Assembly (NCBI GenBank): GCA_019638775.1
Contig: JAHBTD010000005.1
Location: forward strand, 3,345 to 67,344
Direction of reading: 5' to 3'
Source of the DNA: Fimbriimonadaceae bacterium
GTDB taxonomy: Bacteria > Armatimonadota > Fimbriimonadia > Fimbriimonadales > Fimbriimonadaceae
Length of the DNA stretch: 64,000 nt
Part shown: positions 1 to 64,000 of the stretch, piece after piece
Layout: every line of letters starts with the position of its first letter
How positions within the stretch are numbered: the stretch's first letter is position 1
Translations under genes and position numbers: made by a program
The notes under the pieces: model-generated
Told to the model about the DNA's origin: nothing
What the model saw: only the letters and a program-made list of their open reading frames with translations
Database searches by the model: none

Positions 1-93
1 AGATTGTTTCGACGTGAGACTGTAGGTTCCTTCAAAGGAGTTTGTGGCGTTTAGGAGAACTTTAGGTGGGATGGGGTGAAATGGTGTTGGTAA

Positions 94-219
94 GTCGTGA
101 GTCGTGAGTCGTGAGTCGTGAGTCGTGAGGCGTGAGGCGTGAGGCGTGAGGTGTAAGGCGTAAGGCGTAAGGCGTAAGGCGTAAGGCGTGAGTGTTGAGT
201 GCTGAGTGCTGAGTGTTGA
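94..219 (+). repeat. Tandem heptanucleotide array, 18 units
   Basis: (GTCGTGA)5(GGCGTGA)3 GGTGTAA (GGCGTAA)4 GGCGTGA GTGTTGA (GTGCTGA)2 GTGTTGA, read directly. No indel over 126 nt. Every unit carries TGA or TAA on the + strand. Confidence 0.95.
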
Positions 220-240
220 GTTGGGGGGTATCAGTCATCG

Positions 241-290
241 GCGATCAGCTGCCGGATACTTCCGATAGCGGTTCGCAGATAGCTGATCGC
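241..290. promoter_or_regulatory. Perfect 10-bp inverted repeat GCGATCAGCT-N30-AGCTGATCGC upstream of the first operon
   Basis: The arms are exact reverse complements. The repeat ends 7 nt before the SD AGGAGG (298-303). Its function (operator or RNA stem) is not established. Confidence 0.3.
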
Positions 291-308
291 TGATTACAGG
301 AGGCATGA

Positions 309-2519
309 GTGATGAGCTTAATAGTCGCAGGATTAGCAATGATGGCTTTAGGAGGTTCGATGATGGGAGAGTCTATTCAGTCGTTGCCTGCCTCACAGAT
401 GAAGGCATCCAAGGATGATTGGCTCTTAGGCCAAGGCGACAATGTGACGCGCGTTTTTCATGACCGCGAACAGAACTCGCTCATCCTTGCAAACGGCCTC
501 GTCGCACGAAGGTTCTTTACGCATCCAACGGGTTTGGGCACCTTTTCTATCGAAAACTTGGTGAGCCAGGAGACGTTAGTTCGTGCCGTGCGGCCCGAAG
601 CCTTACTGACTCTCAATGGAACGGAATACACGATTGGTGGCTATTCTGGACAACCTGACTCGGGTTATTTCCTACTGGACTGGTTGAAGTTGATGACGCC
701 TAATCCAAGCCGGGCAAATTCGGGTGGCTTTGTGGCTGCGTCCACGCTTCCAAGGTTTGAGTGGAAGGCAGTCCGACTGTCTGAGGGCAAGTCATGGCCC
801 CCGAAAGGTGTTCACATATTCTTGAACACCGAATTGAAAATCAAGGAGTCAGATACGCCGGTTAGAGTGGAAGTCCACTACGAGATGTATGACGGCTTGC
901 CCTTGATGAGCAAGTGGGTGACGATTAGGAACGTCACCGACAAGCCGATTCGTCTCAACTCCTTCATCGTCGAGCAGTTGGCGATGGTTGAGCCGGAGTC
1001 GCAGGTTGACCATCAGGCCGAATGGCTGAAGCCGAACGTGACGGTTCTGACCGATTACTCGTTTGGCGGGATGGCGACGATGAACTCTGCCAAATGTGTG
1101 AACTGGGTGCCTGACCCCGACTACAAGACGCAGGTCAATTACGATTTGAAGACTCCTTGTTTGCTGGAGGTTAAGCCACCGCTTGGGCCGGATGTGGATA
1201 TTCAGCCGAACAGTTCGTTCGACACCTTCCGAATCTACGAACTGTTTCACGACTCTTGGGATCGGGAGCGTAAGGGGCTTGCTGTGCGCAAAATGATGCG
1301 GACCATCGCTCCGTGGTGCACCGAGAACCCGCTCATGCTGCACCTGACGAGCACGGATCCGAAGGTTGTTCTTCCTGCCATCGACCAAGCGGCGGAAGTC
1401 GGTTTTGAGATGGTGATCTTTAGCTTTGGGAGTGGGCTGAATATGGAGGATGCGTCACCTGGGAATATTGCCAAGTTCAAGGAGTTTCGCGATTACGCCA
1501 GAAAGAAGGGGCTGGATTTGGGCGGCTATTCGCTTCTGGCGAGTCGTCGGATTGACGATAAGAACGATGTTATCAACCCCAAGACTGGGAAACCTGGGGG
1601 TGCGATTTTTGGGAATTCTCCGTGTCTTGAAAGCGAGTGGGGGCATCGCTATTTTGACGATCTAAAGGCGTTTATCCGGGGAACTGGGTTCAGCATTCTC
1701 GAGCACGATGGAAGCTACCCGGGCGATGTTTGCGCCTCGACAACCCATCCCGGACACAAGGGTTTGGAGGACTCTCAGTGGACGCAGTACCAGCGCATCA
1801 AGGAGCTTTATGAGTGGTGCCGGGGAGAGGGGATTTACCTGAACATCCCCGACTTCTATTTTTTGGTCGGGGGAAGCAAAACTGGGATGGGCTATCGGGA
1901 GACGAACTGGTCGTTGCCAAGGGCGCAGCAGCACATCCACTGCCGCCAAAACCTCTATGACGGCACTTGGGAAAAGACGCCGAGCATGGGCTGGATGTTT
2001 GTGCCGCTGGTTCAGTATCAGGGCGGCGGAGCGGCTGCCACTATCGAGCCGTTGAAGGATCATCTTCAAGACTACGAGATGCATTTGGCGAACAACCTCG
2101 GCTACGGTGCGCAGGCTTGCTATCGCGGACCACGGCTGTACGATACGCCGGAGACGAAGGCCGTTGTCGTGAAGTGGGTGTCGTGGTTCAAGAAGTACCG
2201 CGACATATTGGAGTCGGATGTGATCCACGTTCGACGGGCGGACGGACGCAATCTCGATTGCATTCTTCACGCAAATCCAGCTTTGGAGCGCAAGGGGATG
2301 GTGATGGTTTACAATCCGACTCATGAGCCGCTGACTCAAGAGATCACGTTGCCGCTGTATTACACAGGAATCGAAAATGAGTGCATGATCGGCGAGCAGG
2401 ATAAGAGCTCAAAAAAGGTCAAGCTGAGCCGCGATTATAAGATTACGATCAAGCCGACCGTGCCGCAAATGAGCTGCATTTGGTATGTGGTTCGGGATGC
2501 TGAGGTTGCCAAGAAGTGA
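309..2519 (+). CDS. Putative secreted glycoside hydrolase / TIM-barrel carbohydrate-active enzyme (family unresolved)
   Basis: 736-aa ORF. SD AGGAGG lies 5 nt before GTG 309 (ATG at 312). N-terminus is hydrophobic. The central region (VIFSFGSG...ILEHDGSYPGD...) looks like an alpha-galactosidase-like barrel. The gene heads a sugar-permease operon. Confidence 0.55.
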   Translation: MMSLIVAGLAMMALGGSMMGESIQSLPASQMKASKDDWLLGQGDNVTRVFHDREQNSLILANGLVARRFFTHPTGLGTFSIENLVSQETLVRAVRPEALLTLNGTEYTIGGYSGQPDSGYFLLDWLKLMTPNPSRANSGGFVAASTLPRFEWKAVRLSEGKSWPPKGVHIFLNTELKIKESDTPVRVEVHYEMYDGLPLMSKWVTIRNVTDKPIRLNSFIVEQLAMVEPESQVDHQAEWLKPNVTVLTDYSFGGMATMNSAKCVNWVPDPDYKTQVNYDLKTPCLLEVKPPLGPDVDIQPNSSFDTFRIYELFHDSWDRERKGLAVRKMMRTIAPWCTENPLMLHLTSTDPKVVLPAIDQAAEVGFEMVIFSFGSGLNMEDASPGNIAKFKEFRDYARKKGLDLGGYSLLASRRIDDKNDVINPKTGKPGGAIFGNSPCLESEWGHRYFDDLKAFIRGTGFSILEHDGSYPGDVCASTTHPGHKGLEDSQWTQYQRIKELYEWCRGEGIYLNIPDFYFLVGGSKTGMGYRETNWSLPRAQQHIHCRQNLYDGTWEKTPSMGWMFVPLVQYQGGGAAATIEPLKDHLQDYEMHLANNLGYGAQACYRGPRLYDTPETKAVVVKWVSWFKKYRDILESDVIHVRRADGRNLDCILHANPALERKGMVMVYNPTHEPLTQEITLPLYYTGIENECMIGEQDKSSKKVKLSRDYKITIKPTVPQMSCIWYVVRDAEVAKK

Positions 2520-3403
2520 ACCGCAAGGGGCGTACGGCATTCATTTTCGCGTATCTGGCGCCAGCGGTTCTGTTGTATGCGGTCTTTGTGGTTTGGCCCC
2601 TGATCCAGTCGGTGGTGATCTCGTTTACAAACTGGCGCGGGCTTTCCGACCAGAAGGACTATGTCGGGCTTGAGAATTACGAGCGGCTGATAAAGGACGA
2701 GGCGTACATCACCGCCGTCAAGAACAACCTTTGGATTCTGGTTTTTGGCGGGTTGGCGATCCTTGTGGTGGGGTTGTTGATGGCTCACGCCGTTCAAGGC
2801 GATGGAAAGCTTGCCAAGGTTTTGCGTGCCACGTACCTCATTCCCCATGTCATCTCTCTGGTTGTAGTGGCGATCTTGTGGGCGTTTCTCTATCATCCAT
2901 CGTTCGGGTTGGTGACGCAGGGTGGAGAGATGGTTGGGATTCGACAGCCCGAAGCCGGATATCTGGGCGATCTTGACGCAGCGCTGCCAGCCGTGACGTT
3001 GGCTTTTGTTTGGTACGCGGTTGGGTTTTACATCATGCTCTTTGCGGCGGGGCTTAAGAACATCCCGAGCGACATTTCAGAGGCGGCGTCTTTGGATGGG
3101 GCGGCGGGGCTTACGCGATTTTGGCGGGTGACGTGGCCTTTGATGTGGTCGGTCCGTAAGGTTGCCGTGACGTATATCGTCATCACGGTGATCAACATTT
3201 TTGCCTTGGTGCAGGTGATGACGCGGGGTGGAAACCCCGACCGGCGCACTGAGGTGATGCTGAGCTACTTCTTTGAGAAGGGGCAAGAGCAAGGAAGATA
3301 TGGCCAAGGCGCGGCTATTGCCGTGACGAACTTGGCTTTGGCTCTCGGCGTGGCGCTTATTCTTATGTTTGTGTTCCGAAAGAACCCCGAGGCCAGGCGA
3401 TGA
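2516..3403 (+). CDS. Carbohydrate ABC transporter permease (MalF/UgpA type)
   Basis: GTGA overlap with the upstream stop. Multi-TM protein with EAA loop ISEAASLDGAAGLTRFWRVTWPL. Confidence 0.9.
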   Translation: MNRKGRTAFIFAYLAPAVLLYAVFVVWPLIQSVVISFTNWRGLSDQKDYVGLENYERLIKDEAYITAVKNNLWILVFGGLAILVVGLLMAHAVQGDGKLAKVLRATYLIPHVISLVVVAILWAFLYHPSFGLVTQGGEMVGIRQPEAGYLGDLDAALPAVTLAFVWYAVGFYIMLFAAGLKNIPSDISEAASLDGAAGLTRFWRVTWPLMWSVRKVAVTYIVITVINIFALVQVMTRGGNPDRRTEVMLSYFFEKGQEQGRYGQGAAIAVTNLALALGVALILMFVFRKNPEARR

Positions 3404-4275
3404 GGCAGCGCTCTGGGCGGCGTCTAACCCTGCCCGATTTGGCAAGTTTCCTCCTTACGCGGTTGGGCATGGGGTTGTTTTTGGCGGCGGTTATCCTCCC
3501 GCTGCTGTGGGTGTTGATCTCGTCGGTCAAATCGAGTACGGAGATTTTTGGCTCGCCTTGGAGTTTGCCCGAGAGTCCGCAATGGTCGAACTACAGCGGA
3601 GCTTGGGGGGATGCGGGAATCGGTCGGCATTTTCTCAATTCACTGGTTGTGTGCGTGGCGACCCTTGTTCTCTTGCTGCCGATTGGGTCGATGGCGGCCT
3701 ACGTCTTTGCCAAATACCCTTTTCGAGGGTCGAAGTCGCTTTTCAGCGTCTTTCTCGGCGGGATGATGTTTCCGAATCTGTTGGTCATCATTCCTGTTTT
3801 CCTGCTTTTGAAATCTCTGCCTGGTGGGAGTGAAGGGCTCGTCGACACTAAGACAGGGCTTGTGCTCGTGTACGTCGCATTTTCCTTGTCCTTCACGGTG
3901 TTTGTGATGAGCGGATTCTTTGAAGCGCTGCCCGACGAGCTTGGCGAGGCGGCGATGCTTGATGGCTGTGGGCATTCCGGAATCTTTTGGAAGGTGATGT
4001 TTCCGCTCGCTCGTCCGGGGATGATTGTGGTTGGCATTTTCAATGCGATTGGGTTATGGAATGAATATAACTTGGCGGTTGCCTTAATTCATACACCCGA
4101 GAACCTAACGCTGCCTTTAGCGCTTGCCGATCTGACGACGAAGGGAACCTATGAGAGCGATTGGGGGATGCTCTTTGCGGCGATGGTGATTGTGATGCTG
4201 CCGATCATCGTGGTTTATTGGATTTTCCGAGAGAAGATTCACGAGACGATGCTGGCAGGCGCGATTAAGGGGTGA
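3400..4275 (+). CDS. Carbohydrate ABC transporter permease (MalG/UgpE type)
   Basis: ATGA overlap with the upstream stop. EAA loop LGEAAMLDGCGHSGIFWKVMFPLARPG. Confidence 0.9.
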   Translation: MRQRSGRRLTLPDLASFLLTRLGMGLFLAAVILPLLWVLISSVKSSTEIFGSPWSLPESPQWSNYSGAWGDAGIGRHFLNSLVVCVATLVLLLPIGSMAAYVFAKYPFRGSKSLFSVFLGGMMFPNLLVIIPVFLLLKSLPGGSEGLVDTKTGLVLVYVAFSLSFTVFVMSGFFEALPDELGEAAMLDGCGHSGIFWKVMFPLARPGMIVVGIFNAIGLWNEYNLAVALIHTPENLTLPLALADLTTKGTYESDWGMLFAAMVIVMLPIIVVYWIFREKIHETMLAGAIKG

Positions 4276-4282
4276 GTTGGGA

Positions 4283-4303
4283 GCGATGAGCGATGAATGA
4301 TGA
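4283..4303 (+). repeat. Heptamer array (GCGATGA)2 ATGATGA
   Basis: Starts 8 nt after the permease stop codon (4273-4275). Each unit contains TGA. Confidence 0.85.
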
Positions 4304-4370
4304 ATAGGGAGTCTTGGACATCGAAGAGGGACGAGTTGGTGGGCTCAAGTGTGCTGCAATGACTTCTTTT

Positions 4371-4412
4371 TTCAGATTTCAGATTTCAGACCTCTGACCT
4401 CTGACCTCTGTT
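4371..4412 (+). repeat. Heptamer array (TTCAGAT)2 TTCAGAC (CTCTGAC)2 CTCTGTT
   Basis: Six in-phase 7-nt units, read directly. Lies 67 nt after the previous array, in a gene-free spacer. Confidence 0.9.
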
Positions 4413-4519
4413 TGCGATCTCTTCCAGCGGGTCCTTTTAGCCTTCATTTAGTAGCCGTTGGTAAACTCGCCCAAAAATTGCTGCGCCGACCTTGGCCAGC
4501 TGCGCTGCGACTCAACCTT

Positions 4520-5389
4520 ATGCTGTTAAAATCTCTCAATTACTGGTCTGTGCCAGGTGGCCTCGAAGGCACACTCGACGTTTTCAATTTCCTTCAAACT
4601 GCAAAAGAACACCGCTTCGACGCTGTTGAAGTGGCGATCGGCGAGGCCGGGTCCGCTTTCGGCACGGATGCGACCGAGGCGCGATGCAAGGAGGTTCTTG
4701 CTGAGGCCGAACGCCTTGGCGTGAAGGTCGCGAGCACGGCGAGCGGGCTCTATTGGGGCCGCAACCTCGCCGACACCGATGCCGCGCTCAGCGCTCAGGC
4801 TGCCGACGATCTGAAGAAGATGCTCCAGATCACACAGTGGCTGGGCTGCCGGACGCTCCTCACCATCCCCGGCGCGGTGGACGTTTTCTTCATGCCCGAG
4901 CGCGGCGTGAACAGCTATGACGGAGTTTGGGATCGGGCTACGGTGGGCATCCGCGCCGCCCTCCCGACCGCGGAGGCGTGCGGCGTGCGTATGGGGATCG
5001 AGAACGTCTGGAACAAGTTCTTGGTCAGCCCGATGGAGATGGCGAGCTTTATCGACCAGTTCGACAGTCCCTGGGTGGGCGCTTATGTGGATGTCGGCAA
5101 TGTGCTTCCGTTCGGCTATGGCGAACAGTGGCTGCGGATATTGGGCGAGCGCGTGGTCGGAATTCACTTTAAGGATTTTCGCAAAGCGGTCGGCAATCTC
5201 GACGGCTTTGTCGATCTTCTGGAAGGGGATGTTAACTGGCCAGAAGTGATGGCGGCGATAGGGGAGATCGGCTATGACGGGCCGCTCGTCGCAGAGATGA
5301 TCCCTTACTATGCGCACTATCCGATGGTGCGTATCGCCAACACCTCTAACGCGATGGATGCGATCATGGGTCGGGGTTTCCGAAGTTGA
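4520..5389 (+). CDS. Sugar phosphate isomerase/epimerase (xylose-isomerase-like TIM barrel)
   Basis: The track ORF opens at 4349, but its first 57 codons translate the heptamer array. ATG 4520 gives MLLKSLNYWS..., typical of this family. Confidence 0.8.
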   Translation: MLLKSLNYWSVPGGLEGTLDVFNFLQTAKEHRFDAVEVAIGEAGSAFGTDATEARCKEVLAEAERLGVKVASTASGLYWGRNLADTDAALSAQAADDLKKMLQITQWLGCRTLLTIPGAVDVFFMPERGVNSYDGVWDRATVGIRAALPTAEACGVRMGIENVWNKFLVSPMEMASFIDQFDSPWVGAYVDVGNVLPFGYGEQWLRILGERVVGIHFKDFRKAVGNLDGFVDLLEGDVNWPEVMAAIGEIGYDGPLVAEMIPYYAHYPMVRIANTSNAMDAIMGRGFRS

Positions 5390-6507
5390 GTATGCGTTTT
5401 GGCGTGGTGGGGTGGGGTCTGCGGAAGCACCTACCCATCTTGATGCATCGCCCCGAAGATGGCTTTGTACTGGCAGCGTTGGCGGATCCGAGTGAAGAGG
5501 CCCAAGCCGACTTTAAGTCCAAAACAAACGACTCTGTTTTTCTTACCGCTGATTATCGCGATCTGCTGGATAAGGGGCTGGATGCCCTCTTTATCCTGTC
5601 GCCCGACTGGCTGCACGAGGAGCAGGCCATCGCCTGCTTACAGGCGGGCGTTCCGGTTTATCTGGAGAAGCCGATGGCGATTACGGTTGAGGGGTGCGAC
5701 CGGATTCTTGAGGCCGCCAAGCAGCACAACACCAAGCTGTACGTGGGCCACAACATGCGCCACTTTGGGATGGTTCGCAAGATGCGTGAGTGGATTCAGG
5801 CAGGGTACATCGGCGAGGTGAAGACGGCTTGGTGCCGACACTTTATCAGCTATGGCGGCGAGGCTTACTATCGGGATTGGCATGCAGACCGCACCCAGTC
5901 CACTGGGCTCTTGCTGCAAAAGGGCGCGCACGATATTGACGTTTTGCACTGGCTCTGCGGCGGCTACGCCAAGCGCGTGACGGCGATGGGGTCGCTAATG
6001 GTTTATGGCGATATCACCGACCGGCAGGAGCCTGGCGAGAAGGCCAACGTCACGATTCGTCCGACCTGGCCCCCGTCCTCGCTGTCGAAGCTCAATCCCG
6101 TGGTGGACGTGGAGGATGTGAGCATGATGCTGATGGAGTTGGACAACGGGGTGCTTGCCAGCTATCAGCAGTGTCACTTTGCGCCCGATGCGTGGAGGAA
6201 CTATACGATCATCGGTTCGCGCGGGCGGATTGAGAATTTTGGGGATGCTCCGGGGTCTTCGGTCGTCCGGCTGTGGGAGACATCAAGGCTGGGCTATGCC
6301 GAGCATGGCGATCTGGAGTATCGGCAGCCTCCGGCGGTTGGGCCGCATGGAGGGTCGGACCAGGCGATCCTGGATGAGTTTGTGAATTACCTGACGCACG
6401 ACGCGCCGACGGATACCTCTCCGATTGCGGCGAGGATGGCGGTCGCGGCGGGCTTTGCGGCAACGGAGTCGCTGAGGAACGACAGTGTGCCGGTTGAGAT
6501 TTGCTAG
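5386..6507 (+). CDS. Gfo/Idh/MocA family oxidoreductase
   Basis: TTGA overlap with the upstream stop (alternative ATG at 5392). N-terminal Rossmann MRFGVVGWG. Family-typical EKP motif (YLEKPMA). Confidence 0.85.
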   Translation: MSMRFGVVGWGLRKHLPILMHRPEDGFVLAALADPSEEAQADFKSKTNDSVFLTADYRDLLDKGLDALFILSPDWLHEEQAIACLQAGVPVYLEKPMAITVEGCDRILEAAKQHNTKLYVGHNMRHFGMVRKMREWIQAGYIGEVKTAWCRHFISYGGEAYYRDWHADRTQSTGLLLQKGAHDIDVLHWLCGGYAKRVTAMGSLMVYGDITDRQEPGEKANVTIRPTWPPSSLSKLNPVVDVEDVSMMLMELDNGVLASYQQCHFAPDAWRNYTIIGSRGRIENFGDAPGSSVVRLWETSRLGYAEHGDLEYRQPPAVGPHGGSDQAILDEFVNYLTHDAPTDTSPIAARMAVAAGFAATESLRNDSVPVEIC

Positions 6508-6526
6508 GGGCTTTTTTGGGGGGCGT

Positions 6527-6658
6527 CGGCAGGTTGTTGGCAGGTTGTCGGCAAGTTGTCGGCAAGTGGTCGGCAGGTGGTCGGCAGGTGGTCGGCACGT
6601 TGTTGGCAGATGGTCGGCAAGTGGTCGGCACGTTGTTGGCAGATGGTTGGCAGGTGGT
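6527..6658 (+). repeat. Tandem 11-nt array, 12 units (consensus YGGCARNTKGT)
   Basis: cggcaggttgt tggcaggttgt cggcaagttgt cggcaagtggt cggcaggtggt x2 cggcacgttgt tggcagatggt cggcaagtggt cggcacgttgt tggcagatggt tggcaggtggt. Starts 20 nt after the oxidoreductase stop. Confidence 0.95.
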
Positions 6659-6710
6659 TAGGGAGTTAAGACCCTCCTTCGCAAGCGACGGAGGGATGAG
6701 AATAACATCC

Positions 6711-7073
6711 ATGAAGCAGGCGAAAATTGGAATATCGGCACTTTTTGCCCTGCCTACAAGCGCCATAGCCTGTAGCGGAGCGGACGTCCAGGATTCGATC
6801 CGAGCCGCGATTCGTTTCGCCTATTTCAATGCCGCCTTCATGACCATTGCCCTTGGTGTGTCTTTCTTTATTGCTAAGAAGTCACCGATCACCGGACTGA
6901 TTACTGTGTTCATAGGGATTCTTCTGGCTTTGCATCCGGCGTGGACCGTGAACGCATGGGGCGGAGACTGTGGCATTGGCAAGGCCAGTGCCGCAGTCGT
7001 GCTTTCCCTATTCAGCGGTATCGTCGTCGTGGTTCAACATGCTTGGGCGAAGCGCACTTTAGCTAAAGATTGA
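6711..7073 (+). CDS. Small membrane protein / possible lipoprotein, unknown function
   Basis: The track ORF 6501-7073 begins inside the 11-mer array. The plausible starts are ATG 6696 or 6711, after GGAGGG (6690-6695). Lipobox-like SAIAC, then about three hydrophobic helices. Confidence 0.5.
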   Translation: MKQAKIGISALFALPTSAIACSGADVQDSIRAAIRFAYFNAAFMTIALGVSFFIAKKSPITGLITVFIGILLALHPAWTVNAWGGDCGIGKASAAVVLSLFSGIVVVVQHAWAKRTLAKD

Positions 7074-7085
7074 GGCATCTATATA

Positions 7086-9644
7086 TTAATCATCATCCTC
7101 ATCCACTGCATTCTTGTCCAGCTTAAGCCCCTTTGACTTTAGCCCTCGACCGTGCGGGCCGACCCAATCTGTCGGATACGGTTTGGTTCCCATCGTGAGC
7201 CGCCAGACAAGACGATTCAGCGTGTTCTCATCGGCGCGGTCGGGGAGAGAGAAGTCGATCTTCGCGCTGATGTCGGCCAGTTTTTGCATCTCGGGCGTCA
7301 TCTCTTCACGGCGTGGGTTCAGCTCGTCCAGTGGGATGTTGTTGGGGAGGCATTTGAACGGTGTGAGGTCTGGCTTGTCGGTGAAGACATCGCGCATCGG
7401 GTCGGACAGAGCGACGAACTGCGTCATGGGGGTGATGCCCAGCATCAAGCACATCGTGTGGAGTACGGAGGTCTGGTTGTAGAACGTGCTGTTGACGGCC
7501 TTGCGCTTGGTGTAGGGGCTCACGACCAGACACAGCGAGCGGTGCCCATCGATATGGTCCCACCCGTTTTGAGGGTCGTCCTCGTTGATGAAGATCGCCA
7601 TCTTGCTCCAGTACGGAGAGTTTGTGAGCGCCTCCACGATCTGCCCCATCGCAAGATCGTTGTCGGCCATGTGAGCACGTGGTGTTGGCATTCCTGCCGA
7701 GCCGCCGCTGCCGTGATCTTCGGGCAGATAGATGACGGTCAGGTTCGGCATGGTCTTCATCGCCTTGAACTTTTTGAGGAAGATGTCGGCACGGACTACG
7801 TCGGGAATCCCCATATTCCACCCCGGAAAATCGGGATCGCTGTAGGCGCGGATGCGCTCGACGCTGATGTTTTTGGGATATTTGTAGCTGTTCTTTCCAG
7901 CCACAAAGTCGTCGTAGATCTCCTTCCAAGTGCCTTTGGGATCGGAGGTGGCGTAGTCAAACTCGCCGAAGTTCAGCACGCTCATACCGTTTGCCAGGAC
8001 GTGATCCCAGAGGAACCCGGTCGCGGCGACGTTGAGCGGGTCGTCTCCGCCGAACGGATAGCTTCGCGTCCATCCGCCAAACGACTTCTCAAGGTAGCTG
8101 CTGGCGTAGCCCTCCATCGCCCAAGAGTGCCCGTCGGCGCTGAGGATGCCGTTGCAGTAGTAGTTGTCGAGGAGGACGAACTGCTCGGCAAGGGCGTGGT
8201 GGTTTGGGCTCACCTCACGGGGGAAACTGCATAAGCTGGGCTCGCCATCTCCCTGAGGCATGTCGCCAAAGACCTGGTCGTAGGTGCGGTTCTCTTTGAT
8301 GATGTAGACCACGTGCTCGATCGTCGATGCTTCTCCGGGCTTGTTTGGAACCGGTTTGGGGGTTCCTTTGCGCTGAGATCGCTCGGCGGCGAGCAGGGCT
8401 TGGGGCACGCCCGCGTCATCAAGCGACTGCTTGGTCCACGCTGCAAGCTGGGCAGCGTCGGGGAGCTTGGCGATGTTGATTGAACCGGTGTGTCCGTGGG
8501 TGTTGAATTCGTTCATTCGGCGCGGGCTTCGGGAGCCGGTGCCCTTGGCGTTGGTGACGACGATGCTGTCCCCGGCGAGCACAACCCCGCTGGGATACCA
8601 CGCCGTTGGGATGAAGCCCTTGGGTTTGCCCGATGCCAAATCGACGACGGCGATGGCATTGTTGCCGCCGTTGGCGACGTAGAGGGTGCGACCGTCCGGC
8701 GATAAGGCGAGCGCGTTTGGCATGCTGCCGAAGAGGAGTTTGGGGTCGGGCTTGATATTGAGCTTTTGCTTGACGTTGCCCGTCGTCGAATCCAGAATCG
8801 CCACCGTATCTTCATTCGCACATGCGACGAAGACACGCTTGCCCCGCTCGTCGAGCAAGACTTGGTTGGGTTGCAGCCCAACGGGGGTGTGCTTCTTGAT
8901 CGTCTTGGAGGTGAGGTCTACTTGGACAACCGTTGCTTCCTTTGTGACCCCTCGGAAGTCGATCTCGACTTCTGTCCCGGCAGACTTTTGTGTCATGACG
9001 CCGGGTTTTGGCCTTTGGCCACCCCAGCATGAAACCCATGCGGTTTTCCCGTCGCTGGACACAGCGACATCAAAGGGGGCGATATCGACGTCGAATTGGC
9101 TCTCAATCTTGCCGTCGCCCAGATTGACGATGGCGAGCTGGTTGGAGCGTGAGAGGCAGACGAAAGCTTTCGATCCGTCGCCCGAAAATGTGAAACCGCA
9201 CGGATAGGACGCCCCGCCGACTGGTGCAGCAGGGAAGGTGACCTTGCGCTTCCACACGTACTTGCCGTTCTCCAGAACGGCTTGCTCAAGGTCGTTGCCC
9301 GCGTCGGTCAGCCAAACCGAGCCATCGGGAGCTTCCGCGATGCCGTGGAGAGAAGTTCCGCCGGAGATGCTCAGCTCCTGGATGACCTTTTTCTCGACGA
9401 TATCGACGACGATTAGCCCACGGCTATCTTTAGCGAAGAATCGTTTGCCATCGCGTGAGAGCACTCCGTCGATGGGGCGACCGTTGACAACGAGGTTCGT
9501 CCCGGCTGGGCGCACGATCTGGTCAGTTGGGACGAGGGATGCGGTGGGCGAAAGCTCGCCAACCACTCGTTTCTGTTGGCACCCGGCAACGAAGGAGAGG
9601 GCGGCAAGACTGACGATGACGAAGGTGGTTGAGCTTGTGCGCAT
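7086..9644 (-). CDS. Lipoprotein fusing a YncE-like beta-propeller to a phosphoesterase (PlcC/AcpA family) domain
   Basis: Signal plus lipobox (SFVAGC). N-terminal YVTN-type propeller repeats. C-terminal HVVYIIKENRTYDQVFGD phosphoesterase signature. Confidence 0.8.
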   Translation of the reverse strand: MRTSSTTFVIVSLAALSFVAGCQQKRVVGELSPTASLVPTDQIVRPAGTNLVVNGRPIDGVLSRDGKRFFAKDSRGLIVVDIVEKKVIQELSISGGTSLHGIAEAPDGSVWLTDAGNDLEQAVLENGKYVWKRKVTFPAAPVGGASYPCGFTFSGDGSKAFVCLSRSNQLAIVNLGDGKIESQFDVDIAPFDVAVSSDGKTAWVSCWGGQRPKPGVMTQKSAGTEVEIDFRGVTKEATVVQVDLTSKTIKKHTPVGLQPNQVLLDERGKRVFVACANEDTVAILDSTTGNVKQKLNIKPDPKLLFGSMPNALALSPDGRTLYVANGGNNAIAVVDLASGKPKGFIPTAWYPSGVVLAGDSIVVTNAKGTGSRSPRRMNEFNTHGHTGSINIAKLPDAAQLAAWTKQSLDDAGVPQALLAAERSQRKGTPKPVPNKPGEASTIEHVVYIIKENRTYDQVFGDMPQGDGEPSLCSFPREVSPNHHALAEQFVLLDNYYCNGILSADGHSWAMEGYASSYLEKSFGGWTRSYPFGGDDPLNVAATGFLWDHVLANGMSVLNFGEFDYATSDPKGTWKEIYDDFVAGKNSYKYPKNISVERIRAYSDPDFPGWNMGIPDVVRADIFLKKFKAMKTMPNLTVIYLPEDHGSGGSAGMPTPRAHMADNDLAMGQIVEALTNSPYWSKMAIFINEDDPQNGWDHIDGHRSLCLVVSPYTKRKAVNSTFYNQTSVLHTMCLMLGITPMTQFVALSDPMRDVFTDKPDLTPFKCLPNNIPLDELNPRREEMTPEMQKLADISAKIDFSLPDRADENTLNRLVWRLTMGTKPYPTDWVGPHGRGLKSKGLKLDKNAVDEDDD

Positions 9645-9820
9645 GGGGAACCTCTTGGGTCATTTTGCCCCTTTTGCGCTCCGGAGTCCACTCCCTTTCG
9701 CTAAAAGGGCCCAGGCGTAACTTTCTCTTAATGCCCAGGCGTGACACTGTAAGGCGTCGCGGCACTTGGGAAACGAAATCTGGGGCGGGCGATAACGACT
9801 AACAGTTCAATAAAGGTATT

Positions 9821-9846
9821 GGCCGGGTACTCCCGGCCGTTTTTTT
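9821..9846. terminator. Intrinsic-terminator hairpin GGCCGGG-TACT-CCCGGCC followed by GTTTTTTT on the + strand
   Basis: Perfect 7-bp GC stem plus a T7 tract, read on +. It sits 1 nt from the GH95 stop codon (minus strand), where the trailing tract is only AAUACCUUUAUU. Confidence 0.6.
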
Positions 9847-9847
9847 G

Positions 9848-12589
9848 TCAACCCTCGATTACCAGAGTGTCGCCGTTTGCGAGTCCTGTGCTCAGGATAT
9901 CCATGCCTGTCGTCTTACTCTTCGCAGACTTGGGGGACCAATAGGTTTCGGTGCCGTCAACTTTGACACGGCACATCCCAGTCCTTCCTGCTTTGATCTT
10001 TGCCCTGACGAGCTTGCCATCCTTCCACTCGATATCTACCGTGTAGTCGCCTCTTGCCTTCAGGCCTTTCACACTGCCGCTTGCCCATGCTTTCGGCAAA
10101 GCGGGGAGTAGGCGAATGAACCCTTCGTGGCTTTGGAGGAGCATCTCGGCAATCCCGGCTGTGCCGCCAAAGTTGCCGTCGATCTGAAAGGGGGGATGGT
10201 CGTCGAAGAGGTTGGGGAGGGTGGATTTGATGAGCAGTTGGCGGAGGTTTTCGTGGGCTAGATCGCCTTCGTGGAAGCGTGCCCAGAAGTTGATGATCCA
10301 GGCTCGCGACCATCCGGTGTGACCCCCGCCTTTGCTCAATCTTCCTTCGAGAGATTTGCGTGCGGCTGCCATATACTCTGGCGTCTTCTCAAAAGTGAAC
10401 TGGTTGCTGGGGTGCATTCCGTACAGGTGCGACATGTGCCGATGCCCCGGCTCGGCCTCTTCGTACTCCTTGTCCCATTCGAGAATGCGTCCGTCTTTTC
10501 CGATCTGGGGAAGCGCCAGCTTGCCAAGGCTTTCTTTGACGCGCTTGGTGAAGGCATCGTCAATCCCCAACAGTTTTGCAGCCTCAAGGGTGTTCGTGAA
10601 CGTCTCCCAGATAATCTCCTGATCCATCGCCCCGCCCATCACAAGATTGAGGTTTTGGCCTTGGTAGCGGTAGGTGTTTTCGGGGGAAGTTGAGGGGCCG
10701 GAAACCAGCTTGCCAGTGCGTGGATCGGTGACGAGCCAGTCCAAGAAGAACTCGCTGCATAGCTTGAGATTCGGGTAGGCGCGGTTTTTGAGAAAGGCGG
10801 GGTCTTGTGTGTAGCGGTAGTGCTCCATGAAGTGCGCCGAACACCAGCCTGCACCCATCACCCACATCCCCCAAACCGGGTGCCCGGTGAGGGCGGCGAA
10901 GAGGTTGACGTCGGTGGTGTGCCCAAGGGCGATTCCGTTGAAACCGAGTGTCTTGGCTAGCCCACGACTGCTTGGCACCAACGCCTCCATCAACCAAAAG
11001 AAAGGATCATGGCATTCGCTGAGGTTGGTGACTTCGGCGGGCCAATAGTTCATCTGGATGTTGATGTTGGTGTGGTAGTCGACGTTCCAAGGTCCGGCGA
11101 TGTGCTGGCTCCACAGCCCTTGAAGGTTGGCGGGCATATCTCCCTTGCGTGAGGATGCGATGAGCAAGTAGCGTCCGTACTGGAAGTAGAGAGCTTCCAG
11201 GTTGGTGTCCGTTCCGTCGGCTTTCACTTTGGCGAGACGCTCGTCGGTGGGGAGGTTGGGGGCTTCGCCAAGGTCGAGTTGAACGCGCTTGAAGAGCTTT
11301 TGGTAATCGGCGAGGTGATTTGAATAAAGCTCCTGATAAGTCTTGTCCGCGATGCGTTTTAAGTCATCTTCGCAGGCTTTGATGAGGTCGGTGGTCTTGC
11401 GGACTGTTGGGTTTTTCAGGTCGTAATCCGTCTCGCAAACGAGAGATATCAAAACAGAGTCTGCGTTCCGGATGGAAAGGCTGTTTCCGTTTACGCTGAT
11501 CGTTCCCCCTTTTGTGGAAACGCGGACGATGGCAGCGAATTTGGTGCCGGGTTTGACGCCTCCGTGAGAGGCTTGTCCCACCATGATTAGCCCCTTCCCA
11601 TCCTCGGTCGGCTTGGTGGTCGTGCCTTCCGAGCGGGCGAGATCAAGGTCGAAGTTGATTGCATTGATGCGGTCGGTTACGATTTGGGTAATGATTGCCT
11701 TGTCGGGATGCGATACGAAGGTTGACCGCGAATAGGCAACTTCATTAAGGCGGTAACCGGTGGTTGCTTCGGCGGTGTCTAAATCGAGACTTCGCCGATA
11801 CGTGCTTGGGCGCACCTCCGAATCCAGCGCGACTTCTTTTGCCAAGTGTCCCGCGCCACCGCCATTTTGGACGGCGATTGCCAGCAAGTTTTTCCCGGGT
11901 TTTAGGGCCTTGGAAGCATCGAATTGGAACGGTCGATCCCACGCATTCGTGCGTCCGATCTCGACACCGTTGAGGGTGACGATGCTGCTGTCGTCGATGG
12001 GGCTGAGGTTCAGGGTGCGGTTCAGCTCTGCGGGATCGGAACCGAGATCAAACTCTGTTCGAAAGACCACCCAGCTTTGGGCGGGGACTTCCAAATCGTT
12101 GGCCGTTTTCCAACTGGAATCGTCGTAGGATGGGGAGAGTTCGGCTTGGTTTAACTCTTTGGAAACGGGTCCACGTTTCCACTTTTCGATTCGGATGGGT
12201 TTGGGCAGCTGAACCCCAGGATAGTGAAACTTCATCTTGAGGTCGCCCAAGGTCTGATAGCTTCTTGGCTCAATGGGGTCTGCCATTAAATCTTGGGCAA
12301 TGATCTGTTGAGCCTTGGCTTGATCGCCTGCGAAGTAGGCTTCTCGGGCTTTCTTGATCGCTTCGGCGCTGGTTGCCGGATTCTTGGGAACGGGGCCGCC
12401 CGCCCAGATCGACTCCTCGTTGAGCTGAATCCGTTCCTCCGCCACTCCGCCAAAGACCATCCCTCCCAATCGGCCGTTGCCAATAGGAAGGGCCTCCTCC
12501 CATCGTGTGGCAGGATGCCTAAACCAGATCATGAGGTCGTTTTCGGGAGCGTCGAGTTGCATGGCGAGGGCGGCGATAACGGTGATCAT
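9848..12589 (-). CDS. Glycoside hydrolase family 95 (alpha-L-fucosidase-like)
   Basis: N-terminus [28 protein letters not shown]...ESIWAG is the GH95 N-domain signature. 913 aa. Confidence 0.85.
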
Positions 12590-12811
12590 CTTGTTCGGTT
12601 AGCCTATCACCTTTGCGCATTGAGACCGAGCCAATTTATTCGGGTTTTGGACTGAAACTCCTCGCCTGGAGTTATGATCCGAGCGAAAGGGATCTGAGGA
12701 CCTGAAGAGGGTGATCTTGTGAATTGCCAACTGACTCTCGTTCGTAAGCGAGGGGATTGAAGCACGGGACCCTTGCAACCCTGGGCTCGGTCCGGCGTAA
12801 GCAGGAATACG

Positions 12812-13072
12812 ATGCTTCATTGGATTTGGCTTTTGGTTATTGGTCTTATCGCCGGCGCTCTCGCCAAAGCGATCATGCCCGGAGACAAGATGGAGCCCAA
12901 GGGCTGTCTTATGACGAGCCTGCTGGGTATCGCTGGTTCCGTTCTGGTTGGGTTTACGATGCGCACTTTCCTCGGTACGTCGGGCGGCGGTGGGCTGATC
13001 GGAACGATCGTCGGTGCGACGATCGGGGCTTGCATTCTGATTTGGCTGGGCCGCGTCTTTACGAAGAAGTAG
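12812..13072 (+). CDS. GlsB/YeaQ/YmgE family stress-response membrane protein
   Basis: MLHWIWLLVIGLIAGALAK... with Gly-rich TM helices. ATG 12812 lies inside track ORF 12773-13072. Confidence 0.85.
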   Translation: MLHWIWLLVIGLIAGALAKAIMPGDKMEPKGCLMTSLLGIAGSVLVGFTMRTFLGTSGGGGLIGTIVGATIGACILIWLGRVFTKK

Positions 13073-13100
13073 GCGTCCTGCCGTGTAAGATAGGCTCGAG

Positions 13101-13778
13101 ATGATTCCGGCAGACACGGCATGGTTCAACCGGGCTTTGTGGAAGCAGTGGATCTTGCTGACGACGGTCGGTCTGCTGGCTGTCCTTGCATTCAAGCTGC
13201 CGCTTGTGATGGCTGGCTGGAATCTTGTCTTTGGTTCACAGCCAAACAAAGGGCTAGTCGCTTTCGCAACTGTCCTGGCTGATTTCTCTGGCTGGTGCAC
13301 ATACGCCTGGCTTCAGGCGACCATCGTCAAGGAGATCTATCCGACCTGTCAAAGGATGAAATGGGTCTTTGCTACATCGAGCCCATATTTGCTTTTGACG
13401 CTTAGCGCTTTGCCCTCGTACTTCATTTATTCCCCAGCAGCAAATCAGCCTCCGGGGCCCCATACGCAGACTCACCCAGCCTATATTATCCTTGCTAGCT
13501 TCTTCATGGGATTGCTGTTCTCGGTTCCTCAGTGGTTTTTGCTGAAGAGGTTCGCAAAAAAGGCTGGTGTGTGGATTTTGTGTCAGACAGTTGCTTTTGG
13601 GGTGGCGGGATGGATACTGGTTCTCTGTCTGTTGCCCGACCCTGCTCGCTTCACGGTCGGCTACGACTTCGGCTTCGCCCTTGGTGCGACACTCATCGAA
13701 GGAGTCTTGGTGGGTGTTATCGGCGGGCTCGCTTTCTACAAGATGCAGCCCCTTCAAACGACCGAAGCCGCAGACTAA
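13101..13778 (+). CDS. Multi-pass membrane protein, unknown function
   Basis: 225-aa ORF with about six hydrophobic segments. No recognisable motif. Confidence 0.55.
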   Translation: MIPADTAWFNRALWKQWILLTTVGLLAVLAFKLPLVMAGWNLVFGSQPNKGLVAFATVLADFSGWCTYAWLQATIVKEIYPTCQRMKWVFATSSPYLLLTLSALPSYFIYSPAANQPPGPHTQTHPAYIILASFFMGLLFSVPQWFLLKRFAKKAGVWILCQTVAFGVAGWILVLCLLPDPARFTVGYDFGFALGATLIEGVLVGVIGGLAFYKMQPLQTTEAAD

Positions 13779-16189
13779 TCCCGCAGACGAGCTTCCGGCT
13801 TCACACTGAGCCGACCTTCGATCACATCAACCCGCAGCTCTGCGTCCGGCATCCGTTCGACCGTGCCCCACGCCCCAGGCACCGAGAAGAACGATTTGAA
13901 CGGCTCCTTCTGAGCTTCGAGCGTACCGTCGATGCCGTCGTAGCGCAGCCCGGTCCAGGCCAGGAACAGTCCGTAGGAGGCGAGGGCGCGGGCGTAATGC
14001 GAGCCGCATTCGTACTCGTTCCAGGGGTTTCTCCGCTTTCCGTCGTGGCGTTTGCGGATGGCGCGAGCGATGGATTCGGCTTCGTCACGCAGGCCGTGGT
14101 AGGCCAGGTGGGTGGCGACTTGGTATTCGATTCCGGTCCAGGCTTCATCCGAGTAGGGGAAGGGATAGTGAGGGCGTCCGCCGCTGGGCCAGGAGCACAG
14201 AAGCAGACCGGTTTCATCGCGGAAGGCGTACACCCGCTGTAGGTTTTCGTGGTCGCCGAGCGGATCACGAAAGTTGTGCCTGTAGATCGAGCGCAGGGTT
14301 TGGGTGACGAGGTCGCGGTCGATCAGGTCCCCCAATCCGGCGACTTCGGCGCAAAGCTGTCCGAAGACTTGGTCGGTGAGGCACCCGTGCCCATGCTGAT
14401 ATTTGGGGGCGTCGGCTTCGGTGTAGGGATTTTCTTGGATGAAAAAGTCGCCGTTCCATAGCCGCTCCTTCGTTGCCTTCGCGCCTTTTTCAATCAAGGC
14501 TTGGTACTTGTCGGCGTGTTCGGCATCTCCAAGGTGGCGGCAAATCTCCTCGGCGGCGCTGAGGGCCCCGAGATAGAAGAATTGGGTGAGCGGGTTTGGG
14601 CCTTGGAAGTTGATGTCGTAGGTGTTGTGCATGTCGCCATCGACGAGGCCGTCCTGGTCGCGATCCCACTGCACCCAGGAATACTCCAGGGCAAAGTGAG
14701 CCTTGGGCCAAATCTCTTTGAGCCAAGCGTCGTCGCCGCTCCATCGCCAGTCGCGGTAGATCTGGATGATCTGCCCGAGCTGACCATCGCTTGCCGCGTG
14801 CCACAGGTAGCTTTCTTTGGCGAGGGGGAGGATCATGCGGAAGTTGAGGGCCCCCTTCTTGCCTTCTCCGCCACAGTTGAAACCGAACTTGAACGCCGTA
14901 TCCAGGAAGCTCCGCTGGATGTCGGGGAAGAGGCAGGCGTGGGTGAGGGCGTAGTTCCAAACGTGCGAGCAGGTGCCTTCGCAACAGCCGCTTTGGGGCG
15001 AGCATCCCTCCCAAGCCCAGAAGCCGCCGTCTTCCAGACGGATGACGGTCGGCGTGTGGAGGATGGAGGCGGTCGCGGAGACACATTCGATAATCGACTT
15101 AGGCAATGTTGAGTCGAGAAGGGCGTCTTCGAACTTGCTGGTGCGGTCGGCGAGTTCGTCAAACCGCCCGAAGAAGTCGTCGGCGACGGCCCAAGCGTCG
15201 GTGTGTTGGGTGGCGTAATACTGCGTCCAGAGCAGTTCTTCACCAGGCTCTTTCTTGCCCCAATACTTGTCGATGATGGGGAAGTGCCAGGCGATGAGGA
15301 ACGGAATTTCGGCGACCTCGCCGGGGACGAGCTTGACTCGGCATCCTAGCGATCCGGACATGGGCTTGCCGCTGTCGGATTCGGGGTTGGGGCCGAGGGT
15401 GCCCGTCTCGCGGAAGCGGTTCCAGAAGGTGGCGATGCAATCCCACCAGCCGGTGACTTCCCAGCGCTCGGTGTAGTCCACGTTGGACCAGCTTGTGGTG
15501 AGCGAAGCGGTGCCGAATCCTAATTCGCCGTGGCTGAAACGCTCGTTTTCGAAGAAGATGCCTCGGCAGTTCGATCCTTGACGGTAGGTGTTTTTGGTCT
15601 TGTCGGGCGTTGTCTCGGTGGCGTCCATCATCGCGTGGACGGGGTTCAGCATGGTCCAGGCAAGGCACAGCTCGACCGGCTTGTCGCCGGTGTTTTCGAT
15701 GCGGTAGTTGAGGCTGGCACAGGGGTAGCTGGAGGCTTGAGTGTCCTGCGGGATAAAAGGGTTGAACGCGCTCAGCTCGATCTTGAGCGGGAAGTTCTCT
15801 TTGTGAAATCGAATGCGGGCGAAGGGGAAAGTGCCCGCGAATTCGATGCTGTCGAAGCATGGCAAGCCGTCCATCTGGGAGAAGAAATGTCCGTGCCCGT
15901 ATGACCAGTAGCCCATGCTCTCGCCGACGAAGTCACGGACTCGCGGGCCCTGCAACGCCAGCGCTCTTGCCTCTTCGCCTTCGGGCTGGAGCCACAGCGC
16001 AGGGAAGGTGTAGGCGAGCATTTTGCCCTTGTTCGGTCTGCCGAAAATCTCCCAGTCACGCAGGTTACCACGACCGTCCAGGCTGACGCATCCGGTGCCG
16101 ATGCCGCCTAGGGGGAAGGCGATTTCGCGCAGGTGTTCGCCTTTGTAGGTGTAGGGGGAGTTGTCAAAGCCGGGGCGAAAGAGCGACAT
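13775..16189 (-). CDS. Glycoside hydrolase family 116 (GBA2-type beta-glucosidase/glucosylceramidase)
   Basis: N-terminus AFPLGGIGTGCVSLDGRGNLRDWEIF is the GH116 N-domain signature. 804 aa. Confidence 0.85.
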   Translation of the reverse strand: MSLFRPGFDNSPYTYKGEHLREIAFPLGGIGTGCVSLDGRGNLRDWEIFGRPNKGKMLAYTFPALWLQPEGEEARALALQGPRVRDFVGESMGYWSYGHGHFFSQMDGLPCFDSIEFAGTFPFARIRFHKENFPLKIELSAFNPFIPQDTQASSYPCASLNYRIENTGDKPVELCLAWTMLNPVHAMMDATETTPDKTKNTYRQGSNCRGIFFENERFSHGELGFGTASLTTSWSNVDYTERWEVTGWWDCIATFWNRFRETGTLGPNPESDSGKPMSGSLGCRVKLVPGEVAEIPFLIAWHFPIIDKYWGKKEPGEELLWTQYYATQHTDAWAVADDFFGRFDELADRTSKFEDALLDSTLPKSIIECVSATASILHTPTVIRLEDGGFWAWEGCSPQSGCCEGTCSHVWNYALTHACLFPDIQRSFLDTAFKFGFNCGGEGKKGALNFRMILPLAKESYLWHAASDGQLGQIIQIYRDWRWSGDDAWLKEIWPKAHFALEYSWVQWDRDQDGLVDGDMHNTYDINFQGPNPLTQFFYLGALSAAEEICRHLGDAEHADKYQALIEKGAKATKERLWNGDFFIQENPYTEADAPKYQHGHGCLTDQVFGQLCAEVAGLGDLIDRDLVTQTLRSIYRHNFRDPLGDHENLQRVYAFRDETGLLLCSWPSGGRPHYPFPYSDEAWTGIEYQVATHLAYHGLRDEAESIARAIRKRHDGKRRNPWNEYECGSHYARALASYGLFLAWTGLRYDGIDGTLEAQKEPFKSFFSVPGAWGTVERMPDAELRVDVIEGRLSVKPEARLRD

Positions 16190-16265
16190 GGCGCGAGTAT
16201 AGACAGGATTTGCCGCGCAAAAGTCAATGTTTACATGCGGCTTTTCACCCAGTAGACTTTGATTT

Positions 16266-19200
16266 ATGCTTTCCTGTCTGCTCGTCGCGGTTTTGATGCC
16301 CGCTGCTGGGAGTCTTCAGCCCGCACAACTGAGGTGTGAAGCTCTTGCCAACCCGGTTGGAGTTGCCACGGCAACTCCGCGCTTGAGTTGGAAGCTGAAC
16401 GCCACCGACAAAGCTGCACACAACCTGCGTCAAACGGGTTACCGGATCACGGTTGGAAGCCAGTCCGGGAAGAGTGATTTGTGGGATACGGGCAAGGTCC
16501 AGTCGGGAGACACGTTCGGAATCGCCTATGCCGGCAAGCCGCTCGCATCGGGACAGAAGGTTTGGTGGAGGGTGCAGGTCTTCGACCAGAAGGGCGTCGC
16601 CTCCGACTGGAGCGCGGCTGCCGAATGGTCGGTCGGTCTGCTGAAGCCTAGCGATTGGAAGGCGCAATGGATCGGCTACGACGCCCCGGTGAATGCCAAC
16701 CGGTCGCGCGATCCGTTCAGCGATGCGTCGTGGATTTGGGCGGAATCGGGGGATGTCGTCTACTTCAAGCGGGTTCTGGTGCTGAACGCTGGCTTCACCA
16801 AAGCGACTCTGCGCATCACGGCTGACGATCAGTTCTCGGCGACGATCAACGGACACAAGGTTGCCGAGAGTGACGGCAAGACGGACGCATGGCGACGACC
16901 GGTCGAAGTGGACGTGACCGACAAGCTGCTGACGGCAGACAACACGATCCTCGTTCGGGCGACGAATTCGGGCGGGGCGGCGGGCTTGCTCGCCAAGCTG
17001 ACCGTCGCATACACGGGCAACAACGCAGTCGAGATGTCGACGGGCAGCGCATGGCAGGTGGCGACTTCGGAGAGCGGGCCGTTCACTCCGGCGAAGGTGC
17101 TCGGCGCTTACGGAGCGGAGCCTTGGGGCCGCGTCGGGCCGCAGAACCTCCACCTTCCTCCGCCGCGACTTCTGCGCCATGAATTCTCCTTGAACAAGCC
17201 GGTCAAGCGGGCTATCCTTTACGGCTCGGCTCTTGGTCTGCTCGATCTTCGGCTGAACGGCAAAGCCGTCACCGACGAGCTGTTCATGCCGGGATGGACC
17301 GACTACACGAAGCGCGTCTACGCTCGCGGCTACGATGTCACCAAAGCGCTGAAGCAGGGCAACAATGCGGTCGGCGTCGTCTTGGGCGACGGCTGGTATT
17401 CCGGCTACGTGGGCTACGGCGGACGGCGAAACCACTACGGCACGAAGACGCGGGCTTTGGTGCAGCTGAACGTCGAATACACCGACGGCACGACTCAGAC
17501 CATCGCCAGCGGACCGGATTGGAAGGCCAGCACCGGCCCAACGCTGGAAGGCGACTTCCTTATGGGTGAGGCCTACGACGCCCGGCTGGAGAAGGCGGGC
17601 TGGGACAGCGCAGGATATTCGGATCGAGGCTGGTTCTCGGTGCAGACGGGCGCGGAGATGAATCCCGTCGTCGAACCGTTCCCTGGGCAGCCGGTGCGCC
17701 CCTATGAAGTGCTGAAGGCGAAGACGGTCACCGAGCCCAAGCCGGGGGTTTATGTGCTGGACCTCGGGCAGAATCTGGCGGGATTTGCGAGGCTGAAGGT
17801 CAAGGGGGAGAAGGGACAGAAGATCGTGCTGCGCTTTGCCGAACGGCTGAGCCCAGACGGAAACATCTACACCACCAACCTTCGCGGCGCGCGCACGATC
17901 GACACCTACATCTGCAAAGGGGAGGGCGTCGAGACGTGGTCGCCCAAGTTCACTTTCCACGGCTTCCAGTACATCGAAGTGACGGGGCTTGGGCACAAGC
18001 CCGCGCCCGATGAAGTGGTCGGGATCGCCATCAGCAGCGATACGCCCGACGCAGGAACTCTGGAGACCAGCGACCCGATGCTCAACCGGCTGGTGAAAAA
18101 TGCTTGGTGGACGCAGAAGATGAACTTCATCGACATCCCCACCGACTGCCCCCAGCGCGACGAGCGGTTGGGCTGGACCGGAGATGCGCAGGCCTACATC
18201 CGCACGGCGACGATGCTGAACGACGTTCAGCCGTTCTTCGCGAAGTGGCTCGTCTCACTGGACGACGCTCAGCGCGAAGACGGGCAGTATCCGATGGTCG
18301 CCCCGCTCAAGGTTGCGGGCGGGGACGGCGGTCCGGCGTGGGCCGATGCGGGTGTCATCTGCCCGTGGACGATCTACGACGTTTATGGCGACAAGGAGCT
18401 TTTGGCCCGCCACTATCCGCAGATGAAGAAGTTCATCGAGTTCTGCGTGAAGCGGTCTACGCCGGAGATGCTGCCTCCCAAGCAGTTCCACTGCTTCGGC
18501 GACTGGGTGAGCATCAACGCGAACACCCCGAACGAAGTGATCTACACCGCCTACTTCGCAGGCTCGGCAAGGCTCCTCGCTCAAGCGGCATCTGCGCTCG
18601 GCAAGCCCGACGAAGCCCAAAAGCATATGGCCCTTTATCGCCAGGTTCGGGCGGCTTTTCAGAAAGCCTACGTCAAGCCGGACGGCTCGGTTTTGGGCGA
18701 TACGCAATGCTCGTACATCCTGGCTCTGGTGTTCGACCTTTTGGAGCCGGAGATGGTGGGCAAGGTCGCTGACCGCCTGGTCGCCGATATTGAGAAGCGC
18801 GGATGGCACCTTTCCACCGGGTTCGTCGGCACGCGCGACATCATGCACGTCCTCAGCAAGATCGGGCGCAACGACGTGGCGTTCCGGCTTCTCCACAACG
18901 ACACTTTCCCCAGTTGGGGCTTCACCATCAAAAACGGCGCGACCAGCATCTGGGAGCGGTGGGACGGCTGGACGCCGGAAAAGGGCTTCCAAGACCCCGG
19001 CATGAACTCCTTTGCCCACTATGCGTTTGGAGCCGTTGTGGGGTGGATGTTTGCCCAGCCCGCGGGCATCGACAACCTCGCGCCTGGGTTCAAGAGGATC
19101 AAGATCGCGCCGCAGATCGACCCCAAGCTAACCTGGCTGAAGTCGTCTTACGATTCCGTCCGGGGCAGGATCGTGTCGGAATGGAGCGTGAAGGACGGAA

Positions 19201-19355
19201 AGCTGACGATGCGGGTGGTGATTCCGCCGAATACGACGGCGGAGATTCACGTTCCGGCGACGGGGGTAGAAGCCACTCCGAAAGTAGAGGCAAGCGCGGA
19301 CCGCATCTACCGGGTGGGCTCGGGCGAGTATACGTTTGTTGGGAAGCTGAGGTGA
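16266..19355 (+). CDS. Alpha-L-rhamnosidase, glycoside hydrolase family 78
   Basis: Signal peptide. LRCEALANPVGV...PRLSWKL start. Catalytic-domain motif DCPQRDERLGWTGDAQ. Confidence 0.9.
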   Translation: MLSCLLVAVLMPAAGSLQPAQLRCEALANPVGVATATPRLSWKLNATDKAAHNLRQTGYRITVGSQSGKSDLWDTGKVQSGDTFGIAYAGKPLASGQKVWWRVQVFDQKGVASDWSAAAEWSVGLLKPSDWKAQWIGYDAPVNANRSRDPFSDASWIWAESGDVVYFKRVLVLNAGFTKATLRITADDQFSATINGHKVAESDGKTDAWRRPVEVDVTDKLLTADNTILVRATNSGGAAGLLAKLTVAYTGNNAVEMSTGSAWQVATSESGPFTPAKVLGAYGAEPWGRVGPQNLHLPPPRLLRHEFSLNKPVKRAILYGSALGLLDLRLNGKAVTDELFMPGWTDYTKRVYARGYDVTKALKQGNNAVGVVLGDGWYSGYVGYGGRRNHYGTKTRALVQLNVEYTDGTTQTIASGPDWKASTGPTLEGDFLMGEAYDARLEKAGWDSAGYSDRGWFSVQTGAEMNPVVEPFPGQPVRPYEVLKAKTVTEPKPGVYVLDLGQNLAGFARLKVKGEKGQKIVLRFAERLSPDGNIYTTNLRGARTIDTYICKGEGVETWSPKFTFHGFQYIEVTGLGHKPAPDEVVGIAISSDTPDAGTLETSDPMLNRLVKNAWWTQKMNFIDIPTDCPQRDERLGWTGDAQAYIRTATMLNDVQPFFAKWLVSLDDAQREDGQYPMVAPLKVAGGDGGPAWADAGVICPWTIYDVYGDKELLARHYPQMKKFIEFCVKRSTPEMLPPKQFHCFGDWVSINANTPNEVIYTAYFAGSARLLAQAASALGKPDEAQKHMALYRQVRAAFQKAYVKPDGSVLGDTQCSYILALVFDLLEPEMVGKVADRLVADIEKRGWHLSTGFVGTRDIMHVLSKIGRNDVAFRLLHNDTFPSWGFTIKNGATSIWERWDGWTPEKGFQDPGMNSFAHYAFGAVVGWMFAQPAGIDNLAPGFKRIKIAPQIDPKLTWLKSSYDSVRGRIVSEWSVKDGKLTMRVVIPPNTTAEIHVPATGVEATPKVEASADRIYRVGSGEYTFVGKLR

Positions 19356-19387
19356 TGCGTGAATCGTGAATCGTGAATCGTGAATCG
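19353..19387 (+). repeat. Heptamer array TGATGCG (TGAATCG)4
   Basis: The first TGA of the array is the GH78 stop codon (19353-19355). Five in-phase units, each with TGA. Confidence 0.9.
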
Positions 19388-19514
19388 TAGGATGGACTTC
19401 ATGAGTTGTTTGAAATCTGCGTTTGTTGCCTAGCCCTGCTCGTGCTCTAAACTCATCCACAAAATGCTTGGCGGAGGCTTGGTCTTTTGTCGCTTTTGCA
19501 CCATCATATAGGCG

Positions 19515-20300
19515 ATGTTTACGCTCGCTGCACAGGAGACCGAAGTCGGTCGCAGGTTTGCCGAAGACGGCTATTACATCGCTAAGGGCGTCTTCAGCCC
19601 GACCGAGATCGGGGAGCTTGAAGAGGACTTCGACCGGATCGTGGCACAGCTCTACGCGAGCGGGGAAGAGATCAACGCGACTTGGGGCGGGCCGGAGATG
19701 GAGCGGATGGGCGCGGCGAAGATGCAGGTGATCCACACGCACAACGTCCAGCTCTATTCGGCACGGTGGGCGAAGGCGCTCTATCACGAGCGGTTCTTGG
19801 CGGCGGCACGGGACATTCTGGGGGAGAACATCGTTCTCAACCACAGCAAGCTCTTTCAGAAGCCGAGCGAAAACGGCGCACCGTTCCCGATGCACCAGGA
19901 TTGGGAGTATTTCCCGACCGTCAAGGACACGATGATGGCGGGGATCATCCACGTCTCCCATGCGACCGACGAGATGGGATGCCTGCGCGTGTACCCGGGT
20001 TCGCACAAGCTGGGGCGGATCGGCGGCTCCAACGGGCATTCAGAGAAGCTGCTGGAGGAGTATCCGATCGAGAAGGCGACTCCGCTGGAAGCGGAGCCGG
20101 GGGATGTGGTGTTCTTCCACTACTTCACGATCCACGGATCGATGCCGAACCGGTCGGACCGGGTGCGTAAGACCGTCCTCGTCCAGCTTTATGCCGGGGA
20201 TGATCGCATTGAGGATGGTTGCGGACATCCCGACGAGAAGCTGGTTTTGAGCGGTTGGAACTTCCACGCCAGCCGAAACGCGGCGAACCGCCAGAAATAG
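19515..20300 (+). CDS. Phytanoyl-CoA dioxygenase (PhyH) family Fe(II)/2-oxoglutarate oxygenase
   Basis: FAEDGYYIAKGVFS N-terminus. HxD motif (HQDWEYF) and a distal His (IHGS). Confidence 0.8.
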   Translation: MFTLAAQETEVGRRFAEDGYYIAKGVFSPTEIGELEEDFDRIVAQLYASGEEINATWGGPEMERMGAAKMQVIHTHNVQLYSARWAKALYHERFLAAARDILGENIVLNHSKLFQKPSENGAPFPMHQDWEYFPTVKDTMMAGIIHVSHATDEMGCLRVYPGSHKLGRIGGSNGHSEKLLEEYPIEKATPLEAEPGDVVFFHYFTIHGSMPNRSDRVRKTVLVQLYAGDDRIEDGCGHPDEKLVLSGWNFHASRNAANRQK

Positions 20301-20301
20301 C

Positions 20302-20868
20302 CTAGGGGTCGCTAACGAGACGCACGGCTGGTTCTTCATCCTCGAGGATTGAAGGGAATCGCCCGATATCATCGCGCACGAAGAAGTTGTCGTTGAGGTC
20401 GTCGTTTGCGGTAGAGACCTCGCCGATGATGCACTGAGGGGTCATCGGCTCAAACTCGTGGTAGATACCCGCTGGGATTGTGATCCTTTCGCCGGGACGA
20501 AGAACAATGGTTTCGCCGGGCATAACGGTTCTTGCTTCGCCATTGACGCTGATTTGAAACTCTGTGCCAAGGCGATTCGGTTGATCGGGCCAGACTGTTA
20601 CTGCCAACTCTCCCCATCGGGCGATGATGTCCTCTTTCTTTTTGGCGTGGGTGTGCGCTGGTGTAACCATGCCTCTTCTGGCGTACATGAGCTTCTCGCA
20701 ATATTCAGGCTCGTTGGCCAGGGTGATCAGGACAAGGCCAAAACGCTGCCAGTCGTTAAGGCCGAAGTCTGTGATGTCCCACATTGGTTTTGGAGGGAGA
20801 GCCCACCCCTGTTCTGCAAAGCAGGTTGAAGCCTGTCTGTAGAGCAAGTTTATTTCGCTACGTTTCAT
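20302..20868 (-). CDS. D-lyxose/D-mannose isomerase-like cupin
   Basis: MKRSEINLLY...EKLMYARRGMVTPAHTHAKKKEDII matches the D-lyxose ketol-isomerase cupin pattern. ATG 20868 lies inside track ORF 20302-20883. Confidence 0.8.
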   Translation of the reverse strand: MKRSEINLLYRQASTCFAEQGWALPPKPMWDITDFGLNDWQRFGLVLITLANEPEYCEKLMYARRGMVTPAHTHAKKKEDIIARWGELAVTVWPDQPNRLGTEFQISVNGEARTVMPGETIVLRPGERITIPAGIYHEFEPMTPQCIIGEVSTANDDLNDNFFVRDDIGRFPSILEDEEPAVRLVSDP

Positions 20869-21161
20869 TCCTTCGCCACACACGCAGTCGTAGGCTGTTC
20901 CCAGGTCATGCTTTGCAACAACGCTTATCGTCGACGCTAAAAGCCCATCCTATTGGATGCTACTTGTCACGGCGAGGATACCCATCGATTGTTGCGGAGC
21001 CTAAACGGGAAGTTGTGAGATTGGTACGGCTGCGTGAGCATGTTACCAATTTCGTTCCGTGCATGGCACTGAATAATATTTCTGTTCTTAAGCAGGCTGA
21101 AAACCCGGTAGATGTCGATCCCCGTAGCGAGCTGAGAATTAATATAAGGTAAGTTCATCGG

Positions 21162-21881
21162 GTGTCCCGTCCGGAACATCCCTCAGAAAATGTCGTTCTC
21201 AACTTAGAGAAGCAGGCTCTTGAGCCTGAGTTAAGGAGAATGTTAAAGAGTTTTCCCGCGCAAGTTTTGGGGGATCGCTTGCGTCGTGCCCGGGTTCGGC
21301 AGTCCATCTCTGTACGCGATCTTGCCAAGGCAGCGGCGGTAAGCAAGAACTCCATCACACGTTTAGAGCACGGCGGGGGGACAAATCCCGCGACGCTTGT
21401 GAAGGTTTGCGCTGCTTTGGGACTTCATGTGGCGGGCCTACTGCGCAAAGAGCAGCAGTCGGAGCAGATCGTTGTCGTTCATCGCAAACAGGACGACCGT
21501 TGGTTCGATATGACCGACTTTGGCGCGGGGCCGTTGGGGGGATTGGACCGTCCGATTTCATCCGAGGAGCGAGCGGCATTTGTTGCAGCGGGAGCTCAGG
21601 TGCCCTTGCTCATGCTCACAAACAGATTGGAGTCGGGGCGATTGTTGCCTGCGATTCTTGAATTGCATAGCCAGAGCGAACTGCGAAGCCATGCGGGCGA
21701 GGAGATGGTTTATGTTTTGGCGGGCTCGATTGTGCTGAAGGTGGGCGAGCAAGAGGTGATCCTGCATGAAGGTGAATGCGCGACCTTTTGGAGCGCAGAG
21801 CAGCACGCATATGCTCCAGCACCTGGATCGCCACTGCCCGCGAGGGTTTTGTCGATCCGGTCTGACGACCGACCCGGATAG
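21162..21881 (+). CDS. XRE-family HTH regulator with C-terminal cupin domain
   Basis: HTH LGDRLRRARVRQSISVRDLAKAAAVSKNSITRLEHG, then a cupin-like C-terminus. The start is uncertain (GTG 21162 or ATG 21240). Confidence 0.75.
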   Translation: MSRPEHPSENVVLNLEKQALEPELRRMLKSFPAQVLGDRLRRARVRQSISVRDLAKAAAVSKNSITRLEHGGGTNPATLVKVCAALGLHVAGLLRKEQQSEQIVVVHRKQDDRWFDMTDFGAGPLGGLDRPISSEERAAFVAAGAQVPLLMLTNRLESGRLLPAILELHSQSELRSHAGEEMVYVLAGSIVLKVGEQEVILHEGECATFWSAEQHAYAPAPGSPLPARVLSIRSDDRPG

Positions 21882-21970
21882 TGTGATAATGGTGCGGCAA
21901 GAAATTATATAACGTTCCTTATACGGAACATATATGATGTTCTCCATTGGTCTATACGGGAGGTTGATTG

Positions 21971-23419
21971 CTAAACTGCAGTTGCCTCTTTCTTGAGCCC
22001 GCGGTCAACGGGAAGGCCCGCTTTAACATAGGCTTCAAACCCGTCGGTTAGGTTTATCACATTGGTGAACCCCTTCGTCTGGAGATAGCTCAGACCGATG
22101 CAGGAGCGTCCGCCGCCGCCGCAGTGGAGGATGAGCGGTTTATGCCGTGGCAGTTCATCAAGTTGCTTATCCATATAGCCAAGAGGGATATTCTTAACTC
22201 CGGGGATGTGTGCTTCGGCGTATTCGTTAGCTCCCCGAACGTCGAGAAGCTCGGCCTCACCTGTTTTGAATCGCTCTGCAGCTTCGATTGCACTGATCTG
22301 TGGCATTGGCTTTGCTTCAAATCCAGCTTGAGCAGCCGCCTCAAAGGCTTCAGTGTCGAACCAGCCGGCTACATTGTCCAGTCCGATCATCGCCAAGTCT
22401 TTCACCGCTTGCTCAACCGCCTGTTGGCTCGTGGCGATGAGATAAATTGGCTTGTCGAAAGGAAGGAGCCACCCTGCCCAAGTTGTAAAGCTCCTGTTGC
22501 TTGGGATGCTCAGCACTCCGGGGATCAGAGCTTGCAGGGCTTCGCCATAGCTGCGAGTGTCTACGATCACAGCCTTTGCCTTCAGCAAATCGACAATGTC
22601 GGAAGGGTGCATCTTTTGAGGTTTCGTGAGCCCTTGCCGGATTGCTGGACCGACCTTGTTCATCCTCTTCATCTCTTTGAAGTAGTAGGGGGGCTCTGGC
22701 TGTCCTGAAAGAACCGTGTCGACAAAATCCTGCTCGCGATCTGTCTTCAGTCCCCAGTTCGCATCCTTTTCATAGCCTAAGGTGCTTACAGGCACACCGC
22801 CAAGGCTCTTTCCACATGCCGATCCAGCGCCGTGAGCGGGCCAGATGAGCACGGTTTCCGGCAGGCTGCTCTTGAACTTGCAGAGCGCATCAAAGAGCAC
22901 CCTTGCACCGGCTTCCATGGTGTCCTTGAAGCCGGCGACTTTATCTAATAGGTCAGGGCGTCCAACATCACCAACAAAAATAAAGTCTCCCGTAAAGACT
23001 CCGAGAGGCATGCTGCTGGCGGGCTCGTCGGTGAGGACAAAGCTGATGTGCTCGGGCGTATGTCCGGGCGTATGGAGCACGTCGAGCCGGACGTTGCCGA
23101 CGCGTATGTGGTCGCCGTTTTTGACAAGCTTGACGTTCGGCTGATCGGCGAAGCTGTACTTCCACTCTTCGTTACCCTCGTCGGAGAGGAAGAGCGTTGC
23201 GCCGGTGCGATCGGCGAGCTCGCGGCTGCCCGAGCAGAAGTCGGCGTGGATATGAGTCTCGGTGACGGCGCTGATGCTCAATCCCTCGGCACTGGCGGCT
23301 TGAATGTACTGTTCGAGATCACGGTTGGGATCGATCACGCAAGCCTCGCCGGTTTTTGCGCAACCTATCAAATAGCTGGCCTGTGCAAGCTTATCGTCGT
23401 AGAAGCGTTTGAGAATCAT
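21971..23419 (-). CDS. MBL-fold hydrolase (persulfide-dioxygenase-like) fused to two rhodanese domains
   Basis: THIHADF metal motif in the N-terminal MBL domain. C-terminal rhodanese with active-site HCGGGGRS. Confidence 0.85.
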   Translation of the reverse strand: MILKRFYDDKLAQASYLIGCAKTGEACVIDPNRDLEQYIQAASAEGLSISAVTETHIHADFCSGSRELADRTGATLFLSDEGNEEWKYSFADQPNVKLVKNGDHIRVGNVRLDVLHTPGHTPEHISFVLTDEPASSMPLGVFTGDFIFVGDVGRPDLLDKVAGFKDTMEAGARVLFDALCKFKSSLPETVLIWPAHGAGSACGKSLGGVPVSTLGYEKDANWGLKTDREQDFVDTVLSGQPEPPYYFKEMKRMNKVGPAIRQGLTKPQKMHPSDIVDLLKAKAVIVDTRSYGEALQALIPGVLSIPSNRSFTTWAGWLLPFDKPIYLIATSQQAVEQAVKDLAMIGLDNVAGWFDTEAFEAAAQAGFEAKPMPQISAIEAAERFKTGEAELLDVRGANEYAEAHIPGVKNIPLGYMDKQLDELPRHKPLILHCGGGGRSCIGLSYLQTKGFTNVINLTDGFEAYVKAGLPVDRGLKKEATAV

Positions 23420-23501
23420 CTTGCTTTTCCTACGCCTGTTGGCGTGTATGACATGTTAGAGGCTGAACGATTCGCGGAGGATTCTACAAGGGTAAGACTC
23501 T

Positions 23502-24734
23502 TTAGGACGTTTCTTTGTGGAGGTCCTTTTTAGAATCTGACAGGCCCTTTTCTAGTTCGGACGCAATTCTTCGATATGCTTCTCTGAAGCTGATTCCTTG
23601 CTCTTGTACAAGTTCGAAAGCCCGTTCTGCGGAGTAGAGCGACGGATCCATGGCCTCGGATGTTCTCTGAGCATTAAATTGAACTCCTGGGATGGCATGT
23701 TCCATCACTCGAAGCATTTCCAGTGTGGAGTCAATCATTCTAAAAAGTGGTCCTTTGATAAGTTGAAGATCGCGGTGGTACCCCGAGGTCATCTTGCTTG
23801 TGATTGCCAGGATTGCTTGTAGGTCTGCTGGCGCTTGAGAGGAGTGTCCCCGTACTAGTTCAAAGATGTCGGGGTTTCGCTTTTGCGGCATGATGGATGA
23901 GCCGGTCGTGAATTCCTTAGGGAGCCTAACGAACGCAAACTCTTGTGTTGCATACAGGCAGAGATCGGCGGCAAGCCGTCCGAGATCTTGTTGGACAAGA
24001 CACAGGGCAAAAGCCAAGCTCGCTTCGGCCTTTCCGCGTGAGAGTTGGACAGCGGTGACGGGCTCGTGGGTTTCTTTGAACTGGAGGTCGCGGGTTGTTC
24101 GTTCTCGGTTGATTGGGATACCGGGTGTGCCATACCCCGCTGCCGAACCGAGTGGATTCTTGTCGATGAGGGTTAAGGCCGATTCGATCATTTTGACATC
24201 GTCGGTAAGCTCGGCGGCAAAGCCGTTTGCCCAGAGTGCAACCGTCGAGGGCATGGCTGGCTGCAGGTGCGTGTAACCGGGTAACGGGATATCCCCTTGA
24301 GAGCTTGCAAGCTGCTGCAAAACTGTGACAACGGCGGTCGTGCACTCGGAAGAGATGGCGACGACGTCGCGCAAGTAGAGGCGCAGTGCGGCTAGAACTT
24401 GATCGTTTCGGGACCGGCCAAGATGGATGCGCTCGCCGAGGTCTCCGAGCCAGGCGACCAAGCGATTTTCGATTGCTGTGTGCACATCCTCTTCGTCGAG
24501 TCGGATGGTCCACTCACCTCGGGCGTGTTGTTCGCCAAGCTGCATGAGGGCATCGCAAAGGGAGTCGGACTGATCATAAGTAAGGTGTCCACACTCGGCG
24601 AGCATTGCCGCGTGAGCTTGAGAAGCCCGGATATCGTACGGAACGAGTCGGGCATCAAGAATGTGGTCCTCACCCACCGTGAAGCTTAAAATCAGTTCGT
24701 CGATCGATTCGCCTTTATCCCAGAGCCGTGGCAT
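23502..24734 (-). CDS. argH: Argininosuccinate lyase
   Basis: MPRLWDKG... fumarate-lyase fold with signature GSSIMPQKRNP. ATG 24734 is preceded by AGGAGG with a 6-nt spacer (the track ORF starts at TTG 24740). Confidence 0.9.
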   Translation of the reverse strand: MPRLWDKGESIDELILSFTVGEDHILDARLVPYDIRASQAHAAMLAECGHLTYDQSDSLCDALMQLGEQHARGEWTIRLDEEDVHTAIENRLVAWLGDLGERIHLGRSRNDQVLAALRLYLRDVVAISSECTTAVVTVLQQLASSQGDIPLPGYTHLQPAMPSTVALWANGFAAELTDDVKMIESALTLIDKNPLGSAAGYGTPGIPINRERTTRDLQFKETHEPVTAVQLSRGKAEASLAFALCLVQQDLGRLAADLCLYATQEFAFVRLPKEFTTGSSIMPQKRNPDIFELVRGHSSQAPADLQAILAITSKMTSGYHRDLQLIKGPLFRMIDSTLEMLRVMEHAIPGVQFNAQRTSEAMDPSLYSAERAFELVQEQGISFREAYRRIASELEKGLSDSKKDLHKETS

Positions 24735-25716
24735 GAGCAACCTCCTTTAACAATGCTCTGTAAAATTCGAAGCCCTGTTCAATCTCACTGGCAAGCACAA
24801 ACTCGTCTGCGGTGTGTGACCGGGCGGAAATTCCGGGGCCACACTTGATTGCCGGTACTCCCTGAAAGAAGACTTGGTCGGACATCGTTAGGCTGGCAAA
24901 TGTTTTCGTTCCAGTGCCGATACGTAAAGCAGATTGAACGATTATTGCATCGACGGGGCACTGGTAGGGTTCGAGCCGCGATGAATGTATACGAATTTCG
25001 CCGGCAACGCATTCTTCCAACCTTTCTAACAATTCAGAATGAGTCAGGCCAGGGACGGTTCGAAAATCAAGCTTGGCAGAGGCTTCGGCGGGGACCTGAT
25101 TGTGGGTTGCTGCTCCTTTGAGGACAGTGGGTTGAAGACTTGAGACGCCTAATTGGGGGTGCGGCTCGCCGAGGTCGATCTGCCTTAGCTTCACGATGTC
25201 TTCGGCGAGTCCCCAGACAGGATTGACTGCTCCTAACGAGTTGGCGTTTGCCGCGTGGCAAGCTGTGCCTTGGTGGACCAATTCGAGGATCATTAAGCCT
25301 CTTTGAGCTATTCCAATCTGCAACTCGGTCGGTTCGCCAACGACAACACCATCTGGTTCCCAGCCTTGCTGCTGCAGCCAAGGCCAGGCTATTTCGGTGC
25401 CCTTCCCGCCGGTCTCCTCTTCGCAGACGAGCATCAGGACGACCTCGCACGGTCCGCCTGCTTTTTGGACACCTAAGAGCGTAGCGATCATCGCGGCGGC
25501 GCTGGCTTTTGCGTCGTTGCTGCCGAGCCCGTACACCTTGCCATCGATCGTCTCTACATTCCACGGATCGCGGGTCCACCCGTCGTTCGGAGGGACGGTA
25601 TCAAGATGAGTGTTTAAGAGGATCTTTGGGCCTGATCCTGCTTTGGCGATGACGTTATCGCCGAGACGTGTGACTTCGGCTCCGCTTTCGCGCAAGAGGT
25701 CCTCTACCCAGTCCAT
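24715..25716 (-). CDS. argE: M20-family deacylase (acetylornithine/acetylcitrulline deacetylase ArgE-like)
   Basis: NTHLDTVPP, GSNDAKAS and EEETGG motifs. The frame stays protein-like upstream (LDVLEIHCRLVSIPSVSHQEAQI) with no ATG/GTG/TTG. The probable true start is CTG 25785 (see findings). Confidence 0.8.
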   Translation of the reverse strand: MDWVEDLLRESGAEVTRLGDNVIAKAGSGPKILLNTHLDTVPPNDGWTRDPWNVETIDGKVYGLGSNDAKASAAAMIATLLGVQKAGGPCEVVLMLVCEEETGGKGTEIAWPWLQQQGWEPDGVVVGEPTELQIGIAQRGLMILELVHQGTACHAANANSLGAVNPVWGLAEDIVKLRQIDLGEPHPQLGVSSLQPTVLKGAATHNQVPAEASAKLDFRTVPGLTHSELLERLEECVAGEIRIHSSRLEPYQCPVDAIIVQSALRIGTGTKTFASLTMSDQVFFQGVPAIKCGPGISARSHTADEFVLASEIEQGFEFYRALLKEVAHATALG

Positions 25717-25786
25717 GATCTGCGCCTCCTGGTGGGAGACGGACGGGATGGAAACCAGCCTGCAGTGGATTTCGAGGACGTCCAGA

Positions 25787-26686
25787 CTAAACCTCCTCCG
25801 GCATGAGTTCGGCTTCGTCGAGGACGATCATCGTGCCGCAGCCTTCGTTGGTGAAGACTTCGGTCAGGAGACTGTCAGGCGTCTTGTAGGAGATGACATG
25901 GACGCGGGTGACGGTGCCGTTGAGGGCGTCGGCGATGCAGGCGGCTTTGGGCATCATCCCGTCCTTGAGCGTGCCGTCTTTCTCCAGCTCCTGCAGCTGG
26001 GCGAGCTCAAGATGAGAGATGAGAGTCGTGGGGTCGCCTGGGTCGGTGCAGATGCCAGGAGCCCCGGTGACGAGGATCAGCTTGGCGGCTCCGATGGCGT
26101 TGGCGATGGCGGCGGCGACGGAGTCGGCGTTGATGTTGAGCAGCTGTCCGTCGGCGTCGGCGCTGAGGGGGCTGACCATCGGGAGATAGCCGCTGTCGAG
26201 GAGGTCGTCGAGCACCTTGGGGTCGATCTTGACGATGTCGCCGACGAAGCCGAAGTCGACGGTTTCGCCGTCTTTCGTCTTTCGCGGAGGGCGTTTGGCG
26301 GCGTGGACCAGGCCGGAATCCACCCCGCTAAGGCCGATGACGGGCATGTCCAGTTCGCGGCCTGCGGATAAGAGGGTTGCTCGGGCCGCGCCGAAGAGGG
26401 CGAGCGTCATGGCCTCCAGCATTCCGGCGTCGGTGATGCGGCGGCCTTCGTGGAAGACGGACTGCGCGCCGAGGCGGTCGGCAAGGGCGGTGGCCTGCGG
26501 CCCGCCGCCGTGCACGAGGACGACCTGGATGCCGAGTCGGTGGAGGACGGAGACCTGCTCCAGCAGGGCCTTGGCGTCGGCTTGAGTTTGGATGGCTTCT
26601 CCGCCGACCTTGACGACAAACCGCTGGCCTTGGTAGAGGCGCAGGTAGGGGAGGGCTCTTCTGAGGGCCTCGACGGAACTATGCAT
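25787..26686 (-). CDS. argB: Acetylglutamate kinase
   Basis: RFVVKVGGEAI...VLVHGGGPQ amino-acid-kinase signature. GGAGA SD with a 6-nt spacer. 8-nt overlap with the argF' stop. Confidence 0.9.
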   Translation of the reverse strand: MHSSVEALRRALPYLRLYQGQRFVVKVGGEAIQTQADAKALLEQVSVLHRLGIQVVLVHGGGPQATALADRLGAQSVFHEGRRITDAGMLEAMTLALFGAARATLLSAGRELDMPVIGLSGVDSGLVHAAKRPPRKTKDGETVDFGFVGDIVKIDPKVLDDLLDSGYLPMVSPLSADADGQLLNINADSVAAAIANAIGAAKLILVTGAPGICTDPGDPTTLISHLELAQLQELEKDGTLKDGMMPKAACIADALNGTVTRVHVISYKTPDSLLTEVFTNEGCGTMIVLDEAELMPEEV

Positions 26687-27680
26687 TGGGGTTCTCCATA
26701 AGCTTCATCATCACGGCCTTTTGCACGTGGAGGCGGTTGGCGGCTTCTTGCACCACCACGCTGCGCGGGCCGTCCAAAATCTCATCCGAAATCTCTACGT
26801 TGCGGCGAACGGGAAGGCAGTGCATCGCCTTGGCATCGCGCTGGGCGTTGGCAAACCAGGACTCTTTCAGACACCAATCGCGCAAGCTTGCGCGGGCTTC
26901 GGCCTCCTCGCTTGGCCTGCCGTAAAACTCTGGCGCGGCCCACGACTTCGCATAGACGATATGGGCTCCTTCGGTGGCTTCTTCGCGGTGGTGGGTGACC
27001 TTGAGGCGGTCGCCTCCGATCTGCCTCAGCTCGGAGATCGAACGGTCGGGCAGACCGAAGCCCTCGGGGTACACGACGGTCAGCTCCATGCCGCGAAGGA
27101 GGGCCATCGAGGCGACGCAGAGGGGGACGGCGTAGGGCAGCGGTCGGGGGTGCCATGCCCAGGAGAGTACGAACTTGCCGCCTTCTTTGGGGACTTTCAG
27201 ATCGTTCAGGAGCTTCCAATCGGCGAGGGCTTGGCAGGGGTGGTCGGCAGCCGACTCCATGTTGATGAACGGCTTGGGACAAAGCTTGGCCATCTTGGGC
27301 ATGAGAGCGTCGTCAAGGTCGGTGTCGAGGTCCTTGCCTTCGGCAAAGCATCGGATGCCTAGGAGGTCGCAGTATTGGGCCAGCACGGGGATGGCCTCGC
27401 GGATGTGCTCTTGGGCGCTGCCATCCATCACGACTCCGTCTCTGGTTTCGAGATTCCAAGAGCCCGCTCCTGGCTGGATGACGACGCTGCTGCCGCCGAG
27501 CTGCGACGCGCCAGCCTGGAAGGAGGCGAGCGTGCGCAGGGAGGGGTTCATGAAGAGGAGGCCGACAACCTTGTTCTTGAGGCTGTCGTTGATCGGCTCC
27601 CTTACGAGATGCTGGGCCAGCCGGACGAGGTCTTCGATCTCGTCGAAGCTCAGGCTTTTGAGGGAGAGGTATCGGTTCAT
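26679..27680 (-). CDS. argF': N-acyl(acetyl/succinyl)-ornithine carbamoyltransferase type ArgF'
   Basis: MNRYLSLKS... with NPSLRT (not the STRTR of classical OTC), MESAADHPCQ and HCLPVRRN. The track ORF 26679-28265 carries a spurious 195-codon N-extension antisense-free over argC. Confidence 0.8.
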   Translation of the reverse strand: MNRYLSLKSLSFDEIEDLVRLAQHLVREPINDSLKNKVVGLLFMNPSLRTLASFQAGASQLGGSSVVIQPGAGSWNLETRDGVVMDGSAQEHIREAIPVLAQYCDLLGIRCFAEGKDLDTDLDDALMPKMAKLCPKPFINMESAADHPCQALADWKLLNDLKVPKEGGKFVLSWAWHPRPLPYAVPLCVASMALLRGMELTVVYPEGFGLPDRSISELRQIGGDRLKVTHHREEATEGAHIVYAKSWAAPEFYGRPSEEAEARASLRDWCLKESWFANAQRDAKAMHCLPVRRNVEISDEILDGPRSVVVQEAANRLHVQKAVMMKLMENPNA

Positions 27681-27682
27681 CG

Positions 27683-28738
27683 CTATGTCCACCCCACGGC
27701 GGCCTGCATCAGACCGGCAGTCTCGTCGAAGCCGAAGATTCGGTTCATCCACTGGATACCGCCCCCGGCTGCGCCCTTGATGAGGTTGTCGATGACGCAG
27801 ACGACGGCGACCTGCGTTCCTTGGGCGGCGATGCCGATGTGCGCCCGGTTCGACCCGGCGACGTGCTTGACCGACGGCATGCTTGCCGAGACCGAGATGA
27901 ACGGACAGTCGGCATAGAAAGCCGTATAGCTCTCGATCAATTCTTCGGTCGTCGCAGCCGATTGGGTTTCCGCATAGACGGTGGCATGGATGCCGCGGGC
28001 GAACGGTCCGGAGTGGGGAAGGAAAACGAGCTTCGGCTCGCCTTCCGGCCTGAGCCGACCGAGGAACATCTTCATCTCGGGCGTGTGCCGATGCTTCAGA
28101 AGCTCGTAAGCCCACATGCCGCTGTGGCGATCGGGGTGGTGGGTGCCGGATTTGGGCGTGCGACCGCTGCCTGTGCTTCCGGTGACGCCGTTTACGACAA
28201 AGCTCGATGCCAGCCCAAGGGCGGCAAGCGGGGCGCAGGCCAGGGTCGCGGCGGTGGTAAAGCACCCAGGCTGGACAGCGTGCTTCGGCACGGGGGCTTT
28301 GTGCAGCTCGGGGATGGCGCAGGTGAATTCAGAGAGGAGTTCGGGGGTGGGATGCGATATTCCGTAGATCTCTTCAAACTGCTTCGCGTCGGCGTAGCGG
28401 AAGTCTGCTGAAAGATCCACGACCTTCATTCCGGCAGGGCCGCTTTCGATCCACTGTTTCAGGATTGGGGCGGCTTCGCCGTGGGGAAGCGCGGAGAAGA
28501 GGGCGACCTGATCTTGCTTTGCCGCATCGGCGAGACTGTTGTCGTTTGTATCGAAGGCCAAGCTTTTTGACACCCCGGCAAGGTGGGGGAAGATGTCGCC
28601 CACTTGCTGCCCCGCTGCGCTCTGCGACACGACGCTGGTCAGCTCGAAGTGGGGGTGAGCGAGCAGCAGGCGAATCAGCTCGCCCGCAACGTATCCGGTG
28701 CCGCCGAGCACAATAGCGGGAATCTTTTCAGACGGCAT
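27683..28738 (-). CDS. argC: N-acetyl-gamma-glutamyl-phosphate reductase
   Basis: IVLGGTGYVAGELIRLL Rossmann start. Active-site region QPGCFTTA. 351 aa. Confidence 0.9.
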   Translation of the reverse strand: MPSEKIPAIVLGGTGYVAGELIRLLLAHPHFELTSVVSQSAAGQQVGDIFPHLAGVSKSLAFDTNDNSLADAAKQDQVALFSALPHGEAAPILKQWIESGPAGMKVVDLSADFRYADAKQFEEIYGISHPTPELLSEFTCAIPELHKAPVPKHAVQPGCFTTAATLACAPLAALGLASSFVVNGVTGSTGSGRTPKSGTHHPDRHSGMWAYELLKHRHTPEMKMFLGRLRPEGEPKLVFLPHSGPFARGIHATVYAETQSAATTEELIESYTAFYADCPFISVSASMPSVKHVAGSNRAHIGIAAQGTQVAVVCVIDNLIKGAAGGGIQWMNRIFGFDETAGLMQAAVGWT

Positions 28739-29684
28739 GGGCTACCCCCAAGGCGTCGCGCACGCATTCGGCGAGCTTTGCCGCTTCGGTTCGGGCGTTG
28801 ATGCCTTTGACTCCCGTGCGGCTGAGGATCACGCTGGTTCCGGCAGCGTTGTCGGTGGCGGGTCCGGTGATGACGGTGGGCTTGAGCCCGAAGTCTCGGC
28901 TGAGCAGCTCGACCCCGCCCCACGCGCCTACTGGGTCGCCGGCGGCAAGGACGATCGCGGAGAAGCTGCGGTTGAGCTGGGGGTCTTGCAAGATCGCGGA
29001 GACGCCGTATTCGCCGATCAGGCCGTCGCCGAGCTCCATCACGATCACATCCGGCTTTTCGGCGGCTAGCCGATTGAGCATCGTTCGTGCCAGGGTTGCC
29101 GCGTTGGCGGGGGAGGTGGTGACGATGCCGAGGTCGGTGAAGATAATGGTCTGGCGCGCGCCCGCGTCCTCCATCGCCAGCACGTCGCGGCGCAGGCTCA
29201 CGCCGGTGGATTTTGCGGCGGCAACGCTGAGGCCGCTCCTGACCAGCTGCTCGATCAGGGAGATGCAGGCTTCGGTCTTGCCGGAGTTCATGCTGCTGCC
29301 GACCACGCCGATGACGGGTGTGCCGTTGACGGTCAGCGAGTCGTCAAGCTGCGGGAGGTTCTGGGCGATGTTGGCGGGGACGCCCTTGCGGCTGGCGAGG
29401 TAGGGGAAGTCGAGCACTTGGCCCAGCACTTCGCATTCGAACGGCGGACCAACGAGCGGAGAGTAGGAGGTGCATTGCCCGAGCACTCCACCCATGTTCA
29501 GGAGATTGATCTTGTCGCCGGTCTTGAGCTTTTCTGGGATGACGCCCGCGTAGCCTTGAACGGCGTTGCGGTGCCCCAGCGCTCCGGCGATCACGTCGCC
29601 CGGCTTGATGGCGGACATGCGTCCGGTCGTGAGCTCCAGGGCGTTGTAGGCGCTTTTGGAGTTGAGCACTCGGACGGCGATCAC
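28728..29684 (-). CDS. P-loop (SIMIBI-like) protein of unknown function embedded in the arginine operon ('X')
   Basis: Walker A-like GVVGSSMNSGKTEA and Walker B-like PDVIVMELGDG. Overlaps the argC start by 11 nt. The frame is protein-like for 34 more codons upstream, to CTG 29786 with GGAGG 6 nt upstream. Confidence 0.7.
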   Translation of the reverse strand: MIAVRVLNSKSAYNALELTTGRMSAIKPGDVIAGALGHRNAVQGYAGVIPEKLKTGDKINLLNMGGVLGQCTSYSPLVGPPFECEVLGQVLDFPYLASRKGVPANIAQNLPQLDDSLTVNGTPVIGVVGSSMNSGKTEACISLIEQLVRSGLSVAAAKSTGVSLRRDVLAMEDAGARQTIIFTDLGIVTTSPANAATLARTMLNRLAAEKPDVIVMELGDGLIGEYGVSAILQDPQLNRSFSAIVLAAGDPVGAWGGVELLSRDFGLKPTVITGPATDNAAGTSVILSRTGVKGINARTEAAKLAECVRDALGVAHAV

Positions 29685-29782
29685 ATCCCCCTCTTCGCAC
29701 GGGAAGCTGTTGTCGACTTTGACATCGCGGCGCAGTCGGCAGTTTGCCGTGACCGAAGCGATCTTGTCGAGGAAGACGGTTT

Positions 29783-31207
29783 TCAGGAGTGACCTCCCCT
29801 TGTGGCTTGACCGTCCGCGGGAGTGGCATGGGCGTCTCGCCCATGCGTCCCATGACCGTCTCGGTCATGGCTGTTCTTTTCCACGGGCGGGACGCCCGTG
29901 GTACGCATGGGCGAGACGCCCATGCCACTTTCCGGCTCCTCAAAATTCTTGGGTGCAATGCTTGGGGGTTCTTTCTTTTCAGAAGCAGAGACGCCCATGC
30001 CACTTTCGTCTGTGCCACCTCCAACTCTGGCAGCCAAGATCGTGGGCAGGCCGCAGATTCTGCCAAAGCCTTTAGCGTCTTCGGGGGTCCACTCCCCAAC
30101 CGCCTCGCCATAGACAGCTCGCGATGCGGCATGGAGGGAGTGGGGCGAGGCGACGCCTTCGACGAAGACCGAGCCCTGCCTGAGCAGCAGATGCACCTTG
30201 CCGGTGACCCTTTGCTGGGACGAAGTGAAGAACGCCTCGATATCTCGGCAGGCAGGCTCCAGCAGTAGCCCCTCATGCACCATGTCGCCATAGGCGGCGG
30301 CAAGCTGATCTTTGAGGGCGATCTGTCGCTTGGTCAGTACCAGCTTCTCCAGTTCGCGATGGGCGGCGATGATGACGGTCGGGGCGGGGGCCTCGAAGGC
30401 GACGCGGCCTTTGATACCGAGGATCGTTTCGCCGAGATGGATGCCGCGACCGATGCCATAGCTCCCAGCAATCTCGTCGAGTCTTTCGATGAGATCGATG
30501 GGGCGCATCGACTCGCCATCCAGCGCGGTGGGGATGCCTTGCGTGAATTCGAGAATGAGCCTCTTTGGCGTGAGCGATCGGTCGAATGCGTCCTTGGTGC
30601 GCACCCACTGGTCTTCGGGAATTGAGAGTTCGGTCCCGGTGGTTTCTGCGCCGCCGATGGTGATTCCCCAGATGCCGCTGTTGACGGAGTAGGCGCTGCC
30701 GTGGCTGGGGATCGGGAGGTTTCGGGCTTGCAGGTAGGCCACCTGATCCTCGCGCTTGGGGGCGTCGTCGCGGACGGGGGCGAGGATTTCGAGGTCGGGG
30801 GCGAGGGCGCGCAGGGCGACCTCAAAGCGAATTTGGTCGTTTCCGGCGGCGGTGCATCCGTGGGCGACGGCCTGGGCTCCCAGCTCCTTCGCCATGCGCG
30901 CCGACTCCTGGGCCTGGAGGGTTCGCTCCACACCCACGCAGAGCGGATACAGATTCCCGCGCAGCACGTTGCCGGCGATGAGGTGTTTCAGGGCTTGGTC
31001 GAAGAGGGCTTGCTTCGCATGAATATGCACATGCTGAGACGCGCCCAACGCCTTGCTTCGGGCTTCCAACTCCTCCAGTTGGGCCGGAGAGAACCCGCCG
31101 ACATCCACCGTCACGGTGACGACTTCATAGCCCTTTTCGATGAGGTAGGGGACGCCCCAGCAGGTGTCGAGTCCCCCCGAAAAGGCGAGCACGGCCTTCC
31201 TACACAT
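29783..31207 (-). CDS. argG: Argininosuccinate synthase with a repeat-derived C-terminal extension of about 79 aa
   Basis: MCRKAVLAFSGGLDTC... N-type ATP-PPase motif. ATG 31207 overlaps the argR stop. The canonical sequence ends near ...LPTILAARV. The rest (GMGVS..., HGRDAHAT) translates the palindromic repeats. Confidence 0.9.
   Translation of the reverse strand: MCRKAVLAFSGGLDTCWGVPYLIEKGYEVVTVTVDVGGFSPAQLEELEARSKALGASQHVHIHAKQALFDQALKHLIAGNVLRGNLYPLCVGVERTLQAQESARMAKELGAQAVAHGCTAAGNDQIRFEVALRALAPDLEILAPVRDDAPKREDQVAYLQARNLPIPSHGSAYSVNSGIWGITIGGAETTGTELSIPEDQWVRTKDAFDRSLTPKRLILEFTQGIPTALDGESMRPIDLIERLDEIAGSYGIGRGIHLGETILGIKGRVAFEAPAPTVIIAAHRELEKLVLTKRQIALKDQLAAAYGDMVHEGLLLEPACRDIEAFFTSSQQRVTGKVHLLLRQGSVFVEGVASPHSLHAASRAVYGEAVGEWTPEDAKGFGRICGLPTILAARVGGGTDESGMGVSASEKKEPPSIAPKNFEEPESGMGVSPMRTTGVPPVEKNSHDRDGHGTHGRDAHATPADGQATRGGHS
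29823..30003. repeat. Cluster of four perfect 9-bp-stem/3-nt-loop palindromes plus one half-site (REP/BIME-like)
   Basis: A 29826-29846 GCATGGGCG-TCT-CGCCCATGC. B 29850-29870 CCATGACCG-TCT-CGGTCATGG. C 29881-29901 CCACGGGCG-GGA-CGCCCGTGG. D 29905-29925 GCATGGGCG-AGA-CGCCCATGC (inverted copy of A including flanks). Half-site CGCCCATGCCAC at 29992-30003. Confidence 0.9.
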
Positions 31208-31664
31208 TCGCCGTCTCCCGACCGCTGAGCGCGAGGAGCTTTTGCCAGACCTTGTCCTGGTCGGCGGCGGAGGCGGTGGCGATGAAGATCGTGTCGTCTC
31301 CGGCGATGGTGCCCACGAGCTCGGGCCAGCCAAGCTGGTCGATTTGAACGGCGACCAGGTTCGCCGCGCCGATGAGCGTTCGCAGGACAAGCAGGTTGGG
31401 TCCGGCGGGTTGGAACGAAAGGATGCCTTCGATCTTTTGAGGGATGCTCTGAAGACTCTCGCCCATGAGCACATACCGTCCGCCGACCTTGGCGACGCCG
31501 AGGTCGTGTAGGTCTCGGGAGATGCTGCTCTGGGTGACGGAGAAGCCTTGGCTCTCCAGCGCCGCGACGAGATCCTCCTGACGCTCGATCACTTCGCGCT
31601 GGATCAGCGACGTGATAGCGGCAAGTCGTGTTTTGCGAAGGGAGTCGTCACGGCTCATGCGCAT
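31200..31664 (-). CDS. argR: Arginine repressor
   Basis: Winged-helix N-domain (LVAALESQGFSVTQSSISRDLHDLG) and C-terminal oligomerisation domain (GTIAGDDTIFI). First gene of the operon. Confidence 0.9.
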   Translation of the reverse strand: MRMSRDDSLRKTRLAAITSLIQREVIERQEDLVAALESQGFSVTQSSISRDLHDLGVAKVGGRYVLMGESLQSIPQKIEGILSFQPAGPNLLVLRTLIGAANLVAVQIDQLGWPELVGTIAGDDTIFIATASAADQDKVWQKLLALSGRETANV

Positions 31665-31665
31665 G

Positions 31666-31696
31666 ATTATGCATTAATGTGCATAAAAATGCAAAT
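31666..31696 (-). promoter_or_regulatory. ARG-box operator overlapping a putative sigma70 promoter (TTGCAT-17-CATAAT) of the arg operon
   Basis: TGCA half-sites at 31670, 31680 and 31690 (10-nt phasing). TGCATAAAAATGCA (31680-31693) is a palindrome. TGTGCATAAAAATGCAAA resembles the Bacillus-type ARG box CATGAATAAAAATKCAAK. The element abuts the argR start codon. Confidence 0.55.
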
Positions 31697-31720
31697 CGTT
31701 TTTAGGACTTGGGCACACTC

Positions 31721-33085
31721 TCACCGCATCAGGTGCCAGCCAAGGATAGCGCCATAGCCGACGAACACAAGCGTGAACAGGCAATTCAGCATCACATGCC
31801 CGATCTGCAAGAAGGGGCTGCTGGGCCAGTCGCTGCTCTTGAAGTAGAAGGAATCGACGCCGAGCCGGAACCCCCAGAACAGGAAGATCACGGTCGAGAT
31901 CGAGAGTCCGGCGGGTGTGCCGTGCAGAATGTCGGGATGGAGGACGAGCGTCAGCACGCCCCAAGAAACGATGGTGAAGACGATGAACGAGCCATAAGTC
32001 CACATCAGTTTGTGGTTGAGGCTGCTCAGGCGGGGAAGCTCTTCTCGCCATTTCAGCCGGGTGGGTACCTGGAAGCTAGCGGCAAGGATGAGGATCTGGG
32101 CGATGGCGAGCAAATAGATGAGAATGGACAGCGCCTGTTCGACCCCAATACTGAGCATTGCGCCGCGCAGCCACTCCATCAGGGGCCAGATCACCACGTG
32201 CCGAAACGGGCCGTGAAAGAGGATGGGCAGAGGGCCGAGGATGGCGAGAATCACCCAGAGCGGATGCTTGATCTTGAACCTGCGCTCGGCGAACATGAGG
32301 ATGCCCTGCACGGCAAAGTAGAGCAGAGGCAGGCCGTAGCCCGCTCCGGCAGGGAAGCTGATGGCGAACTCGTGCAGCAAGCCGGAGATAAGGAAGATCG
32401 CAAAGACGGCACCTCGCATCCCGAACGTTTTGGTGAGCCATGGCAGGAAGAAGATGCGGTCGAGCTCGACGAACGGGCGGTTCCATCGGCGGGTCCAAAA
32501 TTCGCTCAGGGTTTTGGACCGGTAGGGCGCGTCGAAGAGCGGCTTGACCTTCCATCCGGAGGTCTTGGCAAGGTCGGAGAGCATGTCGGAGAAGCCGAGA
32601 TGGATGGCGGTGAGGATAGCGAAGATGGCGATCCATTCGGCAAGGTCTTGGTTCAGCCGATTGCTGAATCCAGCAACGACTAGGAGCACGAGGGTTCCGC
32701 AGAGGAATCTGACCATTCCCCCGGCAAAGCGTTTGGCGTCGGTGGCGAGGGGGCTTGGCTTTTCGGCAAATGGGGTGGGGTCGATCCCTGGCCATACCGT
32801 CGCATAAAACAGTAGGCCGGGCCAGTACATCTTTTGCAGGTCCTTCAAGGGTTGGCGAAGTAGCGAGGATGCCTTGAATACAAACAGCAAGGCAAGGGCC
32901 GAAGCCGTCAAACGCTGATAAGGACTCCAGTTTGGGGCTTGAAGGAGCGTGAACAGGACTGCTGCACAAGGGATCGCGCCGGAGAGAAACTTGCGAAACT
33001 TATCCTCTTTGAGAATGAATGCGAATGCCCAAGCCGCAGCCAACGAAGCGCCCCACATCGCTATGAAAGCCGACCACGCTTGCAT
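31721..33085 (-). CDS. MBOAT_2 / wax-synthase-like membrane O-acyltransferase
   Basis: Polytopic membrane protein with LSEFWTRRWNRPF and SGLLHE motifs characteristic of the MBOAT_2 family. Confidence 0.7.
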   Translation of the reverse strand: MQAWSAFIAMWGASLAAAWAFAFILKEDKFRKFLSGAIPCAAVLFTLLQAPNWSPYQRLTASALALLFVFKASSLLRQPLKDLQKMYWPGLLFYATVWPGIDPTPFAEKPSPLATDAKRFAGGMVRFLCGTLVLLVVAGFSNRLNQDLAEWIAIFAILTAIHLGFSDMLSDLAKTSGWKVKPLFDAPYRSKTLSEFWTRRWNRPFVELDRIFFLPWLTKTFGMRGAVFAIFLISGLLHEFAISFPAGAGYGLPLLYFAVQGILMFAERRFKIKHPLWVILAILGPLPILFHGPFRHVVIWPLMEWLRGAMLSIGVEQALSILIYLLAIAQILILAASFQVPTRLKWREELPRLSSLNHKLMWTYGSFIVFTIVSWGVLTLVLHPDILHGTPAGLSISTVIFLFWGFRLGVDSFYFKSSDWPSSPFLQIGHVMLNCLFTLVFVGYGAILGWHLMR

Positions 33086-33128
33086 AGCTCATTATCGCTG
33101 AACTTGAACGCGCGCGGCGCTGACTGCG

Positions 33129-34001
33129 CTACAGCTTTCGCGAGAGTTGGTCTCGCTGCCCGTGCAAGAGGGCCGAACCATCTTCATAAAGGCTCAGAAC
33201 GCCGTATCCATTGTTAGCCTGTCCAGTTCCCTCCACCACCGCACGGAGCGTCACATAATGCGTTTCGGCGAGCTTGACGTAGGCGTTTTCGTGGGTGTGA
33301 CCTTGGAGCACAATGCGGACGTTCTTGGCATCGTCGATGGCTTGGCGGACCTTCGCAGCGGAGGCAACGCCCGTAGAAGGTCGCGAGGCACCTGTCCAGT
33401 CGATCCGCTGATGGACGCAGACGAGCACATGCTTCTTGGTGTTTGAGAGCTCTTGCCTCAGCCAGTCGATCTGCCAATCGGGAATGCTGGTGTCGGTCCA
33501 CACGAAGTTTCCGGCATCGTAGGGGGTGCCGTCGGCTTTGTGGCAAGCGTCGAGGATGATCGCTTTCCAGTGGTCGAGTTCCAGCGTCGTGTGCCCGGTC
33601 TTCTGTCCGACGGCTTGCAGGAAGTCTGCTCGCTTGACCTTGGCGAGGCAGTGGTTGCCGAGCGTGAATCTCTGCACGGGCGACATCTGGCTAATCTCCC
33701 CAAGAGCCGCCTTCAGAAATCGCATTTCGTCTTCGGCTGTCGCCTGGTCGGCGGAGTCGATGAGGTCACCCAGCTCGATGAGAGCGTCGATCTTTTCGGT
33801 CTGGAAGTGCTGTCGCGCCTCTTCGATTTTCGGGAGAGACTCTCGGTAGAAGCGGGTGCCCCGGGCGGGGGCGTCGGCGTAATGGATGTCGGTGAGGAGG
33901 CCGATCCTTTGGGGCGCGACGGGCAACCAGGAGGCGGCCTTGGACCAGGGGGCGAGGAGCAGGGCTCCGCTGGATATTAGGAGATCGCGTCGGGTTAGCA
34001 T
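33129..34001 (-). CDS. Tat-signal metallophosphoesterase
   Basis: MLTRRDLLISSGALLLA twin-arginine leader. Metallophosphoesterase motifs DIHY, GDLID, GNH and GHTHEN. Confidence 0.8.
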   Translation of the reverse strand: MLTRRDLLISSGALLLAPWSKAASWLPVAPQRIGLLTDIHYADAPARGTRFYRESLPKIEEARQHFQTEKIDALIELGDLIDSADQATAEDEMRFLKAALGEISQMSPVQRFTLGNHCLAKVKRADFLQAVGQKTGHTTLELDHWKAIILDACHKADGTPYDAGNFVWTDTSIPDWQIDWLRQELSNTKKHVLVCVHQRIDWTGASRPSTGVASAAKVRQAIDDAKNVRIVLQGHTHENAYVKLAETHYVTLRAVVEGTGQANNGYGVLSLYEDGSALLHGQRDQLSRKL

Positions 34002-34004
34002 GAC

Positions 34005-35117
34005 CTAAAACATGATGACCGACCGGATCACATCGCCGGTCTCCATCTCGTGAAATGCGTCTTCGACCTCTTCAAGCTTAATCTTTCGCGTGACCATGCG
34101 GTCCAGTTCCAACTCACCTTTTAAGTACATGTCGGCGAGCATTGGGAAGTCGTAAGACGGCAAGGTGTCGCCGCAGTGGCACACGCGCAGACCCGCCTTG
34201 TTCCAGTACACACCGGTCGCCATGTCGCCGAGGTTGAGGTTCACCGAGTCGGTCTGCGCAGGGAAGCCGATGGTCGTCGCCGTGCCGCCATAGCTGAGCA
34301 TCTTGATCGCCTGCTCGGTGCTGGCGGGGATGCCGGTGGCCTCGAAGGCGTACTCCACGCCGCCGTCCCAACCATCGTCGGTGAGCTTGCGGACTTCGGC
34401 GACCGCGTCTACCTCTTTGGCATTGACGGTGTGGGTCGCGCCGAAATCCTTCGCCCAGCCGAGCTTGACCGGGTTGATGTCCACGGCGATGATCTGTCGG
34501 GCTCCGGCGATCTTCGCACCCTGAATGACACTGAGGCCCACGCCGCCACAGCCGATGACCGCGACTCGTGAGCCGCGATGGACGGGGGTCGTGTTCAGCG
34601 CCGCGCCGACTCCGGTGATGACGCCGCAGGCGATGAGGCAAGCTTTGTCCAGCGGCATCTTGTCGGGCATCTTGATAGCGGCTTTGGCGTGGACGACGGT
34701 ATGGGTGGCAAACGTGCCGCAGCGCAAAACTTGGGAGCACACGGCGCCGTCGGAAGCGCGCTTGATGCGGGGGCCTGGGCGCAGGGCCATGTAGCACCGG
34801 CGGGGGTCGCCGCGCAGGCAGGCGGGGCACTGCTCGCAGGGGGCGCGGTAGGCGATCACGACGGGGTCGCCGGGTTTGAGGTGGGTGACCCCTTCGCCCA
34901 CTTCTTCGACATAGCCCGCGCCTTCGTGGCCCAGCACGATCGGGAACTTCATCCCGTTGCCGTGGAGCATCTTCACCGTGAGGTCGGTGTGGCAGACGCC
35001 ACTGGCGACCAGCCGGATGAGGACCTCATTGCGCTCGGGCGGGTCGATGGTGATGTCGCGAACGACGGCGGGCGCGCCTGGCTCTTCGAGGATCGAGGCT
35101 TTTCCTTGGATGGGCAT
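34005..35117 (-). CDS. Zinc-dependent alcohol dehydrogenase (class III-like MDR)
   Basis: GVCHTDL, GHEGAGYVEEVG, structural-zinc CEQCPACLRGDPRRC and Rossmann VIGCGGVG. Confidence 0.85.
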   Translation of the reverse strand: MPIQGKASILEEPGAPAVVRDITIDPPERNEVLIRLVASGVCHTDLTVKMLHGNGMKFPIVLGHEGAGYVEEVGEGVTHLKPGDPVVIAYRAPCEQCPACLRGDPRRCYMALRPGPRIKRASDGAVCSQVLRCGTFATHTVVHAKAAIKMPDKMPLDKACLIACGVITGVGAALNTTPVHRGSRVAVIGCGGVGLSVIQGAKIAGARQIIAVDINPVKLGWAKDFGATHTVNAKEVDAVAEVRKLTDDGWDGGVEYAFEATGIPASTEQAIKMLSYGGTATTIGFPAQTDSVNLNLGDMATGVYWNKAGLRVCHCGDTLPSYDFPMLADMYLKGELELDRMVTRKIKLEEVEDAFHEMETGDVIRSVIMF

Positions 35118-35156
35118 ATCGAGATAATAGCAAGTTTGCGGGGTCGAATCGAAGCC

Positions 35157-35696
35157 TTATCTCGGCCCGCTCATATAGTAGATCGTGCCCTCCTTATCCG
35201 CTAAGAAGCCAGCACCTGTATCAATTTCCTGATCGGATAAGGAGAGGCCCATGCTGAACTCTCCTGGGGGCTTTGAACCCGGAACCCTTAGCCATATATT
35301 CACTTCACGAGTGGGAGTGTCCCAGAGGTGGGGCGCCTTCTGAAGGGTTTGAGCAAGGACCTTGGCAACAGGGTAGCTCCCTATGGACTCCGTGTGTCTT
35401 TGGAAGTTGATTTCTTTCACCTTGCCGTTTTTAAAGGTCATTTGCAGTTTGAACGCTAAGCGTTCGGTGGCTCGGTCTGTGCCAGCAAGGCGAAGGGAAT
35501 TGGCGTCTTCGACAGCTTTGATCCTCAATCCGGAAAAGAGACAATTCTGTTCTTCGAGAAAGCGGAATGCCTGCTCGTACCTGGCCTCGGTCTGCTTTCT
35601 CATTGGTGGAGGAGGCCAGAACACCCAGCAAACCACGATCCCAACGAGGAGACCAATACTTAGCTGGAAGCGGTGTTGGCGAATGAAAGCTCTCAC
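35157..35696 (-). CDS. N-terminally membrane-anchored hypothetical protein
   Basis: 179-aa ORF with a single TM (LSIGLLVGIVVCWVFW). No recognisable domain. Confidence 0.55.
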   Translation of the reverse strand: MRAFIRQHRFQLSIGLLVGIVVCWVFWPPPPMRKQTEARYEQAFRFLEEQNCLFSGLRIKAVEDANSLRLAGTDRATERLAFKLQMTFKNGKVKEINFQRHTESIGSYPVAKVLAQTLQKAPHLWDTPTREVNIWLRVPGSKPPGEFSMGLSLSDQEIDTGAGFLADKEGTIYYMSGPR

Positions 35697-35773
35697 GGTG
35701 GGTTGCCTTGCCGTCAGTTGTTGAATTCATTGTAGCGGGCACTATCGCCGGACAAGATAGGTAAATTGGGATT

Positions 35774-37288
35774 GTGGCAAAGTCGATTTATCTGATTCTC
35801 GCCCTAGCTGGGCTGGGTGCGTCGTGGGCATGTGTGGGCAGTACAGAGGGCAACCAAGATTCGGAGGGCCTTCATGACAACTCTTCTATTAGCAGCGCGG
35901 GCAAGGGCCAGCAGCAAAGGGGAGTCAACGTCACCCGGCTCTATAACGACACTTGCGGCAAATGCCACGGCATGAACGGTGAGGGCGGCGGCGCGGGAAC
36001 CAAGACCCTGCTTACCCAAGAGAAGTTTGATCAGAAGCACGACAAGCCGTTCTTTGACGCGATCAAGAACGGCGTCATCGACATGGGCATGGAGTCGTAT
36101 GGCGAAACGATGTCCGACCAAGAGATTTGGGCGATGGTCGTGCATATTCGCGAGCTCCAATACAAGGCTCTGCGCGCTGAAAATGGCGGGCCAAAGGCCA
36201 CCAACGGCGTGTACAAATCCAAGTACCACGACTACAAGATCGAGACAGTGGTTGACCGAGAGCAAGGGTTGCGCACGCCGTGGGCTTTGGACTGGCTGCC
36301 AGACGGCCGCATGATTGTCACGAACCGGCCTGGAAAGTTGGTGGTGGTGAAGGACGGGAAGGTGCAGTCGGAGGTTTCGGGCATTCCCGATAGCGTTGAA
36401 ATTGGGCAGGGCGGGCTGATGGATGTGGCGGTGCACCCCGATTACGCCAAGAACGGCTGGATCTACTTAAGTTACACGGAGCCAGCTGGAGCGGGCGCAC
36501 GAGGCGGCATGACGAAGGTCGTTCGCGGAAAGCTCAGCTTTGATGGCGCTCAGGCAAAGTGGGTCAGCCAGCAGACGATTTGGGAGACCGAGCAGCAGTA
36601 TTACAGTGGTTCGGGCGTTCACTTCGGCTGCAAGATCGTTTTCGACGGCAAGGGGCATGTCTTCATTGGTGTTGGCGAGCGTGGCACGAACATGCGCGTC
36701 CAAGACATCACCACGCCTTACGGCAAGGTGATGCGGGTGAATGAGGATGGGTCGGTGCCGAAGGACAATCCCTTTGCGAGCACCAAAGGCGCAGAGAAGG
36801 TGTGGACGACCGGACATCGCAACCCGCAAGGCTTGGCGTTGGACCTTGAGGGACGGCTTTGGGATACGGAGCACGCTCCGCGCGGCGGCGACGAGCTGAA
36901 CCAGATCGTCAAGGGCGAGAACTACGGCTGGCCGGTGATTAGCTTTGCTATCAACTACAACGACTCGCCGTTTGTGACGCCTTGGCCAAAGCCGGGGCAA
37001 AACTTTAAGATGCCGATTTTCCGATGGCTGCCGTCGAATGCGGCGAGCGGGCTCGATGTTCATAAGGGGCAGGCTTTTCCGCAGTGGAAGGGTGATCTCT
37101 TTGCCGGTGGCCTTGCAGGGCAAGACCTTGACCGTATTCGGATTGGAAAGGACGGGCAGTTGGCTGAGCGGGAAGAACTGGTTTGGGGGATGGGGCGCGT
37201 GCGGGACGTGATGTGCGGGCCGGATGGCTATGTGTATCTGGCGCTGAATCAGCCGGACATTATTGTGCGGCTTGTGCCTGCGAAGTAG
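35774..37288 (+). CDS. PQQ-dependent sugar (glucose/sorbosone) dehydrogenase with N-terminal cytochrome c domain
   Basis: Signal peptide and one CxxCH (CGKCHGMNGEG). Beta-propeller GSDH motifs follow (GHRNPQGLA, RGGDELN, NYGWP). Confidence 0.85.
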   Translation: MAKSIYLILALAGLGASWACVGSTEGNQDSEGLHDNSSISSAGKGQQQRGVNVTRLYNDTCGKCHGMNGEGGGAGTKTLLTQEKFDQKHDKPFFDAIKNGVIDMGMESYGETMSDQEIWAMVVHIRELQYKALRAENGGPKATNGVYKSKYHDYKIETVVDREQGLRTPWALDWLPDGRMIVTNRPGKLVVVKDGKVQSEVSGIPDSVEIGQGGLMDVAVHPDYAKNGWIYLSYTEPAGAGARGGMTKVVRGKLSFDGAQAKWVSQQTIWETEQQYYSGSGVHFGCKIVFDGKGHVFIGVGERGTNMRVQDITTPYGKVMRVNEDGSVPKDNPFASTKGAEKVWTTGHRNPQGLALDLEGRLWDTEHAPRGGDELNQIVKGENYGWPVISFAINYNDSPFVTPWPKPGQNFKMPIFRWLPSNAASGLDVHKGQAFPQWKGDLFAGGLAGQDLDRIRIGKDGQLAEREELVWGMGRVRDVMCGPDGYVYLALNQPDIIVRLVPAK

Positions 37289-37314
37289 GGTTGGTGCGGC
37301 GGTTGCTGCCTTTA

Positions 37315-37339
37315 TCCTCAACCCTTTGGGAGGGTTGAG
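37315..37339. terminator. Perfect 10-bp hairpin CCTCAACCCT-TTGGG-AGGGTTGAGG between convergent genes
   Basis: Read directly. It lies between the stops at 37288 (+) and 37365 (-). There is no strong U-tract, so terminator function is tentative. Confidence 0.4.
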
Positions 37340-37364
37340 GAATGGAAATGGGGACCCAAATGAG

Positions 37365-38327
37365 TTACTGCTGTTGCTGTTGAGTTTGGGTTCGGGCCTG
37401 ATCGTCGATCATCTGTGGGGCGCGAGATGGGATCTTGGCAAACACAGGAAGGTCCAAGCTGCCAAAGGAGTTTCGTAGCTCATTCACTGCCATCCTCTCC
37501 GTGATCGACGTGCGCACAGACGCCGTTAGAACTTCCGTTGCACTGCCTCGATAAACGCCCTTGTTTGGGGGCACGTCGTCGTAGTTCCGTCCGTGGGCGA
37601 CCACGACGTATCGCTCGTCAGGGACGCATTGGTTCGTCGGATCGTAGGGCATCCATTCGCCGGTGGGCGTTAAAAACTCAACCCAGGCGTGGCTTTCGGA
37701 GGCGACCTCTCCCTCACGGAAGACGTGCAGATAGCCGTTTACATACCGCGCCGGAACGCCCTTCAGGCGGAGTAAGCCGATCATGATTTGGGCGATGTCT
37801 TGGCAGACACCCGCCTTATGCTTTAGGGCATCTTCAACGGTAGAGTTGTACTGGGTGACCACGGGGTTGTAGGTGATCTCATTTTCGATCAGGTGGGCAA
37901 TCTCCTCGGCGATCTTGCCCACAGGCTCGCCACTCTTGCTTTTGAGCTTCGATGAGAATTTGAGCAAGCTCGGCGAATCTTTGATGGGCCCGCCAAACAG
38001 CAAGAAGTCTTTTTCGGTTGTAAAGCCTTCGGTATGGAGCGGCTCGGTCGGCAGATCTTCGAGGTTGCAAGCAGCGGGCTGGGTTTCTACAATAGAGCGG
38101 GCAAGAACCTCAATCTCCTTGTGGTACTTGGGGATGCCGAAATGGTGGACGGTGTTGCCCAGCCAGTCGGTGAAGGTATGGACCTTCGTGGGCGGTCCAA
38201 CAGCCAGAAAAAAGCTACGCACGATCTGCTGACGTGTGCTTTTGGGTTCAATCCAAAACTCCATCCACGATTCGCTGATGAAATCGGAATACTTAAACTG
38301 GATACGGTGTTCTATTTCGAGGGTCAT
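37365..38327 (-). CDS. Transglutaminase-like cysteine peptidase family protein (with Bact_transglu_N)
   Basis: N-terminus MTLEIEHRIQFKYS... Catalytic triad context GVCQD, SHAWVEF and YDPTN. Confidence 0.85.
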   Translation of the reverse strand: MTLEIEHRIQFKYSDFISESWMEFWIEPKSTRQQIVRSFFLAVGPPTKVHTFTDWLGNTVHHFGIPKYHKEIEVLARSIVETQPAACNLEDLPTEPLHTEGFTTEKDFLLFGGPIKDSPSLLKFSSKLKSKSGEPVGKIAEEIAHLIENEITYNPVVTQYNSTVEDALKHKAGVCQDIAQIMIGLLRLKGVPARYVNGYLHVFREGEVASESHAWVEFLTPTGEWMPYDPTNQCVPDERYVVVAHGRNYDDVPPNKGVYRGSATEVLTASVRTSITERMAVNELRNSFGSLDLPVFAKIPSRAPQMIDDQARTQTQQQQQ

Positions 38328-38333
38328 CTCGGC

Positions 38334-39296
38334 TTATAACTCCTGGTCGGGGCTTGTCATGGCCTCGTGCACTCGTGTAAGCGTATCGAGGGAATCGTTA
38401 ATAAATTGAGTGATGTCCTTACGGTCGAGAATCTCTTCTTGATCGTATTCGAGCGTCGCCGCGAGCTTTCCGATTTCGCGCGTTGCGGACTTTACTCCTG
38501 GTCCGTGTGGCGGCAATTGTTTGAGGTAGCCAAGCATTCGCCGCACGCCGCAGTTGACGGTTCTCGGTGCGCCAGGATGAAAGACGAAGAACTCCAAGAC
38601 ATTGCGTCGCTCAAATCGCGGACCGTACATCTGGCGGTAGTTTTCCAGCGATGCGAGGTTCGACAGCAGACTACGCCACCCGGCAAAGTGAAGCGGTGAG
38701 GCGGTGTCTTCGGAGGGGACTTCCAAGCTTGGGAGTCTTGCGCCAAGGACGATGAGCGTTCGTTGGGTGCGCTCCATCGCTTCGCCGAATTTGTGATAAC
38801 ACCAGCCTTGGTCGCGGGTGAGCGTATGTTCAATCGCGCCTAGCGTTGTGAGCAAATCCCGTTGGCAAGCCGCGACCGCTTCCAGGGCGTGGCCTTCATC
38901 CCGGTACTTCCTCCCCCCAGGACGCTGCAGCCCTCGGTAAGCGTGGTTCAGGTTGTAGATCACCTCGCGCGTCATGGTTTCGGAGACGGCACGGGCGTTT
39001 TCTCGGGCCTTGGCGACGCTTGAAATCACCGACACCGGGTTCTCAGTGTCGAGCAAAAAATAGTTCAAGTAGCGCAGGCAAACGTCGGACTTCGGAGTTG
39101 TCTTGATGTTGTGCCCTTCGGGAACAGGGAAGCAGTGGGTAAGGAAATTCCACTCTTCATTCGCCCGATCATTGTCTAGTCCGGAAAGTTCAATGTAGAA
39201 CTCACTGGCCACTTTGAGCTGGCGCCCGCTGTTTTCGGCCCGCTCTAGAAAGCGGCCCATCCAATAGAGATTGTGTGCAACGCGTGACAGCAGCAT
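38334..39296 (-). CDS. Alpha-E domain protein (DUF403)
   Basis: MLLSRVAHNLYWMGRFLERAEN... is the alpha-E N-terminal signature. 1-nt gap to the upstream ATP-grasp gene. Confidence 0.85.
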   Translation of the reverse strand: MLLSRVAHNLYWMGRFLERAENSGRQLKVASEFYIELSGLDNDRANEEWNFLTHCFPVPEGHNIKTTPKSDVCLRYLNYFLLDTENPVSVISSVAKARENARAVSETMTREVIYNLNHAYRGLQRPGGRKYRDEGHALEAVAACQRDLLTTLGAIEHTLTRDQGWCYHKFGEAMERTQRTLIVLGARLPSLEVPSEDTASPLHFAGWRSLLSNLASLENYRQMYGPRFERRNVLEFFVFHPGAPRTVNCGVRRMLGYLKQLPPHGPGVKSATREIGKLAATLEYDQEEILDRKDITQFINDSLDTLTRVHEAMTSPDQEL

Positions 39297-39297
39297 A

Positions 39298-40731
39298 TTA
39301 GGCTTGTTCTCCTATCACCCAAGTGTCTTTGCTTCCCCCACCTTGACTGGAGTTGACGACGTAAGAGCCCTCGCGCAGAGCGACTCTGGTGAGTCCTCCG
39401 GGCAAGACGCGGATTCGATCCCCATAGACCACAAACGGCCTGAGGTCGACCCGTCGAGCTTTATACTCCCCATCGAGGTAGGTTGGGTGAGCGGAGAGCT
39501 GAATAAGCGGCTGGGCAATGTAGTGGTCTGGATCGTCCTTGATCTTCTTTGCGAATTCCTCGCGCTCAGCTTGGGTTGCCATCGGCCCCATGAGCATTCC
39601 GTAGCCGCCCGCTCCGTCGGTCATCTTGACGACGAGCTTGTCAAGGTTCTCAAGCATGTATTTGCAGTCCTCAGCGAGGAAGCCTTTGTACGTTGGAATC
39701 TGCTCGATGATGGGCTCTTCATCCAGGTAGTAACGGATGACGTCGGGAATGAACGGATAAACGGCCTTATCGTCGGCGACTCCGGCTCCCGGTGCATTAA
39801 CAATTGCGACGTTGCCTTCGCGGTAAGCATTGATCAATCCTGCGACGCCGAGGATCGAATCGCGTCGAAACACGAGCGGGTCGAGATAAGGATCATCGAG
39901 TCGGCGATAGACGACATCAACCTGTCGGCGGCCTTCGGTCGTACGAACGTAAACGTGGTTTTCTTCGACGACGAGGTCGGAGCCTTCCACGAGCAGCGCG
40001 CCCATTTCCCTGGCGAGGAAGCTGTGTTCGTAGAATGCCGAGTTGGCGCGTCCGGGGGTGAGCACGACGACTAAGCCACGCATCGAGTTTCGCGGCGAAA
40101 CGAACTGAAGGCAGTCCAACAGCATGTCCGGATAGTTTCGGACGGGCGCTACCGAGTATTTCGAGAAAAGCTCGGGAAATGTGCGTTGAAGAATATTTCG
40201 GTTCTCGACGACGTAGGAGACTCCGCTGGGACAGCGACAGTTATCCTCAAGCACAAGGAACTCACCTTGCTCGCCACGGATGAGGTCGGTTCCTACGATG
40301 TGAGTAAAGACATCGTGGGGAGGTGTAATACCCAAAAGCTCACGACGATATTCGGAACGCGAGAATATAAGATCCCACGGTACGACCTTATCGTGCAGAA
40401 TCTGCTGCTTCGAGTAGATGTCCTTTAGAAAAAGGTTAAGGGCTGTGACTCGTTGGATGAGTCCAGCTTCAACCGTTTCCCATTCTTTGGACGTAATGAC
40501 GCGCGGCACGAAGTCAAAGGGGAAGATTTTCTCTTCCCCGTCTTCTTCGCCGTATACGTTAAAAGTGATGCCTTGATTCCGAAGCGAAACATCTTGTAGC
40601 TGCCCCCTTTGGCGTATCTGCTTAGTTGTTAATTTCCCGAGAGCGCTGGTGATCGGAGCGTAATGCGGTCTGGGGACGCCGTTGGAATCGAAGGACTCGT
40701 CAAATCCAGTGAGCTTAGTAGTCCATTCCAT
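39298..40731 (-). CDS. Circularly permuted type-2 ATP-grasp protein (DUF404/DUF407)
   Basis: 477 aa. N-terminal ...VPRPHYAPI...LRNQGITFNVYG... pattern typical of CP_ATPgrasp_2. First gene of the triad. Confidence 0.85.
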   Translation of the reverse strand: MEWTTKLTGFDESFDSNGVPRPHYAPITSALGKLTTKQIRQRGQLQDVSLRNQGITFNVYGEEDGEEKIFPFDFVPRVITSKEWETVEAGLIQRVTALNLFLKDIYSKQQILHDKVVPWDLIFSRSEYRRELLGITPPHDVFTHIVGTDLIRGEQGEFLVLEDNCRCPSGVSYVVENRNILQRTFPELFSKYSVAPVRNYPDMLLDCLQFVSPRNSMRGLVVVLTPGRANSAFYEHSFLAREMGALLVEGSDLVVEENHVYVRTTEGRRQVDVVYRRLDDPYLDPLVFRRDSILGVAGLINAYREGNVAIVNAPGAGVADDKAVYPFIPDVIRYYLDEEPIIEQIPTYKGFLAEDCKYMLENLDKLVVKMTDGAGGYGMLMGPMATQAEREEFAKKIKDDPDHYIAQPLIQLSAHPTYLDGEYKARRVDLRPFVVYGDRIRVLPGGLTRVALREGSYVVNSSQGGGSKDTWVIGEQA

Positions 40732-41007
40732 AAATGTTTTGTGGTGTCCTTAATTATAGCAGATTTAAGCAACTCTTTGCCAGGAGTGAACTTGCGTTAG
40801 GTTCGCGGATGCGGTCCTTTGTGCTCATGTTTTTCGCCGACTGTTGGCTCTCGTGACAGGGAGTTGGCGGGGTGTTCGTCTCATCTTTGAGGGGGTGAGT
40901 TTTGTAGGGTTGATTGGAAGATTTGGAGTGGCGAACATCCGCCGCGTTTGAAAGCGCGAATATATTCTCGCACTCCCATAGATTTCAGCGTTACAATACG
41001 TTCAACA

Positions 41008-42465
41008 ATGAAAACAGTTCGCGAGAAGGTGGCACACCTCTGTCGTCGATTTGGACTTGGTGCGACAATCGCTGATCTTGACCGCTACGAGAAAATGGGT
41101 CTTGACGCGACGATCCGCGATCTCCTCGACTTTAGCAAGCCTGATCCTGCCTATCCGGTTCATGCCTCTGAGTTCTTTTATCAGAAGGACGGCCAAGTCC
41201 AAACCCAGCCAAATCGGGTGACCGCTTGGTGGTTGACGAGGATGGCGCTGACGGACCGACCATCGCGCGATAAGCTGCTCATCTTTTTGCACGATCATTT
41301 CGCGATCAGCGCGTCGAAAATCGAGAGCGGTCCCGTGATGCTCGATCACGTAAGGATGCTTGAGAAAAACATGACGCAGCCGTTTGCGACGCTGCTCGAA
41401 GAGGTCTCGACCGATCCAGGAATGTTGATTTGGCTGGACCTGCGGCTAAGTATAAAAGGTGCGCCAAATGAGAACTTCGCGCGCGAACTGCTAGAGCTGT
41501 TTACGCTTGGAATTGGAAATTACACCGAGAAAGATATTCAGGAAGCAGCAAAGGCTTTGACCGGTTGGGGGTTGAGAAACATTACGGCAGAGCGCGGGCG
41601 CGACGCTCAGCGTGAGGCGTTTAACGATTGGGTCATGAAGGGAACCCCCTTGGTTGCCGCATGTTTTAGCCCCGCACTTTCTGACGAGGGGCCTCACGAA
41701 TTGCTGGGCCAGAGAAAGCGATTCGATCTGTCTTCGACTTGCGATTTCCTCGCGAAGCACCCGACAACTGCCACTTATCTCTGCACAAAGCTCTGGGAGT
41801 ATTACGCTTATCCGCAGCCTGAGAAGAAGGTCGTTGAGCGTCTTGCGAAGGCATGGGTGAAGAGCGAGGGTCGCATCCCCGCAGTGATGCTCGAAATGAC
41901 CAAGATGGATGAGTTTTGGAGCGAGAAGGCCGAGCGAACGATTATCAAGAGTCCGATCGACTATGTCATTCCTGTGGTTCGGCAGGTCATCGATCCTAAG
42001 GCAGTGCTGGCAGATCGCCCTACCGATGCAACGGCTACGACACCCGCGTCTCCCACTATGCTCAACCTTGCGAACACATTGGTTTATCTTTGCAATAAGC
42101 TGGGCATGGCTCCGCTGTATCCGCCAGATGTCGCCGGTTGGAACTGGGGCACGGCTTGGCTCAGCACCTCTACCGTTCTTGACCGGATTAACATGGCCAA
42201 CATTTTTGGTGGCCGGGCAAAGTCTGTGGCCCAGCGTCTTCAGCTAACGGCTCAAGCGAGGGGTGTCTCGGGGGATGAAGGCCTGATACGGCTGCTGGCA
42301 GAAACTTTGGATGTGCCGCTGAGCCCTGAGGATGCGGCTGTCTTGATCGAGATTGCGCAGAAGAACGGGTTAGCTAGGGGTATCGCCAACACCGATGCGA
42401 CTGCCCGGGCGATGCTTCCCATCTTGCGCACCGTCTTTGCGATGCCAGCCTTCCAGATGTGCTAA
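41008..42465 (+). CDS. DUF1800 domain protein
   Basis: FLHDHFAIS and LELFTLGIGNYTEKDIQEAAKALTGWG motifs. ATG 41008 lies inside track ORF 40948-42465. Confidence 0.8.
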   Translation: MKTVREKVAHLCRRFGLGATIADLDRYEKMGLDATIRDLLDFSKPDPAYPVHASEFFYQKDGQVQTQPNRVTAWWLTRMALTDRPSRDKLLIFLHDHFAISASKIESGPVMLDHVRMLEKNMTQPFATLLEEVSTDPGMLIWLDLRLSIKGAPNENFARELLELFTLGIGNYTEKDIQEAAKALTGWGLRNITAERGRDAQREAFNDWVMKGTPLVAACFSPALSDEGPHELLGQRKRFDLSSTCDFLAKHPTTATYLCTKLWEYYAYPQPEKKVVERLAKAWVKSEGRIPAVMLEMTKMDEFWSEKAERTIIKSPIDYVIPVVRQVIDPKAVLADRPTDATATTPASPTMLNLANTLVYLCNKLGMAPLYPPDVAGWNWGTAWLSTSTVLDRINMANIFGGRAKSVAQRLQLTAQARGVSGDEGLIRLLAETLDVPLSPEDAAVLIEIAQKNGLARGIANTDATARAMLPILRTVFAMPAFQMC

Positions 42466-42773
42466 ACCTGCGCCTTGTTGGAGTAGCGCTGCGGGCTCTA
42501 CGGTCCTGTTGGTCTTCTTGGCGTTGAGCAGGGGCCTTAGCGTTGCAGTTTCTCTTGCTTCCTCAGGAATGTTGACGAGTCGCTTAACTCGGACTGAGGA
42601 ACCTGGAGTATCCAACCGAGGTCGAATGGAGCGCGTGTTATTGAGGCACGATTATCCCTCAGCAAAGCCGGTAATTATGCGGGCTCAATAACTCTGCCTT
42701 CCTGTTAGACTGGTTTTGCACGGCAATCTTACCGAGCGCCGTTGTACTTGTTTTGACTGGTTTGAGGGAGTAT

Positions 42774-43637
42774 ATGTTGTTTAAGGTACGCGTACGTGCA
42801 TTTGCTTTGGCGCTTGTGGGCATCGCCTCTCTTGCAACCCCGAGGCTAGCCGCTTCCCAGGTCTCTAACGGAAGCTTTGAGGTTGGGGGCGGGAGTTTTT
42901 CGAGTTGGGGCACGATAGGGAATGCACAGATTCAAGGAAACTCGCTTGGCTCTGGTCCGACGGATGGCCTGTGGCAAGCTCTGCTTGCAACGGCAACCGA
43001 CGGCACGGTCAACTCCAATGTAGTCCCTGGAATTGGCGTAGGGCCAGGGGCGCTTGAACCGTTTCTGGGAGTCAATGCGGGAACGCTTTTGGGGGTCGGG
43101 AACGGGACACCCCTGCTTGGGTCAGGAATGACGCAGACCATCGGAATGATCGGCGGGCAGAGCCTTTTCTTCGATTGGAATTTCCTGACGAACCAGACCT
43201 TCAACGATGGAACCAACAACTCCATCGCGCCGAGCACTGTCAACAACGACTTCGCATTTATGACGATTCTTCCCGTCGGGGATCCTGGATCGGCGCAAAT
43301 CTTCGTTCTTGCTGACACCTTCTTCGGCTATGTGAACAATCCGGGCGCGCCCGGCGGGTTTGAGACTGGATTCACGATCACGGCGGCGACCAACCCGTTC
43401 ATCTCCGAAACCGGCTTCCAGAACTTTATGTGGACGGCACAGACGAGTGGGCAGTATCTACTCGGGATCGGAGTTGTTCATGTCACAACCGGGCCGGACA
43501 ACGGGGTGAACTCTGGCCTGCTCATAGACAATGTTCAGCTTGATGCCGTGCCTGAGCCATCGAGTATTGCGGCTCTGAGCTTGTTGGGTCTCGGCCTCCT
43601 GCGCAGGCGTGTGCGCAAGGTGAAGGACAAGGCATGA
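42774..43637 (+). CDS. Secreted PEP-CTERM-anchored protein (jelly-roll/lectin-like ectodomain)
   Basis: Signal peptide. N-terminal NGSFE...W motif. C-terminal VPEPSSIAALSLLGLGLLRRRVRK is a PEP-CTERM sorting signal. SD GAGGGAG precedes ATG 42774. Confidence 0.85.
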   Translation: MLFKVRVRAFALALVGIASLATPRLAASQVSNGSFEVGGGSFSSWGTIGNAQIQGNSLGSGPTDGLWQALLATATDGTVNSNVVPGIGVGPGALEPFLGVNAGTLLGVGNGTPLLGSGMTQTIGMIGGQSLFFDWNFLTNQTFNDGTNNSIAPSTVNNDFAFMTILPVGDPGSAQIFVLADTFFGYVNNPGAPGGFETGFTITAATNPFISETGFQNFMWTAQTSGQYLLGIGVVHVTTGPDNGVNSGLLIDNVQLDAVPEPSSIAALSLLGLGLLRRRVRKVKDKA

Positions 43638-43951
43638 ACGCTGACCGCCTCAGGCTGGAGACAGCCACGGCAGAGGACTTCTCATCTCTGATTGGGCAGG
43701 AGTTTGCTCTGGCGCTTGAGGAGGGTGAACAGCCAGTCGCGTCTTTGAAGCTTACGGAATCGACGGCAACCCAGTACACCTCCCCGAACGGACGGACTGG
43801 GTTTGTCCTTTGCTTCGAGGGGCCGCCTGACGTCTATTTGGAGCAGCACATCTATTGGCTCAGCAACTCTGTGACCGGTGATCTGGGCATCTTTTTGGTG
43901 CCGATCAGTGAGGATGAGAGTTGTCGGCGGTATCAGGCGGTCTTCAACTGA
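43634..43951 (+). CDS. Small cytoplasmic protein (DUF6916-like), partner of the tail-collar genes
   Basis: ATGA overlap with the PEP-CTERM gene stop. 105 aa ending ...IFLVPISEDESCRRYQAVFN. The DUF6916 assignment is from memory of the family pattern, not a search. Confidence 0.65.
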   Translation: MNADRLRLETATAEDFSSLIGQEFALALEEGEQPVASLKLTESTATQYTSPNGRTGFVLCFEGPPDVYLEQHIYWLSNSVTGDLGIFLVPISEDESCRRYQAVFN

Positions 43952-43984
43952 AGAATGACGATTTAGGATGATTGAGGGAAACTT

Positions 43985-44506
43985 ATGGCAGAACCGTTCA
44001 TTGGTGAAATCAAGCTTGTGCCCTATAACTTCGCCCCGCGAGGGTGGGCCTTCTGCAATGGGACACTGATCTCTATTGCTCAGAACACCGCGCTTTTTGC
44101 GTTGCTTGGGACGATGTATGGTGGCAACGGGCAGACGAATTTTGCCCTTCCCGACCTGCGTGGCAGGGGGGCGATCTCATCGGGGCAAGGGCCAGGCCTG
44201 AGCAACTATAGCCAAGGAGAGACCGGAGGCGCCGAGAACGTCACCTTGACGACAGCAGCAATGCCAGCTCACGGACACTCAGCACAAGCTTCGTCGGCAT
44301 TTGGCACACAGGGCGACCCGGCAGGAGCCCTTCCGGCTAAGTCACCACTTGCGCTTGGCTATGCCTATCGCTCGGGCGCAGGGGGCACGATGCCGAGTGA
44401 TGCCGTTAGCAGCGTAGGCGGAGGACAACCGCATACGAATCATCAACCCTATCTGGTTCTTAACTACGTCATTGCGATGGTGGGGATATTTCCGCCGCGT
44501 AACTGA
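43985..44506 (+). CDS. Phage tail collar domain protein (MdpB-like), paralogue 1
   Basis: MAEPFIGEIKLVPYNFAPRGWAFCNG...NFALPDLRGR...GGGQPHTNHQPYLVLNYVIAMVGIFP. No signal peptide. Confidence 0.9.
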   Translation: MAEPFIGEIKLVPYNFAPRGWAFCNGTLISIAQNTALFALLGTMYGGNGQTNFALPDLRGRGAISSGQGPGLSNYSQGETGGAENVTLTTAAMPAHGHSAQASSAFGTQGDPAGALPAKSPLALGYAYRSGAGGTMPSDAVSSVGGGQPHTNHQPYLVLNYVIAMVGIFPPRN

Positions 44507-44527
44507 TGCAAATCGAAGGAGAATTTT

Positions 44528-45040
44528 ATGGCAGATCCTTTTATTGGTGAAATCCGACCGGTACCGTACACCTTTGCTCCTCGGAACTGGGCGTTTTGCA
44601 GCGGGCAACTCCTCCCAATCAATCAGAACCAGGCGCTCTTCTCGCTGATTGGCACGACTTACGGCGGCAACGGTCAGACCAACTTCGCCCTTCCTGACCT
44701 TCGTGGACGTGTTCCGATGAGTTCGGGAACGGGTCCTGGTCTATCCTCGAAGACTTTGGGGGAGAAGGCCGGAGTGGAGACGGTGACGCTTACGGCAAAC
44801 GAGATTCCGGCGCACAACCACCCGGCGAACGTATCCGTACAGCCTGCTGATCAGTACTCGCCAGGATTGCTTTTGCCTGCGGTTTCACCTCGGCAACTTT
44901 TTGCACCAGGGCCGACGGGCGCATTTGCCCCTGGGATGATTACGAACACTGGCGGCAACCAGGCGCACAATAATCTGCAGCCCTATCTCACGATCAGCTT
45001 TGTCATCGCTTTGACAGGGATTTTCCCGCCGTTGAACTAA
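44528..45040 (+). CDS. Phage tail collar domain protein (MdpB-like), paralogue 2
   Basis: MADPFIGEIRPVPYTFAPRNWAFCSG...NFALPDLRGR...GGNQAHNNLQPYLTISFVIALTGIFP. AAGGAG SD with a 6-nt spacer. Confidence 0.9.
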   Translation: MADPFIGEIRPVPYTFAPRNWAFCSGQLLPINQNQALFSLIGTTYGGNGQTNFALPDLRGRVPMSSGTGPGLSSKTLGEKAGVETVTLTANEIPAHNHPANVSVQPADQYSPGLLLPAVSPRQLFAPGPTGAFAPGMITNTGGNQAHNNLQPYLTISFVIALTGIFPPLN

Positions 45041-45064
45041 CGATTACTTTGGAGACAGCAACTC

Positions 45065-45592
45065 ATGGCAGAACCATTTCTTGGAGAGATTCGACTGGTG
45101 GCATTCAACTTTGCGCCACAAGGCTGGGCTACGTGTTCAGGGCAACTCTTGCCGATAGCACAGAACGACGCTTTATTCGCGCTGATCGGAACGATCTATG
45201 GCGGCAACGGGCAGACCACCTTCGCCCTTCCTGATTTTCGGGGCAGGGTCGCAGTCTCTCACGGGCAAGGTCCTGGCCTGAGTAATTATCTGCTTGGGCA
45301 AGCGTCGGGTAGCGAGGGCATCACCCTCTCTACCAACCAGATACCTACGCATAACCACACGATGGCGGTGTCGAGCAATACGGCGACGACGAGCGACCCA
45401 CGAAACGGTGTCTTTGCAAAGCCGAACGTCAACCCAAGAATGCAAAATCTGTATGGCAGCCCGGCAAATGTTGCGATGGAAGGGGACACGATTGGCGCCG
45501 CGGGTGGCAGCCAGCCTCACGAGAATCGTCAGCCCTTTTTGTCCCTGCTTTACGTGATCGCCCTCCAAGGAATCTTCCCCAGCCAGAACTAA
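45065..45592 (+). CDS. Phage tail collar domain protein (MdpB-like), paralogue 3
   Basis: MAEPFLGEIRLVAFNFAPQGWATCSG...TFALPDFRGR...GGSQPHENRQPFLSLLYVIALQGIFP. Confidence 0.9.
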   Translation: MAEPFLGEIRLVAFNFAPQGWATCSGQLLPIAQNDALFALIGTIYGGNGQTTFALPDFRGRVAVSHGQGPGLSNYLLGQASGSEGITLSTNQIPTHNHTMAVSSNTATTSDPRNGVFAKPNVNPRMQNLYGSPANVAMEGDTIGAAGGSQPHENRQPFLSLLYVIALQGIFPSQN

Positions 45593-45610
45593 CGACAGTC
45601 GGAGAGACCA

Positions 45611-46252
45611 ATGCAAGACGCTAAGAAAACACAGATACCGAGAAGGGCCTTCCTGCAAGGCGCTACTGCCGCTGTTGGAACCACTTTGTTGGGGCTTGCC
45701 CCGGCCTCCTCTCTCGCTTCAGGCCTTCAAAAAGGGGGCGGACCGCTGAGTGCGCAAAGCTCTTTTTCCATCGGCTATTGGGATGGGCAGATGTTCACCC
45801 CTGCTGGTGAATTGGCCACTGGCGATGCGACGCTTGATGTCGTGAACCTTCACCTCCGTGGCTATGGACCGAACGGGACGCTTAAAGGGATTGACGCGAA
45901 TGCGCTGGTACCGATGGGCAAGAGCGTTCAGAAAGTTCCCTTTACAGCTTGGGTTGCTGGGCCGTCGGGCTGCGAGCAGGTGAGATTCAACATGACAGTT
46001 GATGGTAATCACGGGCTCGTGTTGACTGCGCGATTTTTGGCAGGCAAGCTGGAGTCTGTAACCGACTTTTCATTCATCGCTGGAAGCGGGAGTGGGCTGA
46101 AGCTTCGAGAAGGAGTCTATGTGATCGCGAACGGGTCGATGAACTGGGGTTCGTATGCTTACGACGCCAGTAACATGGAAGCGCCGCTTACCGGGCCAGC
46201 GGGTCCTGTAGCCTCCCTTCAGTACGTCGTTCTGACTGTCTCTCGAACGTGA
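45611..46252 (+). CDS. Tat-signal secreted protein, unknown function
   Basis: Twin-arginine leader IPRRAFLQGATAAVGTTLLGLAPASSLA. 213 aa with no recognisable domain. Confidence 0.7.
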   Translation: MQDAKKTQIPRRAFLQGATAAVGTTLLGLAPASSLASGLQKGGGPLSAQSSFSIGYWDGQMFTPAGELATGDATLDVVNLHLRGYGPNGTLKGIDANALVPMGKSVQKVPFTAWVAGPSGCEQVRFNMTVDGNHGLVLTARFLAGKLESVTDFSFIAGSGSGLKLREGVYVIANGSMNWGSYAYDASNMEAPLTGPAGPVASLQYVVLTVSRT

Positions 46253-46725
46253 GCGAAACCCCCCAGATCGGTTATCGGCTTGCAACGCCGGAAGAAGATT
46301 CCTTCTTCCGGCGTCTTTTCGACATCACCCGCGCCCCCGAGTTTCAGATGTCGGGAATCGTTGGTGATCCCCTGGCGCAGCTTTTAGAATCGCAGTATCA
46401 CGCACGTCAAACGCACTACGCGGCGATGTACCCTACTGCCGAATATCGGTTGATCCTTGCCGATGGGGAACTTACGGGCGGCATGATCGTGCGGGAGATG
46501 GATGAGCATCTGCATCTCATCGATATCACGTTACTTGATGAGTGTCGTGGCCGTGGAATCGGTACCCTCGTGATGCGGGAGCTTCAAGCCACCGCTGAGA
46601 GCGCGGGCAAGGGAGTGTTGCTCCATGTGGAGCATTTCAACCCAGCGCGACGCCTCTATGACAGGCTTGGCTTTGTCGAAGTCGAGGAGATTGGGCTTTA
46701 TAAACGGATGGTTTGGAAACCCTGA
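46249..46725 (+). CDS. GNAT family N-acetyltransferase
   Basis: GTGA overlap with the upstream stop. Acetyl-CoA loop CRGRGIGTLVM and NPARRLYDRLGF. Confidence 0.85.
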   Translation: MSETPQIGYRLATPEEDSFFRRLFDITRAPEFQMSGIVGDPLAQLLESQYHARQTHYAAMYPTAEYRLILADGELTGGMIVREMDEHLHLIDITLLDECRGRGIGTLVMRELQATAESAGKGVLLHVEHFNPARRLYDRLGFVEVEEIGLYKRMVWKP

Positions 46726-46754
46726 TCGCCCGACATCTTAGGAATGCTGCGGGG

Positions 46755-48131
46755 CTATCTTGCATACTCGCAGCCCTTAAGCAGACTATCCAGGGCCGCG
46801 CGATCAAAGAGCTTTCCTCGCTGGATTACAGCGGCGATCTTTGTCGTGTTGCGGATATCTGATAGCGGGTTGGCGTCGAGGAGGACGAGGTCGCCACGCT
46901 TTCCGGAAGCAACTGTTCCAGCCTCATTTTCAAGACCGAAGTACTTTGCGGCATTAAGGGTTGCGGTGGCAATGGCGTCCGCTGGCTTCATGCCTGCTTG
47001 GACCAGCAATTCGAGCTCGTCATGCAGGCTGAATCCGGCAAAGACATAAGGGTTGAGGCAGTCGGTTCCTGCGATGATCGGTACCTTGGACTTGATCATT
47101 TCCGAGACGAACGCCAGGGTGGCTTGATACGATTTCCTCGATCTTTCCCAGTCTTCGGCGGTTCTGGATTTGAAGCGGAAATCCTTCGTCGGGTCCCACG
47201 ACGCGGCTATGAACGGGGAGACATATTTCAGACGGGGGTCCTTGCCAAAATTCGGATCGTCAAGATAGGCAACGTTGCGGAGCACGATGAGTGTGGGGCA
47301 GTGCCACATGGGGCCGGAGGCCAAGTCTTTCAGAAGCTGTTCTTGCTTTTTGGGATCGAATGAGGAAACGACTTCTGGAGAGAGCTTGACGGCAACTTTA
47401 GATGCCTCTGACAACCCTTCTGGGCAAGCATTGGCGATCTGCTTGCGCAGGTCCTCGGCCTTCGATGAGCACTCTAAAGCAACACCCATTTCGTGCTCGC
47501 TGCTCTTTTGGCCAGCGTTCATCGCCTCAATAATCCCGACGGAGTGCGGCACGTGCCCCGCGAAGGGAATCTTCTGTTCTTTGCATTCGTCGGCGATGGC
47601 AAAGAACGATTCTCGGGAGAGCAGGCTGTAAACCTTCACGAAGTCGTAGCCAGCTTTCTTGATGTTTTGTACGGCTGTGCGAGCCTGCTCAGCAATGCCC
47701 ACAGCGATCGAGCCCGGCCAGACCGGCTTGGGTCCGTCAACGATGGGGCCGCCTAAGACCATTCGGGGTGCAGTTGTTTCGCCCTTCTCAGAGCGTTGCC
47801 TCCAGGCAAGCTGGGCCGTGTTTCCGAACATCACGCGAATGCCGGTGACACCGTTTGCGGTGAAGAGGGGCAGGGTTTTCTCGTCGGCGAGGTGGACGTG
47901 CATGTCCCACAGTCCGGGCATCAGATACTTGCCTTTGCCTTCTACGACCTCGGCATTCGCCGGGACCTTCGCGCTCTCTGACGGGCCGATGCTGATGATC
48001 TTGTCGCCCTCAACAATGACCGTTTGATCGAGGATCGCCTCCGGCTTTCCCGGCTGGATAACCGCGACGTGGCGAATAGCGATCGCTTGAGGAGGCGCGA
48101 GGAATGCGCAAGCAAGCAAGGCTGCAATCAT
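46755..48131 (-). CDS. Secreted amidohydrolase-family metal-dependent hydrolase
   Basis: ATG 48131 gives signal MIAALLACAFLAPPQAIA. GLWDMHVHL metal motif. The track ORF 46755-48392 has a spurious N-extension. Confidence 0.8.
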   Translation of the reverse strand: MIAALLACAFLAPPQAIAIRHVAVIQPGKPEAILDQTVIVEGDKIISIGPSESAKVPANAEVVEGKGKYLMPGLWDMHVHLADEKTLPLFTANGVTGIRVMFGNTAQLAWRQRSEKGETTAPRMVLGGPIVDGPKPVWPGSIAVGIAEQARTAVQNIKKAGYDFVKVYSLLSRESFFAIADECKEQKIPFAGHVPHSVGIIEAMNAGQKSSEHEMGVALECSSKAEDLRKQIANACPEGLSEASKVAVKLSPEVVSSFDPKKQEQLLKDLASGPMWHCPTLIVLRNVAYLDDPNFGKDPRLKYVSPFIAASWDPTKDFRFKSRTAEDWERSRKSYQATLAFVSEMIKSKVPIIAGTDCLNPYVFAGFSLHDELELLVQAGMKPADAIATATLNAAKYFGLENEAGTVASGKRGDLVLLDANPLSDIRNTTKIAAVIQRGKLFDRAALDSLLKGCEYAR

Positions 48132-48181
48132 AAACGTATTATGCGGGCGGAAGCGTGTGTGGGTTTCGGCATTCGCTCGAT

Positions 48182-49138
48182 TTAGGTCCTGATCAGCGGG
48201 ATGCTGCGGTCTGCGATAGAACCCGACCTTCCGATGATCGCATCCGATTCGTCGGGCGGCTCCTTTGCAAACGTGCCGCTTGTCCCTTCTATCTTGAGCA
48301 TTCCTTCTGGGGTGACCTCCATAAAGCTGTAGAGGGGTTTGGTGTAGGCGTTCATGCCGCCATACCAGAAGTAGCTCGCCGAGTTTTGGCAATAGCAGGG
48401 AATGCCTTCGTGATGTTCTAACCGGTCAACATGCAGGTGTCCGAAGATGCAGGCCGCAACTGCGCCTTTGGGGTTGTCTTTGGCGGTTTTGGTGACGATG
48501 TCGAGAACTTCGACCTGTTCGGGAGGGAGCTTGCCGTCGGCGTTAGGGAATCCGAGCGGCTGATGGGAGAGCAGGATGACGGGCTCTTTGCTGGAGCGGA
48601 GTTCTTTGGCGAGCCAGTCGAGCTGTTCGGGGTCGGCCCAGTTATGGGTGGCGTTGTCGGTGAAGTAGTTGCCGTTGGCGTAGGCGTTCAGCTTGCTGTC
48701 CTTCTTGAAGTGGTTAAGGTCCAGCACCACAAACCGGTAGCCGCCGATGAGGTGCGACCCGTAGCGGCTCTTCATCCCCCAATACTTCATAGCGGCGTCC
48801 TTGTCGCACTTGTCCATGTCGTGGTTGCCAAGAACGTGAACCTTGGGGAGATCGAGGGTGTTGAAGAGGTCGACACATTCTTTGGAATTGGGCTCGGAGT
48901 AGCAAAAGTCGCCAAGTTGGAACACGGCATCCAGCCCCTTCTGCTCTTGTCTTTGCTTCGTTGCTTGAACGAAGGTACTGAGCCGTTCCATCGCATCGGG
49001 GGCGAGGCCGTGGTGAAGGTCGGTGATGACGGCGAGTTTGACGGGCTTGATCGGGCGGGAGGCTTCCATGCGCAGTGGTATCCACCGCGTCGCGGCGACG
49101 GCGGTTGTGGCGATGAGGAAGTCGCGGCGGGTCATCAA
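48182..49138 (-). CDS. Tat-signal metallophosphoesterase (paralogue-like to 33129-34001)
   Basis: MMTRRDFLIATTAVAATRW leader. DLHH, GDF, GNHD and GHLHVD motifs. Confidence 0.8.
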   Translation of the reverse strand: MMTRRDFLIATTAVAATRWIPLRMEASRPIKPVKLAVITDLHHGLAPDAMERLSTFVQATKQRQEQKGLDAVFQLGDFCYSEPNSKECVDLFNTLDLPKVHVLGNHDMDKCDKDAAMKYWGMKSRYGSHLIGGYRFVVLDLNHFKKDSKLNAYANGNYFTDNATHNWADPEQLDWLAKELRSSKEPVILLSHQPLGFPNADGKLPPEQVEVLDIVTKTAKDNPKGAVAACIFGHLHVDRLEHHEGIPCYCQNSASYFWYGGMNAYTKPLYSFMEVTPEGMLKIEGTSGTFAKEPPDESDAIIGRSGSIADRSIPLIRT

Positions 49139-49201
49139 TCTAAGTATGCACCCATCAATCGTATTCCCCGACCTTGACTTGATCGGGGTAGATGCGACCG
49201 C

Positions 49202-50242
49202 TTAGAGCCCGTTGCCGAGGGTGGGTGATTGAACCTGCTTGCGCGGGTCGATGAGTTTGATCCCATCTTGATCGTATACCCACGGTGTGTTCCAGAGCAG
49301 CTTGAGCGCGCGGCGCAGCGGCATCTCGTGGAACCTATCCGGCCAGAGCTTTGCGATCTGTCTTTCCAGCTTGCGTGCGTGGCGCGAGGGCGCTTGCGGA
49401 AAGAGATGGTGAGCCACATGCGCGCCGAAGCGGCCGTGCATTGCGTCCAGCCAGTTCAGCCATTTGGGGAGCGTTACCGAAAGGGAGCTTGCCAGGACAT
49501 CGCTTTCATCGGCGAGTGGGTTCAGGAAGTGGTTAGTGGAGATGTACGAGATCACAATGGCGTTGCCGACGAGCAGGGGCAGCACATATCCCATGAGAAG
49601 GACGGGCCAGCCGAGGAGCAGCGTTAAGCCGATCCAGAACGCCTTCGGGGCGAGAAACTGAAAAACGATGACGGCCTTTTCTTTTCGGCTGCAGGCAGAA
49701 TCTCGCAGGAAACGGATCATGACGGTGACGTTGTGCTGGGTCATCATCATGCTAAAGAATCCGAAGATCACCAGGTTGCGCGCGAGCGGCGACCGCTTAT
49801 ACAGCCATTTCAACACTGGGTTATCTCGATACTCGTCGATCATGAAAAGGCGGTCGGGGTCGAGGTGGGGATGCTGGGTGTTGCCGTGATGCTCGGCGTT
49901 GTGCCAGCGACTCCAAAGGTGCGGCCCGATGCCAAATGGCGAGAAAGCGATGGCGGTGAGAAAGTGTCGCAGTTTGCGGTTTTTGATGGCGCCGCCGTGG
50001 CAAATCTCATGCGCGATAAAGGCCAAGCACCCAAAACTGTGTCCGACGACCAGACCGAGGATTGGGGCCAGCCACCAACTGAAAAATGCCGTCATCAGCC
50101 AGAACGATACGGCGATGATGCCGATGTGGGGGATGAGCCAAAGCAGGTGCAGATTGTCAGGCTTGAGGTAGTGGGCGGGGACCTCGCCCTTCAATATTTG
50201 ACGGTAGCGAGGCATTGGCGATATCGGTTGAGTTTCTGACAT
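49202..50242 (-). CDS. Membrane fatty-acid desaturase family protein
   Basis: Histidine boxes HEICHG, HNAEHH and HVAHHLFP. ATG 50242 lies inside track ORF 49202-50521. Confidence 0.85.
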   Translation of the reverse strand: MSETQPISPMPRYRQILKGEVPAHYLKPDNLHLLWLIPHIGIIAVSFWLMTAFFSWWLAPILGLVVGHSFGCLAFIAHEICHGGAIKNRKLRHFLTAIAFSPFGIGPHLWSRWHNAEHHGNTQHPHLDPDRLFMIDEYRDNPVLKWLYKRSPLARNLVIFGFFSMMMTQHNVTVMIRFLRDSACSRKEKAVIVFQFLAPKAFWIGLTLLLGWPVLLMGYVLPLLVGNAIVISYISTNHFLNPLADESDVLASSLSVTLPKWLNWLDAMHGRFGAHVAHHLFPQAPSRHARKLERQIAKLWPDRFHEMPLRRALKLLWNTPWVYDQDGIKLIDPRKQVQSPTLGNGL

Positions 50243-50525
50243 GTCGGTAGGTAGGGAAAGCGTGTGCGAAGGAAGAGTATGGAAGGTTGAGCATGGAGCG
50301 CGCTTGCAGGATGCCAAGGCATGTTTGCGAGCGGCGAGTGAGGTTGCGGAAAAAAAGCGGTCTTGAAGCTTGCAGGTGGCGGCTTGAGGAAGGCGGTGGG
50401 GGAATGGTAGGGTAGCTCTTTCTACGCTTGGAGAGGGCGTGGTGTAACGGAGGCTGGGACTGCCGGAATGTCTCTTAGCGTCGTCGCAGTCATAGGTCCA
50501 GCAGAGCCCACGGCTAACCAATAAT

Positions 50526-50610
50526 AGTTCTTCTCGATCTGGAGGATGCGGCGGGTGCGGTGCGGCGTGGGGTCCGTTCGTAGGATGGAGAAGGCACTGT
50601 CGGTGAAGTC
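50526..50610 (-). pseudogene. Decayed duplicate of a trmO C-terminal fragment
   Basis: 85 nt matching 52075-52159 with 4 mismatches (my hand alignment). It encodes DFTDSAFSILRTDPTPHRTRRILQIEKN versus DFTDRAFSILRTDPTPHRTRRILQIEKN in TrmO. Confidence 0.7.
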
Positions 50611-50641
50611 CTCGACACTTCGTGCGACGGTCGACTGCTTA

Positions 50642-51745
50642 TTATCGTGCAGCTTGCTGCTCGCTTGTGACTCTTTGAAACTCAGCACGACGTCTATCGG
50701 CTAACTCGTTGAGTAGGCGTCGGAAATCTCGCGTCATCATTCCTATGACTTCGGGCAAATCTGCCCAGTGCGCGTTGACCACACTATGAGCTGTGTCACC
50801 GTAGGTGCCGTCCTCTTGTGGACGGTTCTGAAGTTCGTGAGTCATCCATGCTAAAGTGAAATATGCAACAAAGGCATCTTCATCATTCCCCTCGATTTTG
50901 AGGTGCTCCATCACGTAAGTTTTCTCTTCTGGCGTTAGCTGTTGCATATCGTAAATCGCAAAGCTGAGTAGATTTTGCTGACCTTGCCTTAATTGAAGTA
51001 CCGAGGCCACGATGAGTGTCTGCATATCCCATTCGGCGTCTATTTTCACTGAGTCGATCACTTGCTCTTCGCCATCTATCATCACGAGGTGCTTCTTGTT
51101 CTCATTATTCGTTATTGCGATGTTTAGTGGTCCGGGCGCCTTTCTGCGTATTCCTTTCAAATCGATCCGAGAGAGAAATTTTTCGACTTGACCACGGACA
51201 GACGTACCCATTCCAGGCACTTGCTCGTTTAGAGCAGCTTCAACGACAGGAGGCAGCCCGTAGGGAAAATCGTGAACCCTGTGGTTTGTCCCGAACCCTG
51301 GAAGACGGGTCAGCAGCTGCTCTACCTCTTTCTTAGGAAAAGGCTTCCATCGCAAATCCTCAGGAACCAGGGTAGATCGTCGTGGATGATACGGAGAGAA
51401 CCAGAGAGTGCGGCCTATTTTGCCATCGATGGAGCAAAGTTCAAAGCCATCAACGGGATAAGTACTGACATCGGATGAGCAGCTGCCCGGTCGGTGATAA
51501 AAGAAAAGCTGCCCCGTATCTGTGCGCAACCGATTCAGATAAATGATCTCTCCGACAACACCATTAGTCGGTATCGGGTTGGTAATCGAGCCAAACGGAC
51601 CGTAAGCATCCGGAAGCATGTCACAGCTTGGCAAGAGTTCGGCAGTCGCGAAGTGGGGATTTCGGTGTAAGTCTGCTTCCTGTTCTTCCCAGGGCTGATC
51701 CTTGTCCCCAACGCGCTCCTCTTGTTTCTTAAACCACTTCAGCAT
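50642..51745 (-). CDS. Hypothetical protein (orphan, lower-GC segment)
   Basis: 367-aa ORF with non-shadow amino-acid composition and no recognisable motif. A spot count in the gene gives 43% G+C (line 51061). Confidence 0.6.
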   Translation of the reverse strand: MLKWFKKQEERVGDKDQPWEEQEADLHRNPHFATAELLPSCDMLPDAYGPFGSITNPIPTNGVVGEIIYLNRLRTDTGQLFFYHRPGSCSSDVSTYPVDGFELCSIDGKIGRTLWFSPYHPRRSTLVPEDLRWKPFPKKEVEQLLTRLPGFGTNHRVHDFPYGLPPVVEAALNEQVPGMGTSVRGQVEKFLSRIDLKGIRRKAPGPLNIAITNNENKKHLVMIDGEEQVIDSVKIDAEWDMQTLIVASVLQLRQGQQNLLSFAIYDMQQLTPEEKTYVMEHLKIEGNDEDAFVAYFTLAWMTHELQNRPQEDGTYGDTAHSVVNAHWADLPEVIGMMTRDFRRLLNELADRRRAEFQRVTSEQQAAR

Positions 51746-51889
51746 TGTCTTGGCCTTTGCTGAATTTTACACAACTAGTTTGGGAAGTAGCCTTGAAAAT
51801 GTTTTAGGTGCAGTTTTTTGGATTGAGATAGGAAACTCAGAATCGAGTTACGCGAGCCGACTGATCTGAAGCAAAGAGGTGTGTTGTAT

Positions 51890-52714
51890 CTACGACTCAT
51901 TCAAGAGCGTCGCATCGCTTCTAAACGCTAACTGCGCATCCCGATCCGGAATCTTTTCCCAACCCTCGCCGTGGAGGGATTCGTCGGGGAAGCCTTTGTC
52001 GATGGATTCGACGGTGACGGTTTGGGCGTCGATGCGGTAGTAGAGCCGCCAGGGACCGCAGGCGAGGCGGTAACAGTTCTTCTCGATTTGGAGGATGCGG
52101 CGGGTGCGGTGCGGCGTGGGGTCCGTTCGCAGGATGGAGAAGGCGCGGTCGGTGAAGTCGATCCCCCATTCTTCGCGCAGCCAGTTCAGCTGTTTGCGGG
52201 CGAGTTCCGTCACCACGATCTCAAACTTTGGAGCGGCGGCAATCGCCGAATCGACCTCGCCCACCCACCCCAGACTGCTTTCGGGATAGGCGTCGATGGT
52301 GGCGATGTAGGGCTTGATGTCGAGGATCGGGGTGCCGTCGATGAGGTCAAGCGGGCCGACGCGCAGGGTCAGCCCTTCGATGCCCAACAGCCGCACACTG
52401 GTGAGACCGATGGGGTTGGGGCGGTGCGGGGCGCGGGTTGCGAAGACGCCGCGACGCTTGGCGGGGCCGCGCGGGGGGAGCACTCGGGGCCGCCAGTCTT
52501 TGTTGCGGTCGAACCAGAAGATCAGCCAGATGCGCTCGAACCCCTCCAAATCTTCCAGGGCCAGATCGAACTGCCGCCCGGGCTGCAGGACGATGAGGTT
52601 GGTTTCGTCGGACTCGGTCTGCGGCTGGTGGGGAGTCTCAAACTTGAGCTGTTTCTCGTTGCGGACGTATCCGATGGGCTCAAACGTGACGCTCGGCGCC
52701 GGTTCCTGACTCAT
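51890..52714 (-). CDS. trmO: tRNA (t6A37-N6)-methyltransferase TrmO (TsaA-like)
   Basis: EPIGYVRN...PNPIGLTSVRLL...LDLIDGTPILDIKPY is the TsaA/TrmO beta-barrel signature. An extra C-terminal domain follows. Confidence 0.85.
   Translation of the reverse strand: MSQEPAPSVTFEPIGYVRNEKQLKFETPHQPQTESDETNLIVLQPGRQFDLALEDLEGFERIWLIFWFDRNKDWRPRVLPPRGPAKRRGVFATRAPHRPNPIGLTSVRLLGIEGLTLRVGPLDLIDGTPILDIKPYIATIDAYPESSLGWVGEVDSAIAAAPKFEIVVTELARKQLNWLREEWGIDFTDRAFSILRTDPTPHRTRRILQIEKNCYRLACGPWRLYYRIDAQTVTVESIDKGFPDESLHGEGWEKIPDRDAQLAFRSDATLLNES
52075..52159 (-). repeat. Parent copy (inside trmO) of the fragment duplicated at 50526-50610
   Basis: Direct repeat pair flanking about 1.46 kb that contains the orphan gene 50642-51745. 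Confidence 0.7.
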
Positions 52715-52807
52715 GCCTCATTGTGGCTGGATTCCTCGCCGCATCTTGCACGAACCTGCTCGTAACCGCGTGTGTCGCCCTTACGTCCAAACGCCGGAGG
52801 AACTTTC

Positions 52808-54586
52808 ATGGGCACATTTACCAATCTTGCTTTGCTCGCTTTCTATGGATTGAGCACGTCTTCTACCCCTCCCCCCTTCCAGCAGGGAGGAGAGCAGGGG
52901 ATTTACACTTCGGCCTCGCTTCAGACTATCGAGCGCGGGCTTTCGTCTTACTTGAACGCCGAGATGCAGAAGAGCATCCTCACTCCTGGCGACAACGTAG
53001 AGTGGAAGGTCTCGCTTAAGGCGGGTCAGGTGATCGTGGGAGATGCCAGCAGCGATAGCTGCGACACCGCCGCGCAGATCGTCGACAGTCTGGGCAAAAC
53101 CCACTTTGTCAACGACGACCGCTATCCTGGCGATCAGAGGCCACTCGTTTTTTGGCGGTGCGATGCTGACGGCGAATATCGCTTCCAGGTGTTCAGTCCG
53201 CAGAACAAATCGGGCGGGCAGGTCTTTGCCCGGTATCAGGTTTACGATACGATCGATCTGAGCTCGGACAAGATGTCGGAAGGGGTCTTTGCGTCGACGC
53301 GACCCTTTTTGATGCGGATGCAGATGAAGGCGGGAGAGATGCGCGAGATCATCGCGGAGAAGCGTGGAGAGGGCAACTACATCAACTTCAGCTTTGGTGC
53401 GGTGATTTCGCCCAACGGTCTGCCGGAGCGCCTCCCGAGCTTTTCGACGCCGATCTACCCGGCGGTCCTTGCCGCGATGGCTCCGCTGCCGGGTGACTAC
53501 TATATGGTGGCGATCCCCTATGGCTATCGGGGAGGCGACGGGCGTGTGCGCATCGGCACGCGCGACATCATTCCCGAAAAACTGGTTCGACAGGGTGGCA
53601 AGGCAACGGGGAAGGCTCCGACCAACCGACCGGCGGTTTGGGAGCTTGATGTGAAGGCGGGAGAGCTATTGGAGGTGACGCTGCCCGAGCTGAATCTGGA
53701 CACCAAACTGAGCATCGGCGAAGCCTCCGATATCTCGCAATGCAGCACGGCAAAGGCGGAAACGAACCCCTTCTACCCGGTGCTGAGAAGCCAGCCTCCC
53801 GGCCCGGGTCCGGCCTTTGATGTATTGCCGGGACGGGCGCGCGACAATCGGGTGTTTGTGCTTCGGGCGAGTCGGGACGCCAAACTTTGGATCGGCTCTG
53901 ACGGTCGTGGACCGTCGGACAAGCAGTTCTCGGTCAACATTCAGCCTGCGGCGATTGACTTTGCCGAGCAGAAAACCAACGCTGGGAAGCTCCGCGTTGG
54001 AAAGACGGATTACTGGGCGTTTGATGCGGCGGCTGGCGATGTGATGGCGCTGAAGTCGATGGCTACCGGATTTGCTCAACAGATCGTTGTTCGCGATCCA
54101 GATCTTGCAGAGGTTCGGAGGACGGTGGCGGGTCCGGATCAAACCTCCGACGAATGGAAGATGGTCATTCAAAAGCCTGGGCGATATCTCGTGGCAGTGT
54201 CTTGCATGGGTGACGGTGGGGGCGGCGAATACGCGCTTTCGCGACAGGTCTATCACGCGAAGGAGTTCAGCCGGAGCACACCGGCAAAGTCGGAAATCTC
54301 CGACGGCCAGGTTCAGATTTGGAAGTTTACAGCAACCCCGAACGATCCGCTTCTGATCCGCTGGTCCTCGTCGGCTTGGTCTTATGGGATCAGCATTTAC
54401 GACGATCATGGGAACCCCGCTGGGTTCCAGCGGCAGGCGATTGATGCCAACAACACGTTCGGGCTGCTGAAGGTGGACAAGCCGCAGACGTTTGTGATCG
54501 TGCTGACGGGTGGCAAGGAGAAGGCGAATTACTCGATTGAGCTTGGAAGCATTCCGGGCTATAAGCCAGCTTCCGGCGCACCCTAG
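52808..54586 (+). CDS. Secreted protein with about five beta-sandwich (pre-peptidase-C-terminal-like) repeats
   Basis: GGAGGA SD 6 nt before ATG 52808. Recurrent ...GEY.F.V..., GDYYMVAI, GRYLVAVS and ANYSIELG strand patterns. The domain assignment is by eye only. Confidence 0.6.
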   Translation: MGTFTNLALLAFYGLSTSSTPPPFQQGGEQGIYTSASLQTIERGLSSYLNAEMQKSILTPGDNVEWKVSLKAGQVIVGDASSDSCDTAAQIVDSLGKTHFVNDDRYPGDQRPLVFWRCDADGEYRFQVFSPQNKSGGQVFARYQVYDTIDLSSDKMSEGVFASTRPFLMRMQMKAGEMREIIAEKRGEGNYINFSFGAVISPNGLPERLPSFSTPIYPAVLAAMAPLPGDYYMVAIPYGYRGGDGRVRIGTRDIIPEKLVRQGGKATGKAPTNRPAVWELDVKAGELLEVTLPELNLDTKLSIGEASDISQCSTAKAETNPFYPVLRSQPPGPGPAFDVLPGRARDNRVFVLRASRDAKLWIGSDGRGPSDKQFSVNIQPAAIDFAEQKTNAGKLRVGKTDYWAFDAAAGDVMALKSMATGFAQQIVVRDPDLAEVRRTVAGPDQTSDEWKMVIQKPGRYLVAVSCMGDGGGGEYALSRQVYHAKEFSRSTPAKSEISDGQVQIWKFTATPNDPLLIRWSSSAWSYGISIYDDHGNPAGFQRQAIDANNTFGLLKVDKPQTFVIVLTGGKEKANYSIELGSIPGYKPASGAP

Positions 54587-54612
54587 CTCATCGAGAAATG
54601 CTGCCCAAAAAC

Positions 54613-54640
54613 GAATGGGTCGTCATTGACGACCCCATTC
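54613..54640. terminator. Bidirectional intrinsic terminator between convergent genes
   Basis: GAATGGGTCGTC-ATT-GACGACCCCATTC (12 bp, one bulge). Flanked by CCCAAAAAC upstream and TTGATTTAT downstream. Lies between the stops at 54586 (+) and 54663 (-). Confidence 0.7.
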
Positions 54641-54662
54641 TTGATTTATCGGACTGGGACAA

Positions 54663-55700
54663 CTATCCGCCGCCAGACCCGAAGATTGAATCTTCGATCT
54701 TGCTGTCTGTCTTTGCCGACTTGAAGTCCATTGTCCAGCTCTCGTTGCCGGCGAAAGTGACGACGATTTTCATCGGCAGTTTCGCGCTTCCGACATTTTT
54801 ATAGTTTGAATAGTCGATGACTGTGATAACCGAGCCAATGGTGCTGCGCTTGATATTCACCATTCGCACGAGCAGCCCGGATTTGCTATCGAAGTAAAGC
54901 TCCTCGGTCGAAGCAGTGGAGGGGCGCGTTGATCGGACGACGACCACCTCCGTCTTTCCAACTTTATCTTTGCCGACTACGGTTGTACGTGTAAGTTCGC
55001 TGAATAGCCCTTCGTCTTGCCAAGTTCTGCCGATGCGCCCGAAGATGGCCGCTGGCTCGTCGGTCATTGGGAAGGTGTTGTACCAAATCTGTTTGCCGTC
55101 GCTGTTGACCTTGCGCTCGCCGGAGATCAGTCTAAATTTGCCGCCCTCTGCATGGATCATCTCTAGGGGCATCGTCTCTATCTTGTGAGTAGCGTCGTTC
55201 GGTGCTGTGAGTGTTCCCGTTCTGACGATGGCCGTTGCGCTTGTGCCGACGGCGCCCATGTGTTTGGCGAAGAGGTCGGCAGGTTTGGGGGCATTCTCCA
55301 TCCTCTCGTGCCGCAGGCTTATCGCGGCGGGTATGGGTGCACCGGCGGGGTGCTCTTTTCCGTTGTGGCAGCTCATGCAGGTGACTTCGAGCTTTCCATC
55401 AAAGTATCGGGTGTTGATGTCCCTTTGCATGGTGACCATCTTTCTTGCGGTCTCTTTGATGGGCGATTCGGCGGAGTAGTCCTTGGGGTCGTGGCAACTG
55501 GAGCATTGGAACCCGAGCGAAGCCGACATGAATTCCATTGCCGGGATAAGGTCGGACGCAGGGACGCCCTTGAAGACCTTGATGTTTGCGTAGACCTCTT
55601 CACACATGGGGCCTTGTGAGGATGGTGACTGTTGGGCTGATAAGAGGGTGATGGGCACAAGGCTAACGGCAAGGATTGCGATTCGAGCGTAACGACGCAT
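54663..55700 (-). CDS. Di-haem c-type cytochrome (photosynthetic-reaction-centre cytochrome-c-subunit-like) fused to a C-terminal beta-rich domain
   Basis: ATG 55700 gives signal MRRYARIAILAVSLVPITLLSAQQ. Two CxxCH motifs (CSSCH, CMSCH). About 200 aa of C-terminal beta-strand-rich domain follow. Confidence 0.7.
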   Translation of the reverse strand: MRRYARIAILAVSLVPITLLSAQQSPSSQGPMCEEVYANIKVFKGVPASDLIPAMEFMSASLGFQCSSCHDPKDYSAESPIKETARKMVTMQRDINTRYFDGKLEVTCMSCHNGKEHPAGAPIPAAISLRHERMENAPKPADLFAKHMGAVGTSATAIVRTGTLTAPNDATHKIETMPLEMIHAEGGKFRLISGERKVNSDGKQIWYNTFPMTDEPAAIFGRIGRTWQDEGLFSELTRTTVVGKDKVGKTEVVVVRSTRPSTASTEELYFDSKSGLLVRMVNIKRSTIGSVITVIDYSNYKNVGSAKLPMKIVVTFAGNESWTMDFKSAKTDSKIEDSIFGSGGG

Positions 55701-55869
55701 GATGTGCTGATTATGGCAAGCCATGCTGCAGTATTAACGCCAATTTTGGTAACTCAAGCTTTATGTTGATCTGAAGCGACTGTCAGCATATATACCAGCG
55801 TGAAATGTACGTCATCCTGCGGACTTGAAATTGGTCTTGAGGTTGCCGTTATAAAGATAAAACAATAAT

Positions 55870-55898
55870 CGGACCGCAGCCCAAATGGGTGCGGCCCG
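55870..55898 (-). terminator. Intrinsic terminator downstream of 55959-56342
   Basis: About 12-bp GC-rich stem (CGGACCGCAGCCC / GGGTGCGGCCCG; one mismatch, one bulge). Followed on the minus strand by AUUAUUGUUUUAUCUUUAU. Confidence 0.5.
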
Positions 55899-55958
55899 AG
55901 TCAGGGCGTAATCTGGGCAGTTGCGCCACCCGATTAGCAAGGTAAAGTCGTAGTCGTA

Positions 55959-56342
55959 TCAGCGTCCGCCTACACGAACTCCAACAACCGCATATTGATA
56001 GGATGTGACCGGAATGTGCTCAGATTTAGTACAACCTAACTCCTGTTCCATGCCAGCAGCGAGATTACGTACGATGTCTTCTTGCCCGCTCTTTCCACCT
56101 TCACGCCAACTTTTCCGGATCGTCACCTGAACTTTTTCGTCCGTTCGATCGTTGACGACATATACATAGGAGCCAGACTTGGCGAAACCACAGCTACCTT
56201 TATATTTGAGGCTGGCACCCTGTGGACCGAGTATAGACTCCTGCGGTCGAATCGTCTGGCCGACGCCCACTTGGCTGGCGCTTAGGGCGAGAACTACGAG
56301 CGCTGTGCAAGCAGCTAAAATCGAACTTATTGTTTTGATCAT
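55959..56342 (-). CDS. Small secreted hypothetical protein
   Basis: GGAGG 6 nt before ATG 56342. Signal MIKTISSILAACTALVVLALSASQ. 127 aa. Confidence 0.6.
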   Translation of the reverse strand: MIKTISSILAACTALVVLALSASQVGVGQTIRPQESILGPQGASLKYKGSCGFAKSGSYVYVVNDRTDEKVQVTIRKSWREGGKSGQEDIVRNLAAGMEQELGCTKSEHIPVTSYQYAVVGVRVGGR

Positions 56343-56570
56343 GTCTAACCTCCATAGGTCAAACAATCCAACGGCGTCACTGCACAAAAAATAACAATTG
56401 TTGAAAATTTTATATCTTAATAGTCTTTGGCTTTGGCAGTAACTGATTCAGGTGGCATCTGCTTGAGCCCGCGGTTGTCGCCTAAAGCTCTTTGGGTTGA
56501 ACTGCGAAGGCTTGTTGGTTTGGTCGGCCAAGTGTGTTTTTTGCGCCGTCAGCAGGAATAGTGAACCAGA

Positions 56571-57104
56571 TCATGGGGTGGTGGAATGTGGCGGAAATTC
56601 CCATACCATTTGACCAGTTAAGACAGTTGGCTCAGGGTCTAGCTTGTCGATGATCGCCTTGAACGGAGGGATCTTCCGAGCTTTTTCTTTTGTCGACTGA
56701 TACCACGACTCTTTTTGTTCGCGGGGAGTCATCACGCTCGCCATACTGGCAACGAGGAAGGCCGCTGAAGAGACCAGTACTAGAGCAAACTTCCGACGTC
56801 CGCGTACGATCTCGCCTTGTGGGCAATGCTTTGTCATGATCTTGCCATCGGGTCGCTGGACATATCGAATGCAGAGGCGGCCTTCGTGGGTGTTGACCAA
56901 ATGCTCGGCATCTTCGCGGCTCATCCCGGAGAGGTTGTAGACGTTGAGCTTACAGAGTCCGCAATAGCGGACCTCGTCGTCGCCCTCCATCTCTTTCCAA
57001 GAGGTCGGGCAGGGGGAGCCAACTCGAACCTGATCCAACGAAATGAGTTTGTCCGTAGTTTTCATCTTATTTGTTAGTTGTTTGGCGAGGGGCAAATTGT
57101 TCAT
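56571..57104 (-). CDS. Cys-rich N-domain protein with one TM helix
   Basis: ATGA overlap with the upstream stop. CPTSW...RYCGLCKLNVYNLS Cys motif. TM helix FALVLVSSAAFLVASMASV. Confidence 0.6.
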   Translation of the reverse strand: MNNLPLAKQLTNKMKTTDKLISLDQVRVGSPCPTSWKEMEGDDEVRYCGLCKLNVYNLSGMSREDAEHLVNTHEGRLCIRYVQRPDGKIMTKHCPQGEIVRGRRKFALVLVSSAAFLVASMASVMTPREQKESWYQSTKEKARKIPPFKAIIDKLDPEPTVLTGQMVWEFPPHSTTP

Positions 57105-58201
57105 CCACTTTTTTGCACAAACCTGCTCACAACGACCATTCCATCTTCCTTGAGCGTGAGGAATCGTTGTGCCCCGCGATGGTAGCGGTCTGGGCGCATG
57201 TTCTTCTTGTGAAAGATACGGTCGCCGGTTTGGATGTCCCAGACGCCAGTGCCGCTAACGTACGAGATCGCAAACAAGTACTTGTCGAACACCAGCCAAC
57301 CCCATTTTCCTGTGGAATAGGAGGCCGGTCGGCTCGGCTCAATCAACGGCTTTTGGATGAACTGCAATTCTAATCCGGTCTTGACGTCATAAATGCCGAC
57401 GCCCCGTTTTGGCTCGAAACCAACTTCACCCTTGCCCCAGATTGCCAGCCTGTTTCGATCAATCCAGCATAGGCCAATGTCCCAAATATAATTCCGGAGA
57501 GCAAACTTGCGAATGCTCAATCCATCCTCTGACTCCCACACGTTTTCGTCAATCCACTTTTCCAGGCTCCATGTTCTGACCTCTCCGTGGGGATGCCAGA
57601 TCCAGCCGTTGTCAGCGATCCATTTGCCGTCAGGAGAAACGGCGAGACTGCAGTGGAAATAGTCAAGGTCGTGGGGTGGACGTTCATCTTTAGAATAGTC
57701 TGGCGACTCCCGAACAGTGATCAGTTCACCAGTCGAAGGATCGGAGATATCCAGACGGTTCCAGTCGGTGCAGTGAATCAGCAGAGTCCGGCCCTTGTGC
57801 TTTATGAATGCAATAGGGAATGAAGAGATACTCGGGTAATAGTTTCCTCTTTTGAGAGGCATCGTCAGCTGACCTGTAGTGAGATCGATCACATGACCGA
57901 CTTCGCCATATCGCTCCACAACCGCGCAAAACCTCTGATCTGGAGAGACGTGCAATTGAATTGTCTTGTCCTGATCAAGCCGAGAAATGTCGATTTGGAG
58001 CGCGCCACGCAAGCGCTTGAACTCAAGGTCCCCTGCTTCCTTGACTTGGGCATTGAAGAAGCTAAGAGTTCCATCTTGCTCCAGCGTGATCCAGCGGCAT
58101 TGGCTCCGGCTGTGGACGGGTTGGATGTCCAGCAACTTCCCACGCAAGGGAAGCTTGGCAGGCTTACTGTGCCGAAAAGAGTAGGGTGACTCCTCTTTCA
58201 A
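57101..58201 (-). CDS. Beta-propeller-like hypothetical protein
   Basis: 366 aa with repeated W/D-rich strand patterns (SPDGKWIADNGW, IWDIG, GVWDIQTGD). 4-nt overlaps at both ends. Confidence 0.6.
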   Translation of the reverse strand: MKEESPYSFRHSKPAKLPLRGKLLDIQPVHSRSQCRWITLEQDGTLSFFNAQVKEAGDLEFKRLRGALQIDISRLDQDKTIQLHVSPDQRFCAVVERYGEVGHVIDLTTGQLTMPLKRGNYYPSISSFPIAFIKHKGRTLLIHCTDWNRLDISDPSTGELITVRESPDYSKDERPPHDLDYFHCSLAVSPDGKWIADNGWIWHPHGEVRTWSLEKWIDENVWESEDGLSIRKFALRNYIWDIGLCWIDRNRLAIWGKGEVGFEPKRGVGIYDVKTGLELQFIQKPLIEPSRPASYSTGKWGWLVFDKYLFAISYVSGTGVWDIQTGDRIFHKKNMRPDRYHRGAQRFLTLKEDGMVVVSRFVQKSG

Positions 58202-58509
58202 CGTGAGGTCGGAACCTCCCGAACAGGATGGATGCTCGCCTCGACTTTTGACATCTGCATCAGTGGCAGCACCTTGGTGCGCCTTGGGTCGTCCCGAAAC
58301 GCCTCAAAGGCCTGCTCCGACGGGAACCAAACAAGGTGCACTTCTACCGTGTCGTCCAAGCTGCGCACGCGTCGCTGAAGTTCTCCTCCATGCTCTTGCA
58401 GAAGAGGTAGGACTGCGTCCTCGTGTTGGTCGAATAGTTGGAGCCCGTCCGGATTGAGTTGGAAGATCGCTAACAGGGTGACGCCGACATTTTGTGTCAT
58501 TGCGCTCAA
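58198..58509 (-). CDS. Small alpha+beta (DUF1330/Dabb-like) hypothetical protein
   Basis: 103 aa. 4-nt overlaps with both neighbours. The fold guess is by eye only. Confidence 0.5.
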   Translation of the reverse strand: MSAMTQNVGVTLLAIFQLNPDGLQLFDQHEDAVLPLLQEHGGELQRRVRSLDDTVEVHLVWFPSEQAFEAFRDDPRRTKVLPLMQMSKVEASIHPVREVPTSR

Positions 58510-58997
58510 TCGCCAAAGTGCGGTGTGTCTTCGCGATCCACCATCAGGCCGGGGATCTTAGACGTGAGCCTAACGCAAGCGTTCCATCGCAAAATTGCAT
58601 TTTCATTGCCGGGTGGGCGCAATGATTCCGCAAGCGCGTACTTTTCCATTGCACGCTTGAGCCAATCTCCAACGAACGAGGCGTGGGCGCCCTCCTGCAG
58701 CTTGGCTCGTGCCCAACGCTCGCAGGCGATGCCGCCGTAGTATGCCTTTTCGTACTCGCTTCCCATTTGCTCTACAACCACGTTAGCATCTTCTACTTTC
58801 GTTCCATGCCTGAGATGGAATTGGTCGGTAATGGCTAGGAAAAGGGAATGCTGTGCCTCGACGTTGTTGGGATCGACAGCAAGGACGTCGCGGCAGATGC
58901 TGGCGGCCTGAGCGGGCTCACTGAGCAGTCGGTAGCGCTCGGCAAGGGCCAGGGCGCGAGGGATGGATTCAGTGGAAATGCGTTTAAGTTCGGGCAC
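58506..58997 (-). CDS. TPR-like helical hypothetical protein
   Basis: 163 aa, helical, ...ALALAERYRLLSEPAQAASICRDVLAVDPNNVEA... First gene of a four-gene overlapping set. Confidence 0.6.
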   Translation of the reverse strand: MPELKRISTESIPRALALAERYRLLSEPAQAASICRDVLAVDPNNVEAQHSLFLAITDQFHLRHGTKVEDANVVVEQMGSEYEKAYYGGIACERWARAKLQEGAHASFVGDWLKRAMEKYALAESLRPPGNENAILRWNACVRLTSKIPGLMVDREDTPHFGD

Positions 58998-59009
58998 GGG
59001 GGGCCTCCA

Positions 59010-59039
59010 AACGATGAACGATGAACGATGAACGATGAG
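59010..59039 (+). repeat. Heptamer array (AACGATG)4 AG; left arm of the inverted repeat around the four-helix-bundle gene
   Basis: 59023-59039 GAACGATGAACGATGAG is the exact reverse complement of 59481-59497. Confidence 0.95.
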
Positions 59040-59072
59040 TAAGAATCTCCCATTCGTGAGCTCGTAATAATG

Positions 59073-59444
59073 TCATTTCTTTCGCTCCTTTGCTTTCTTC
59101 ACTGAGGCTACAAAGATCCGGGTGAGCTCTCCTGCTTCTGTCAGAATAGGCTCAACTTGTTCCTTTGAGGCTACACCAGCTTCAACAAGTAGTTCGTGCC
59201 AATAGCACGTCTCTTCCAATTCTTGCAATGCGACCTCCAGTTTACTGATGAACTCAGCGGTTGATCTGGCCCGATAACCTTCGCGATAATGAGCACCTAC
59301 TGATGCGCCCGATCTTACAGCCTGTTTTCCAAAAATCTGCGCAACGGTGCCGTTTGGTAACGATGAGTAAAGCCGAACTACTTCAATCGCAAAGCCCTTA
59401 GTTCTCCTATGCAAATCTTGAAGCTTGCTATTCGGCTCGATCAT
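59073..59444 (-). CDS. Four-helix-bundle protein (23S rRNA intervening-sequence protein / S23p family)
   Basis: ...FAIEVVRLYSSLP...IFGKQAVRSGASVGAHYREGYRARSTAEFISKLEVALQELEETCYWHELL... is the family signature. 123 aa. Confidence 0.85.
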   Translation of the reverse strand: MIEPNSKLQDLHRRTKGFAIEVVRLYSSLPNGTVAQIFGKQAVRSGASVGAHYREGYRARSTAEFISKLEVALQELEETCYWHELLVEAGVASKEQVEPILTEAGELTRIFVASVKKAKERKK

Positions 59445-59480
59445 TGTCTCCTACGATCTCCGTCAGTGTAAGCGCTCTTT

Positions 59481-59564
59481 CTCATCGTTCATCGTTCCTA
59501 CTTCATCGTTATCAATCATTGCTCCCCCTTCATCACTCCTCAATCCTCATTCATGATTCATTTT
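59481..59564 (-). repeat. Degenerating heptamer array, about 12 units (CTCATCG TTCATCG TTCCTAC TTCATCG TTATCAA ...); right arm of the inverted repeat
   Basis: In phase for 84 nt. On the minus strand most units contain TGA. The array runs into the sdhB stop codon (59558-59560). Confidence 0.85.
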
Positions 59565-60301
59565 TTCTTGCCAAACCGGAACAGCTTCGCCAGTGGATCG
59601 TAATGCGCGTCCACAACTCTTTCTTTCAACGGGATAATCGCGTTGTCCGTGATCTTGATATGTTCCGGGCAGACCACCGTGCAGCATTTTGTGATGTTGC
59701 AATAGCCGATGCTGTCGCGTTTTTTTAGGTCGTCGATGCGGTCTTCCGTATCCAGCGGGTGCATCTCTAAAGCTGCCGAATACACAAACAGTCGCGGTCC
59801 GATGAATTCGTCGTGCTTCTTATGCTCGCGCAGGACGTGGCAGACGTTTTGGCACAGGAAGCACTCGATGCACTTTCGGAACTCCTGCACGCGCTCCACG
59901 TCTTCTTGGTCGATGCGCCAAGTGCCGTCTTCGGCATCGGGCTTGCGAGGCTTGAACGGCTTGATGGTCTTCTTGGCGCGGTAGTTCCACGAGACGTCGG
60001 TGACGAGGTCTTTGATGAGCGGAAACGCCTTCATCGGCTCGACCTTGACCGGCTCATCAAGGGGAAGATCGCTACACCGGGTCATGCACATCAGGCGCGG
60101 CATGCCGTTGATCTCGGCAGAGCAGGAGCCGCATTTGCCGGCTTTGCAGTTCCAGCGCACCGCCATGTCGGGGGCGTGCTCGGCCTGGATCTGGTGGATG
60201 ACGTCGAGGACAACCATGCCTTCGGTGACTTCGGCGGGGTAATCCTCAAACTTGCCGTCTTCGGCGGTCCCCCGCCAGATTCTAAAAGTAACTCTTGCCA
60301 T
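59558..60301 (-). CDS. sdhB: Succinate dehydrogenase/fumarate reductase iron-sulfur subunit
   Basis: Cys clusters CKAGKCGSCSAEING, CIECFLCQNVC and CTVVCP. 1-nt TAATG overlap with sdhA. Confidence 0.9.
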   Translation of the reverse strand: MARVTFRIWRGTAEDGKFEDYPAEVTEGMVVLDVIHQIQAEHAPDMAVRWNCKAGKCGSCSAEINGMPRLMCMTRCSDLPLDEPVKVEPMKAFPLIKDLVTDVSWNYRAKKTIKPFKPRKPDAEDGTWRIDQEDVERVQEFRKCIECFLCQNVCHVLREHKKHDEFIGPRLFVYSAALEMHPLDTEDRIDDLKKRDSIGYCNITKCCTVVCPEHIKITDNAIIPLKERVVDAHYDPLAKLFRFGKKK

Positions 60302-62112
60302 TACTTCATCTCCTCAATCACAGCCTTCTGCTCATCCGACTGCGAGACCACCGCCTCCTGAGCGACTTCCATCTGCCCATCCTTCAGCCGCACCACCGTA
60401 TTCACCTTCCCGAACTCCGCGCTCTTCTCGGGATAGTCCTCTCGGAAGTGCGCCCCTCGACTCTCCTTTCGCATCAAGGCCGAGCGGGTGATCGCCTCCG
60501 AGATCGTCAGCAGGTTCTTCAAATCCAGGGCCGTGTGCCAGCCGGGGTTGTACTCCCGGTTGCCAGAGATCGACGCCTTTGTGGCGCGGTCGTGCAGGGC
60601 TTGCAGGCCGGGCAGAGCCTCCTGCATCTCGGCTTCGGTGCGGACGATGCCGACGAGTTTGTGCATCATCGTCTGCAAGTCTTGCTGAACCTTGAACGGG
60701 TTGTCGCCGATGTCGGCCCGCTCGAACGGCTCGACCGCCCAGACAGCGGCCTCATCGACCTGCTTCTCGTCGAATCCGACCGCGCCGTTCTGCTTGGCAA
60801 ACTCGGCCGCGTGCTCGCCCGCCCGCTTGCCAAAGACGAGAAGGTCGGAGAGGGAGTTGCCGCCGAGGCGGTTGGCGCCGTGCAGGCCCGCGCCGCATTC
60901 TCCCGCCGCAAACAGCCCCGGAACGCTGGACATCTGCGTTTCGGCGTCCACCCGAACGCCGCCCATGACGTAATGGCACGTCGGGCCAACTTCCATCGCC
61001 TCGACCGTAATGTCCACGCCAGCCAACTCCTTGAACTGGTGGTACATGCTTGGGAGCTTCTTCTTGATGTGCTCGGCGGCGTTCGGAATCTTCTCCTTGA
61101 TCCACGCGATATCCAGGAAAACGCCACCATGGGGCGAGCCCCTGCCCTCTTTGACCTCGCGGTTGATGCACCGAGCGACGTGGTCGCGGGTGAGGAGTTC
61201 GGGTGGGCGGTTGGCGTCCTTATCCCCACAAACGTATCGCCAGCCCTCTTCGGGGTCTTTGGCGGTCTGATTCTTGTAGAGGTCGGGGATGTCGTCGAAC
61301 ATAAACCGCTTGCCCTCGCTGTTGCGCAGGACGCCCCCTTCGCCGCGAACGCCTTCGGTAACGAGAATCCCTCTGACGCTGGGAGGCCAGACCATCCCAG
61401 TGGGGTGGAACTGGACGAACTCCATGTCGATGAGGTCGGCTCCGGCGTGATAAGCCAGCGAGTGACCGTCGGCGGTGTATTCCCAACTGTTGCTGGTGAC
61501 GGAAAACGCCTTGCCGATACCTCCGGTGGCCAGCACTACGGCCTTGGCTTTGAAGACGACAAACTGGCCGCGCTCGCGGTAGTAGCCGAACGCGCCGGTC
61601 ACCCTGCCGCTGTCCTTGAGAAGCGTCAAGATGGTGCACTCCATGTGGAAGTCGATGCCCCGGTGGATGCCGTGGTCCTGCAGGGTGCGGATCATTTCCA
61701 AGCCGGTGCGGTCGCCAACGTGGGCGAGGCGGGGATACTTGTGTCCGCCGAAGTTGCGCTGGAGGATGCGCCCGTCCTGGGTGCGGTCGAACAGCGCTCC
61801 CCAGGCCTCCAGCTCCAGCACGCGGGCGGGGGCCTCTTTGGCGTGGATTTCCGCCATGCGGGGGTTGTTCAGATACTGCCCGCCGCGCATGGTGTCAGCA
61901 AAGTGGACACGCCAGCTGTCGCGGTCGTCAACGTTGCCGATGGCGGCGGCAACGCCCCCTTCTGCCATGACGGTGTGGGCTTTGCCGAGGAGCGATTTGG
62001 AAACGACGCCTACACTGACGCCCGCCGCCGAAGCCTCGATCGCGGCGCGGAGCCCTGCACCGCCTGCACCGATCACGAGCACGTCGAATTCGAAGGTTTT
62101 GTAGTCGCTCAT
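60301..62112 (-). CDS. sdhA: Succinate dehydrogenase/fumarate reductase flavoprotein subunit
   Basis: MSDYKTFEFDVLVIGAGGAGLRAA FAD motif. Covalent-FAD His context KAHTVMAEGG. The track ORF 60301-62892 has a spurious N-extension over sdhC. Confidence 0.9.
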   Translation of the reverse strand: MSDYKTFEFDVLVIGAGGAGLRAAIEASAAGVSVGVVSKSLLGKAHTVMAEGGVAAAIGNVDDRDSWRVHFADTMRGGQYLNNPRMAEIHAKEAPARVLELEAWGALFDRTQDGRILQRNFGGHKYPRLAHVGDRTGLEMIRTLQDHGIHRGIDFHMECTILTLLKDSGRVTGAFGYYRERGQFVVFKAKAVVLATGGIGKAFSVTSNSWEYTADGHSLAYHAGADLIDMEFVQFHPTGMVWPPSVRGILVTEGVRGEGGVLRNSEGKRFMFDDIPDLYKNQTAKDPEEGWRYVCGDKDANRPPELLTRDHVARCINREVKEGRGSPHGGVFLDIAWIKEKIPNAAEHIKKKLPSMYHQFKELAGVDITVEAMEVGPTCHYVMGGVRVDAETQMSSVPGLFAAGECGAGLHGANRLGGNSLSDLLVFGKRAGEHAAEFAKQNGAVGFDEKQVDEAAVWAVEPFERADIGDNPFKVQQDLQTMMHKLVGIVRTEAEMQEALPGLQALHDRATKASISGNREYNPGWHTALDLKNLLTISEAITRSALMRKESRGAHFREDYPEKSAEFGKVNTVVRLKDGQMEVAQEAVVSQSDEQKAVIEEMK

Positions 62113-62951
62113 CACAGAATCCTCCAATCGGTCCAGATGCCCATGGCGACAAGGCGGACGTAGAGGTCGGCGAACATGACGCCGAACAGGCTGAGCCAGG
62201 CGAAATTCATGTGCTTTTGGTTCAGGCCAGAGACGCAGGAGTAGCAGGCCAGCTGCATCTTCTTCTTCGAGAGGCAGTTTTTGCGACCGCCGATGAGGTG
62301 GCGGAACGAATGGCAGGAGACTGTGTAGAAGGTGAGCAGCACGGTGTTCAGCAGGAGCACCAGCGAACCCACGCCGACGCCGAACTGCACGGGCTGGTCG
62401 GGCATGGGACCGAGTCCGGCGGGGGCGTAGCGGCCCATCTCGCCGACCGGGAACCAGAAACCCTTCCACACGTCGTGCCAAAGCGCCAGCAGAAAGAGCA
62501 GCGCGAAATAGAGGAAATAGCGGTGGACGTTCTGCAGGATCAGCGGCAGGCCGTTCTCTCCGGTGTAGCCCTTGCGAGGCTCGCTGACGGCGCATGCGGG
62601 CGGGTCGGCCCAGAACGCCTTGTAGTACGCACCGCGATAGTAGTAGCAGGTGAACCGGAACAGAGCCGGGAACGGCAGGATGATGAGGGCGGGCGAGAAG
62701 GGCAGAAACGCAGGCCACCAGCTTGGCTGAGGGCCAAACCACGAGTGCGGCGAATTGCCGAAAATCTCTGGCGAATAGAACGGCGACAGGTAGTTTCCGT
62801 GGGTGTAGTTGGCGCCTTGGAAGGCGGCCCAGGTCGCGTAGACGATGAACAGCGAGAGAACGGCGAAGGTGAGGGCTCCCTGCACCCACCATGCGTCGCG
62901 GCGCGACGTTTTGCCGAATCCCCTTCGATACAGCGGGTCCGTGCTTGCCAT
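62112..62951 (-). CDS. sdhC: Succinate dehydrogenase membrane anchor / cytochrome b subunit (single large subunit, b558-like)
   Basis: ATG 62951 gives a 279-aa polytopic protein. TGATG overlap with sdhA. No separate sdhD. Confidence 0.75.
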   Translation of the reverse strand: MASTDPLYRRGFGKTSRRDAWWVQGALTFAVLSLFIVYATWAAFQGANYTHGNYLSPFYSPEIFGNSPHSWFGPQPSWWPAFLPFSPALIILPFPALFRFTCYYYRGAYYKAFWADPPACAVSEPRKGYTGENGLPLILQNVHRYFLYFALLFLLALWHDVWKGFWFPVGEMGRYAPAGLGPMPDQPVQFGVGVGSLVLLLNTVLLTFYTVSCHSFRHLIGGRKNCLSKKKMQLACYSCVSGLNQKHMNFAWLSLFGVMFADLYVRLVAMGIWTDWRIL

Positions 62952-63088
62952 GCGTGATCCCTGCCCTTGATGCCTGCGGCGGGCGGATTCACTAAGCATA
63001 CACGGTTGAAGGGACGATTGCGAAGCGTGGGGAAGTGCAAAATGCTGAAGCGACACCCAATAACCATCTTTCGTAAAATAGATCACCA

Positions 63089-64000
63089 ATGGCGGATTGC
63101 TCAGTTACCAACACGTATGACGTCCCAATCAAGAATGCGTCCGAGGATCGCTTGGAACGCGGTCCATTTGCTACATTGATTGCGAACGCACTGCTGGCTG
63201 ACAACCCTTATGGGGCGTCAGTTATTGGCCTAACCGGAAAGTGGGGCACAGGAAAGTCGTCCGTTGCCACTATGGTGGTCGAGAGAATCAACGATGAGGC
63301 CACTGTCGTGAACTTCGAGCCTTGGATGGTTGGGTCACGAGAAGCACTTGTAATGGAGTTCTTTACAACATTAGGCAAGGCAGTCCTCCCCAGTGGTGAC
63401 AGTCAAGAGGAAAAGCAGGCGCGCTCTAGGTTCTATCAGTACGGCTCGAAAATTGTAGGGGTTCTGGCGACAGGGGCCAAGGCTGTTGGGACGATCGTGC
63501 CCGGGGCAGTAGTGGCTGGCAAAGCAGCAGAGTCCGTTGCCGATGTATTGAGTTTGGCTGCGCAAGGACTAGAAGCCCAATTCGAAAGTCCTTCTTTGAG
63601 GGAAGTACGCGACACAATTTCAAGCGACTTAGGCGAGCTTACTAAGGCTGTTATCATCGTTATTGATGATATTGACCGACTTGATCAAGAAGAAGTTAGG
63701 ACGATATTCCAATTAATTAAGGCGTGCGCTGACTTTCCGAACTTGCGCTATCTGTTGCTATTTGATCGTGAGCAAGTCCTTCACGCTTTGGAAGGATCAG
63801 TTAACAATCCTGACGCTTTCCTTGAGAAAATTGTGAATCAAGTATTTGACCTTCCTGAAGCAACGACAAAACAACGTGCAAATATTCTAGATGAGGCACT
63901 AAGTGCGCTTCAGATTCATGAGGGCTTATCTAGGCAAGACATGGATCGTTTAAGAATGCTGTTCGATGAGGTTTTGCTTCCTGGATTACCCACAGTTCGG
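63089..64000 (+). CDS. KAP-family P-loop NTPase (5' part; runs off the window)
   Basis: My translation: MADCSVTNTYDVPIKNASEDRLERGPFATLIANAL...VIGLTGKWGTGKSS (Walker A)...hydrophobic Gly/Ala-rich insert...AVIIVIDDIDRLDQEE (Walker B). Open to the window end, with lower G+C. Confidence 0.8.
   Translation, partial: MADCSVTNTYDVPIKNASEDRLERGPFATLIANALLADNPYGASVIGLTGKWGTGKSSVATMVVERINDEATVVNFEPWMVGSREALVMEFFTTLGKAVLPSGDSQEEKQARSRFYQYGSKIVGVLATGAKAVGTIVPGAVVAGKAAESVADVLSLAAQGLEAQFESPSLREVRDTISSDLGELTKAVIIVIDDIDRLDQEEVRTIFQLIKACADFPNLRYLLLFDREQVLHALEGSVNNPDAFLEKIVNQVFDLPEATTKQRANILDEALSALQIHEGLSRQDMDRLRMLFDEVLLPGLPTVR

Follow-up and report, generated by a model that had tools for sequence, protein, structure and literature searches.

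An 18-unit heptanucleotide array with incidental stop codons, and the spacer-centred polarity of period-7 repeats in a Fimbriimonadaceae genome

In heterocystous cyanobacteria such as Calothrix PCC 7601, several different tandem heptanucleotides (the STRR sequences) are reportedly dispersed within one genome, mostly in non-coding DNA; polarity and adjacency to stop codons are said not to have been part of their original description. Xanthomonas, with (GGGAATC)n, and Nostoc PCC 7120, with (GGGGAYT)n, carry hundreds of intergenic period-7 arrays per genome, most often with about four units (Rehm et al., 2015; PMC4692102). These repeats are rare in coding DNA and between divergent genes, and they are oriented: up to 50 bp after stop codons, arrays that overlap the stop included, the sense strand is the G-rich one, and just before start codons it is the antisense strand (PMC4692102). 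Inverted pairs occur, and both the length and the sequence of the arrays vary between related genomes (PMC4692102). Geobacter metallireducens carries elements built of four tandem heptanucleotides (GGGACCG) at 49 sites between and within genes, along with class 1–3 repeat sites that come in pairs, often on opposite strands; such repeats received annotations as putative binding sites for regulators or as regulatory RNAs (Aklujkar et al., 2009; PMC2700814). Direct repeats of TAACTGA are found in marine Beggiatoaceae, some Cyanobacteria and Bacteroidetes, mostly in 2–6 copies a few nucleotides upstream of starts; a role in translation initiation has been proposed for them, and no mechanism of spreading is known (MacGregor, 2015; PMC4679880). 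Mrazek (2007), as summarised there, found that among the long simple repeats of many bacteria heptamers are the most frequent, and proposed polymerase slippage (PMC4679880). The simple-sequence contingency loci of host-adapted pathogens, as in Haemophilus and Moraxella, consist of short tandem units whose copy number changes by slippage (PMC4679880; PMC12721329).

Here we analyse a heptamer array at positions 94–219 of a window of 64,000 nucleotides, the whole stretch of DNA under study (positions 3345–67344 of contig C72), from a Fimbriimonadaceae-like genome of the Armatimonadota (4.3 Mb in 126 contigs, 55.7% G+C). Four features of the heptanucleotide class of long simple repeats are found here: in-phase 7-nt units, a period-7 excess, intergenic placement with depletion between divergent genes, and polarity. 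We estimate a probability of about 0.78 that the array is an expanded member of this known class, resized by whole-unit slippage and tolerated in non-coding DNA, with stop codons that are incidental.

Anatomy and setting of the array

Read directly on the + strand, positions 94–219 consist of (GTCGTGA)5 (GGCGTGA)3 GGTGTAA (GGCGTAA)4 GGCGTGA GTGTTGA (GTGCTGA)2 GTGTTGA, that is, 18 in-phase units over 126 nt with 0 indels. The initial annotation had described such a phase-perfect array, and both the exact sequence and TRF, which assigns it period 7, agree. The units (GTCGTGA, GGCGTGA, GGTGTAA, GGCGTAA, GTGTTGA and GTGCTGA) fall in the GTRAGNN family, the + strand is the G-rich strand, and the array ranks 12th in length among the 291 arrays of the genome. 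Each of the three + frames contains six stop codons and each - frame contains none, as had been noticed at the outset (TGA or TAA in every + frame, no stop on the complement).

Adjacent units are identical at 10 of 17 junctions, compared with 2.7 expected from unit shuffling (p < 1e-5), so the block-wise drift of the units is real. This drift had been read as slippage and expansion of mutated units, and the pattern fits mutation followed by local duplication. Most likely, slipped-strand mispairing or unequal exchange, acting on whole 7-nt units, enlarged and diversified the array; a unit that had acquired a point change would then have been copied into a block, and the array probably persists because of its non-coding position in the middle of a divergent spacer. 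We infer both slippage as the resizing mechanism and the neutrality of the array.

The array sits mid-spacer between two diverging genes, about 85–95 nt or more from either start. To the left, a - strand ORF of 1051 codons begins immediately outside window position 1. Its product is GH116-like and has a twin-arginine signal, and translation probably starts 24 codons inside the ORF, at an ATG just ahead of the signal. To the right, a + strand operon starts from about 309–312, behind an AGGAGG at 298–303, and encodes a glycosidase-like protein, two ABC permeases, a TIM-barrel protein and a Gfo/Idh/MocA oxidoreductase. No + strand gene ends in this spacer. The remaining spacer is likewise heptamer-derived. 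At 231–251 (+ strand), a period-7 match map reveals three degenerate ATCRGCN units (TATCAGT CATCGGC GATCAGC) in the 'forward' orientation, forming the left arm of a small inverted pair. Its counterpart at 264–294, a degenerate ATCRGCN array read on the + strand as GATAGCG GTTCGCA GATAGCT GATCGCT GAT, is 'reverse' (TRF rows 264–294 with period 14 and 273–294 with period 7) and stops 3 nt short of the AGGAGG of the operon.

An ORF search of the spacer holding the array found none. Within window positions 1–400, no promoter-like or terminator-like sites were detected, with no promoter-like hexamers in or beside the array, and Rfam covariance models gave no match at E <= 1. The G+C-rich hairpin and T run of an intrinsic (Rho-independent) terminator are absent from 94–219. 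No inverted partner of the array lies within 150 nt, where the best scores, 6 and 5, are at the level of the reversed-flank control. Among 42 loci fetched from relatives for the downstream 736-aa protein, none keeps the GH116-like gene adjacent, and the spacer therefore has no orthologue for comparison; a heptamer array is nearby at only one of the close loci (L036). Searches of metagenome contigs with the exact flanking sequence yielded no further copy of the locus, and an exact-protein look-up of the neighbouring permease found no other assembly.

Five sister arrays had been listed elsewhere in the window, and TRF and the sequence bear them out; we give their units on the + strand. The first, at 4281–4303 (GAGCGAT GAGCGAT GAATGAT GA..), begins 5 nt past the permease stop TGA at 4273–4275, with the sense strand G-rich. 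At 4370–4410, two abutting arrays, (TTTCAGA)3 and (GACCTCT)3, occupy the spacer ahead of the TIM-barrel gene; the crude ORF call reads through both. At 19353–19388, TGATGCG is followed by (TGAATCG)4, and the first TGA is itself the stop of a GH78 rhamnosidase gene (16266–19355). The last two are the arms of an inverted pair around a - strand gene at 59073–59444 that encodes a PF05635 four-helix bundle: (AACGATG)4 at 59010–59038, which precedes the start of the next - strand gene by 12 nt, and (TCATCGT)4 at 59482–59510, which reads ACGATGA on the - strand and is separated by 47 nt from the preceding stop, that of the - strand gene at 59558–60301. The initial annotation had placed three of the sisters within 8 nt of a stop, with TGA on the strand of that gene. 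This holds only for the arrays at 4281 and 19353: the array at 59482–59510 has TGA on the right strand but is 47 nt from the stop at 59558, and the array at 59010–59038 follows a gene on whose strand it carries no stop.

Placement, polarity and stop codons of period-7 arrays across the genome

To place the arrays relative to genes we used our own ORF and codon-score calls, 3605 genes covering 84% of the genome, in which stops are exact and starts are not; distances to starts are therefore approximate. TRF returned 451 period-7 rows for the whole genome, 258 of them with at least 4 copies; periods 6 and 8 yielded 13 and 10 such arrays. Our own strict detector counted 160 period-7 arrays, and none of the periods 5, 6 and 8–13 exceeded 11. 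The merged set comprises 291 period-7 arrays with at least 3 copies. These contain 81 distinct units, dominated by a few families: GATTTTG (57 arrays), GATAGCT (28), ATCGGCT (26), GATTGTA (20) and GATCGCT (14), as well as the GAGTCGT/GTGAGKC family that includes 94–219. Copy number peaks at 4–5 units (116 of the 451 TRF rows), and 31 of 60 GATTTTG-type arrays have four full units.

The arrays are concentrated between genes and at gene ends. Fully intergenic arrays make up 66% of the set, compared with an intergenic share of the genome of 16%. Divergent spacers hold 33 arrays against 51.5 expected and convergent spacers 65 against 48 (p = 0.0017); the array at 94–219 itself occupies the disfavoured, divergent context. 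The clustering at stop codons proposed from the window alone extends to the whole genome: 91 of 291 arrays begin between -20 and +9 nt from a stop, compared with about 19 under random intergenic placement, and 34 overlap the stop codon of a gene. The same genome-wide placement test showed no array excess at start codons. Arrays also cluster with one another, with 144 neighbouring pairs within 3 kb. Where both members of a pair are skewed, the order is G-then-C in 27 cases and C-then-G in 6, and 29 arrays (about 10%) have a matching inverted arm within 150 nt, compared with 8 in the reversed-flank control.

The arrays are also oriented. Of 66 skewed arrays that follow a stop by no more than 10 nt, 61 have the G-rich strand as their sense strand; the proportion is 33 of 37 for arrays that do not overlap the stop and 32 of 36 beside high-scoring genes. 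Within 30 nt upstream of a start, the G-rich strand is instead antisense in 19 of 22. The bias fades beyond 10 nt after stops and 30 nt before starts. All four main families are 'forward' after stops and 'reverse' before starts, with forward:reverse counts after stops of 18:3 for ATCRGCN, 22:2 for GATTNNN, 14:0 for GTRAGNN and 3:0 for GATGANN. On the top strand, arrays nearer the left edge of a spacer are 'forward' in a ratio of 76:24, and those nearer the right edge 'reverse' in a ratio of 79:23 (Fisher p = 2e-14). This forward-then-reverse rule holds separately in convergent, divergent and both tandem arrangements. Neither the kind of gene end, start or stop, nor the gene arrangement, of which there are four, alters this polarity, which is therefore centred on the spacer, not on gene sense. 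The small pair at 231–251 and 264–294 obeys the rule. The array at 94–219 is 'forward' and stands mid-spacer, outside the range over which the rule applies.

The first half of the polarity rule has already been published for the Xanthomonas and Nostoc heptamers (PMC4692102). The many unit families of the present genome allowed three candidate rules to be separated: stop codons, G-richness and spacer geometry. G-richness as the sole rule of orientation was rejected, since the low-skew ATCRGCN family is polar as well (18:3). Replication strand was rejected as the main cause: where gene direction and local skew conflict behind stops, the gene is followed in 13 of 17 cases. The G-richness of an array matches local GC skew in 72% of arrays, and GC skew along the contigs is patchy. 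With polarity centred on the spacer, the field of explanations is reduced to architectures of the hairpin or terminal-repeat type, or to effects of short range at the edges of genes.

The initial annotation described the array as a strand-specific all-frame stop. As a selected backstop, it would be kept for TGA or TAA in three frames of one strand so as to end frameshifted or read-through translation. Every unit of 94–219 does have TGA or TAA on the + strand only, and in all 14 GTRAGNN arrays behind stops it is the sense strand that bears the stops; the arrays that overlap the stop codon of a gene are also consistent with such a role. Against it, no + strand gene runs into 94–219. Among the 58 non-overlapping arrays 0–10 nt behind stops, all-frame stops occur on the sense strand only in 21, on the antisense strand only in 20, on neither in 16 and on both in 1. 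The orientation proposed from the window thus stands within the GTRAGNN family and breaks down genome-wide, where ATCRGCN arrays behind stops prefer, again 18:3, the orientation that places their stops on the antisense strand. Nor are stop codons enriched in the units. The dominant unit has a stop on the G-rich strand in 49% of arrays, compared with 50% from permuted unit letters, and on the sense strand of arrays behind stops the figure is 41% against 50% expected by permutation. The sole departure from the letter-permutation expectation is on the C-rich strand, where units with a stop are depleted (12% against 29%). Furthermore, start codons and divergent spacers, which incoming translation does not reach, show the same polarity. 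Because stop content matches composition and no rule of stop orientation exists, the all-frame stop of 94–219 is a product of its letters (GTGA, GTAA). We conclude that its stop codons are incidental to the unit letters and do not constitute a selected all-frame stop. The initial annotation had set its reading against arrays placed and oriented at random; the arrays are indeed polar, but by spacer geometry, not by stop codons.

Arrays in proteins and in relatives, and the competing explanations

Arrays also sit in frame within conserved genes, where they are read on the stop-free C-rich strand. MutS contains a 75-residue array-built stretch just before the Walker A motif that is absent from most relatives; at the same site, one relative (G007) has a short unrelated insert and another (G013) a longer array-derived insert. 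ArgS has three array-derived loops; the first, which G007 shares, stands in place of a loop that in other genera has nearly the same length. MiaB and TrmFO contain several arrays plus REP-like hairpin elements. For annotation, this calls for caution, as arrays yield both false ORF extensions and real in-frame inserts in essential proteins.

An rpoC-like gene is informative about arrays that abut stops. Its C-terminus is identical in five genera, and behind the stop four genera have arrays or array-built hairpins with different units; in the present genome the array begins 2 nt after the native stop. Since that stop is native and conserved, abutting it requires no truncation of the gene. ORF truncation as the cause of arrays abutting stops was accordingly rejected, at least for this gene, where C-terminus and stop are identical across the five genera.

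The same unit words recur beyond this genome. GATTTTG arrays are found in four other genera of the family (G017, G013, G019 and G007). The GTGAGKC/GTAAGGC family of 94–219 is present at about 20 other loci here and also in other genera, and matches to a threefold GTGAGKC pattern number 54 in this genome, 67 in G018 and 45 in G022. At 15 loci fetched from G017 and G013, arrays cluster, copy number peaks at about 4.5, and the G-rich strand is sense behind stops in a ratio of 7:1.

Three aspects of the population are left unexplained by pure slippage: the same few unit families occur at dozens of loci and in other genera; copy number peaks at 4–5 units instead of decaying with length; and each family has a fixed polarity relative to spacer edges. 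Together, the shared words, the 4–5-unit mode and the fixed polarity suggest that the arrays either spread as elements or have a role at gene boundaries. The readings of 94–219 considered below are not mutually exclusive.

A role at boundaries would be exerted on RNA or transcription. The 'forward' arm after a stop and the 'reverse' arm before a start would shape transcript 3' ends and leaders, for example by pairing of arms into hairpins, by G/U-rich tails that exclude Rho, or by unstructured leaders rich in C and A, and 94–219 would be an overgrown example that spaces or insulates two diverging promoters. The strength and short range of the polarity (61:5 after stops, 19:3 before starts, none farther) are as expected for such an element. 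The same rule applies in Xanthomonas and Nostoc, where most repeats are transcribed (PMC4692102). Two further observations are in keeping with it, namely the different-unit arrays or hairpins that four genera have behind the same rpoC-like stop and the depletion of stops on the C-rich strand. However, a polarity that is equal at starts and stops and in all four arrangements follows spacer geometry, not gene sense, and inverted partners within 150 nt are confined to about a tenth of the arrays, 94–219 not among them. This array also lies 85–95 nt from both starts, where no orientation rule operates, and 81 units are too many for one binding protein. We consider a boundary function unlikely as the explanation of 94–219.

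The other possibility, spread as elements, can be framed in a general and in a specific form. In the general form, the arrays would be footprints of a dedicated, horizontally shared, PF05635-linked system that writes or moves blocks of 4–5 heptamers, always polar from outside to inside, into spacers and tolerant protein loops. If true, such a system would explain the words GTGAGGC and GATTTTG across genera, the 'forward ... reverse' spacers and the arrays inside MutS and ArgS. We regard this proposal as speculative and, like the boundary function, unlikely.

The specific form treats the arrays as the terminal inverted arms of cassettes that carry PF05635 or other mini-genes; the solitary array at 94–219 would be what remained after loss of the cargo and of one arm, later expanded by slippage. 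Terminal inverted repeats are expected to produce 'forward ... reverse' polarity centred on the spacer whatever the neighbouring genes. Of the seven PF05635 genes in the genome, four lie between inverted arrays, one pair belonging to the GTRAG family of 94–219, and a few other mini-ORFs lie likewise. This layout, an inverted array pair with a small ORF between, is met at window positions 59010/59482 and at C1:1057198/1057734. Across 40 relatives, those with many hits to a searched unit have 9, 9, 6, 4 and 1 PF05635 matches and the others mostly 0–1 (exceptions are G007 with 7, G020 with 5, G026 with 4 and G005 with 2), in a comparison that covers two unit words and genomes that, being related, are not independent samples. 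The arrays that fill loops of MutS, ArgS, MiaB and TrmFO, array-free in most relatives, and the 4–5-unit copy-number mode also fit insertion of cassette arms. Nevertheless, 94–219 has neither a partner arm nor an adjoining ORF, arrays are mostly solitary, and no target duplications were seen. PF05635 is not known to have transposase-like activity. The association across relatives is itself uneven: G017 is array-rich with one PF05635 match, and G020 and G026 have several with no hits for the two units tested. In ArgS, the array substitutes for a loop of nearly equal length and adds no clean insert. That 94–219 is a cassette remnant is, in our assessment, distinctly unlikely.

A contingency (phase-variation) function would have the copy number of 94–219 alter the spacing of the diverging promoters and so switch the glycosidase/ABC-permease operon or the GH116-like gene. 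The array does lie between two diverging sugar-utilisation genes, its long perfect blocks (5, 4 and 3 identical units) are prone to slippage, and each extra unit should change the rotational position of flanking sites by about two thirds of a turn, reasoning from a helical repeat of about 10.5 bp. Yet divergent spacers are the least favoured context for arrays, the roughly 290 arrays at housekeeping genes (rpoC-like, mutS, argS) do not resemble a set of contingency genes, and the array and its surroundings are free of promoter-like hexamers. We therefore find phase variation at this locus highly doubtful. A translational backstop at 94–219, finally, is very unlikely and already largely refuted by the stop-codon counts and by the spacer-centred polarity.

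Comparison with known heptamer systems

Contingency loci have units of 1–5 nt, are few per genome and concern surface or virulence genes, whereas the present genome has some 290 7-nt arrays at all kinds of genes. The cassettes of PF05635 ('23S rRNA intervening sequence protein') closed by inverted repeats resemble the four array-bracketed PF05635 genes of this genome; 94–219 differs in having no partner arm and no such gene beside it. The TAACTGA repeats are alike in being intergenic heptamers with stop codons (TAA, TGA) common to distant lineages, but they consist of a single unit placed before starts, whereas the arrays here have other units and stand behind stops. With different units and no array enrichment at starts, 94–219 falls outside the TAACTGA family. 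The Geobacter elements share with this genome blocks of 4–5 units (7 or 8 nt there) at dozens of sites, both between and within genes, and pairs on opposite strands; they have one consensus per class, in contrast to the many unit families and the long arrays, such as the 18-unit 94–219, described here. The STRR heptanucleotides are alike in that multiple heptamers are dispersed in non-coding DNA, and differ in phylum and units.

The closest match is with the Xanthomonas and Nostoc heptamers, which agree in placement, four-unit mode, divergent depletion, polarity and inverted pairs. The G-quadruplex explanation offered for those repeats is not transferable, because the units here cannot form G-quadruplexes: GTCGTGA, GGCGTGA and GGCGTAA have no run of at least 3 G, where at least 4 such runs with short loops are needed. 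The present arrays differ further in comprising 81 units instead of one consensus, in the polarity of low-skew families, in the in-frame arrays within conserved proteins and in their Armatimonadota host. The genome thus adds to the known heptamer repeats an Armatimonadota example with many unit families, and the main yield of the analysis is a negative result for the backstop idea together with a sharper statement of the polarity rule.

Flanks of the sugar operon and base composition

The GH116-like gene (minus strand, C72:188-3343) adjoins position 1 of the window on the left. Its longest open reading frame begins MPRKKPLPQ, and a twin-arginine signal, MNESDPETSRRTVLKGAAGG, lies 24 codons further in. 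The gene more likely starts at the twin-arginine signal than at MPRKKPLPQ, in which case the divergent spacer would grow to ~380 nt. Behind the plus-strand operon, 20 nt after its last stop codon, is an array of 12 units with a period of 11 (window 6525-6658), which shows a 33-nt super-period with the consensus GTCGGCAGGTG. Period 11 is the second enriched period in the G000 genome that is not a multiple of three, with 27 arrays of at least four copies. GC skew is positive (0.04-0.18) nearly throughout the window (1-64000), irrespective of gene strand, and contig C1 contains one 200-kb stretch with a skew of -0.13 to -0.17. Along the G000 contigs the skew is patchy, with no clean two-arm pattern.

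Stop codons, hairpins and small reading frames at arrays

Across the G000 genome, TAG is the stop codon in 44 of the 91 genes that have an array at the stop; genome-wide, TAA, TAG and TGA occur at roughly equal frequency. In many of these 91 genes the stop codon and the first heptamer unit share one phase (TAG+ATTTTGG, TGA+TTTTGG). Four small open reading frames of 84-159 codons lie between inverted heptamer arrays (C1:700596-701075, C39:974499-974957, C39:975172-975426 and C61:42893-43162) and are distinct from the PF05635 matches, the four-helix-bundle mini-genes. In the relative G015, a hairpin with arms of TTGGCGG-type heptamers directly follows the stop codon of an rpoC-like gene (L122, G015:C78:27237-31427). 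Because this hairpin was found in a genome without matches to the two heptamer units searched, array-built hairpins may be more widespread than word searches reveal.

Arrays within conserved proteins

The MiaB (L055, C39:51733-53622) and TrmFO (L056, C39:230582-232456) loci contain long in-frame inserts composed of several heptamer arrays and a REP-like, G/C-rich hairpin element, the translation product of which is PLEGEGCERSEQGRG. Intergenic copies of this element also flank heptamer arrays. In MutS (C1:1004387-1007269, minus strand; locus L057, C1:1002890-1008769), ~75 residues directly N-terminal to the Walker A motif are translated heptamer arrays. This stretch is absent from most relatives; at this site G007 MutS carries a short insert of unrelated sequence, and G013 MutS a longer one derived from arrays. 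Three loops of ArgS (L081, C1:440899-446412) are likewise derived from heptamer arrays. The first, of the SKIQNPKSKI type, is shared with the G007 counterpart (L082), the two proteins being just 61% identical, and the G007 DNA encoding it is still a near-perfect GATTTTG array. Sharing of the loop at this level of identity, together with the near-perfect G007 array, suggests either long retention or repeated homogenisation of the array.

Follow-up and report, generated by a model that had tools for sequence, protein, structure and literature searches.

What is the function of the gene that lies between argG and argC in the arginine operon of this Fimbriimonadaceae bacterium? The gene (X hereafter; 28728–29786, minus strand) is a real gene inside a tightly packed operon of the order argR-argG-X-argC-argF'-argB-M20 deacylase-argH, all encoded on the minus strand of the 64,000 nt stretch of DNA analysed here (the window). 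A preliminary description proposed that X may be a glutamate N-acylating enzyme or supply another missing step of the pathway, having seen no ArgA, ArgJ or ArgD in the window. None of the three (ArgD being sought as a class-III aminotransferase) is found among the window ORFs scanned, a set from which five ORFs of at least 800 aa and two short ORFs were left out, and 64 kb says little about a genome; a generic GNAT of 158 aa is encoded at 46249–46725 in an unrelated gene group.

Homology to L081, a close relative, served to refine the boundaries of the operon genes. A promoter scan places a promoter-like site at 31695–31666, ahead of the first gene argR (arginine repressor; 31200–31664; Pfam PF01316 and PF02863), which is overlapped by 8 nt by argG (argininosuccinate synthase; 29783–31207; PF00764 and PF20979). 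On the other side of X, argC (27683–28738; PF01118 and PF22698) starts with an ATG inside X, whose last 11 nt it shares, and a gap of 2 nt separates argC from argF' (N-acylornithine carbamoyltransferase; 26679–27680; NCBIfam NF003384, 349 bits), which in turn overlaps argB (N-acylglutamate kinase; 25787–26686; TIGR00761, 195.6 bits, above cutoff) by 8 nt. There follows an argE-like deacylase of the M20 family (24715–25785; PF01546 and PF07687), whose NCBIfam matches to ArgE/DapE all fall below cutoffs and whose expected substrate is N-acylcitrulline, and the operon closes with argH (argininosuccinate lyase; 23502–24734; PF00206), which overlaps argE. The first canonical start of the deacylase is ATG 25716, and a CTG at 25785, 1 nt past the argB stop and present also in L081, is the probable start. 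With this CTG the argB-argE junction, previously regarded as ambiguous, resolves, and the tight packing described for the other junctions is upheld.

Two lengths had been considered for X itself, 318 aa from GTG 29684, which is the GenBank form (MBX3120504.1), and about 352 aa from CTG 29786, in each case ending at the TGA at 28730–28728. The alignment of 30 homologues of 346–366 aa begins at residue 1 (LKTVFLDKIASVT in X versus MRTVYLDKIASVT), residues 7–37 are highly conserved among them, and the 318 aa form would cut off conserved residues; the comparison thus identifies the 352 aa product of CTG 29786 as the true form. This CTG shares its last two letters with the argG stop (cTGa), and translation of X would be coupled to that of argG. 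The end of argG is itself unusual in that the native part of the gene (30017–31207), whose product is 91% identical to L081 ArgG over residues 3–397, runs on through a 230 nt insertion (29787–30016, minus strand) to the TGA that overlaps the X start. The insertion, which is not present in L081, consists of palindromic REP-like repeats (core GGCATGGGCGTCTCGCCCATGC) together with 49 nt inverted arms, and closes the argG ORF with 75 codons, translated in frame as a 75-residue tail. Its RNA is predicted to fold with an energy of −137.6 kcal/mol (z = −9.95), a Shine-Dalgarno-like GGGGAGGT lies within it 5 nt ahead of the X start, and no repeat of this type was found elsewhere in the window.

The predicted structure of X (mean pLDDT 93.5) comprises an all-beta N-domain (residues 1 to about 150, DNA about 29337–29786), as had been read from the sequence, followed by an alpha/beta P-loop C-domain (residues about 155–345). 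No Pfam or NCBIfam model covers X, and these searches found no GNAT or ArgJ domain. Both the Walker A motif, G163-x5-G169-K170-T171, and the Walker B-like motif, E251-L-G-D-G, are invariant across the family. The open reading frame, motifs and operon are as first described. Among 67 diverse relatives with identities down to 27%, K170 and K192 are kept in all, T171 and E251 in 66, D201, R73 and E51 in 65 and S11 in 64, a conservation pattern that appears enzyme-like, and in the N-domain the strongly conserved S11, E51 and R73 resemble a small-molecule site. Structure comparison finds no neighbour for the N-domain, which is related to no solved structure. For X, the top 50 Foldseek hits include SRP GTPases, dethiobiotin synthetase and HypB, with MipZ also among the matches.

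X is a member of a very large uncharacterized family, and its genomic context is constant. An X homologue adjoins argC in all 80 species-representative loci, which span six or more phyla (among them Armatimonadota, Planctomycetota, Acidobacteriota, Myxococcota, Gemmatimonadota and the Gammaproteobacteria), and this comparative evidence strongly supports the co-expression with the arginine enzymes that had been deduced from the overlaps alone. The usual order is argR-argG-X-argC-argD-argF'-argB-(argE)-argH, with argR-argG upstream of X in 72 of the 80 loci and argB, argF' and argH downstream in 64, 61 and 55 respectively. In most clusters a gene of about 1.2 kb between argC and argF' encodes a class-III aminotransferase, argD. 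An M20 argE is present in 35 clusters and was undetected in the other 45, all of the gammaproteobacterial ones included, some of these loci ending before that position. Relatives at only 30–38% identity are still found in arginine clusters, arranged as argG-X-argH-M20-OTC-carAB, argG-X-OTC or argR-argG-argH-X-argC, and since the linkage extends over so many phyla and down to 30% identity, a chance position of X can be excluded. An X domain and an ArgB-like amino-acid-kinase domain are fused in a single protein of 626 aa (P0209), which is encoded on four contigs from at least three samples. An archaeal branch of the family adjoins RimK-type glutamate ligases, in one case with an AstE/AspA-family N-acyl-Glu/Asp deacylase nearby, and these neighbours fit a chemistry of N-acylated acidic amino acids.

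Typical X clusters encode every step of arginine synthesis except the first. As clusters with argD and clusters with argE also carry X, X stands for neither enzyme, and only the first step is therefore left without a gene. We thus consider it probable (about 0.7), on the evidence of sequence and gene context, that X is the first-step enzyme, an N-acyl-L-glutamate synthase outside the GNAT class that takes the place of ArgA/ArgJ, uses an acyl-CoA donor and supplies the downstream-encoded ArgB with its substrate. The beta-rich N-domain, with S11, E51 and R73, would hold L-glutamate, the dethiobiotin-synthetase-like P-loop domain would hold the nucleotide end of the acyl-CoA, and the acyl group would pass to the alpha-amino group of glutamate. 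The acyl-glutamate would then be converted in turn by ArgB, ArgC, an ArgD encoded elsewhere, ArgF', the M20 deacylase, ArgG and ArgH. The acyl group may be judged from ArgF' by alignment to Glu92 of the Xanthomonas N-acetylornithine enzyme (PDB 3kzc). This acetyl-specific glutamate is absent from all 61 linked ArgF' sequences, which have alanine (50), valine (6), serine (3), proline (1) or glutamine (1) in its place. Given Ala, Val, Ser or Pro at this position in the ArgF' next to X, the acyl group is probably succinyl across the family; the ArgF' of the window has Gln92, and the group in this genome may therefore be succinyl or acetyl.

The functional idea of the preliminary description gains strong support from the argC linkage, the clusters with argD and argE, the kinase fusion and the lack of Glu92, but the rationale it drew from DUF1611 and DgcN is not borne out. 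X scores below the DUF1611 Pfam model, DUF1611_C matches are weak and confined to the P-loop region in 16 of the 67 relatives, and the family profile retrieves no DUF1611 or DgcN chain from the PDB even at E = 10. The N-domain, being beta-rich and without a structural neighbour, is unlike the Rossmann-like N-domain of DUF1611, and the top 50 Foldseek hits do not include DgcN (PDB 7XRJ); these comparisons do not place X in DUF1611. Of the SIMIBI-type fold first suggested (BioD/CobQ/DUF1611-like), it is the BioD-like C-domain that Foldseek and profile matches sustain. DgcN (PF07755/PF17396) does share with X a P-loop SIMIBI-like C-domain, and as a D-glutamate N-acetyltransferase it catalyses a glutamate N-acylation like that proposed for X, but it acts on D-Glu in catabolism whereas the presumed substrate of X is L-Glu in biosynthesis, and the tie of X to this sole characterized acyltransferase of its fold class is weak. 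The classical N-acetylglutamate synthases (ArgA, with a kinase-like domain and a GNAT domain, the short GNAT-only forms and the bifunctional ArgJ) have the same proposed reaction and pathway position, and the fusion of X to a kinase domain parallels the two-domain layout of ArgA; X, having neither a GNAT nor an ArgJ domain, would be a non-homologous replacement.

The same product could be reached by a different chemistry if X formed the amide bond at the expense of ATP, as ligases of the dethiobiotin-synthetase/CobQ type do. Free succinate (or acetate) would be activated by phosphorylation, and the amino group of glutamate would then receive the acyl from the resulting acyl phosphate. Such a route would recycle the acid that the M20 deacylase sets free and would need no acyl-CoA. 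BioD, CobB/CobQ, CTP synthase and adenylosuccinate synthetase phosphorylate an oxygen that is then displaced by nitrogen attack, which is the logic required. Both structure and profile searches match the C-domain best to dethiobiotin synthetases and further nucleotide-dependent enzymes of the SIMIBI class (for Foldseek 3of5/1dts, E about 3e-6, target-normalized TM 0.53–0.60). Alignment by hhalign to E. coli BioD, the sequence of which was checked against PDB 1a82, pairs K170, T171, K192, D201 and E251 with K15, T16, K37, D54 and E115, the complete phosphate, Mg and transition-state set of BioD, all five being kept in at least 65 of the 67 relatives. With these Mg-nucleotide residues retained, ATP-dependent ligation is a live alternative to acyl-CoA transfer, and their retention is no worse a fit to ATP chemistry than to CoA binding. 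However, the hhalign probability is only 67% over 101 columns, CoA phosphates can also sit in a P-loop, and nucleotide specificity is not readable from sequence. BioD (PDB 1dts, 1a82, 3of5, 3fgn), an enzyme of ATP-dependent C-N bond formation with the same G-x5-GKT P-loop, differs from X in lacking the N-terminal beta domain and in substrate and genomic context, and is 14–21% identical to it, about 100 columns aligning by profile. All known N-acylglutamate synthases use acyl-CoA, and DgcN, the sole characterized enzyme with a related P-loop and a related reaction, is described as an acetyltransferase. We regard ligation as possible, if rather unlikely.

Other readings are considerably less likely. 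An accessory nucleotide-binding protein, delivering metal or cofactor to the M20 deacylase in the manner of HypB, UreG or MobB, or a nucleotide-sensing regulator of the arginine enzymes, might be suggested by HypB and MipZ among the Foldseek matches, by weak Pfam/NCBIfam similarities to MobB and CbiA and by the name MobB that X homologues often bear in some databases. We take that name to be an annotation error. MobB (molybdopterin-guanine dinucleotide biosynthesis protein B) is of the same P-loop class, with a weak Pfam/TIGRFAM similarity over about 95 residues, but X falls short of both curated cutoffs, with 24.4 bits where 26.6 are required and 22 where 76 are, MobB has about 170 aa and no N-domain, and there are no molybdenum-cofactor genes near X. 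An accessory role is highly improbable given the apparent small-molecule site of the N-domain and the presence of X in the 45 clusters with no detected M20 gene (some of these loci ending early), and it would leave step 1 without a gene and the ArgB-like fusion unexplained. That X replaces another step, ArgD or ArgE, or serves a function outside arginine synthesis seems more doubtful still: the window operon has no argD and Steroidobacter denitrificans is reported to lack ArgE, but most clusters hold X together with a class-III aminotransferase and 35 hold it together with an M20 deacylase, a P-loop fold would hardly suit PLP-dependent transamination, and the breadth of the linkage to arginine genes speaks against a role elsewhere.

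The idea of X as a first-step enzyme has already been published as a prediction. Price et al. (GapMind 2026, preprint) predict a family to be an alternative N-succinylglutamate synthase/ArgA. They report that its homologues and those of ArgA were never found together in one genome, and that 7XRJ, the D-glutamate acetyltransferase, is a distant Foldseek hit. X almost certainly belongs to this family, to judge from Steroidobacteraceae homologues 51–53% identical to X over the full length and from the matching context rather than from a direct comparison with A0A127FCT3. As in that family, X is a hypothetical protein of argR/argG/argC/argD/argF'/argB/(argE)/argH clusters whose linked ArgF' has no Glu92 and in a few cases carries Gln. 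Its own setting differs in that it comes from an armatimonadotal lineage, in an operon with an M20 deacylase, without argD and with the rare Gln92 in ArgF', and that it starts with CTG after a repeat insertion. If the assignment of X as an N-acyl-L-glutamate synthase is true, the family would present a protein fold never before shown to acylate glutamate.

The arginine operon consists of eight consecutive genes, all read from the minus strand, with argR first and argH last, and Pfam and NCBIfam scans give names to seven of them, which encode ArgR, ArgG, ArgC, the N-acylornithine carbamoyltransferase ArgF' (NF003384, 349 bits), ArgB (TIGR00761, 195.6 bits), an M20 deacylase of the ArgE/DapE type and ArgH. 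The exception is X (28728-29786, minus strand), which lies between argG and argC and encodes a protein of 352 aa. Gene boundaries were refined by comparison with L081, the corresponding locus of a close relative (GCA_006365015.1) whose proteins are 72-91% identical. The argR and argG genes overlap by 8 nt, the argG stop and the X start share cTGa, X runs 11 nt into argC, a gap of 2 nt lies between argC and argF', the overlap of argF' with argB is again 8 nt, and the argE and argH genes also overlap. A promoter-like site is found immediately 5' of argR and no terminator-like site occurs on the coding strand within the operon, so that the layout given in the preliminary description is correct. 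Between an alcohol dehydrogenase gene and argR (31721-34001) are genes for an MBOAT_2-like membrane protein (454 aa) and a calcineurin-like phosphoesterase, both missing at the corresponding position of L081, and a set of three genes at 37365-40731, encoding a circularly permuted ATP-grasp protein, an Alpha-E domain protein and a transglutaminase-like protein, is missing from L081 between the GSDH and DUF1800 genes. At 43985-45592 there are three tandem paralogues (170-175 aa each) with a phage tail collar domain; after them come a 213-aa ORF and a generic, weakly RimI-like GNAT of 158 aa (46249-46725), the only GNAT in the window ORFs scanned.

X is predicted to begin at CTG 29786 rather than at GenBank's GTG 29684, because its alignment with 30 homologues of 346-366 aa begins at residue 1 and conservation is high across residues 7-37. 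The 318-aa form from GTG 29684, identical to GenBank MBX3120504.1 ('hypothetical protein KF784_15705'), was rejected as it would remove conserved residues 1-34; the GenBank model would be short by these 34 residues. From the upstream stop (29867) to 29684 the frame contains no ATG, GTG or TTG, and in L081 a TTG overlapping the argG stop occupies the equivalent start position. The M20 argE-like gene has the second apparent CTG start of the operon, at 25785, and each CTG is placed 5 nt past a GGAGG-type Shine-Dalgarno sequence and at, or immediately behind, the preceding gene's stop. A CTG is also present at the M20 start in L081 (about position 10002), with conserved residues upstream of the first ATG, and the database model of that gene is probably too short.

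The native end of argG is separated from the start of X by a 230-nt insertion (29787-30016) of palindromic REP-like repeats, with the core GGCATGGGCGTCTCGCCCATGC and inverted arms of 49 nt. L081 lacks the insertion, no other copy of the repeat occurs within the 64-kb window, and its RNA fold is very stable (-137.6 kcal/mol, z = -9.95). The insertion stays open in the argG frame and ArgG therefore acquires a 75-residue tail (474 aa versus 399 aa). At its 3' end GGGGAGGT stands 5 nt ahead of the CTG; because the argG frame is kept up to the start of X, ribosomes ending argG would still reach that start exactly, and we infer that translational coupling of argG and X has been preserved despite the insertion.

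X belongs to a very large family: over 6,800 clusters defined at 90% identity match it, as do 1,489 representatives at 50% identity (E up to 1e-3); in a collection of species-representative genomes a relative of X is encoded in 580 of the 600 matches listed, and so in at least 580. In the AlphaFold model (mean pLDDT 93.5, pTM 0.90) the N-domain is all-beta and the P-loop domain behind it alpha/beta. The preliminary description had suggested a SIMIBI-type fold (BioD/CobQ/DUF1611-like). Foldseek matches of the whole model (E around 2e-6) are confined to the C-domain and are to SIMIBI-class proteins, namely SRP GTPases, dethiobiotin synthetase, HypB and MipZ. The N-domain modelled alone (pLDDT 93.5) has no significant PDB neighbour by Foldseek (best E 0.8, TM below 0.22), and residues S11, E51 and R73 within it are conserved in about 65 of 67 relatives. 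PDB sequence searches with X alone and with a profile of these 67 sequences detect similarity at the P-loop level only, to BioD, FtsY and MobB, while the relatives scanned singly against Pfam give weak matches to MobB (30/67), CbiA (23/67) and DUF1611_C (16/67).

For a relationship to DUF1611 and to the D-glutamate N-acetyltransferase DgcN (PDB 7XRJ), the structural rationale of the preliminary description, the support is weak. The DUF1611 C-terminal model PF07755 does not match X, and its 16 weak matches among the 67 relatives reach at best E 1.3e-5, the one with known coordinates covering profile positions 10-48 of 201. The all-beta N-domain of X is unlike PF17396, which we take to be the Rossmann-like N-terminal domain of DUF1611/DgcN. 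No DUF1611 or DgcN chain is found in the PDB with the 67-sequence profile even at E = 10, and 7XRJ is not among the best 50 (E up to 5e-5) of the 197 Foldseek matches with E below 1e-3. A remote Foldseek match to 7XRJ (E = 1.4e-7, rmsd 5.6 A) is reported for a Steroidobacter protein (Price et al., bioRxiv 10.1101/2024.10.14.618325). Membership of X in DUF1611/DgcN is thus not supported by these searches: what X shares with the family is the P-loop class, and its N-domain is unrelated. MobB models are the sole matches of X among the curated Pfam and NCBIfam families, all of them under cutoff, and a MobB identity was rejected (PF03205, 24.4 bits against a cutoff of 26.6; TIGR00176, 22.3 bits against 76.2). 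Given these scores, the name 'molybdopterin-guanine dinucleotide biosynthesis protein B/MobB', carried in GenBank by homologues such as P0082 and P0103, is probably a spreading annotation error. Searches of Pfam and NCBIfam at E up to 0.01 reveal no GNAT or ArgJ domain in X.

Across 80 species-representative loci from Armatimonadota, Planctomycetota, Acidobacteriota, Myxococcota, Gemmatimonadota and Gammaproteobacteria (the last represented by Woeseiaceae, Steroidobacteraceae and Chromatiales), argC directly follows the X homologue in every case and argR-argG precede it in 72, with argB (64 loci), argF' (61), argH (55) and the M20 deacylase gene (35) downstream. In most loci a gap of about 1.2 kb between argC and argF' holds a class-III aminotransferase gene, argD, which is missing in the window as in a few other loci. 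Relatives at 30-38% identity are likewise located within arginine clusters. Two further contexts constitute new evidence. In a natural 626-aa fusion protein, encoded on four contigs that come from at least three metagenome samples (8001-9881 in locus L082, 6077-7957 in L083 and 402-2282 in L084), an X-family domain is linked to an ArgB-like amino-acid-kinase domain; the gene stands alone, and a divergent arginase-family gene is its neighbour. In archaea a branch of the family (31-34% identity) has RimK-type ATP-grasp ligases as neighbours instead, in conserved groups that combine the X relative with one or two such ligases, a 270-279-aa protein without a Pfam match and a Peptidase_C39_2-like protein (5984-11316 in L087/L088; 5001-10260 in L090), joined in L087/L088 by an AstE/AspA-family deacylase; the product of these groups may be an N-acyl acidic amino acid or peptide.

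In the fullest clusters X is accompanied by ArgB, ArgC, ArgD, ArgF', ArgE, ArgG, ArgH and ArgR, and as judged from their gene content N-acylation of glutamate would be the sole step without a gene. X cannot stand in for ArgD or ArgE, because clusters carry it together with each of them, and a role as metallochaperone for the M20 enzyme was rejected, X persisting in clusters in which the M20 gene was not detected. The fusion to an ArgB-like domain ties X to the neighbouring reaction of the pathway. Neither the classical first-step enzymes ArgA and ArgJ nor Aminotran_3 were detected in the window ORFs scanned, that is all but five of at least 800 aa and two short ones. We therefore predict, with a probability of roughly 0.7, that X is an N-acylglutamate-forming enzyme. 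This putative assignment, the step-1 function suggested in the preliminary description, is well supported in silico by cluster context, elimination and the fusion; the DUF1611 rationale offered for it is weak.

How such an enzyme would activate the acyl group is a separate matter. By hhalign (probability 67%, 101 columns) residues K170, T171, K192, D201 and E251 of X, each conserved in at least 65 of the 67 relatives, align with K15, T16, K37, D54 and E115 of Escherichia coli BioD (sequence verified against PDB 1a82), and the P-loop G-x5-GK[TS] is present in both. None of the Mg-nucleotide catalytic residues of dethiobiotin synthetase is thus missing from the C-domain, which makes ATP-dependent ligation a serious alternative to acyl-CoA transfer: X could join free succinate or acetate to L-glutamate via an acyl phosphate, a mechanism that we nevertheless consider unlikely. 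The BioD model PF13500 does not match X and gives weak matches in five of the 67 relatives, and BioD is a single-domain protein, unlike X with its additional N-domain of 150 residues. Improbable too, as a whole, is the wider conjecture that X founds a new class of enzymes opening the arginine pathway, in which a beta domain without a solved structural relative would be combined with a BioD-like ATPase, the acid would be recycled from the deacylase and acyl-CoA dispensed with, and the products of the archaeal branch would be other N-acyl acidic amino acids or peptides.

For the N-acylglutamate-forming enzyme predicted here, the nature of the acyl group may be read from the linked carbamoyltransferases. 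Glu92 of Xanthomonas ArgF' decides between acetyl and succinyl specificity (Shi et al., 2007, as cited by Price et al.). In the 61 linked ArgF' proteins the aligned residue is Ala (50), Val (6), Ser (3), Pro (1) or Gln (1) and in no case Glu, so the X family probably works with succinylated intermediates. The ArgF' of the window (26679-27680) has Gln at this position, shared with one of the 61 loci, from a Fimbriimonadaceae genome, and the intermediates in this genome may be either succinylated or acetylated. At the position of the carboxylated Lys302 of the Xanthomonas enzyme the ArgF' of the window has Glu, and most relatives have Val.

The core idea of this function is not new. The preprint of Price et al. 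('GapMind 2026', bioRxiv 10.1101/2024.10.14.618325, Appendix 2) makes the same step-1 prediction for ACG33_RS14135 (A0A127FCT3) of Steroidobacter denitrificans, arguing from operon context, a Foldseek match to 7XRJ and the residue-92 reasoning, with two homologues having Gln, and reports that no genome was seen to carry a homologue of this protein alongside one of ArgA; the function is given there as a prediction. Our literature search returned no further paper naming an ACG33_RS14135-like protein and no report of N-acyl-L-glutamate synthase activity for any member. Five Steroidobacteraceae homologues (L057, L071, L075, L076 and L080) share 51-53% identity with X across residues 1-351, and a reciprocal search from L075 recovers the X family, the members retrieved being uncultured Steroidobacteraceae entries. 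Because these homologues match X at full length and in the same context, X is treated as a putative member of the alternative ArgA family of Price et al.; it shares the position in an arginine cluster and the linked ArgF' without Glu92. If the prediction is true, at least 580 species-level genomes of phyla widespread in soil, sediment and water (Acidobacteriota, Planctomycetota, Armatimonadota, Myxococcota, Gemmatimonadota and marine Gammaproteobacteria) would rely for the first committed step of arginine synthesis on a protein that has no kinship with any known N-acetylglutamate synthase. Metabolic reconstructions, in which carriers of X look like arginine auxotrophs, would have a recurrent gap closed, thousands of 'hypothetical' or 'MobB' annotations would be corrected, and a protein family without a Pfam or NCBIfam model would be given a function.

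Follow-up and report, generated by a model that had tools for sequence, protein, structure and literature searches.

The collar domain and an HxH metal motif are found in the tips of the short and long tail fibres of T4 (gp12 and gp37; PDB 1OCY, 1PDI, 5IV5) and of the phage long tail fibre 8KEC. The T4 fibres are homotrimers that end a long shaft, form part of the virion and are released by lysis. In the virophage DSLV2, three consecutive genes encode PF07484 proteins that co-purify as a complex of ~55 kDa on native PAGE, a 1:1:1 heterotrimer that binds the bacterial surface, here that of Synechococcus cells; these genes adjoin capsid genes, and the trimer was proposed to dock on the capsid (PMC12724248). 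A stand-alone bacterial collar protein is encoded in the small rhiABC operon of Rhizobium (RhiB, 'tail fiber protein' by NCBI name; 'microcystin-dependent protein' group COG4675), where its gene adjoins that of the exported protein RhiC. Bacterial collar proteins encoded with modifying enzymes, including acetyltransferases, were described by Iyer, Abhiman, de Souza and Aravind (2010), who centred on dioxygenase/sulfotransferase operons and proposed the collar proteins as substrates of the co-encoded enzymes (PMC2938197). Finally, the Tat 'hitchhiker' complexes (the E. coli heterotrimer PaoABC, with a signal on one subunit only, HybOC hydrogenase and DmsAB) are redox enzymes exported as folded, cofactor-containing hetero-oligomers with one twin-arginine subunit and all subunits in one operon (PMC4273604).

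The 64-kb stretch of DNA analysed here (the window) contains a cassette, itself not previously studied, that shares features with each of these systems. As the best explanation of the whole we tentatively propose that it makes a binding head, similar to a phage tail-fibre tip, for use outside the cytoplasm. An ORF check placed its seven genes, all on the + strand, at 42774-46725:

Gene 1, 42774..43637, + strand: PEP-CTERM surface protein with Sec signal, 287 aa from ATG 42774; variable 'surface partner' slot.
Gene 2, 43634..43951, + strand: DUF6916 protein, 105 aa, without signal peptide; core component.
Gene 3, 43985..44506, + strand: collar paralogue A (PF07484), 173 aa, without signal peptide.
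Gene 4, 44528..45040, + strand: collar paralogue B (PF07484), 170 aa.
Gene 5, 45065..45592, + strand: collar paralogue C (PF07484), 175 aa.
Gene 6, 45611..46252, + strand: Tat-signal protein, 213 aa; variable 'Tat partner' slot.
Gene 7, 46249..46725, + strand: GNAT N-acetyltransferase (PF00583), 158 aa, without signal peptide; core component.

All ORFs and junctions given for this locus in a preliminary description were reproduced, with 4-nt overlaps between genes 1 and 2 (43637/43634) and genes 6 and 7 (46252/46249) and gaps of 33, 21, 24 and 18 nt, in order, between the others. The domain calls made there (PEP-CTERM, DUF6916, three collar proteins, Tat and GNAT) hold in profile searches, and its start for gene 1, ATG 42774, is preferred over TTG 42753, where the mechanical ORF opens, because a GAGGGAG sits upstream and the protein then begins with a classical Sec signal, MLFKVRVRAFALALVGIASLATPRLAAS. 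Genes 1 to 6 are each preceded by a Shine-Dalgarno-like GGAG/AGGA, while gene 7 starts with a GTG overlapping the stop of gene 6. A consensus scan found no excess of promoter- or terminator-like sites inside the unit over shuffled sequence, and a convergent amidohydrolase gene terminates 30 nt past gene 7.

The three collar proteins match PF07484 in Pfam with E-values of 3.6e-27 (gene 3), 7.2e-29 (gene 4) and 7.7e-28 (gene 5). The gene 3 product matches PHROG tail-protein families across its full length and corresponds to a free-standing phage tail-fibre tip with collar and head. The gene 4 product, which shares 54-56% identity with paralogues A and C, additionally gave a weak Gp10_C match, and a PDB search matched it to T4 gp12. 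Across 27 collar sequences His96 and His98, forming the HxH motif, and His150 are invariant; the motif lines up with LPSHQH of 8KEC, and the middle third of the proteins is poorly conserved. The closing C-terminal strand of the T4 and 8KEC tips is also present, and the whole 170-aa collar protein corresponds to a fibre tip. In contrast to the T4 fibres, the cassette has no shaft, three distinct chains and a cellular context, and it co-encodes an acetyltransferase, DUF6916 and Tat or surface partners. The likeness to DSLV2 is one of family, size and layout: in triplets from different phyla, genes at the first, second and third position fall into three separate clades, as the DSLV2 genes do, implying that all three paralogues have been retained since before the cassette spread, although the window's own paralogues have no clean placement in these clades. 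Collar arrays occur as multiples of three (3, 6, 9). GNAT, DUF6916, a Tat partner or a cellular surface protein is not involved in DSLV2. By analogy with the virophage triplet, we infer that the three collar proteins probably assemble into a three-chain, surface-binding head. They would form a 1:1:1 intertwined heterotrimer around a central metal ion held by the invariant HxH histidines, and the poorly conserved middle third would be the head that binds the ligand, most likely a glycan or another surface molecule; taken as a whole, this arrangement is likely. The rhiABC operon is more distant, with one collar gene only and no GNAT. RhiB is just 25% identical over the N-terminal part, and RhiA and RhiC are not related to DUF6916 and gene 6, respectively.

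Three separate surveys, with DUF6916, the collar proteins and the GNAT as their respective anchors, returned the same core of three collar paralogues, one GNAT subfamily and DUF6916. DUF6916-anchored loci, from Armatimonadota, Acidobacteriota, Actinomycetota, Chloroflexota, Rhodothermales and Alpha-/Betaproteobacteria, contained the collar triplet in 12 of 17 cases and the specific GNAT in 15 of 17. Collar and/or DUF6916 genes accompany this GNAT subfamily in 78 of 80 metagenome loci; where full flanks were available (~3 kb either side, n = 18), exactly three collar genes were present in 16 loci and DUF6916 in 17. Most records in the collar-anchored survey of isolate replicons have 3 places, and the isolate loci inspected contained GNAT (5/6) and DUF6916 (3/6). 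Members of at least nine phyla carry the core beside differing housekeeping genes, with Ruegeria, Rhizobium, Aminobacter, Paenibacillus and Deinococcus among its cultured carriers, and the cassette is widespread among soil bacteria. Recurrence across phyla puts this arrangement far outside what chance would produce. The collar triplet, DUF6916 and GNAT thus co-occur as a true functional module, and the notion of one conserved unit is borne out for this core. The preliminary description had treated all seven genes as the unit: PEP-CTERM and Tat-signal partners do recur, but not as a fixed seven-gene system. The complete order was seen again only in close relatives, exactly in L106 and, with no DUF6916 gene detected, in L105; the unit is a five-gene core plus two variable slots.

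The full-length collar matches to phage tail-protein families, and the classification of some cassette-bearing loci as viral in IMG/VR, are what would be expected of a decayed prophage, tailocin or contractile-injection-system fragment, or of a chance neighbourhood of such genes. This origin is extremely improbable in view of the spread of the core, and the G+C content is flat across the locus. As already proposed in the preliminary description, the locus is no prophage remnant: capsid, terminase, baseplate, sheath, integrase and lysis families are absent from the ~50 ORFs that span the 64-kb window, as are phage and injection-system genes in general, and the neighbourhood is conserved in other genomes. 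Among the cassette-bearing 'viral' contigs inspected, two (L026, L034) have an integrase gene upstream of the cassette, which we read as sitting beyond a putative prophage edge, and a scan with two patterns found no DUF6916 in viral contigs. The cassette is chromosomal and non-viral.

The tightest pair within the cassette, unforeseen in the preliminary description, is formed by GNAT and DUF6916, which are immediate neighbours no more than 150 nt apart in 57 of 66 loci. One GNAT-DUF6916 fusion protein was found (P0210); it is encoded on a single contig of 1.2 kb and may be an artefact of assembly. DUF6916 (PF21880, 86 bits, E = 1.8e-24 in Pfam for gene 2) is a family of 8,980 representatives at 50% identity, and the AlphaFold2 model of gene 2 is a small all-beta barrel (pLDDT 90), for which a Foldseek search of PDB and BFVD gave no significant hit. 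The GNAT (PF00583, E = 7.5e-12) belongs to a subfamily with 32-41% identity across phyla and its own N-terminal motif; its other profile matches are generic, the best being RimI at 40.6 bits against a cutoff of 86.4. That this pair serves the collar proteins one way or another is likely. In our model, assembly and maturation would take place in the cytoplasm with the dedicated pair, DUF6916 being, as a guess, a collar-binding adaptor. Residue 2 is Ser, Ala or Gly in 163 of 182 collar proteins, and 161 of 182 start exactly six residues ahead of the G-E-I motif; the GNAT might acetylate this precisely placed residue, exposed by Met removal on each chain, a target that we regard as doubtful. Around 8% of the collar proteins have Asp or Glu directly after the initial Met, a context in which this Met is retained.

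The GNAT could instead act on a sugar or some other protein. Nucleotide-linked amino sugars are commonly N-acylated by both GNATs and formyltransferases, and in Spirosoma a formyltransferase gene, without a GNAT, lies immediately 3' of the third collar gene, the position taken by the GNAT in several loci (e.g. L003, L007, L017). With the rest of the main model kept, the substrate would then be a sugar or small molecule, such as an amino-sugar belonging to the collar-bound glycan or to one decorating the neighbouring surface protein. The generic GNAT profile matches and the sulfotransferase and dioxygenases close to some loci fit this version, which is nonetheless rather unlikely given that a glycosyltransferase or sugar-nucleotide gene is never a constant neighbour, that the tightest GNAT partner is the small protein DUF6916 and that the collar N-terminus is unusually fixed, with Ser, Ala or Gly in 90%. 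The sulfotransferase, TauD or SapC genes near some loci also recall the operons of Iyer et al., who did not describe the triplet, DUF6916, a dedicated GNAT subfamily or partners of the Tat and surface kinds (PMC2938197).

Export signals are absent from five of the seven proteins, and the Tat-signal protein encoded by gene 6 is a candidate carrier. It matched no Pfam family; its PRRAFLQG motif, borderline for TIGR01409 (16.3 vs 16.7), is kept in all complete homologues. In the model the signal region (residues 1-49) is disordered and leads into a beta-sandwich of ~165 aa (residues 50-213, pLDDT ~90) with no significant match in the PDB. A word-index search found 8 clusters of this family plus a few distant relatives, and homologues lie between collar 3 and GNAT in L001, L002, L105, L106 and L147. 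Both this family and that of the PEP-CTERM protein are lineage-restricted. The Tat slot is filled by two unrelated proteins, the gene 6 family, all with RR motifs, and Tat-tagged DUF6916 paralogues, which have a canonical RR in eight loci (L004, L005, L006, L008, L009, L011, L016, L020) and in proteins P0130, P0172, P0188, P0248 and P0270. No relation between gene 6 and DUF6916 was detectable (hhalign probability <1%), and the argument that they play the same role is one from position and signal. Further Tat-signal proteins are encoded in the window at 33129-34001 and 48182-49138, indicating that the organism uses Tat. The folded, metal-loaded complex, which has no signal peptide of its own, may possibly piggy-back through the membrane on gene 6 in this lineage and on a Tat-tagged DUF6916 paralogue in many others. 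Compared with the hitchhiker enzymes, the proposed cargo would be a phage-derived binding trimer, and many cassette loci have no Tat partner: it was present in only 6 of the 18 unbiased full-context loci and in none of the Ruegeria, Rhizobium, Aminobacter, Paenibacillus and Deinococcus loci. Unless these genomes have a carrier gene at another place, piggy-backing therefore cannot serve as the route of export in general.

The five signal-less proteins and the missing Tat partner in about two thirds of unbiased loci would suit an intracellular role, such as an anti-phage decoy or sensor in which a cytoplasmic collar trimer recognises incoming phage parts, with the GNAT as effector and no part for the Tat and surface proteins, which would be unrelated passengers. 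Defence systems commonly include domesticated phage components. PADLOC, however, returned no match to any of its 5,027 models, the window neighbours are housekeeping genes rather than defence islands, and mere passengers would recur less often than the Tat-tagged DUF6916 paralogues and the surface proteins do, which makes such a role quite unlikely. Collar triplets with Sec signals also exist: all three collar proteins encoded on the low-GC contigs L029 and L030 have individual Sec signal peptides, which stop immediately ahead of the conserved PF(I/L)GE start. GNAT and DUF6916 were not seen within the short flanks of these Bacteroidota-like triplets. Gln at +1 of the Sec-type collar proteins, a general habit in Bacteroidota, is weak support for blocking of the N-terminus.

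A secreted lectin-like bacteriocin or toxin would also act outside the cytoplasm. The collar trimer would then be an antibacterial binding or killing protein, DUF6916 its immunity protein in cytoplasmic and Tat-exported periplasmic forms, and the GNAT an additional self-protection. Signal-less and Tat-exported DUF6916 do occur in one locus, a two-compartment pattern characteristic of immunity proteins, conservation is weak in the middle third of the collar proteins, and positive selection has been reported on Solibacter collar paralogues (PMC3174227). The cassette and its vicinity nevertheless contain no toxin domain, lysis gene or export system, every solved collar domain is a binding module and not a killer, and the constant partner is a large adhesin-like protein and not a toxin; we consider a bacteriocin improbable.

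For the binding head, an extracytoplasmic, surface-related role is favoured with moderate confidence by the adjacent surface and giant secreted proteins, the Tat partners and the Sec-signal collar triplets, in keeping with that part of the surface role suggested in the preliminary description; adhesion may be the function. Once outside, the complex would cooperate with the co-encoded surface protein in surface recognition or adhesion, with the PEP-CTERM protein here and with giant Ig/cadherin/beta-helix proteins elsewhere. Gene 1 scores 23 bits against TIGR02595 (cutoff 16) and 18 bits against the Pfam PEP-CTERM family, under its cutoff of 20.7, and ends in the tail VPEPSSIAALSLLGLGLLRRRVRK. 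In both L105 and L106 this position is taken by a homologue with a PEP-CTERM tail (31-34% identity, E 1e-27 to 1e-37), and unrelated PEP-CTERM (L017, L162) or IPTL-CTERM (L034) proteins fill the slot in other loci. A choice-of-anchor D protein adjoins the cassette in Ruegeria, and giant Ig/cadherin/Calx-beta/RTX/beta-helix proteins do so at other loci.

The window comes from a metagenome-assembled genome of the Fimbriimonadaceae (Armatimonadota), and gene 2 is 100% identical to the GenBank protein KF784_15770. As claimed in the preliminary description, the cassette consists of seven open reading frames on the + strand, joined by two 4-nt overlaps and gaps of 33, 21, 24 and 18 nt.

Features of the window in and around the cassette (coordinates, strand, content)
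26679-28265, - strand, ornithine carbamoyltransferase ORF, called mechanically
33129-34001, - strand, calcineurin-like metallophosphoesterase
37365-40731, - strand, circularly permuted ATP-grasp, alpha-E and transglutaminase-like genes, just upstream of the DUF1800 gene; a conserved predicted peptide-ligase/modification set
40948-42465, + strand, DUF1800 gene directly upstream of the cassette
42774-46725, + strand, cassette: PEP-CTERM protein (gene 1), DUF6916 (gene 2), collar paralogues A, B and C (genes 3-5), Tat-signal protein (gene 6), GNAT (gene 7)
46755-48392, - strand, amidohydrolase ORF, called mechanically, convergent with the seven-gene unit, which it closes
48182-49138, - strand, calcineurin-like metallophosphoesterase
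63089-64000, + strand, KAP-family P-loop NTPase gene, running past the window end

For gene 1, the ATG at 42774 was preferred over the TTG at 42753 returned by mechanical ORF calling because of the GAGGGAG sequence upstream of it and the classical Sec signal that results. GGAG or AGGA motifs also lie upstream of genes 2-6, while gene 7 starts at a GTG overlapping the stop codon of gene 6. In a consensus scan, promoter- and terminator-like sites within the unit showed no excess over shuffled sequence. In the mechanical calls for the ornithine carbamoyltransferase and the amidohydrolase, an N-terminal extension of about 100-190 aa precedes the first domain match, and the true starts of both genes probably lie further downstream. 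The DUF1800 gene is separated from gene 1 by 287 nt and has no DUF1501 partner gene; DUF1800 genes are usually paired with DUF1501.

The domain content reported previously was also recovered. Gene 1 exceeds the TIGR02595 cutoff (23 bits against 16; the Pfam PEP-CTERM model stays below its own cutoff), gene 2 matches DUF6916 (PF21880; 86.1 bits against a cutoff of 27) over positions 2-91 of 91, genes 3-5 all match the collar family PF07484 above the gathering cutoff (E 3.6e-27, 7.2e-29 and 7.7e-28), and gene 7 scores above the cutoffs of PF00583, PF13508 and PF13673, with a conserved (R/Q)xxGxG-type motif. Domain profile scans found no family match for gene 6, which contains the twin-arginine motif PRRAFLQG.

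When gene neighbourhoods were surveyed, as the preliminary description had proposed, three independent anchors converged on the same core of three collar genes, one GNAT subfamily and DUF6916. Anchoring on DUF6916, with one genome scanned per species, yielded 15 loci, distributed over Armatimonadota, Acidobacteriota (Pyrinomonadaceae, Thermoanaerobaculia), Actinomycetota (Solirubrobacteraceae), Chloroflexota (Thermomicrobiales), Rhodothermales, Betaproteobacteria (Pelomonas, Comamonadaceae) and Alphaproteobacteria (Novosphingobium, Mesorhizobium). Among the DUF6916-anchored loci including a forest-soil contig, the collar triplet was present in 12 of 17 and a GNAT 31-43% identical to gene 7 in 15 of 17, and most of the remaining loci end at contig edges. 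The GNAT-subfamily pattern matched at least 561 metagenome stretches; 80 loci were kept, of which 78 have a collar and/or DUF6916 gene within the available flank, and where flanks of about 3 kb were available on both sides (18 loci), exactly three collar genes were found in 16 and DUF6916 in 17. Finally, collar-anchored tblastn against plasmids and chromids returned 75 records, mostly with three places each. In Ruegeria sp. TM1040, Rhizobium bangladeshense, Aminobacter, Paenibacillus sp. 37 and Deinococcus gobiensis, a large secreted protein is encoded together with three collar genes and a GNAT, and DUF6916 was found in three of these five isolate loci. The Ruegeria locus spans TM1040_RS01845-RS01875 and that of D. 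gobiensis DGO_RS16685-RS16715; Ensifer adhaerens is another carrier that can be cultured.

The earlier interpretation was partly supported: it held for a conserved unit of non-prophage nature and not for a fixed set of seven genes. What is conserved is a widespread, previously undescribed five-gene core, accompanied by two variable slots and containing a domesticated, probably heterotrimeric fibre tip. Confidence in the module and in the heterotrimer is high. Our literature search found no description of the cassette and no paper joining a tail collar domain with PEP-CTERM, and the MdpB papers it returned concerned unrelated dental chemistry only. Two metagenomic copies are interrupted: at L002 (11909-12545) the gene-6 homologue is frameshifted between Tat signal and body, and at L008 (12351-13476) two of the three collar genes are frameshift-split, giving five collar-matching ORF fragments. 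Either the genome bins contain assembly errors at these sites or the copies are decaying.

The three collar genes raise the possibility of a prophage, tailocin or contractile injection system remnant. Pfam scans of about 50 ORFs spanning the whole 64 kb window, annotated ORF by ORF, detected no capsid, terminase, sheath, tube, baseplate, integrase or lysis families, which led us to reject this reading, in agreement with the preliminary description. The families identified were instead sugar transporters, glycoside hydrolases, arginine biosynthesis, succinate dehydrogenase, the ATP-grasp/alpha-E/transglutaminase trio, DUF1800, phosphoesterases and a desaturase. Composition is flat over the cassette locus, and the annotated related loci L001, L017, L020, L105 and L106 have no phage or injection-system neighbour genes. 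No DUF6916 was found in viral contigs in a scan restricted to two peptide patterns. A known anti-phage defence system was likewise rejected, PADLOC models being matched by none of the seven proteins. Membership in rhiABC was rejected by comparison with RhiA, RhiB and RhiC of pRL10, since RhiA reached a probability of 0.2% against the DUF6916 profile, RhiC an E value of 0.4 against gene 6, and RhiB 25% identity over 102 residues. The cassette is outside rhiABC, prophages, tailocins and catalogued defence systems. Genes flanking related cassettes include a sulfotransferase (L106, 4281-5183), a TauD dioxygenase with a fatty-acid hydroxylase (L001, 4525-6850) and a SapC-family gene (L107, 10048-10845), which recall the modification operons of Iyer et al. 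2010 (PMC2938197).

The collar proteins are complete fibre tips with nothing added. Their matches to PHROG tail-protein families span the entire protein, and genes 3-5 retain the C-terminal (I/V)(F/Y)P motif of the distal closing strand. In the collar alignment H96 and H98 (HxH) and H150 are invariant, while residues ~100-145 are poorly conserved; the HxH aligns with that of the solved phage long tail fibre 8kec, and the N-terminal part with T4 gp12. In T4 gp12 and gp37 the counterparts of these histidines coordinate Zn or Fe at the three-fold axis. Neighbour-joining groups the collar genes by their place in the triplet (first, second or third) into three clades that extend across phyla and differ in their N- and C-terminal signatures, the window and L001 copies being less cleanly placed. 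The triplet combines three consecutive genes of similar size with positional clades, the genomic pattern of a tripartite collar. On IMG/VR contigs, collar genes also occur in arrays that are multiples of three (nine consecutive genes in L031, 1-5456, and six in L033, 5255-8531). A precedent is available from the virophage DSLV2, in which three consecutive PF07484 proteins co-purify as a complex of ~55 kDa, interpreted as 1:1:1, and this tripartite complex binds Synechococcus cells (2025 paper, PMC12724248). By analogy, and considering the tip features, the positional clades and the six- and nine-gene arrays, an obligate A-B-C heterotrimer is the most likely product of the cassette collar genes. 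The cassette can be likened to a phage fibre tip and to the DSLV2 triplet; unlike these, it is cellular and co-encodes its own proposed maturation and export partners.

GNAT and DUF6916 appear as a signal-less pair in the core, their domains lying no more than 150 nt apart in 57 of 66 loci, most often convergently. At 90% identity the DUF6916 family falls into 1,739 clusters, and at 50% it has 8,980 representatives, 5,598 of them with E <=1e-10; nearly every member is a free-standing protein of roughly 100 aa, and our literature search found no article naming the family. The structural model is a confident small beta-barrel for which Foldseek gave only weak hints, to phage head-tail adaptor or neck proteins; against PDB and BFVD neither DUF6916 nor gene 6 had a significant match (best E 0.015-0.2, TM <=0.55), and sequence searches of both against PDB found nothing. 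A single-chain fusion of a cassette-type GNAT with DUF6916 (protein P0210) was seen once, and we downgraded it as firm Rosetta-stone evidence, since the fusion is known from just one sequence, carried by a 1.2-kb contig.

The N-terminus of the collar proteins is strikingly fixed, 161 of 182 starting exactly six residues before the G-E-I motif, and residue 2 is small (Ser in 93, Ala in 52 and Gly in 18 of the 182, with Asp in 12 shorter forms). On a plasmid of Spirosoma oryzicola, a formyltransferase-family gene (LQ777_RS24985; L108, 7545-8498) directly follows the third collar gene; no GNAT is present at this locus, and a 1,487-aa cellulose-binding-domain protein is encoded after the formyltransferase gene. 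Collar proteins were earlier proposed to be substrates of co-encoded modifying enzymes (PMC2938197). Together, the fixed N-terminus, the small residue, the formyltransferase substitution and this proposal suggest that the collar chains are N-terminally acylated. Gene 7 matched generic GNATs only among PDB sequences, and no equivalog such as RimI or ArsN1 reached its cutoff; an amino sugar as the GNAT substrate is a live alternative, and our confidence in N-terminal acetylation of the collar chains is low to moderate. Gln at position +1 of Sec-type collar proteins was set aside as proof of a blocked N-terminus, as it is a general habit of Bacteroidota.

The position occupied by gene 1 varies in content. 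Gene 1 itself has the features of an exosortase substrate, namely a Sec signal and a C-terminal tail, VPEP-SSIAALSLLGLGLL-RRRVRK, comprising the PEP motif, a membrane helix and a basic cluster; no exosortase was found among the ~50 window ORFs. Homologues with 31-34% identity and PEP-CTERM tails are located directly upstream of the cassette on the long contigs L105 and L106. L106 repeats the full order of PEP-CTERM, DUF6916, three collar genes, Tat protein and GNAT, and L105 shows the same order with the DUF6916 gene undetected. Elsewhere, the slot is occupied by proteins that are unrelated to gene 1 but anchored in a like manner: PEP-CTERM proteins of 230 aa in L017 and 587 aa in L162, and in L034 a giant DUF4347/fn3 protein whose tail is of the IPTL-CTERM type. 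In most loci the occupant is a signal-peptide protein of 900-4,000 aa with Ig, cadherin, Calx-beta, RTX or beta-helix domains. A region of ~600 aa without a Pfam family is common to the giants of L005, L008, L009, L013 (residues 1185-1788), L016 and L020, with a weak beta-helix hint in L009, and given this shared region the giant neighbours may constitute a distinct family, as opposed to generic adhesins.

The second variable slot is that of gene 6, a predicted Tat substrate whose N-terminal signal (PRRAFLQGATAAVGTTLLGLAPASSLA) consists of an (S/T)RRxFLK-like motif and then a hydrophobic stretch, and precedes the folded domain; its TIGR01409 score stays just under the cutoff (16.3 against 16.7). 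The twin-arginine motif is kept in all seven homologues with an N-terminus, the eighth aligned protein (P0123) being a truncated call that lacks it. The family is small, with eight clusters in a word-index search and five more distant relatives in cassette loci that also keep the RR motif, and wherever position could be read (L001, L002, L105, L106, L147) its members lie between the third collar gene and the GNAT. In the model of gene 6, residues 1-49 are disordered and residues 50-213 form a confidently folded beta-sandwich, for which Foldseek found no significant neighbour in PDB or BFVD. At many other loci (among them L004, L005, L006, L008, L009, L011, L016 and L020), the slot is filled by a second, Tat-signal DUF6916 paralogue, with signals such as MTSRRNFLKKG, MSDSRRRFLKVG and LTRRSLLRTG, and more Tat-tagged DUF6916 proteins occur among the best family members. 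The reading of gene 6 as a divergent DUF6916 was rejected, hhalign finding no relation; as the two are not detectably related, a Tat-signal partner appears to have been recruited twice. A metagenomic protein on a short contig (P0130), seen once, has a Tat signal followed by two tandem DUF6916 domains.

Sec signals were found on each of the three collar proteins in two low-GC, Bacteroidota-like IMG/VR contigs (L029, 2099-3968, and L030, 1148-3018). The signal (MKKQI...NQTQA|Q) stops immediately ahead of the conserved start, and the triplet is succeeded by a gene for another secreted protein; no GNAT or DUF6916 was seen in the short flanks available. These signals place the triplet outside the cytoplasm in at least this lineage, and the Tat partners and surface proteins likewise point to an extracytoplasmic site; we hold a surface role with moderate confidence. 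Tat exports folded, cofactor-loaded hetero-oligomers in which one subunit bears the signal, a natural heterotrimer included (PMC4273604). The folded collar heterotrimer would leave the cell by piggy-backing on the Tat-signal partner, since Sec cannot transport cargo of the type represented by an intertwined, metal-containing trimer. Judged from genomic association, confidence in this step is low to moderate. The Tat-signal partner is not universal, being present in 6 of the 18 unbiased full-context loci and not found in the proteobacterial, Paenibacillus and Deinococcus isolate loci, and piggy-backing cannot be the only export route. The two phosphoesterases encoded in the window carry twin-arginine signals (MLTRRDLLISSG and MMTRRDFLIATT), indicating that this organism uses the Tat pathway routinely.

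Combining these elements gives a tentative and, taken whole, rather unlikely model: a phage receptor-binding tip, domesticated in many phyla as part of a cellular organelle, would form an obligate A-B-C heterotrimer, be matured by GNAT and DUF6916, be exported folded by Tat, and cap or cooperate with giant or exosortase-anchored proteins to recognise cells or polymers. If true, this would be the first Tat hitchhiker that derives from phage and is not an enzyme. Should the proposed maturation and export scheme hold, cells would have a new means of making and exporting a binding head of the phage type, and Tat a new class of passenger; the cassette would also be likely to determine how cells recognise other cells or surfaces in abundant, poorly studied phyla such as Armatimonadota and Acidobacteriota.

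Among soil, rhizosphere and marine bacteria, "tail fiber protein" or MdpB (COG4675) is a common annotation of stand-alone genes. COG4675 proteins were detected in soil metaproteomes (PMC5579227); this class takes in collar proteins that occur singly as well. A fixed cassette of three probably non-interchangeable chains, a private acetyltransferase, DUF6916 and recurrent Tat and surface partners turns this vague annotation into a testable system. The cassette is often mistaken for prophage debris and is a clear false-positive class for prophage-prediction tools. In two IMG/VR "viral" contigs (L026, 3465-4493, and L034, 2397-3758), there is an integrase gene some kilobases upstream of the cassette; we read the cassette as standing just outside the putative boundary of a predicted prophage, and it would then be a likely cause of false-positive viral calls.
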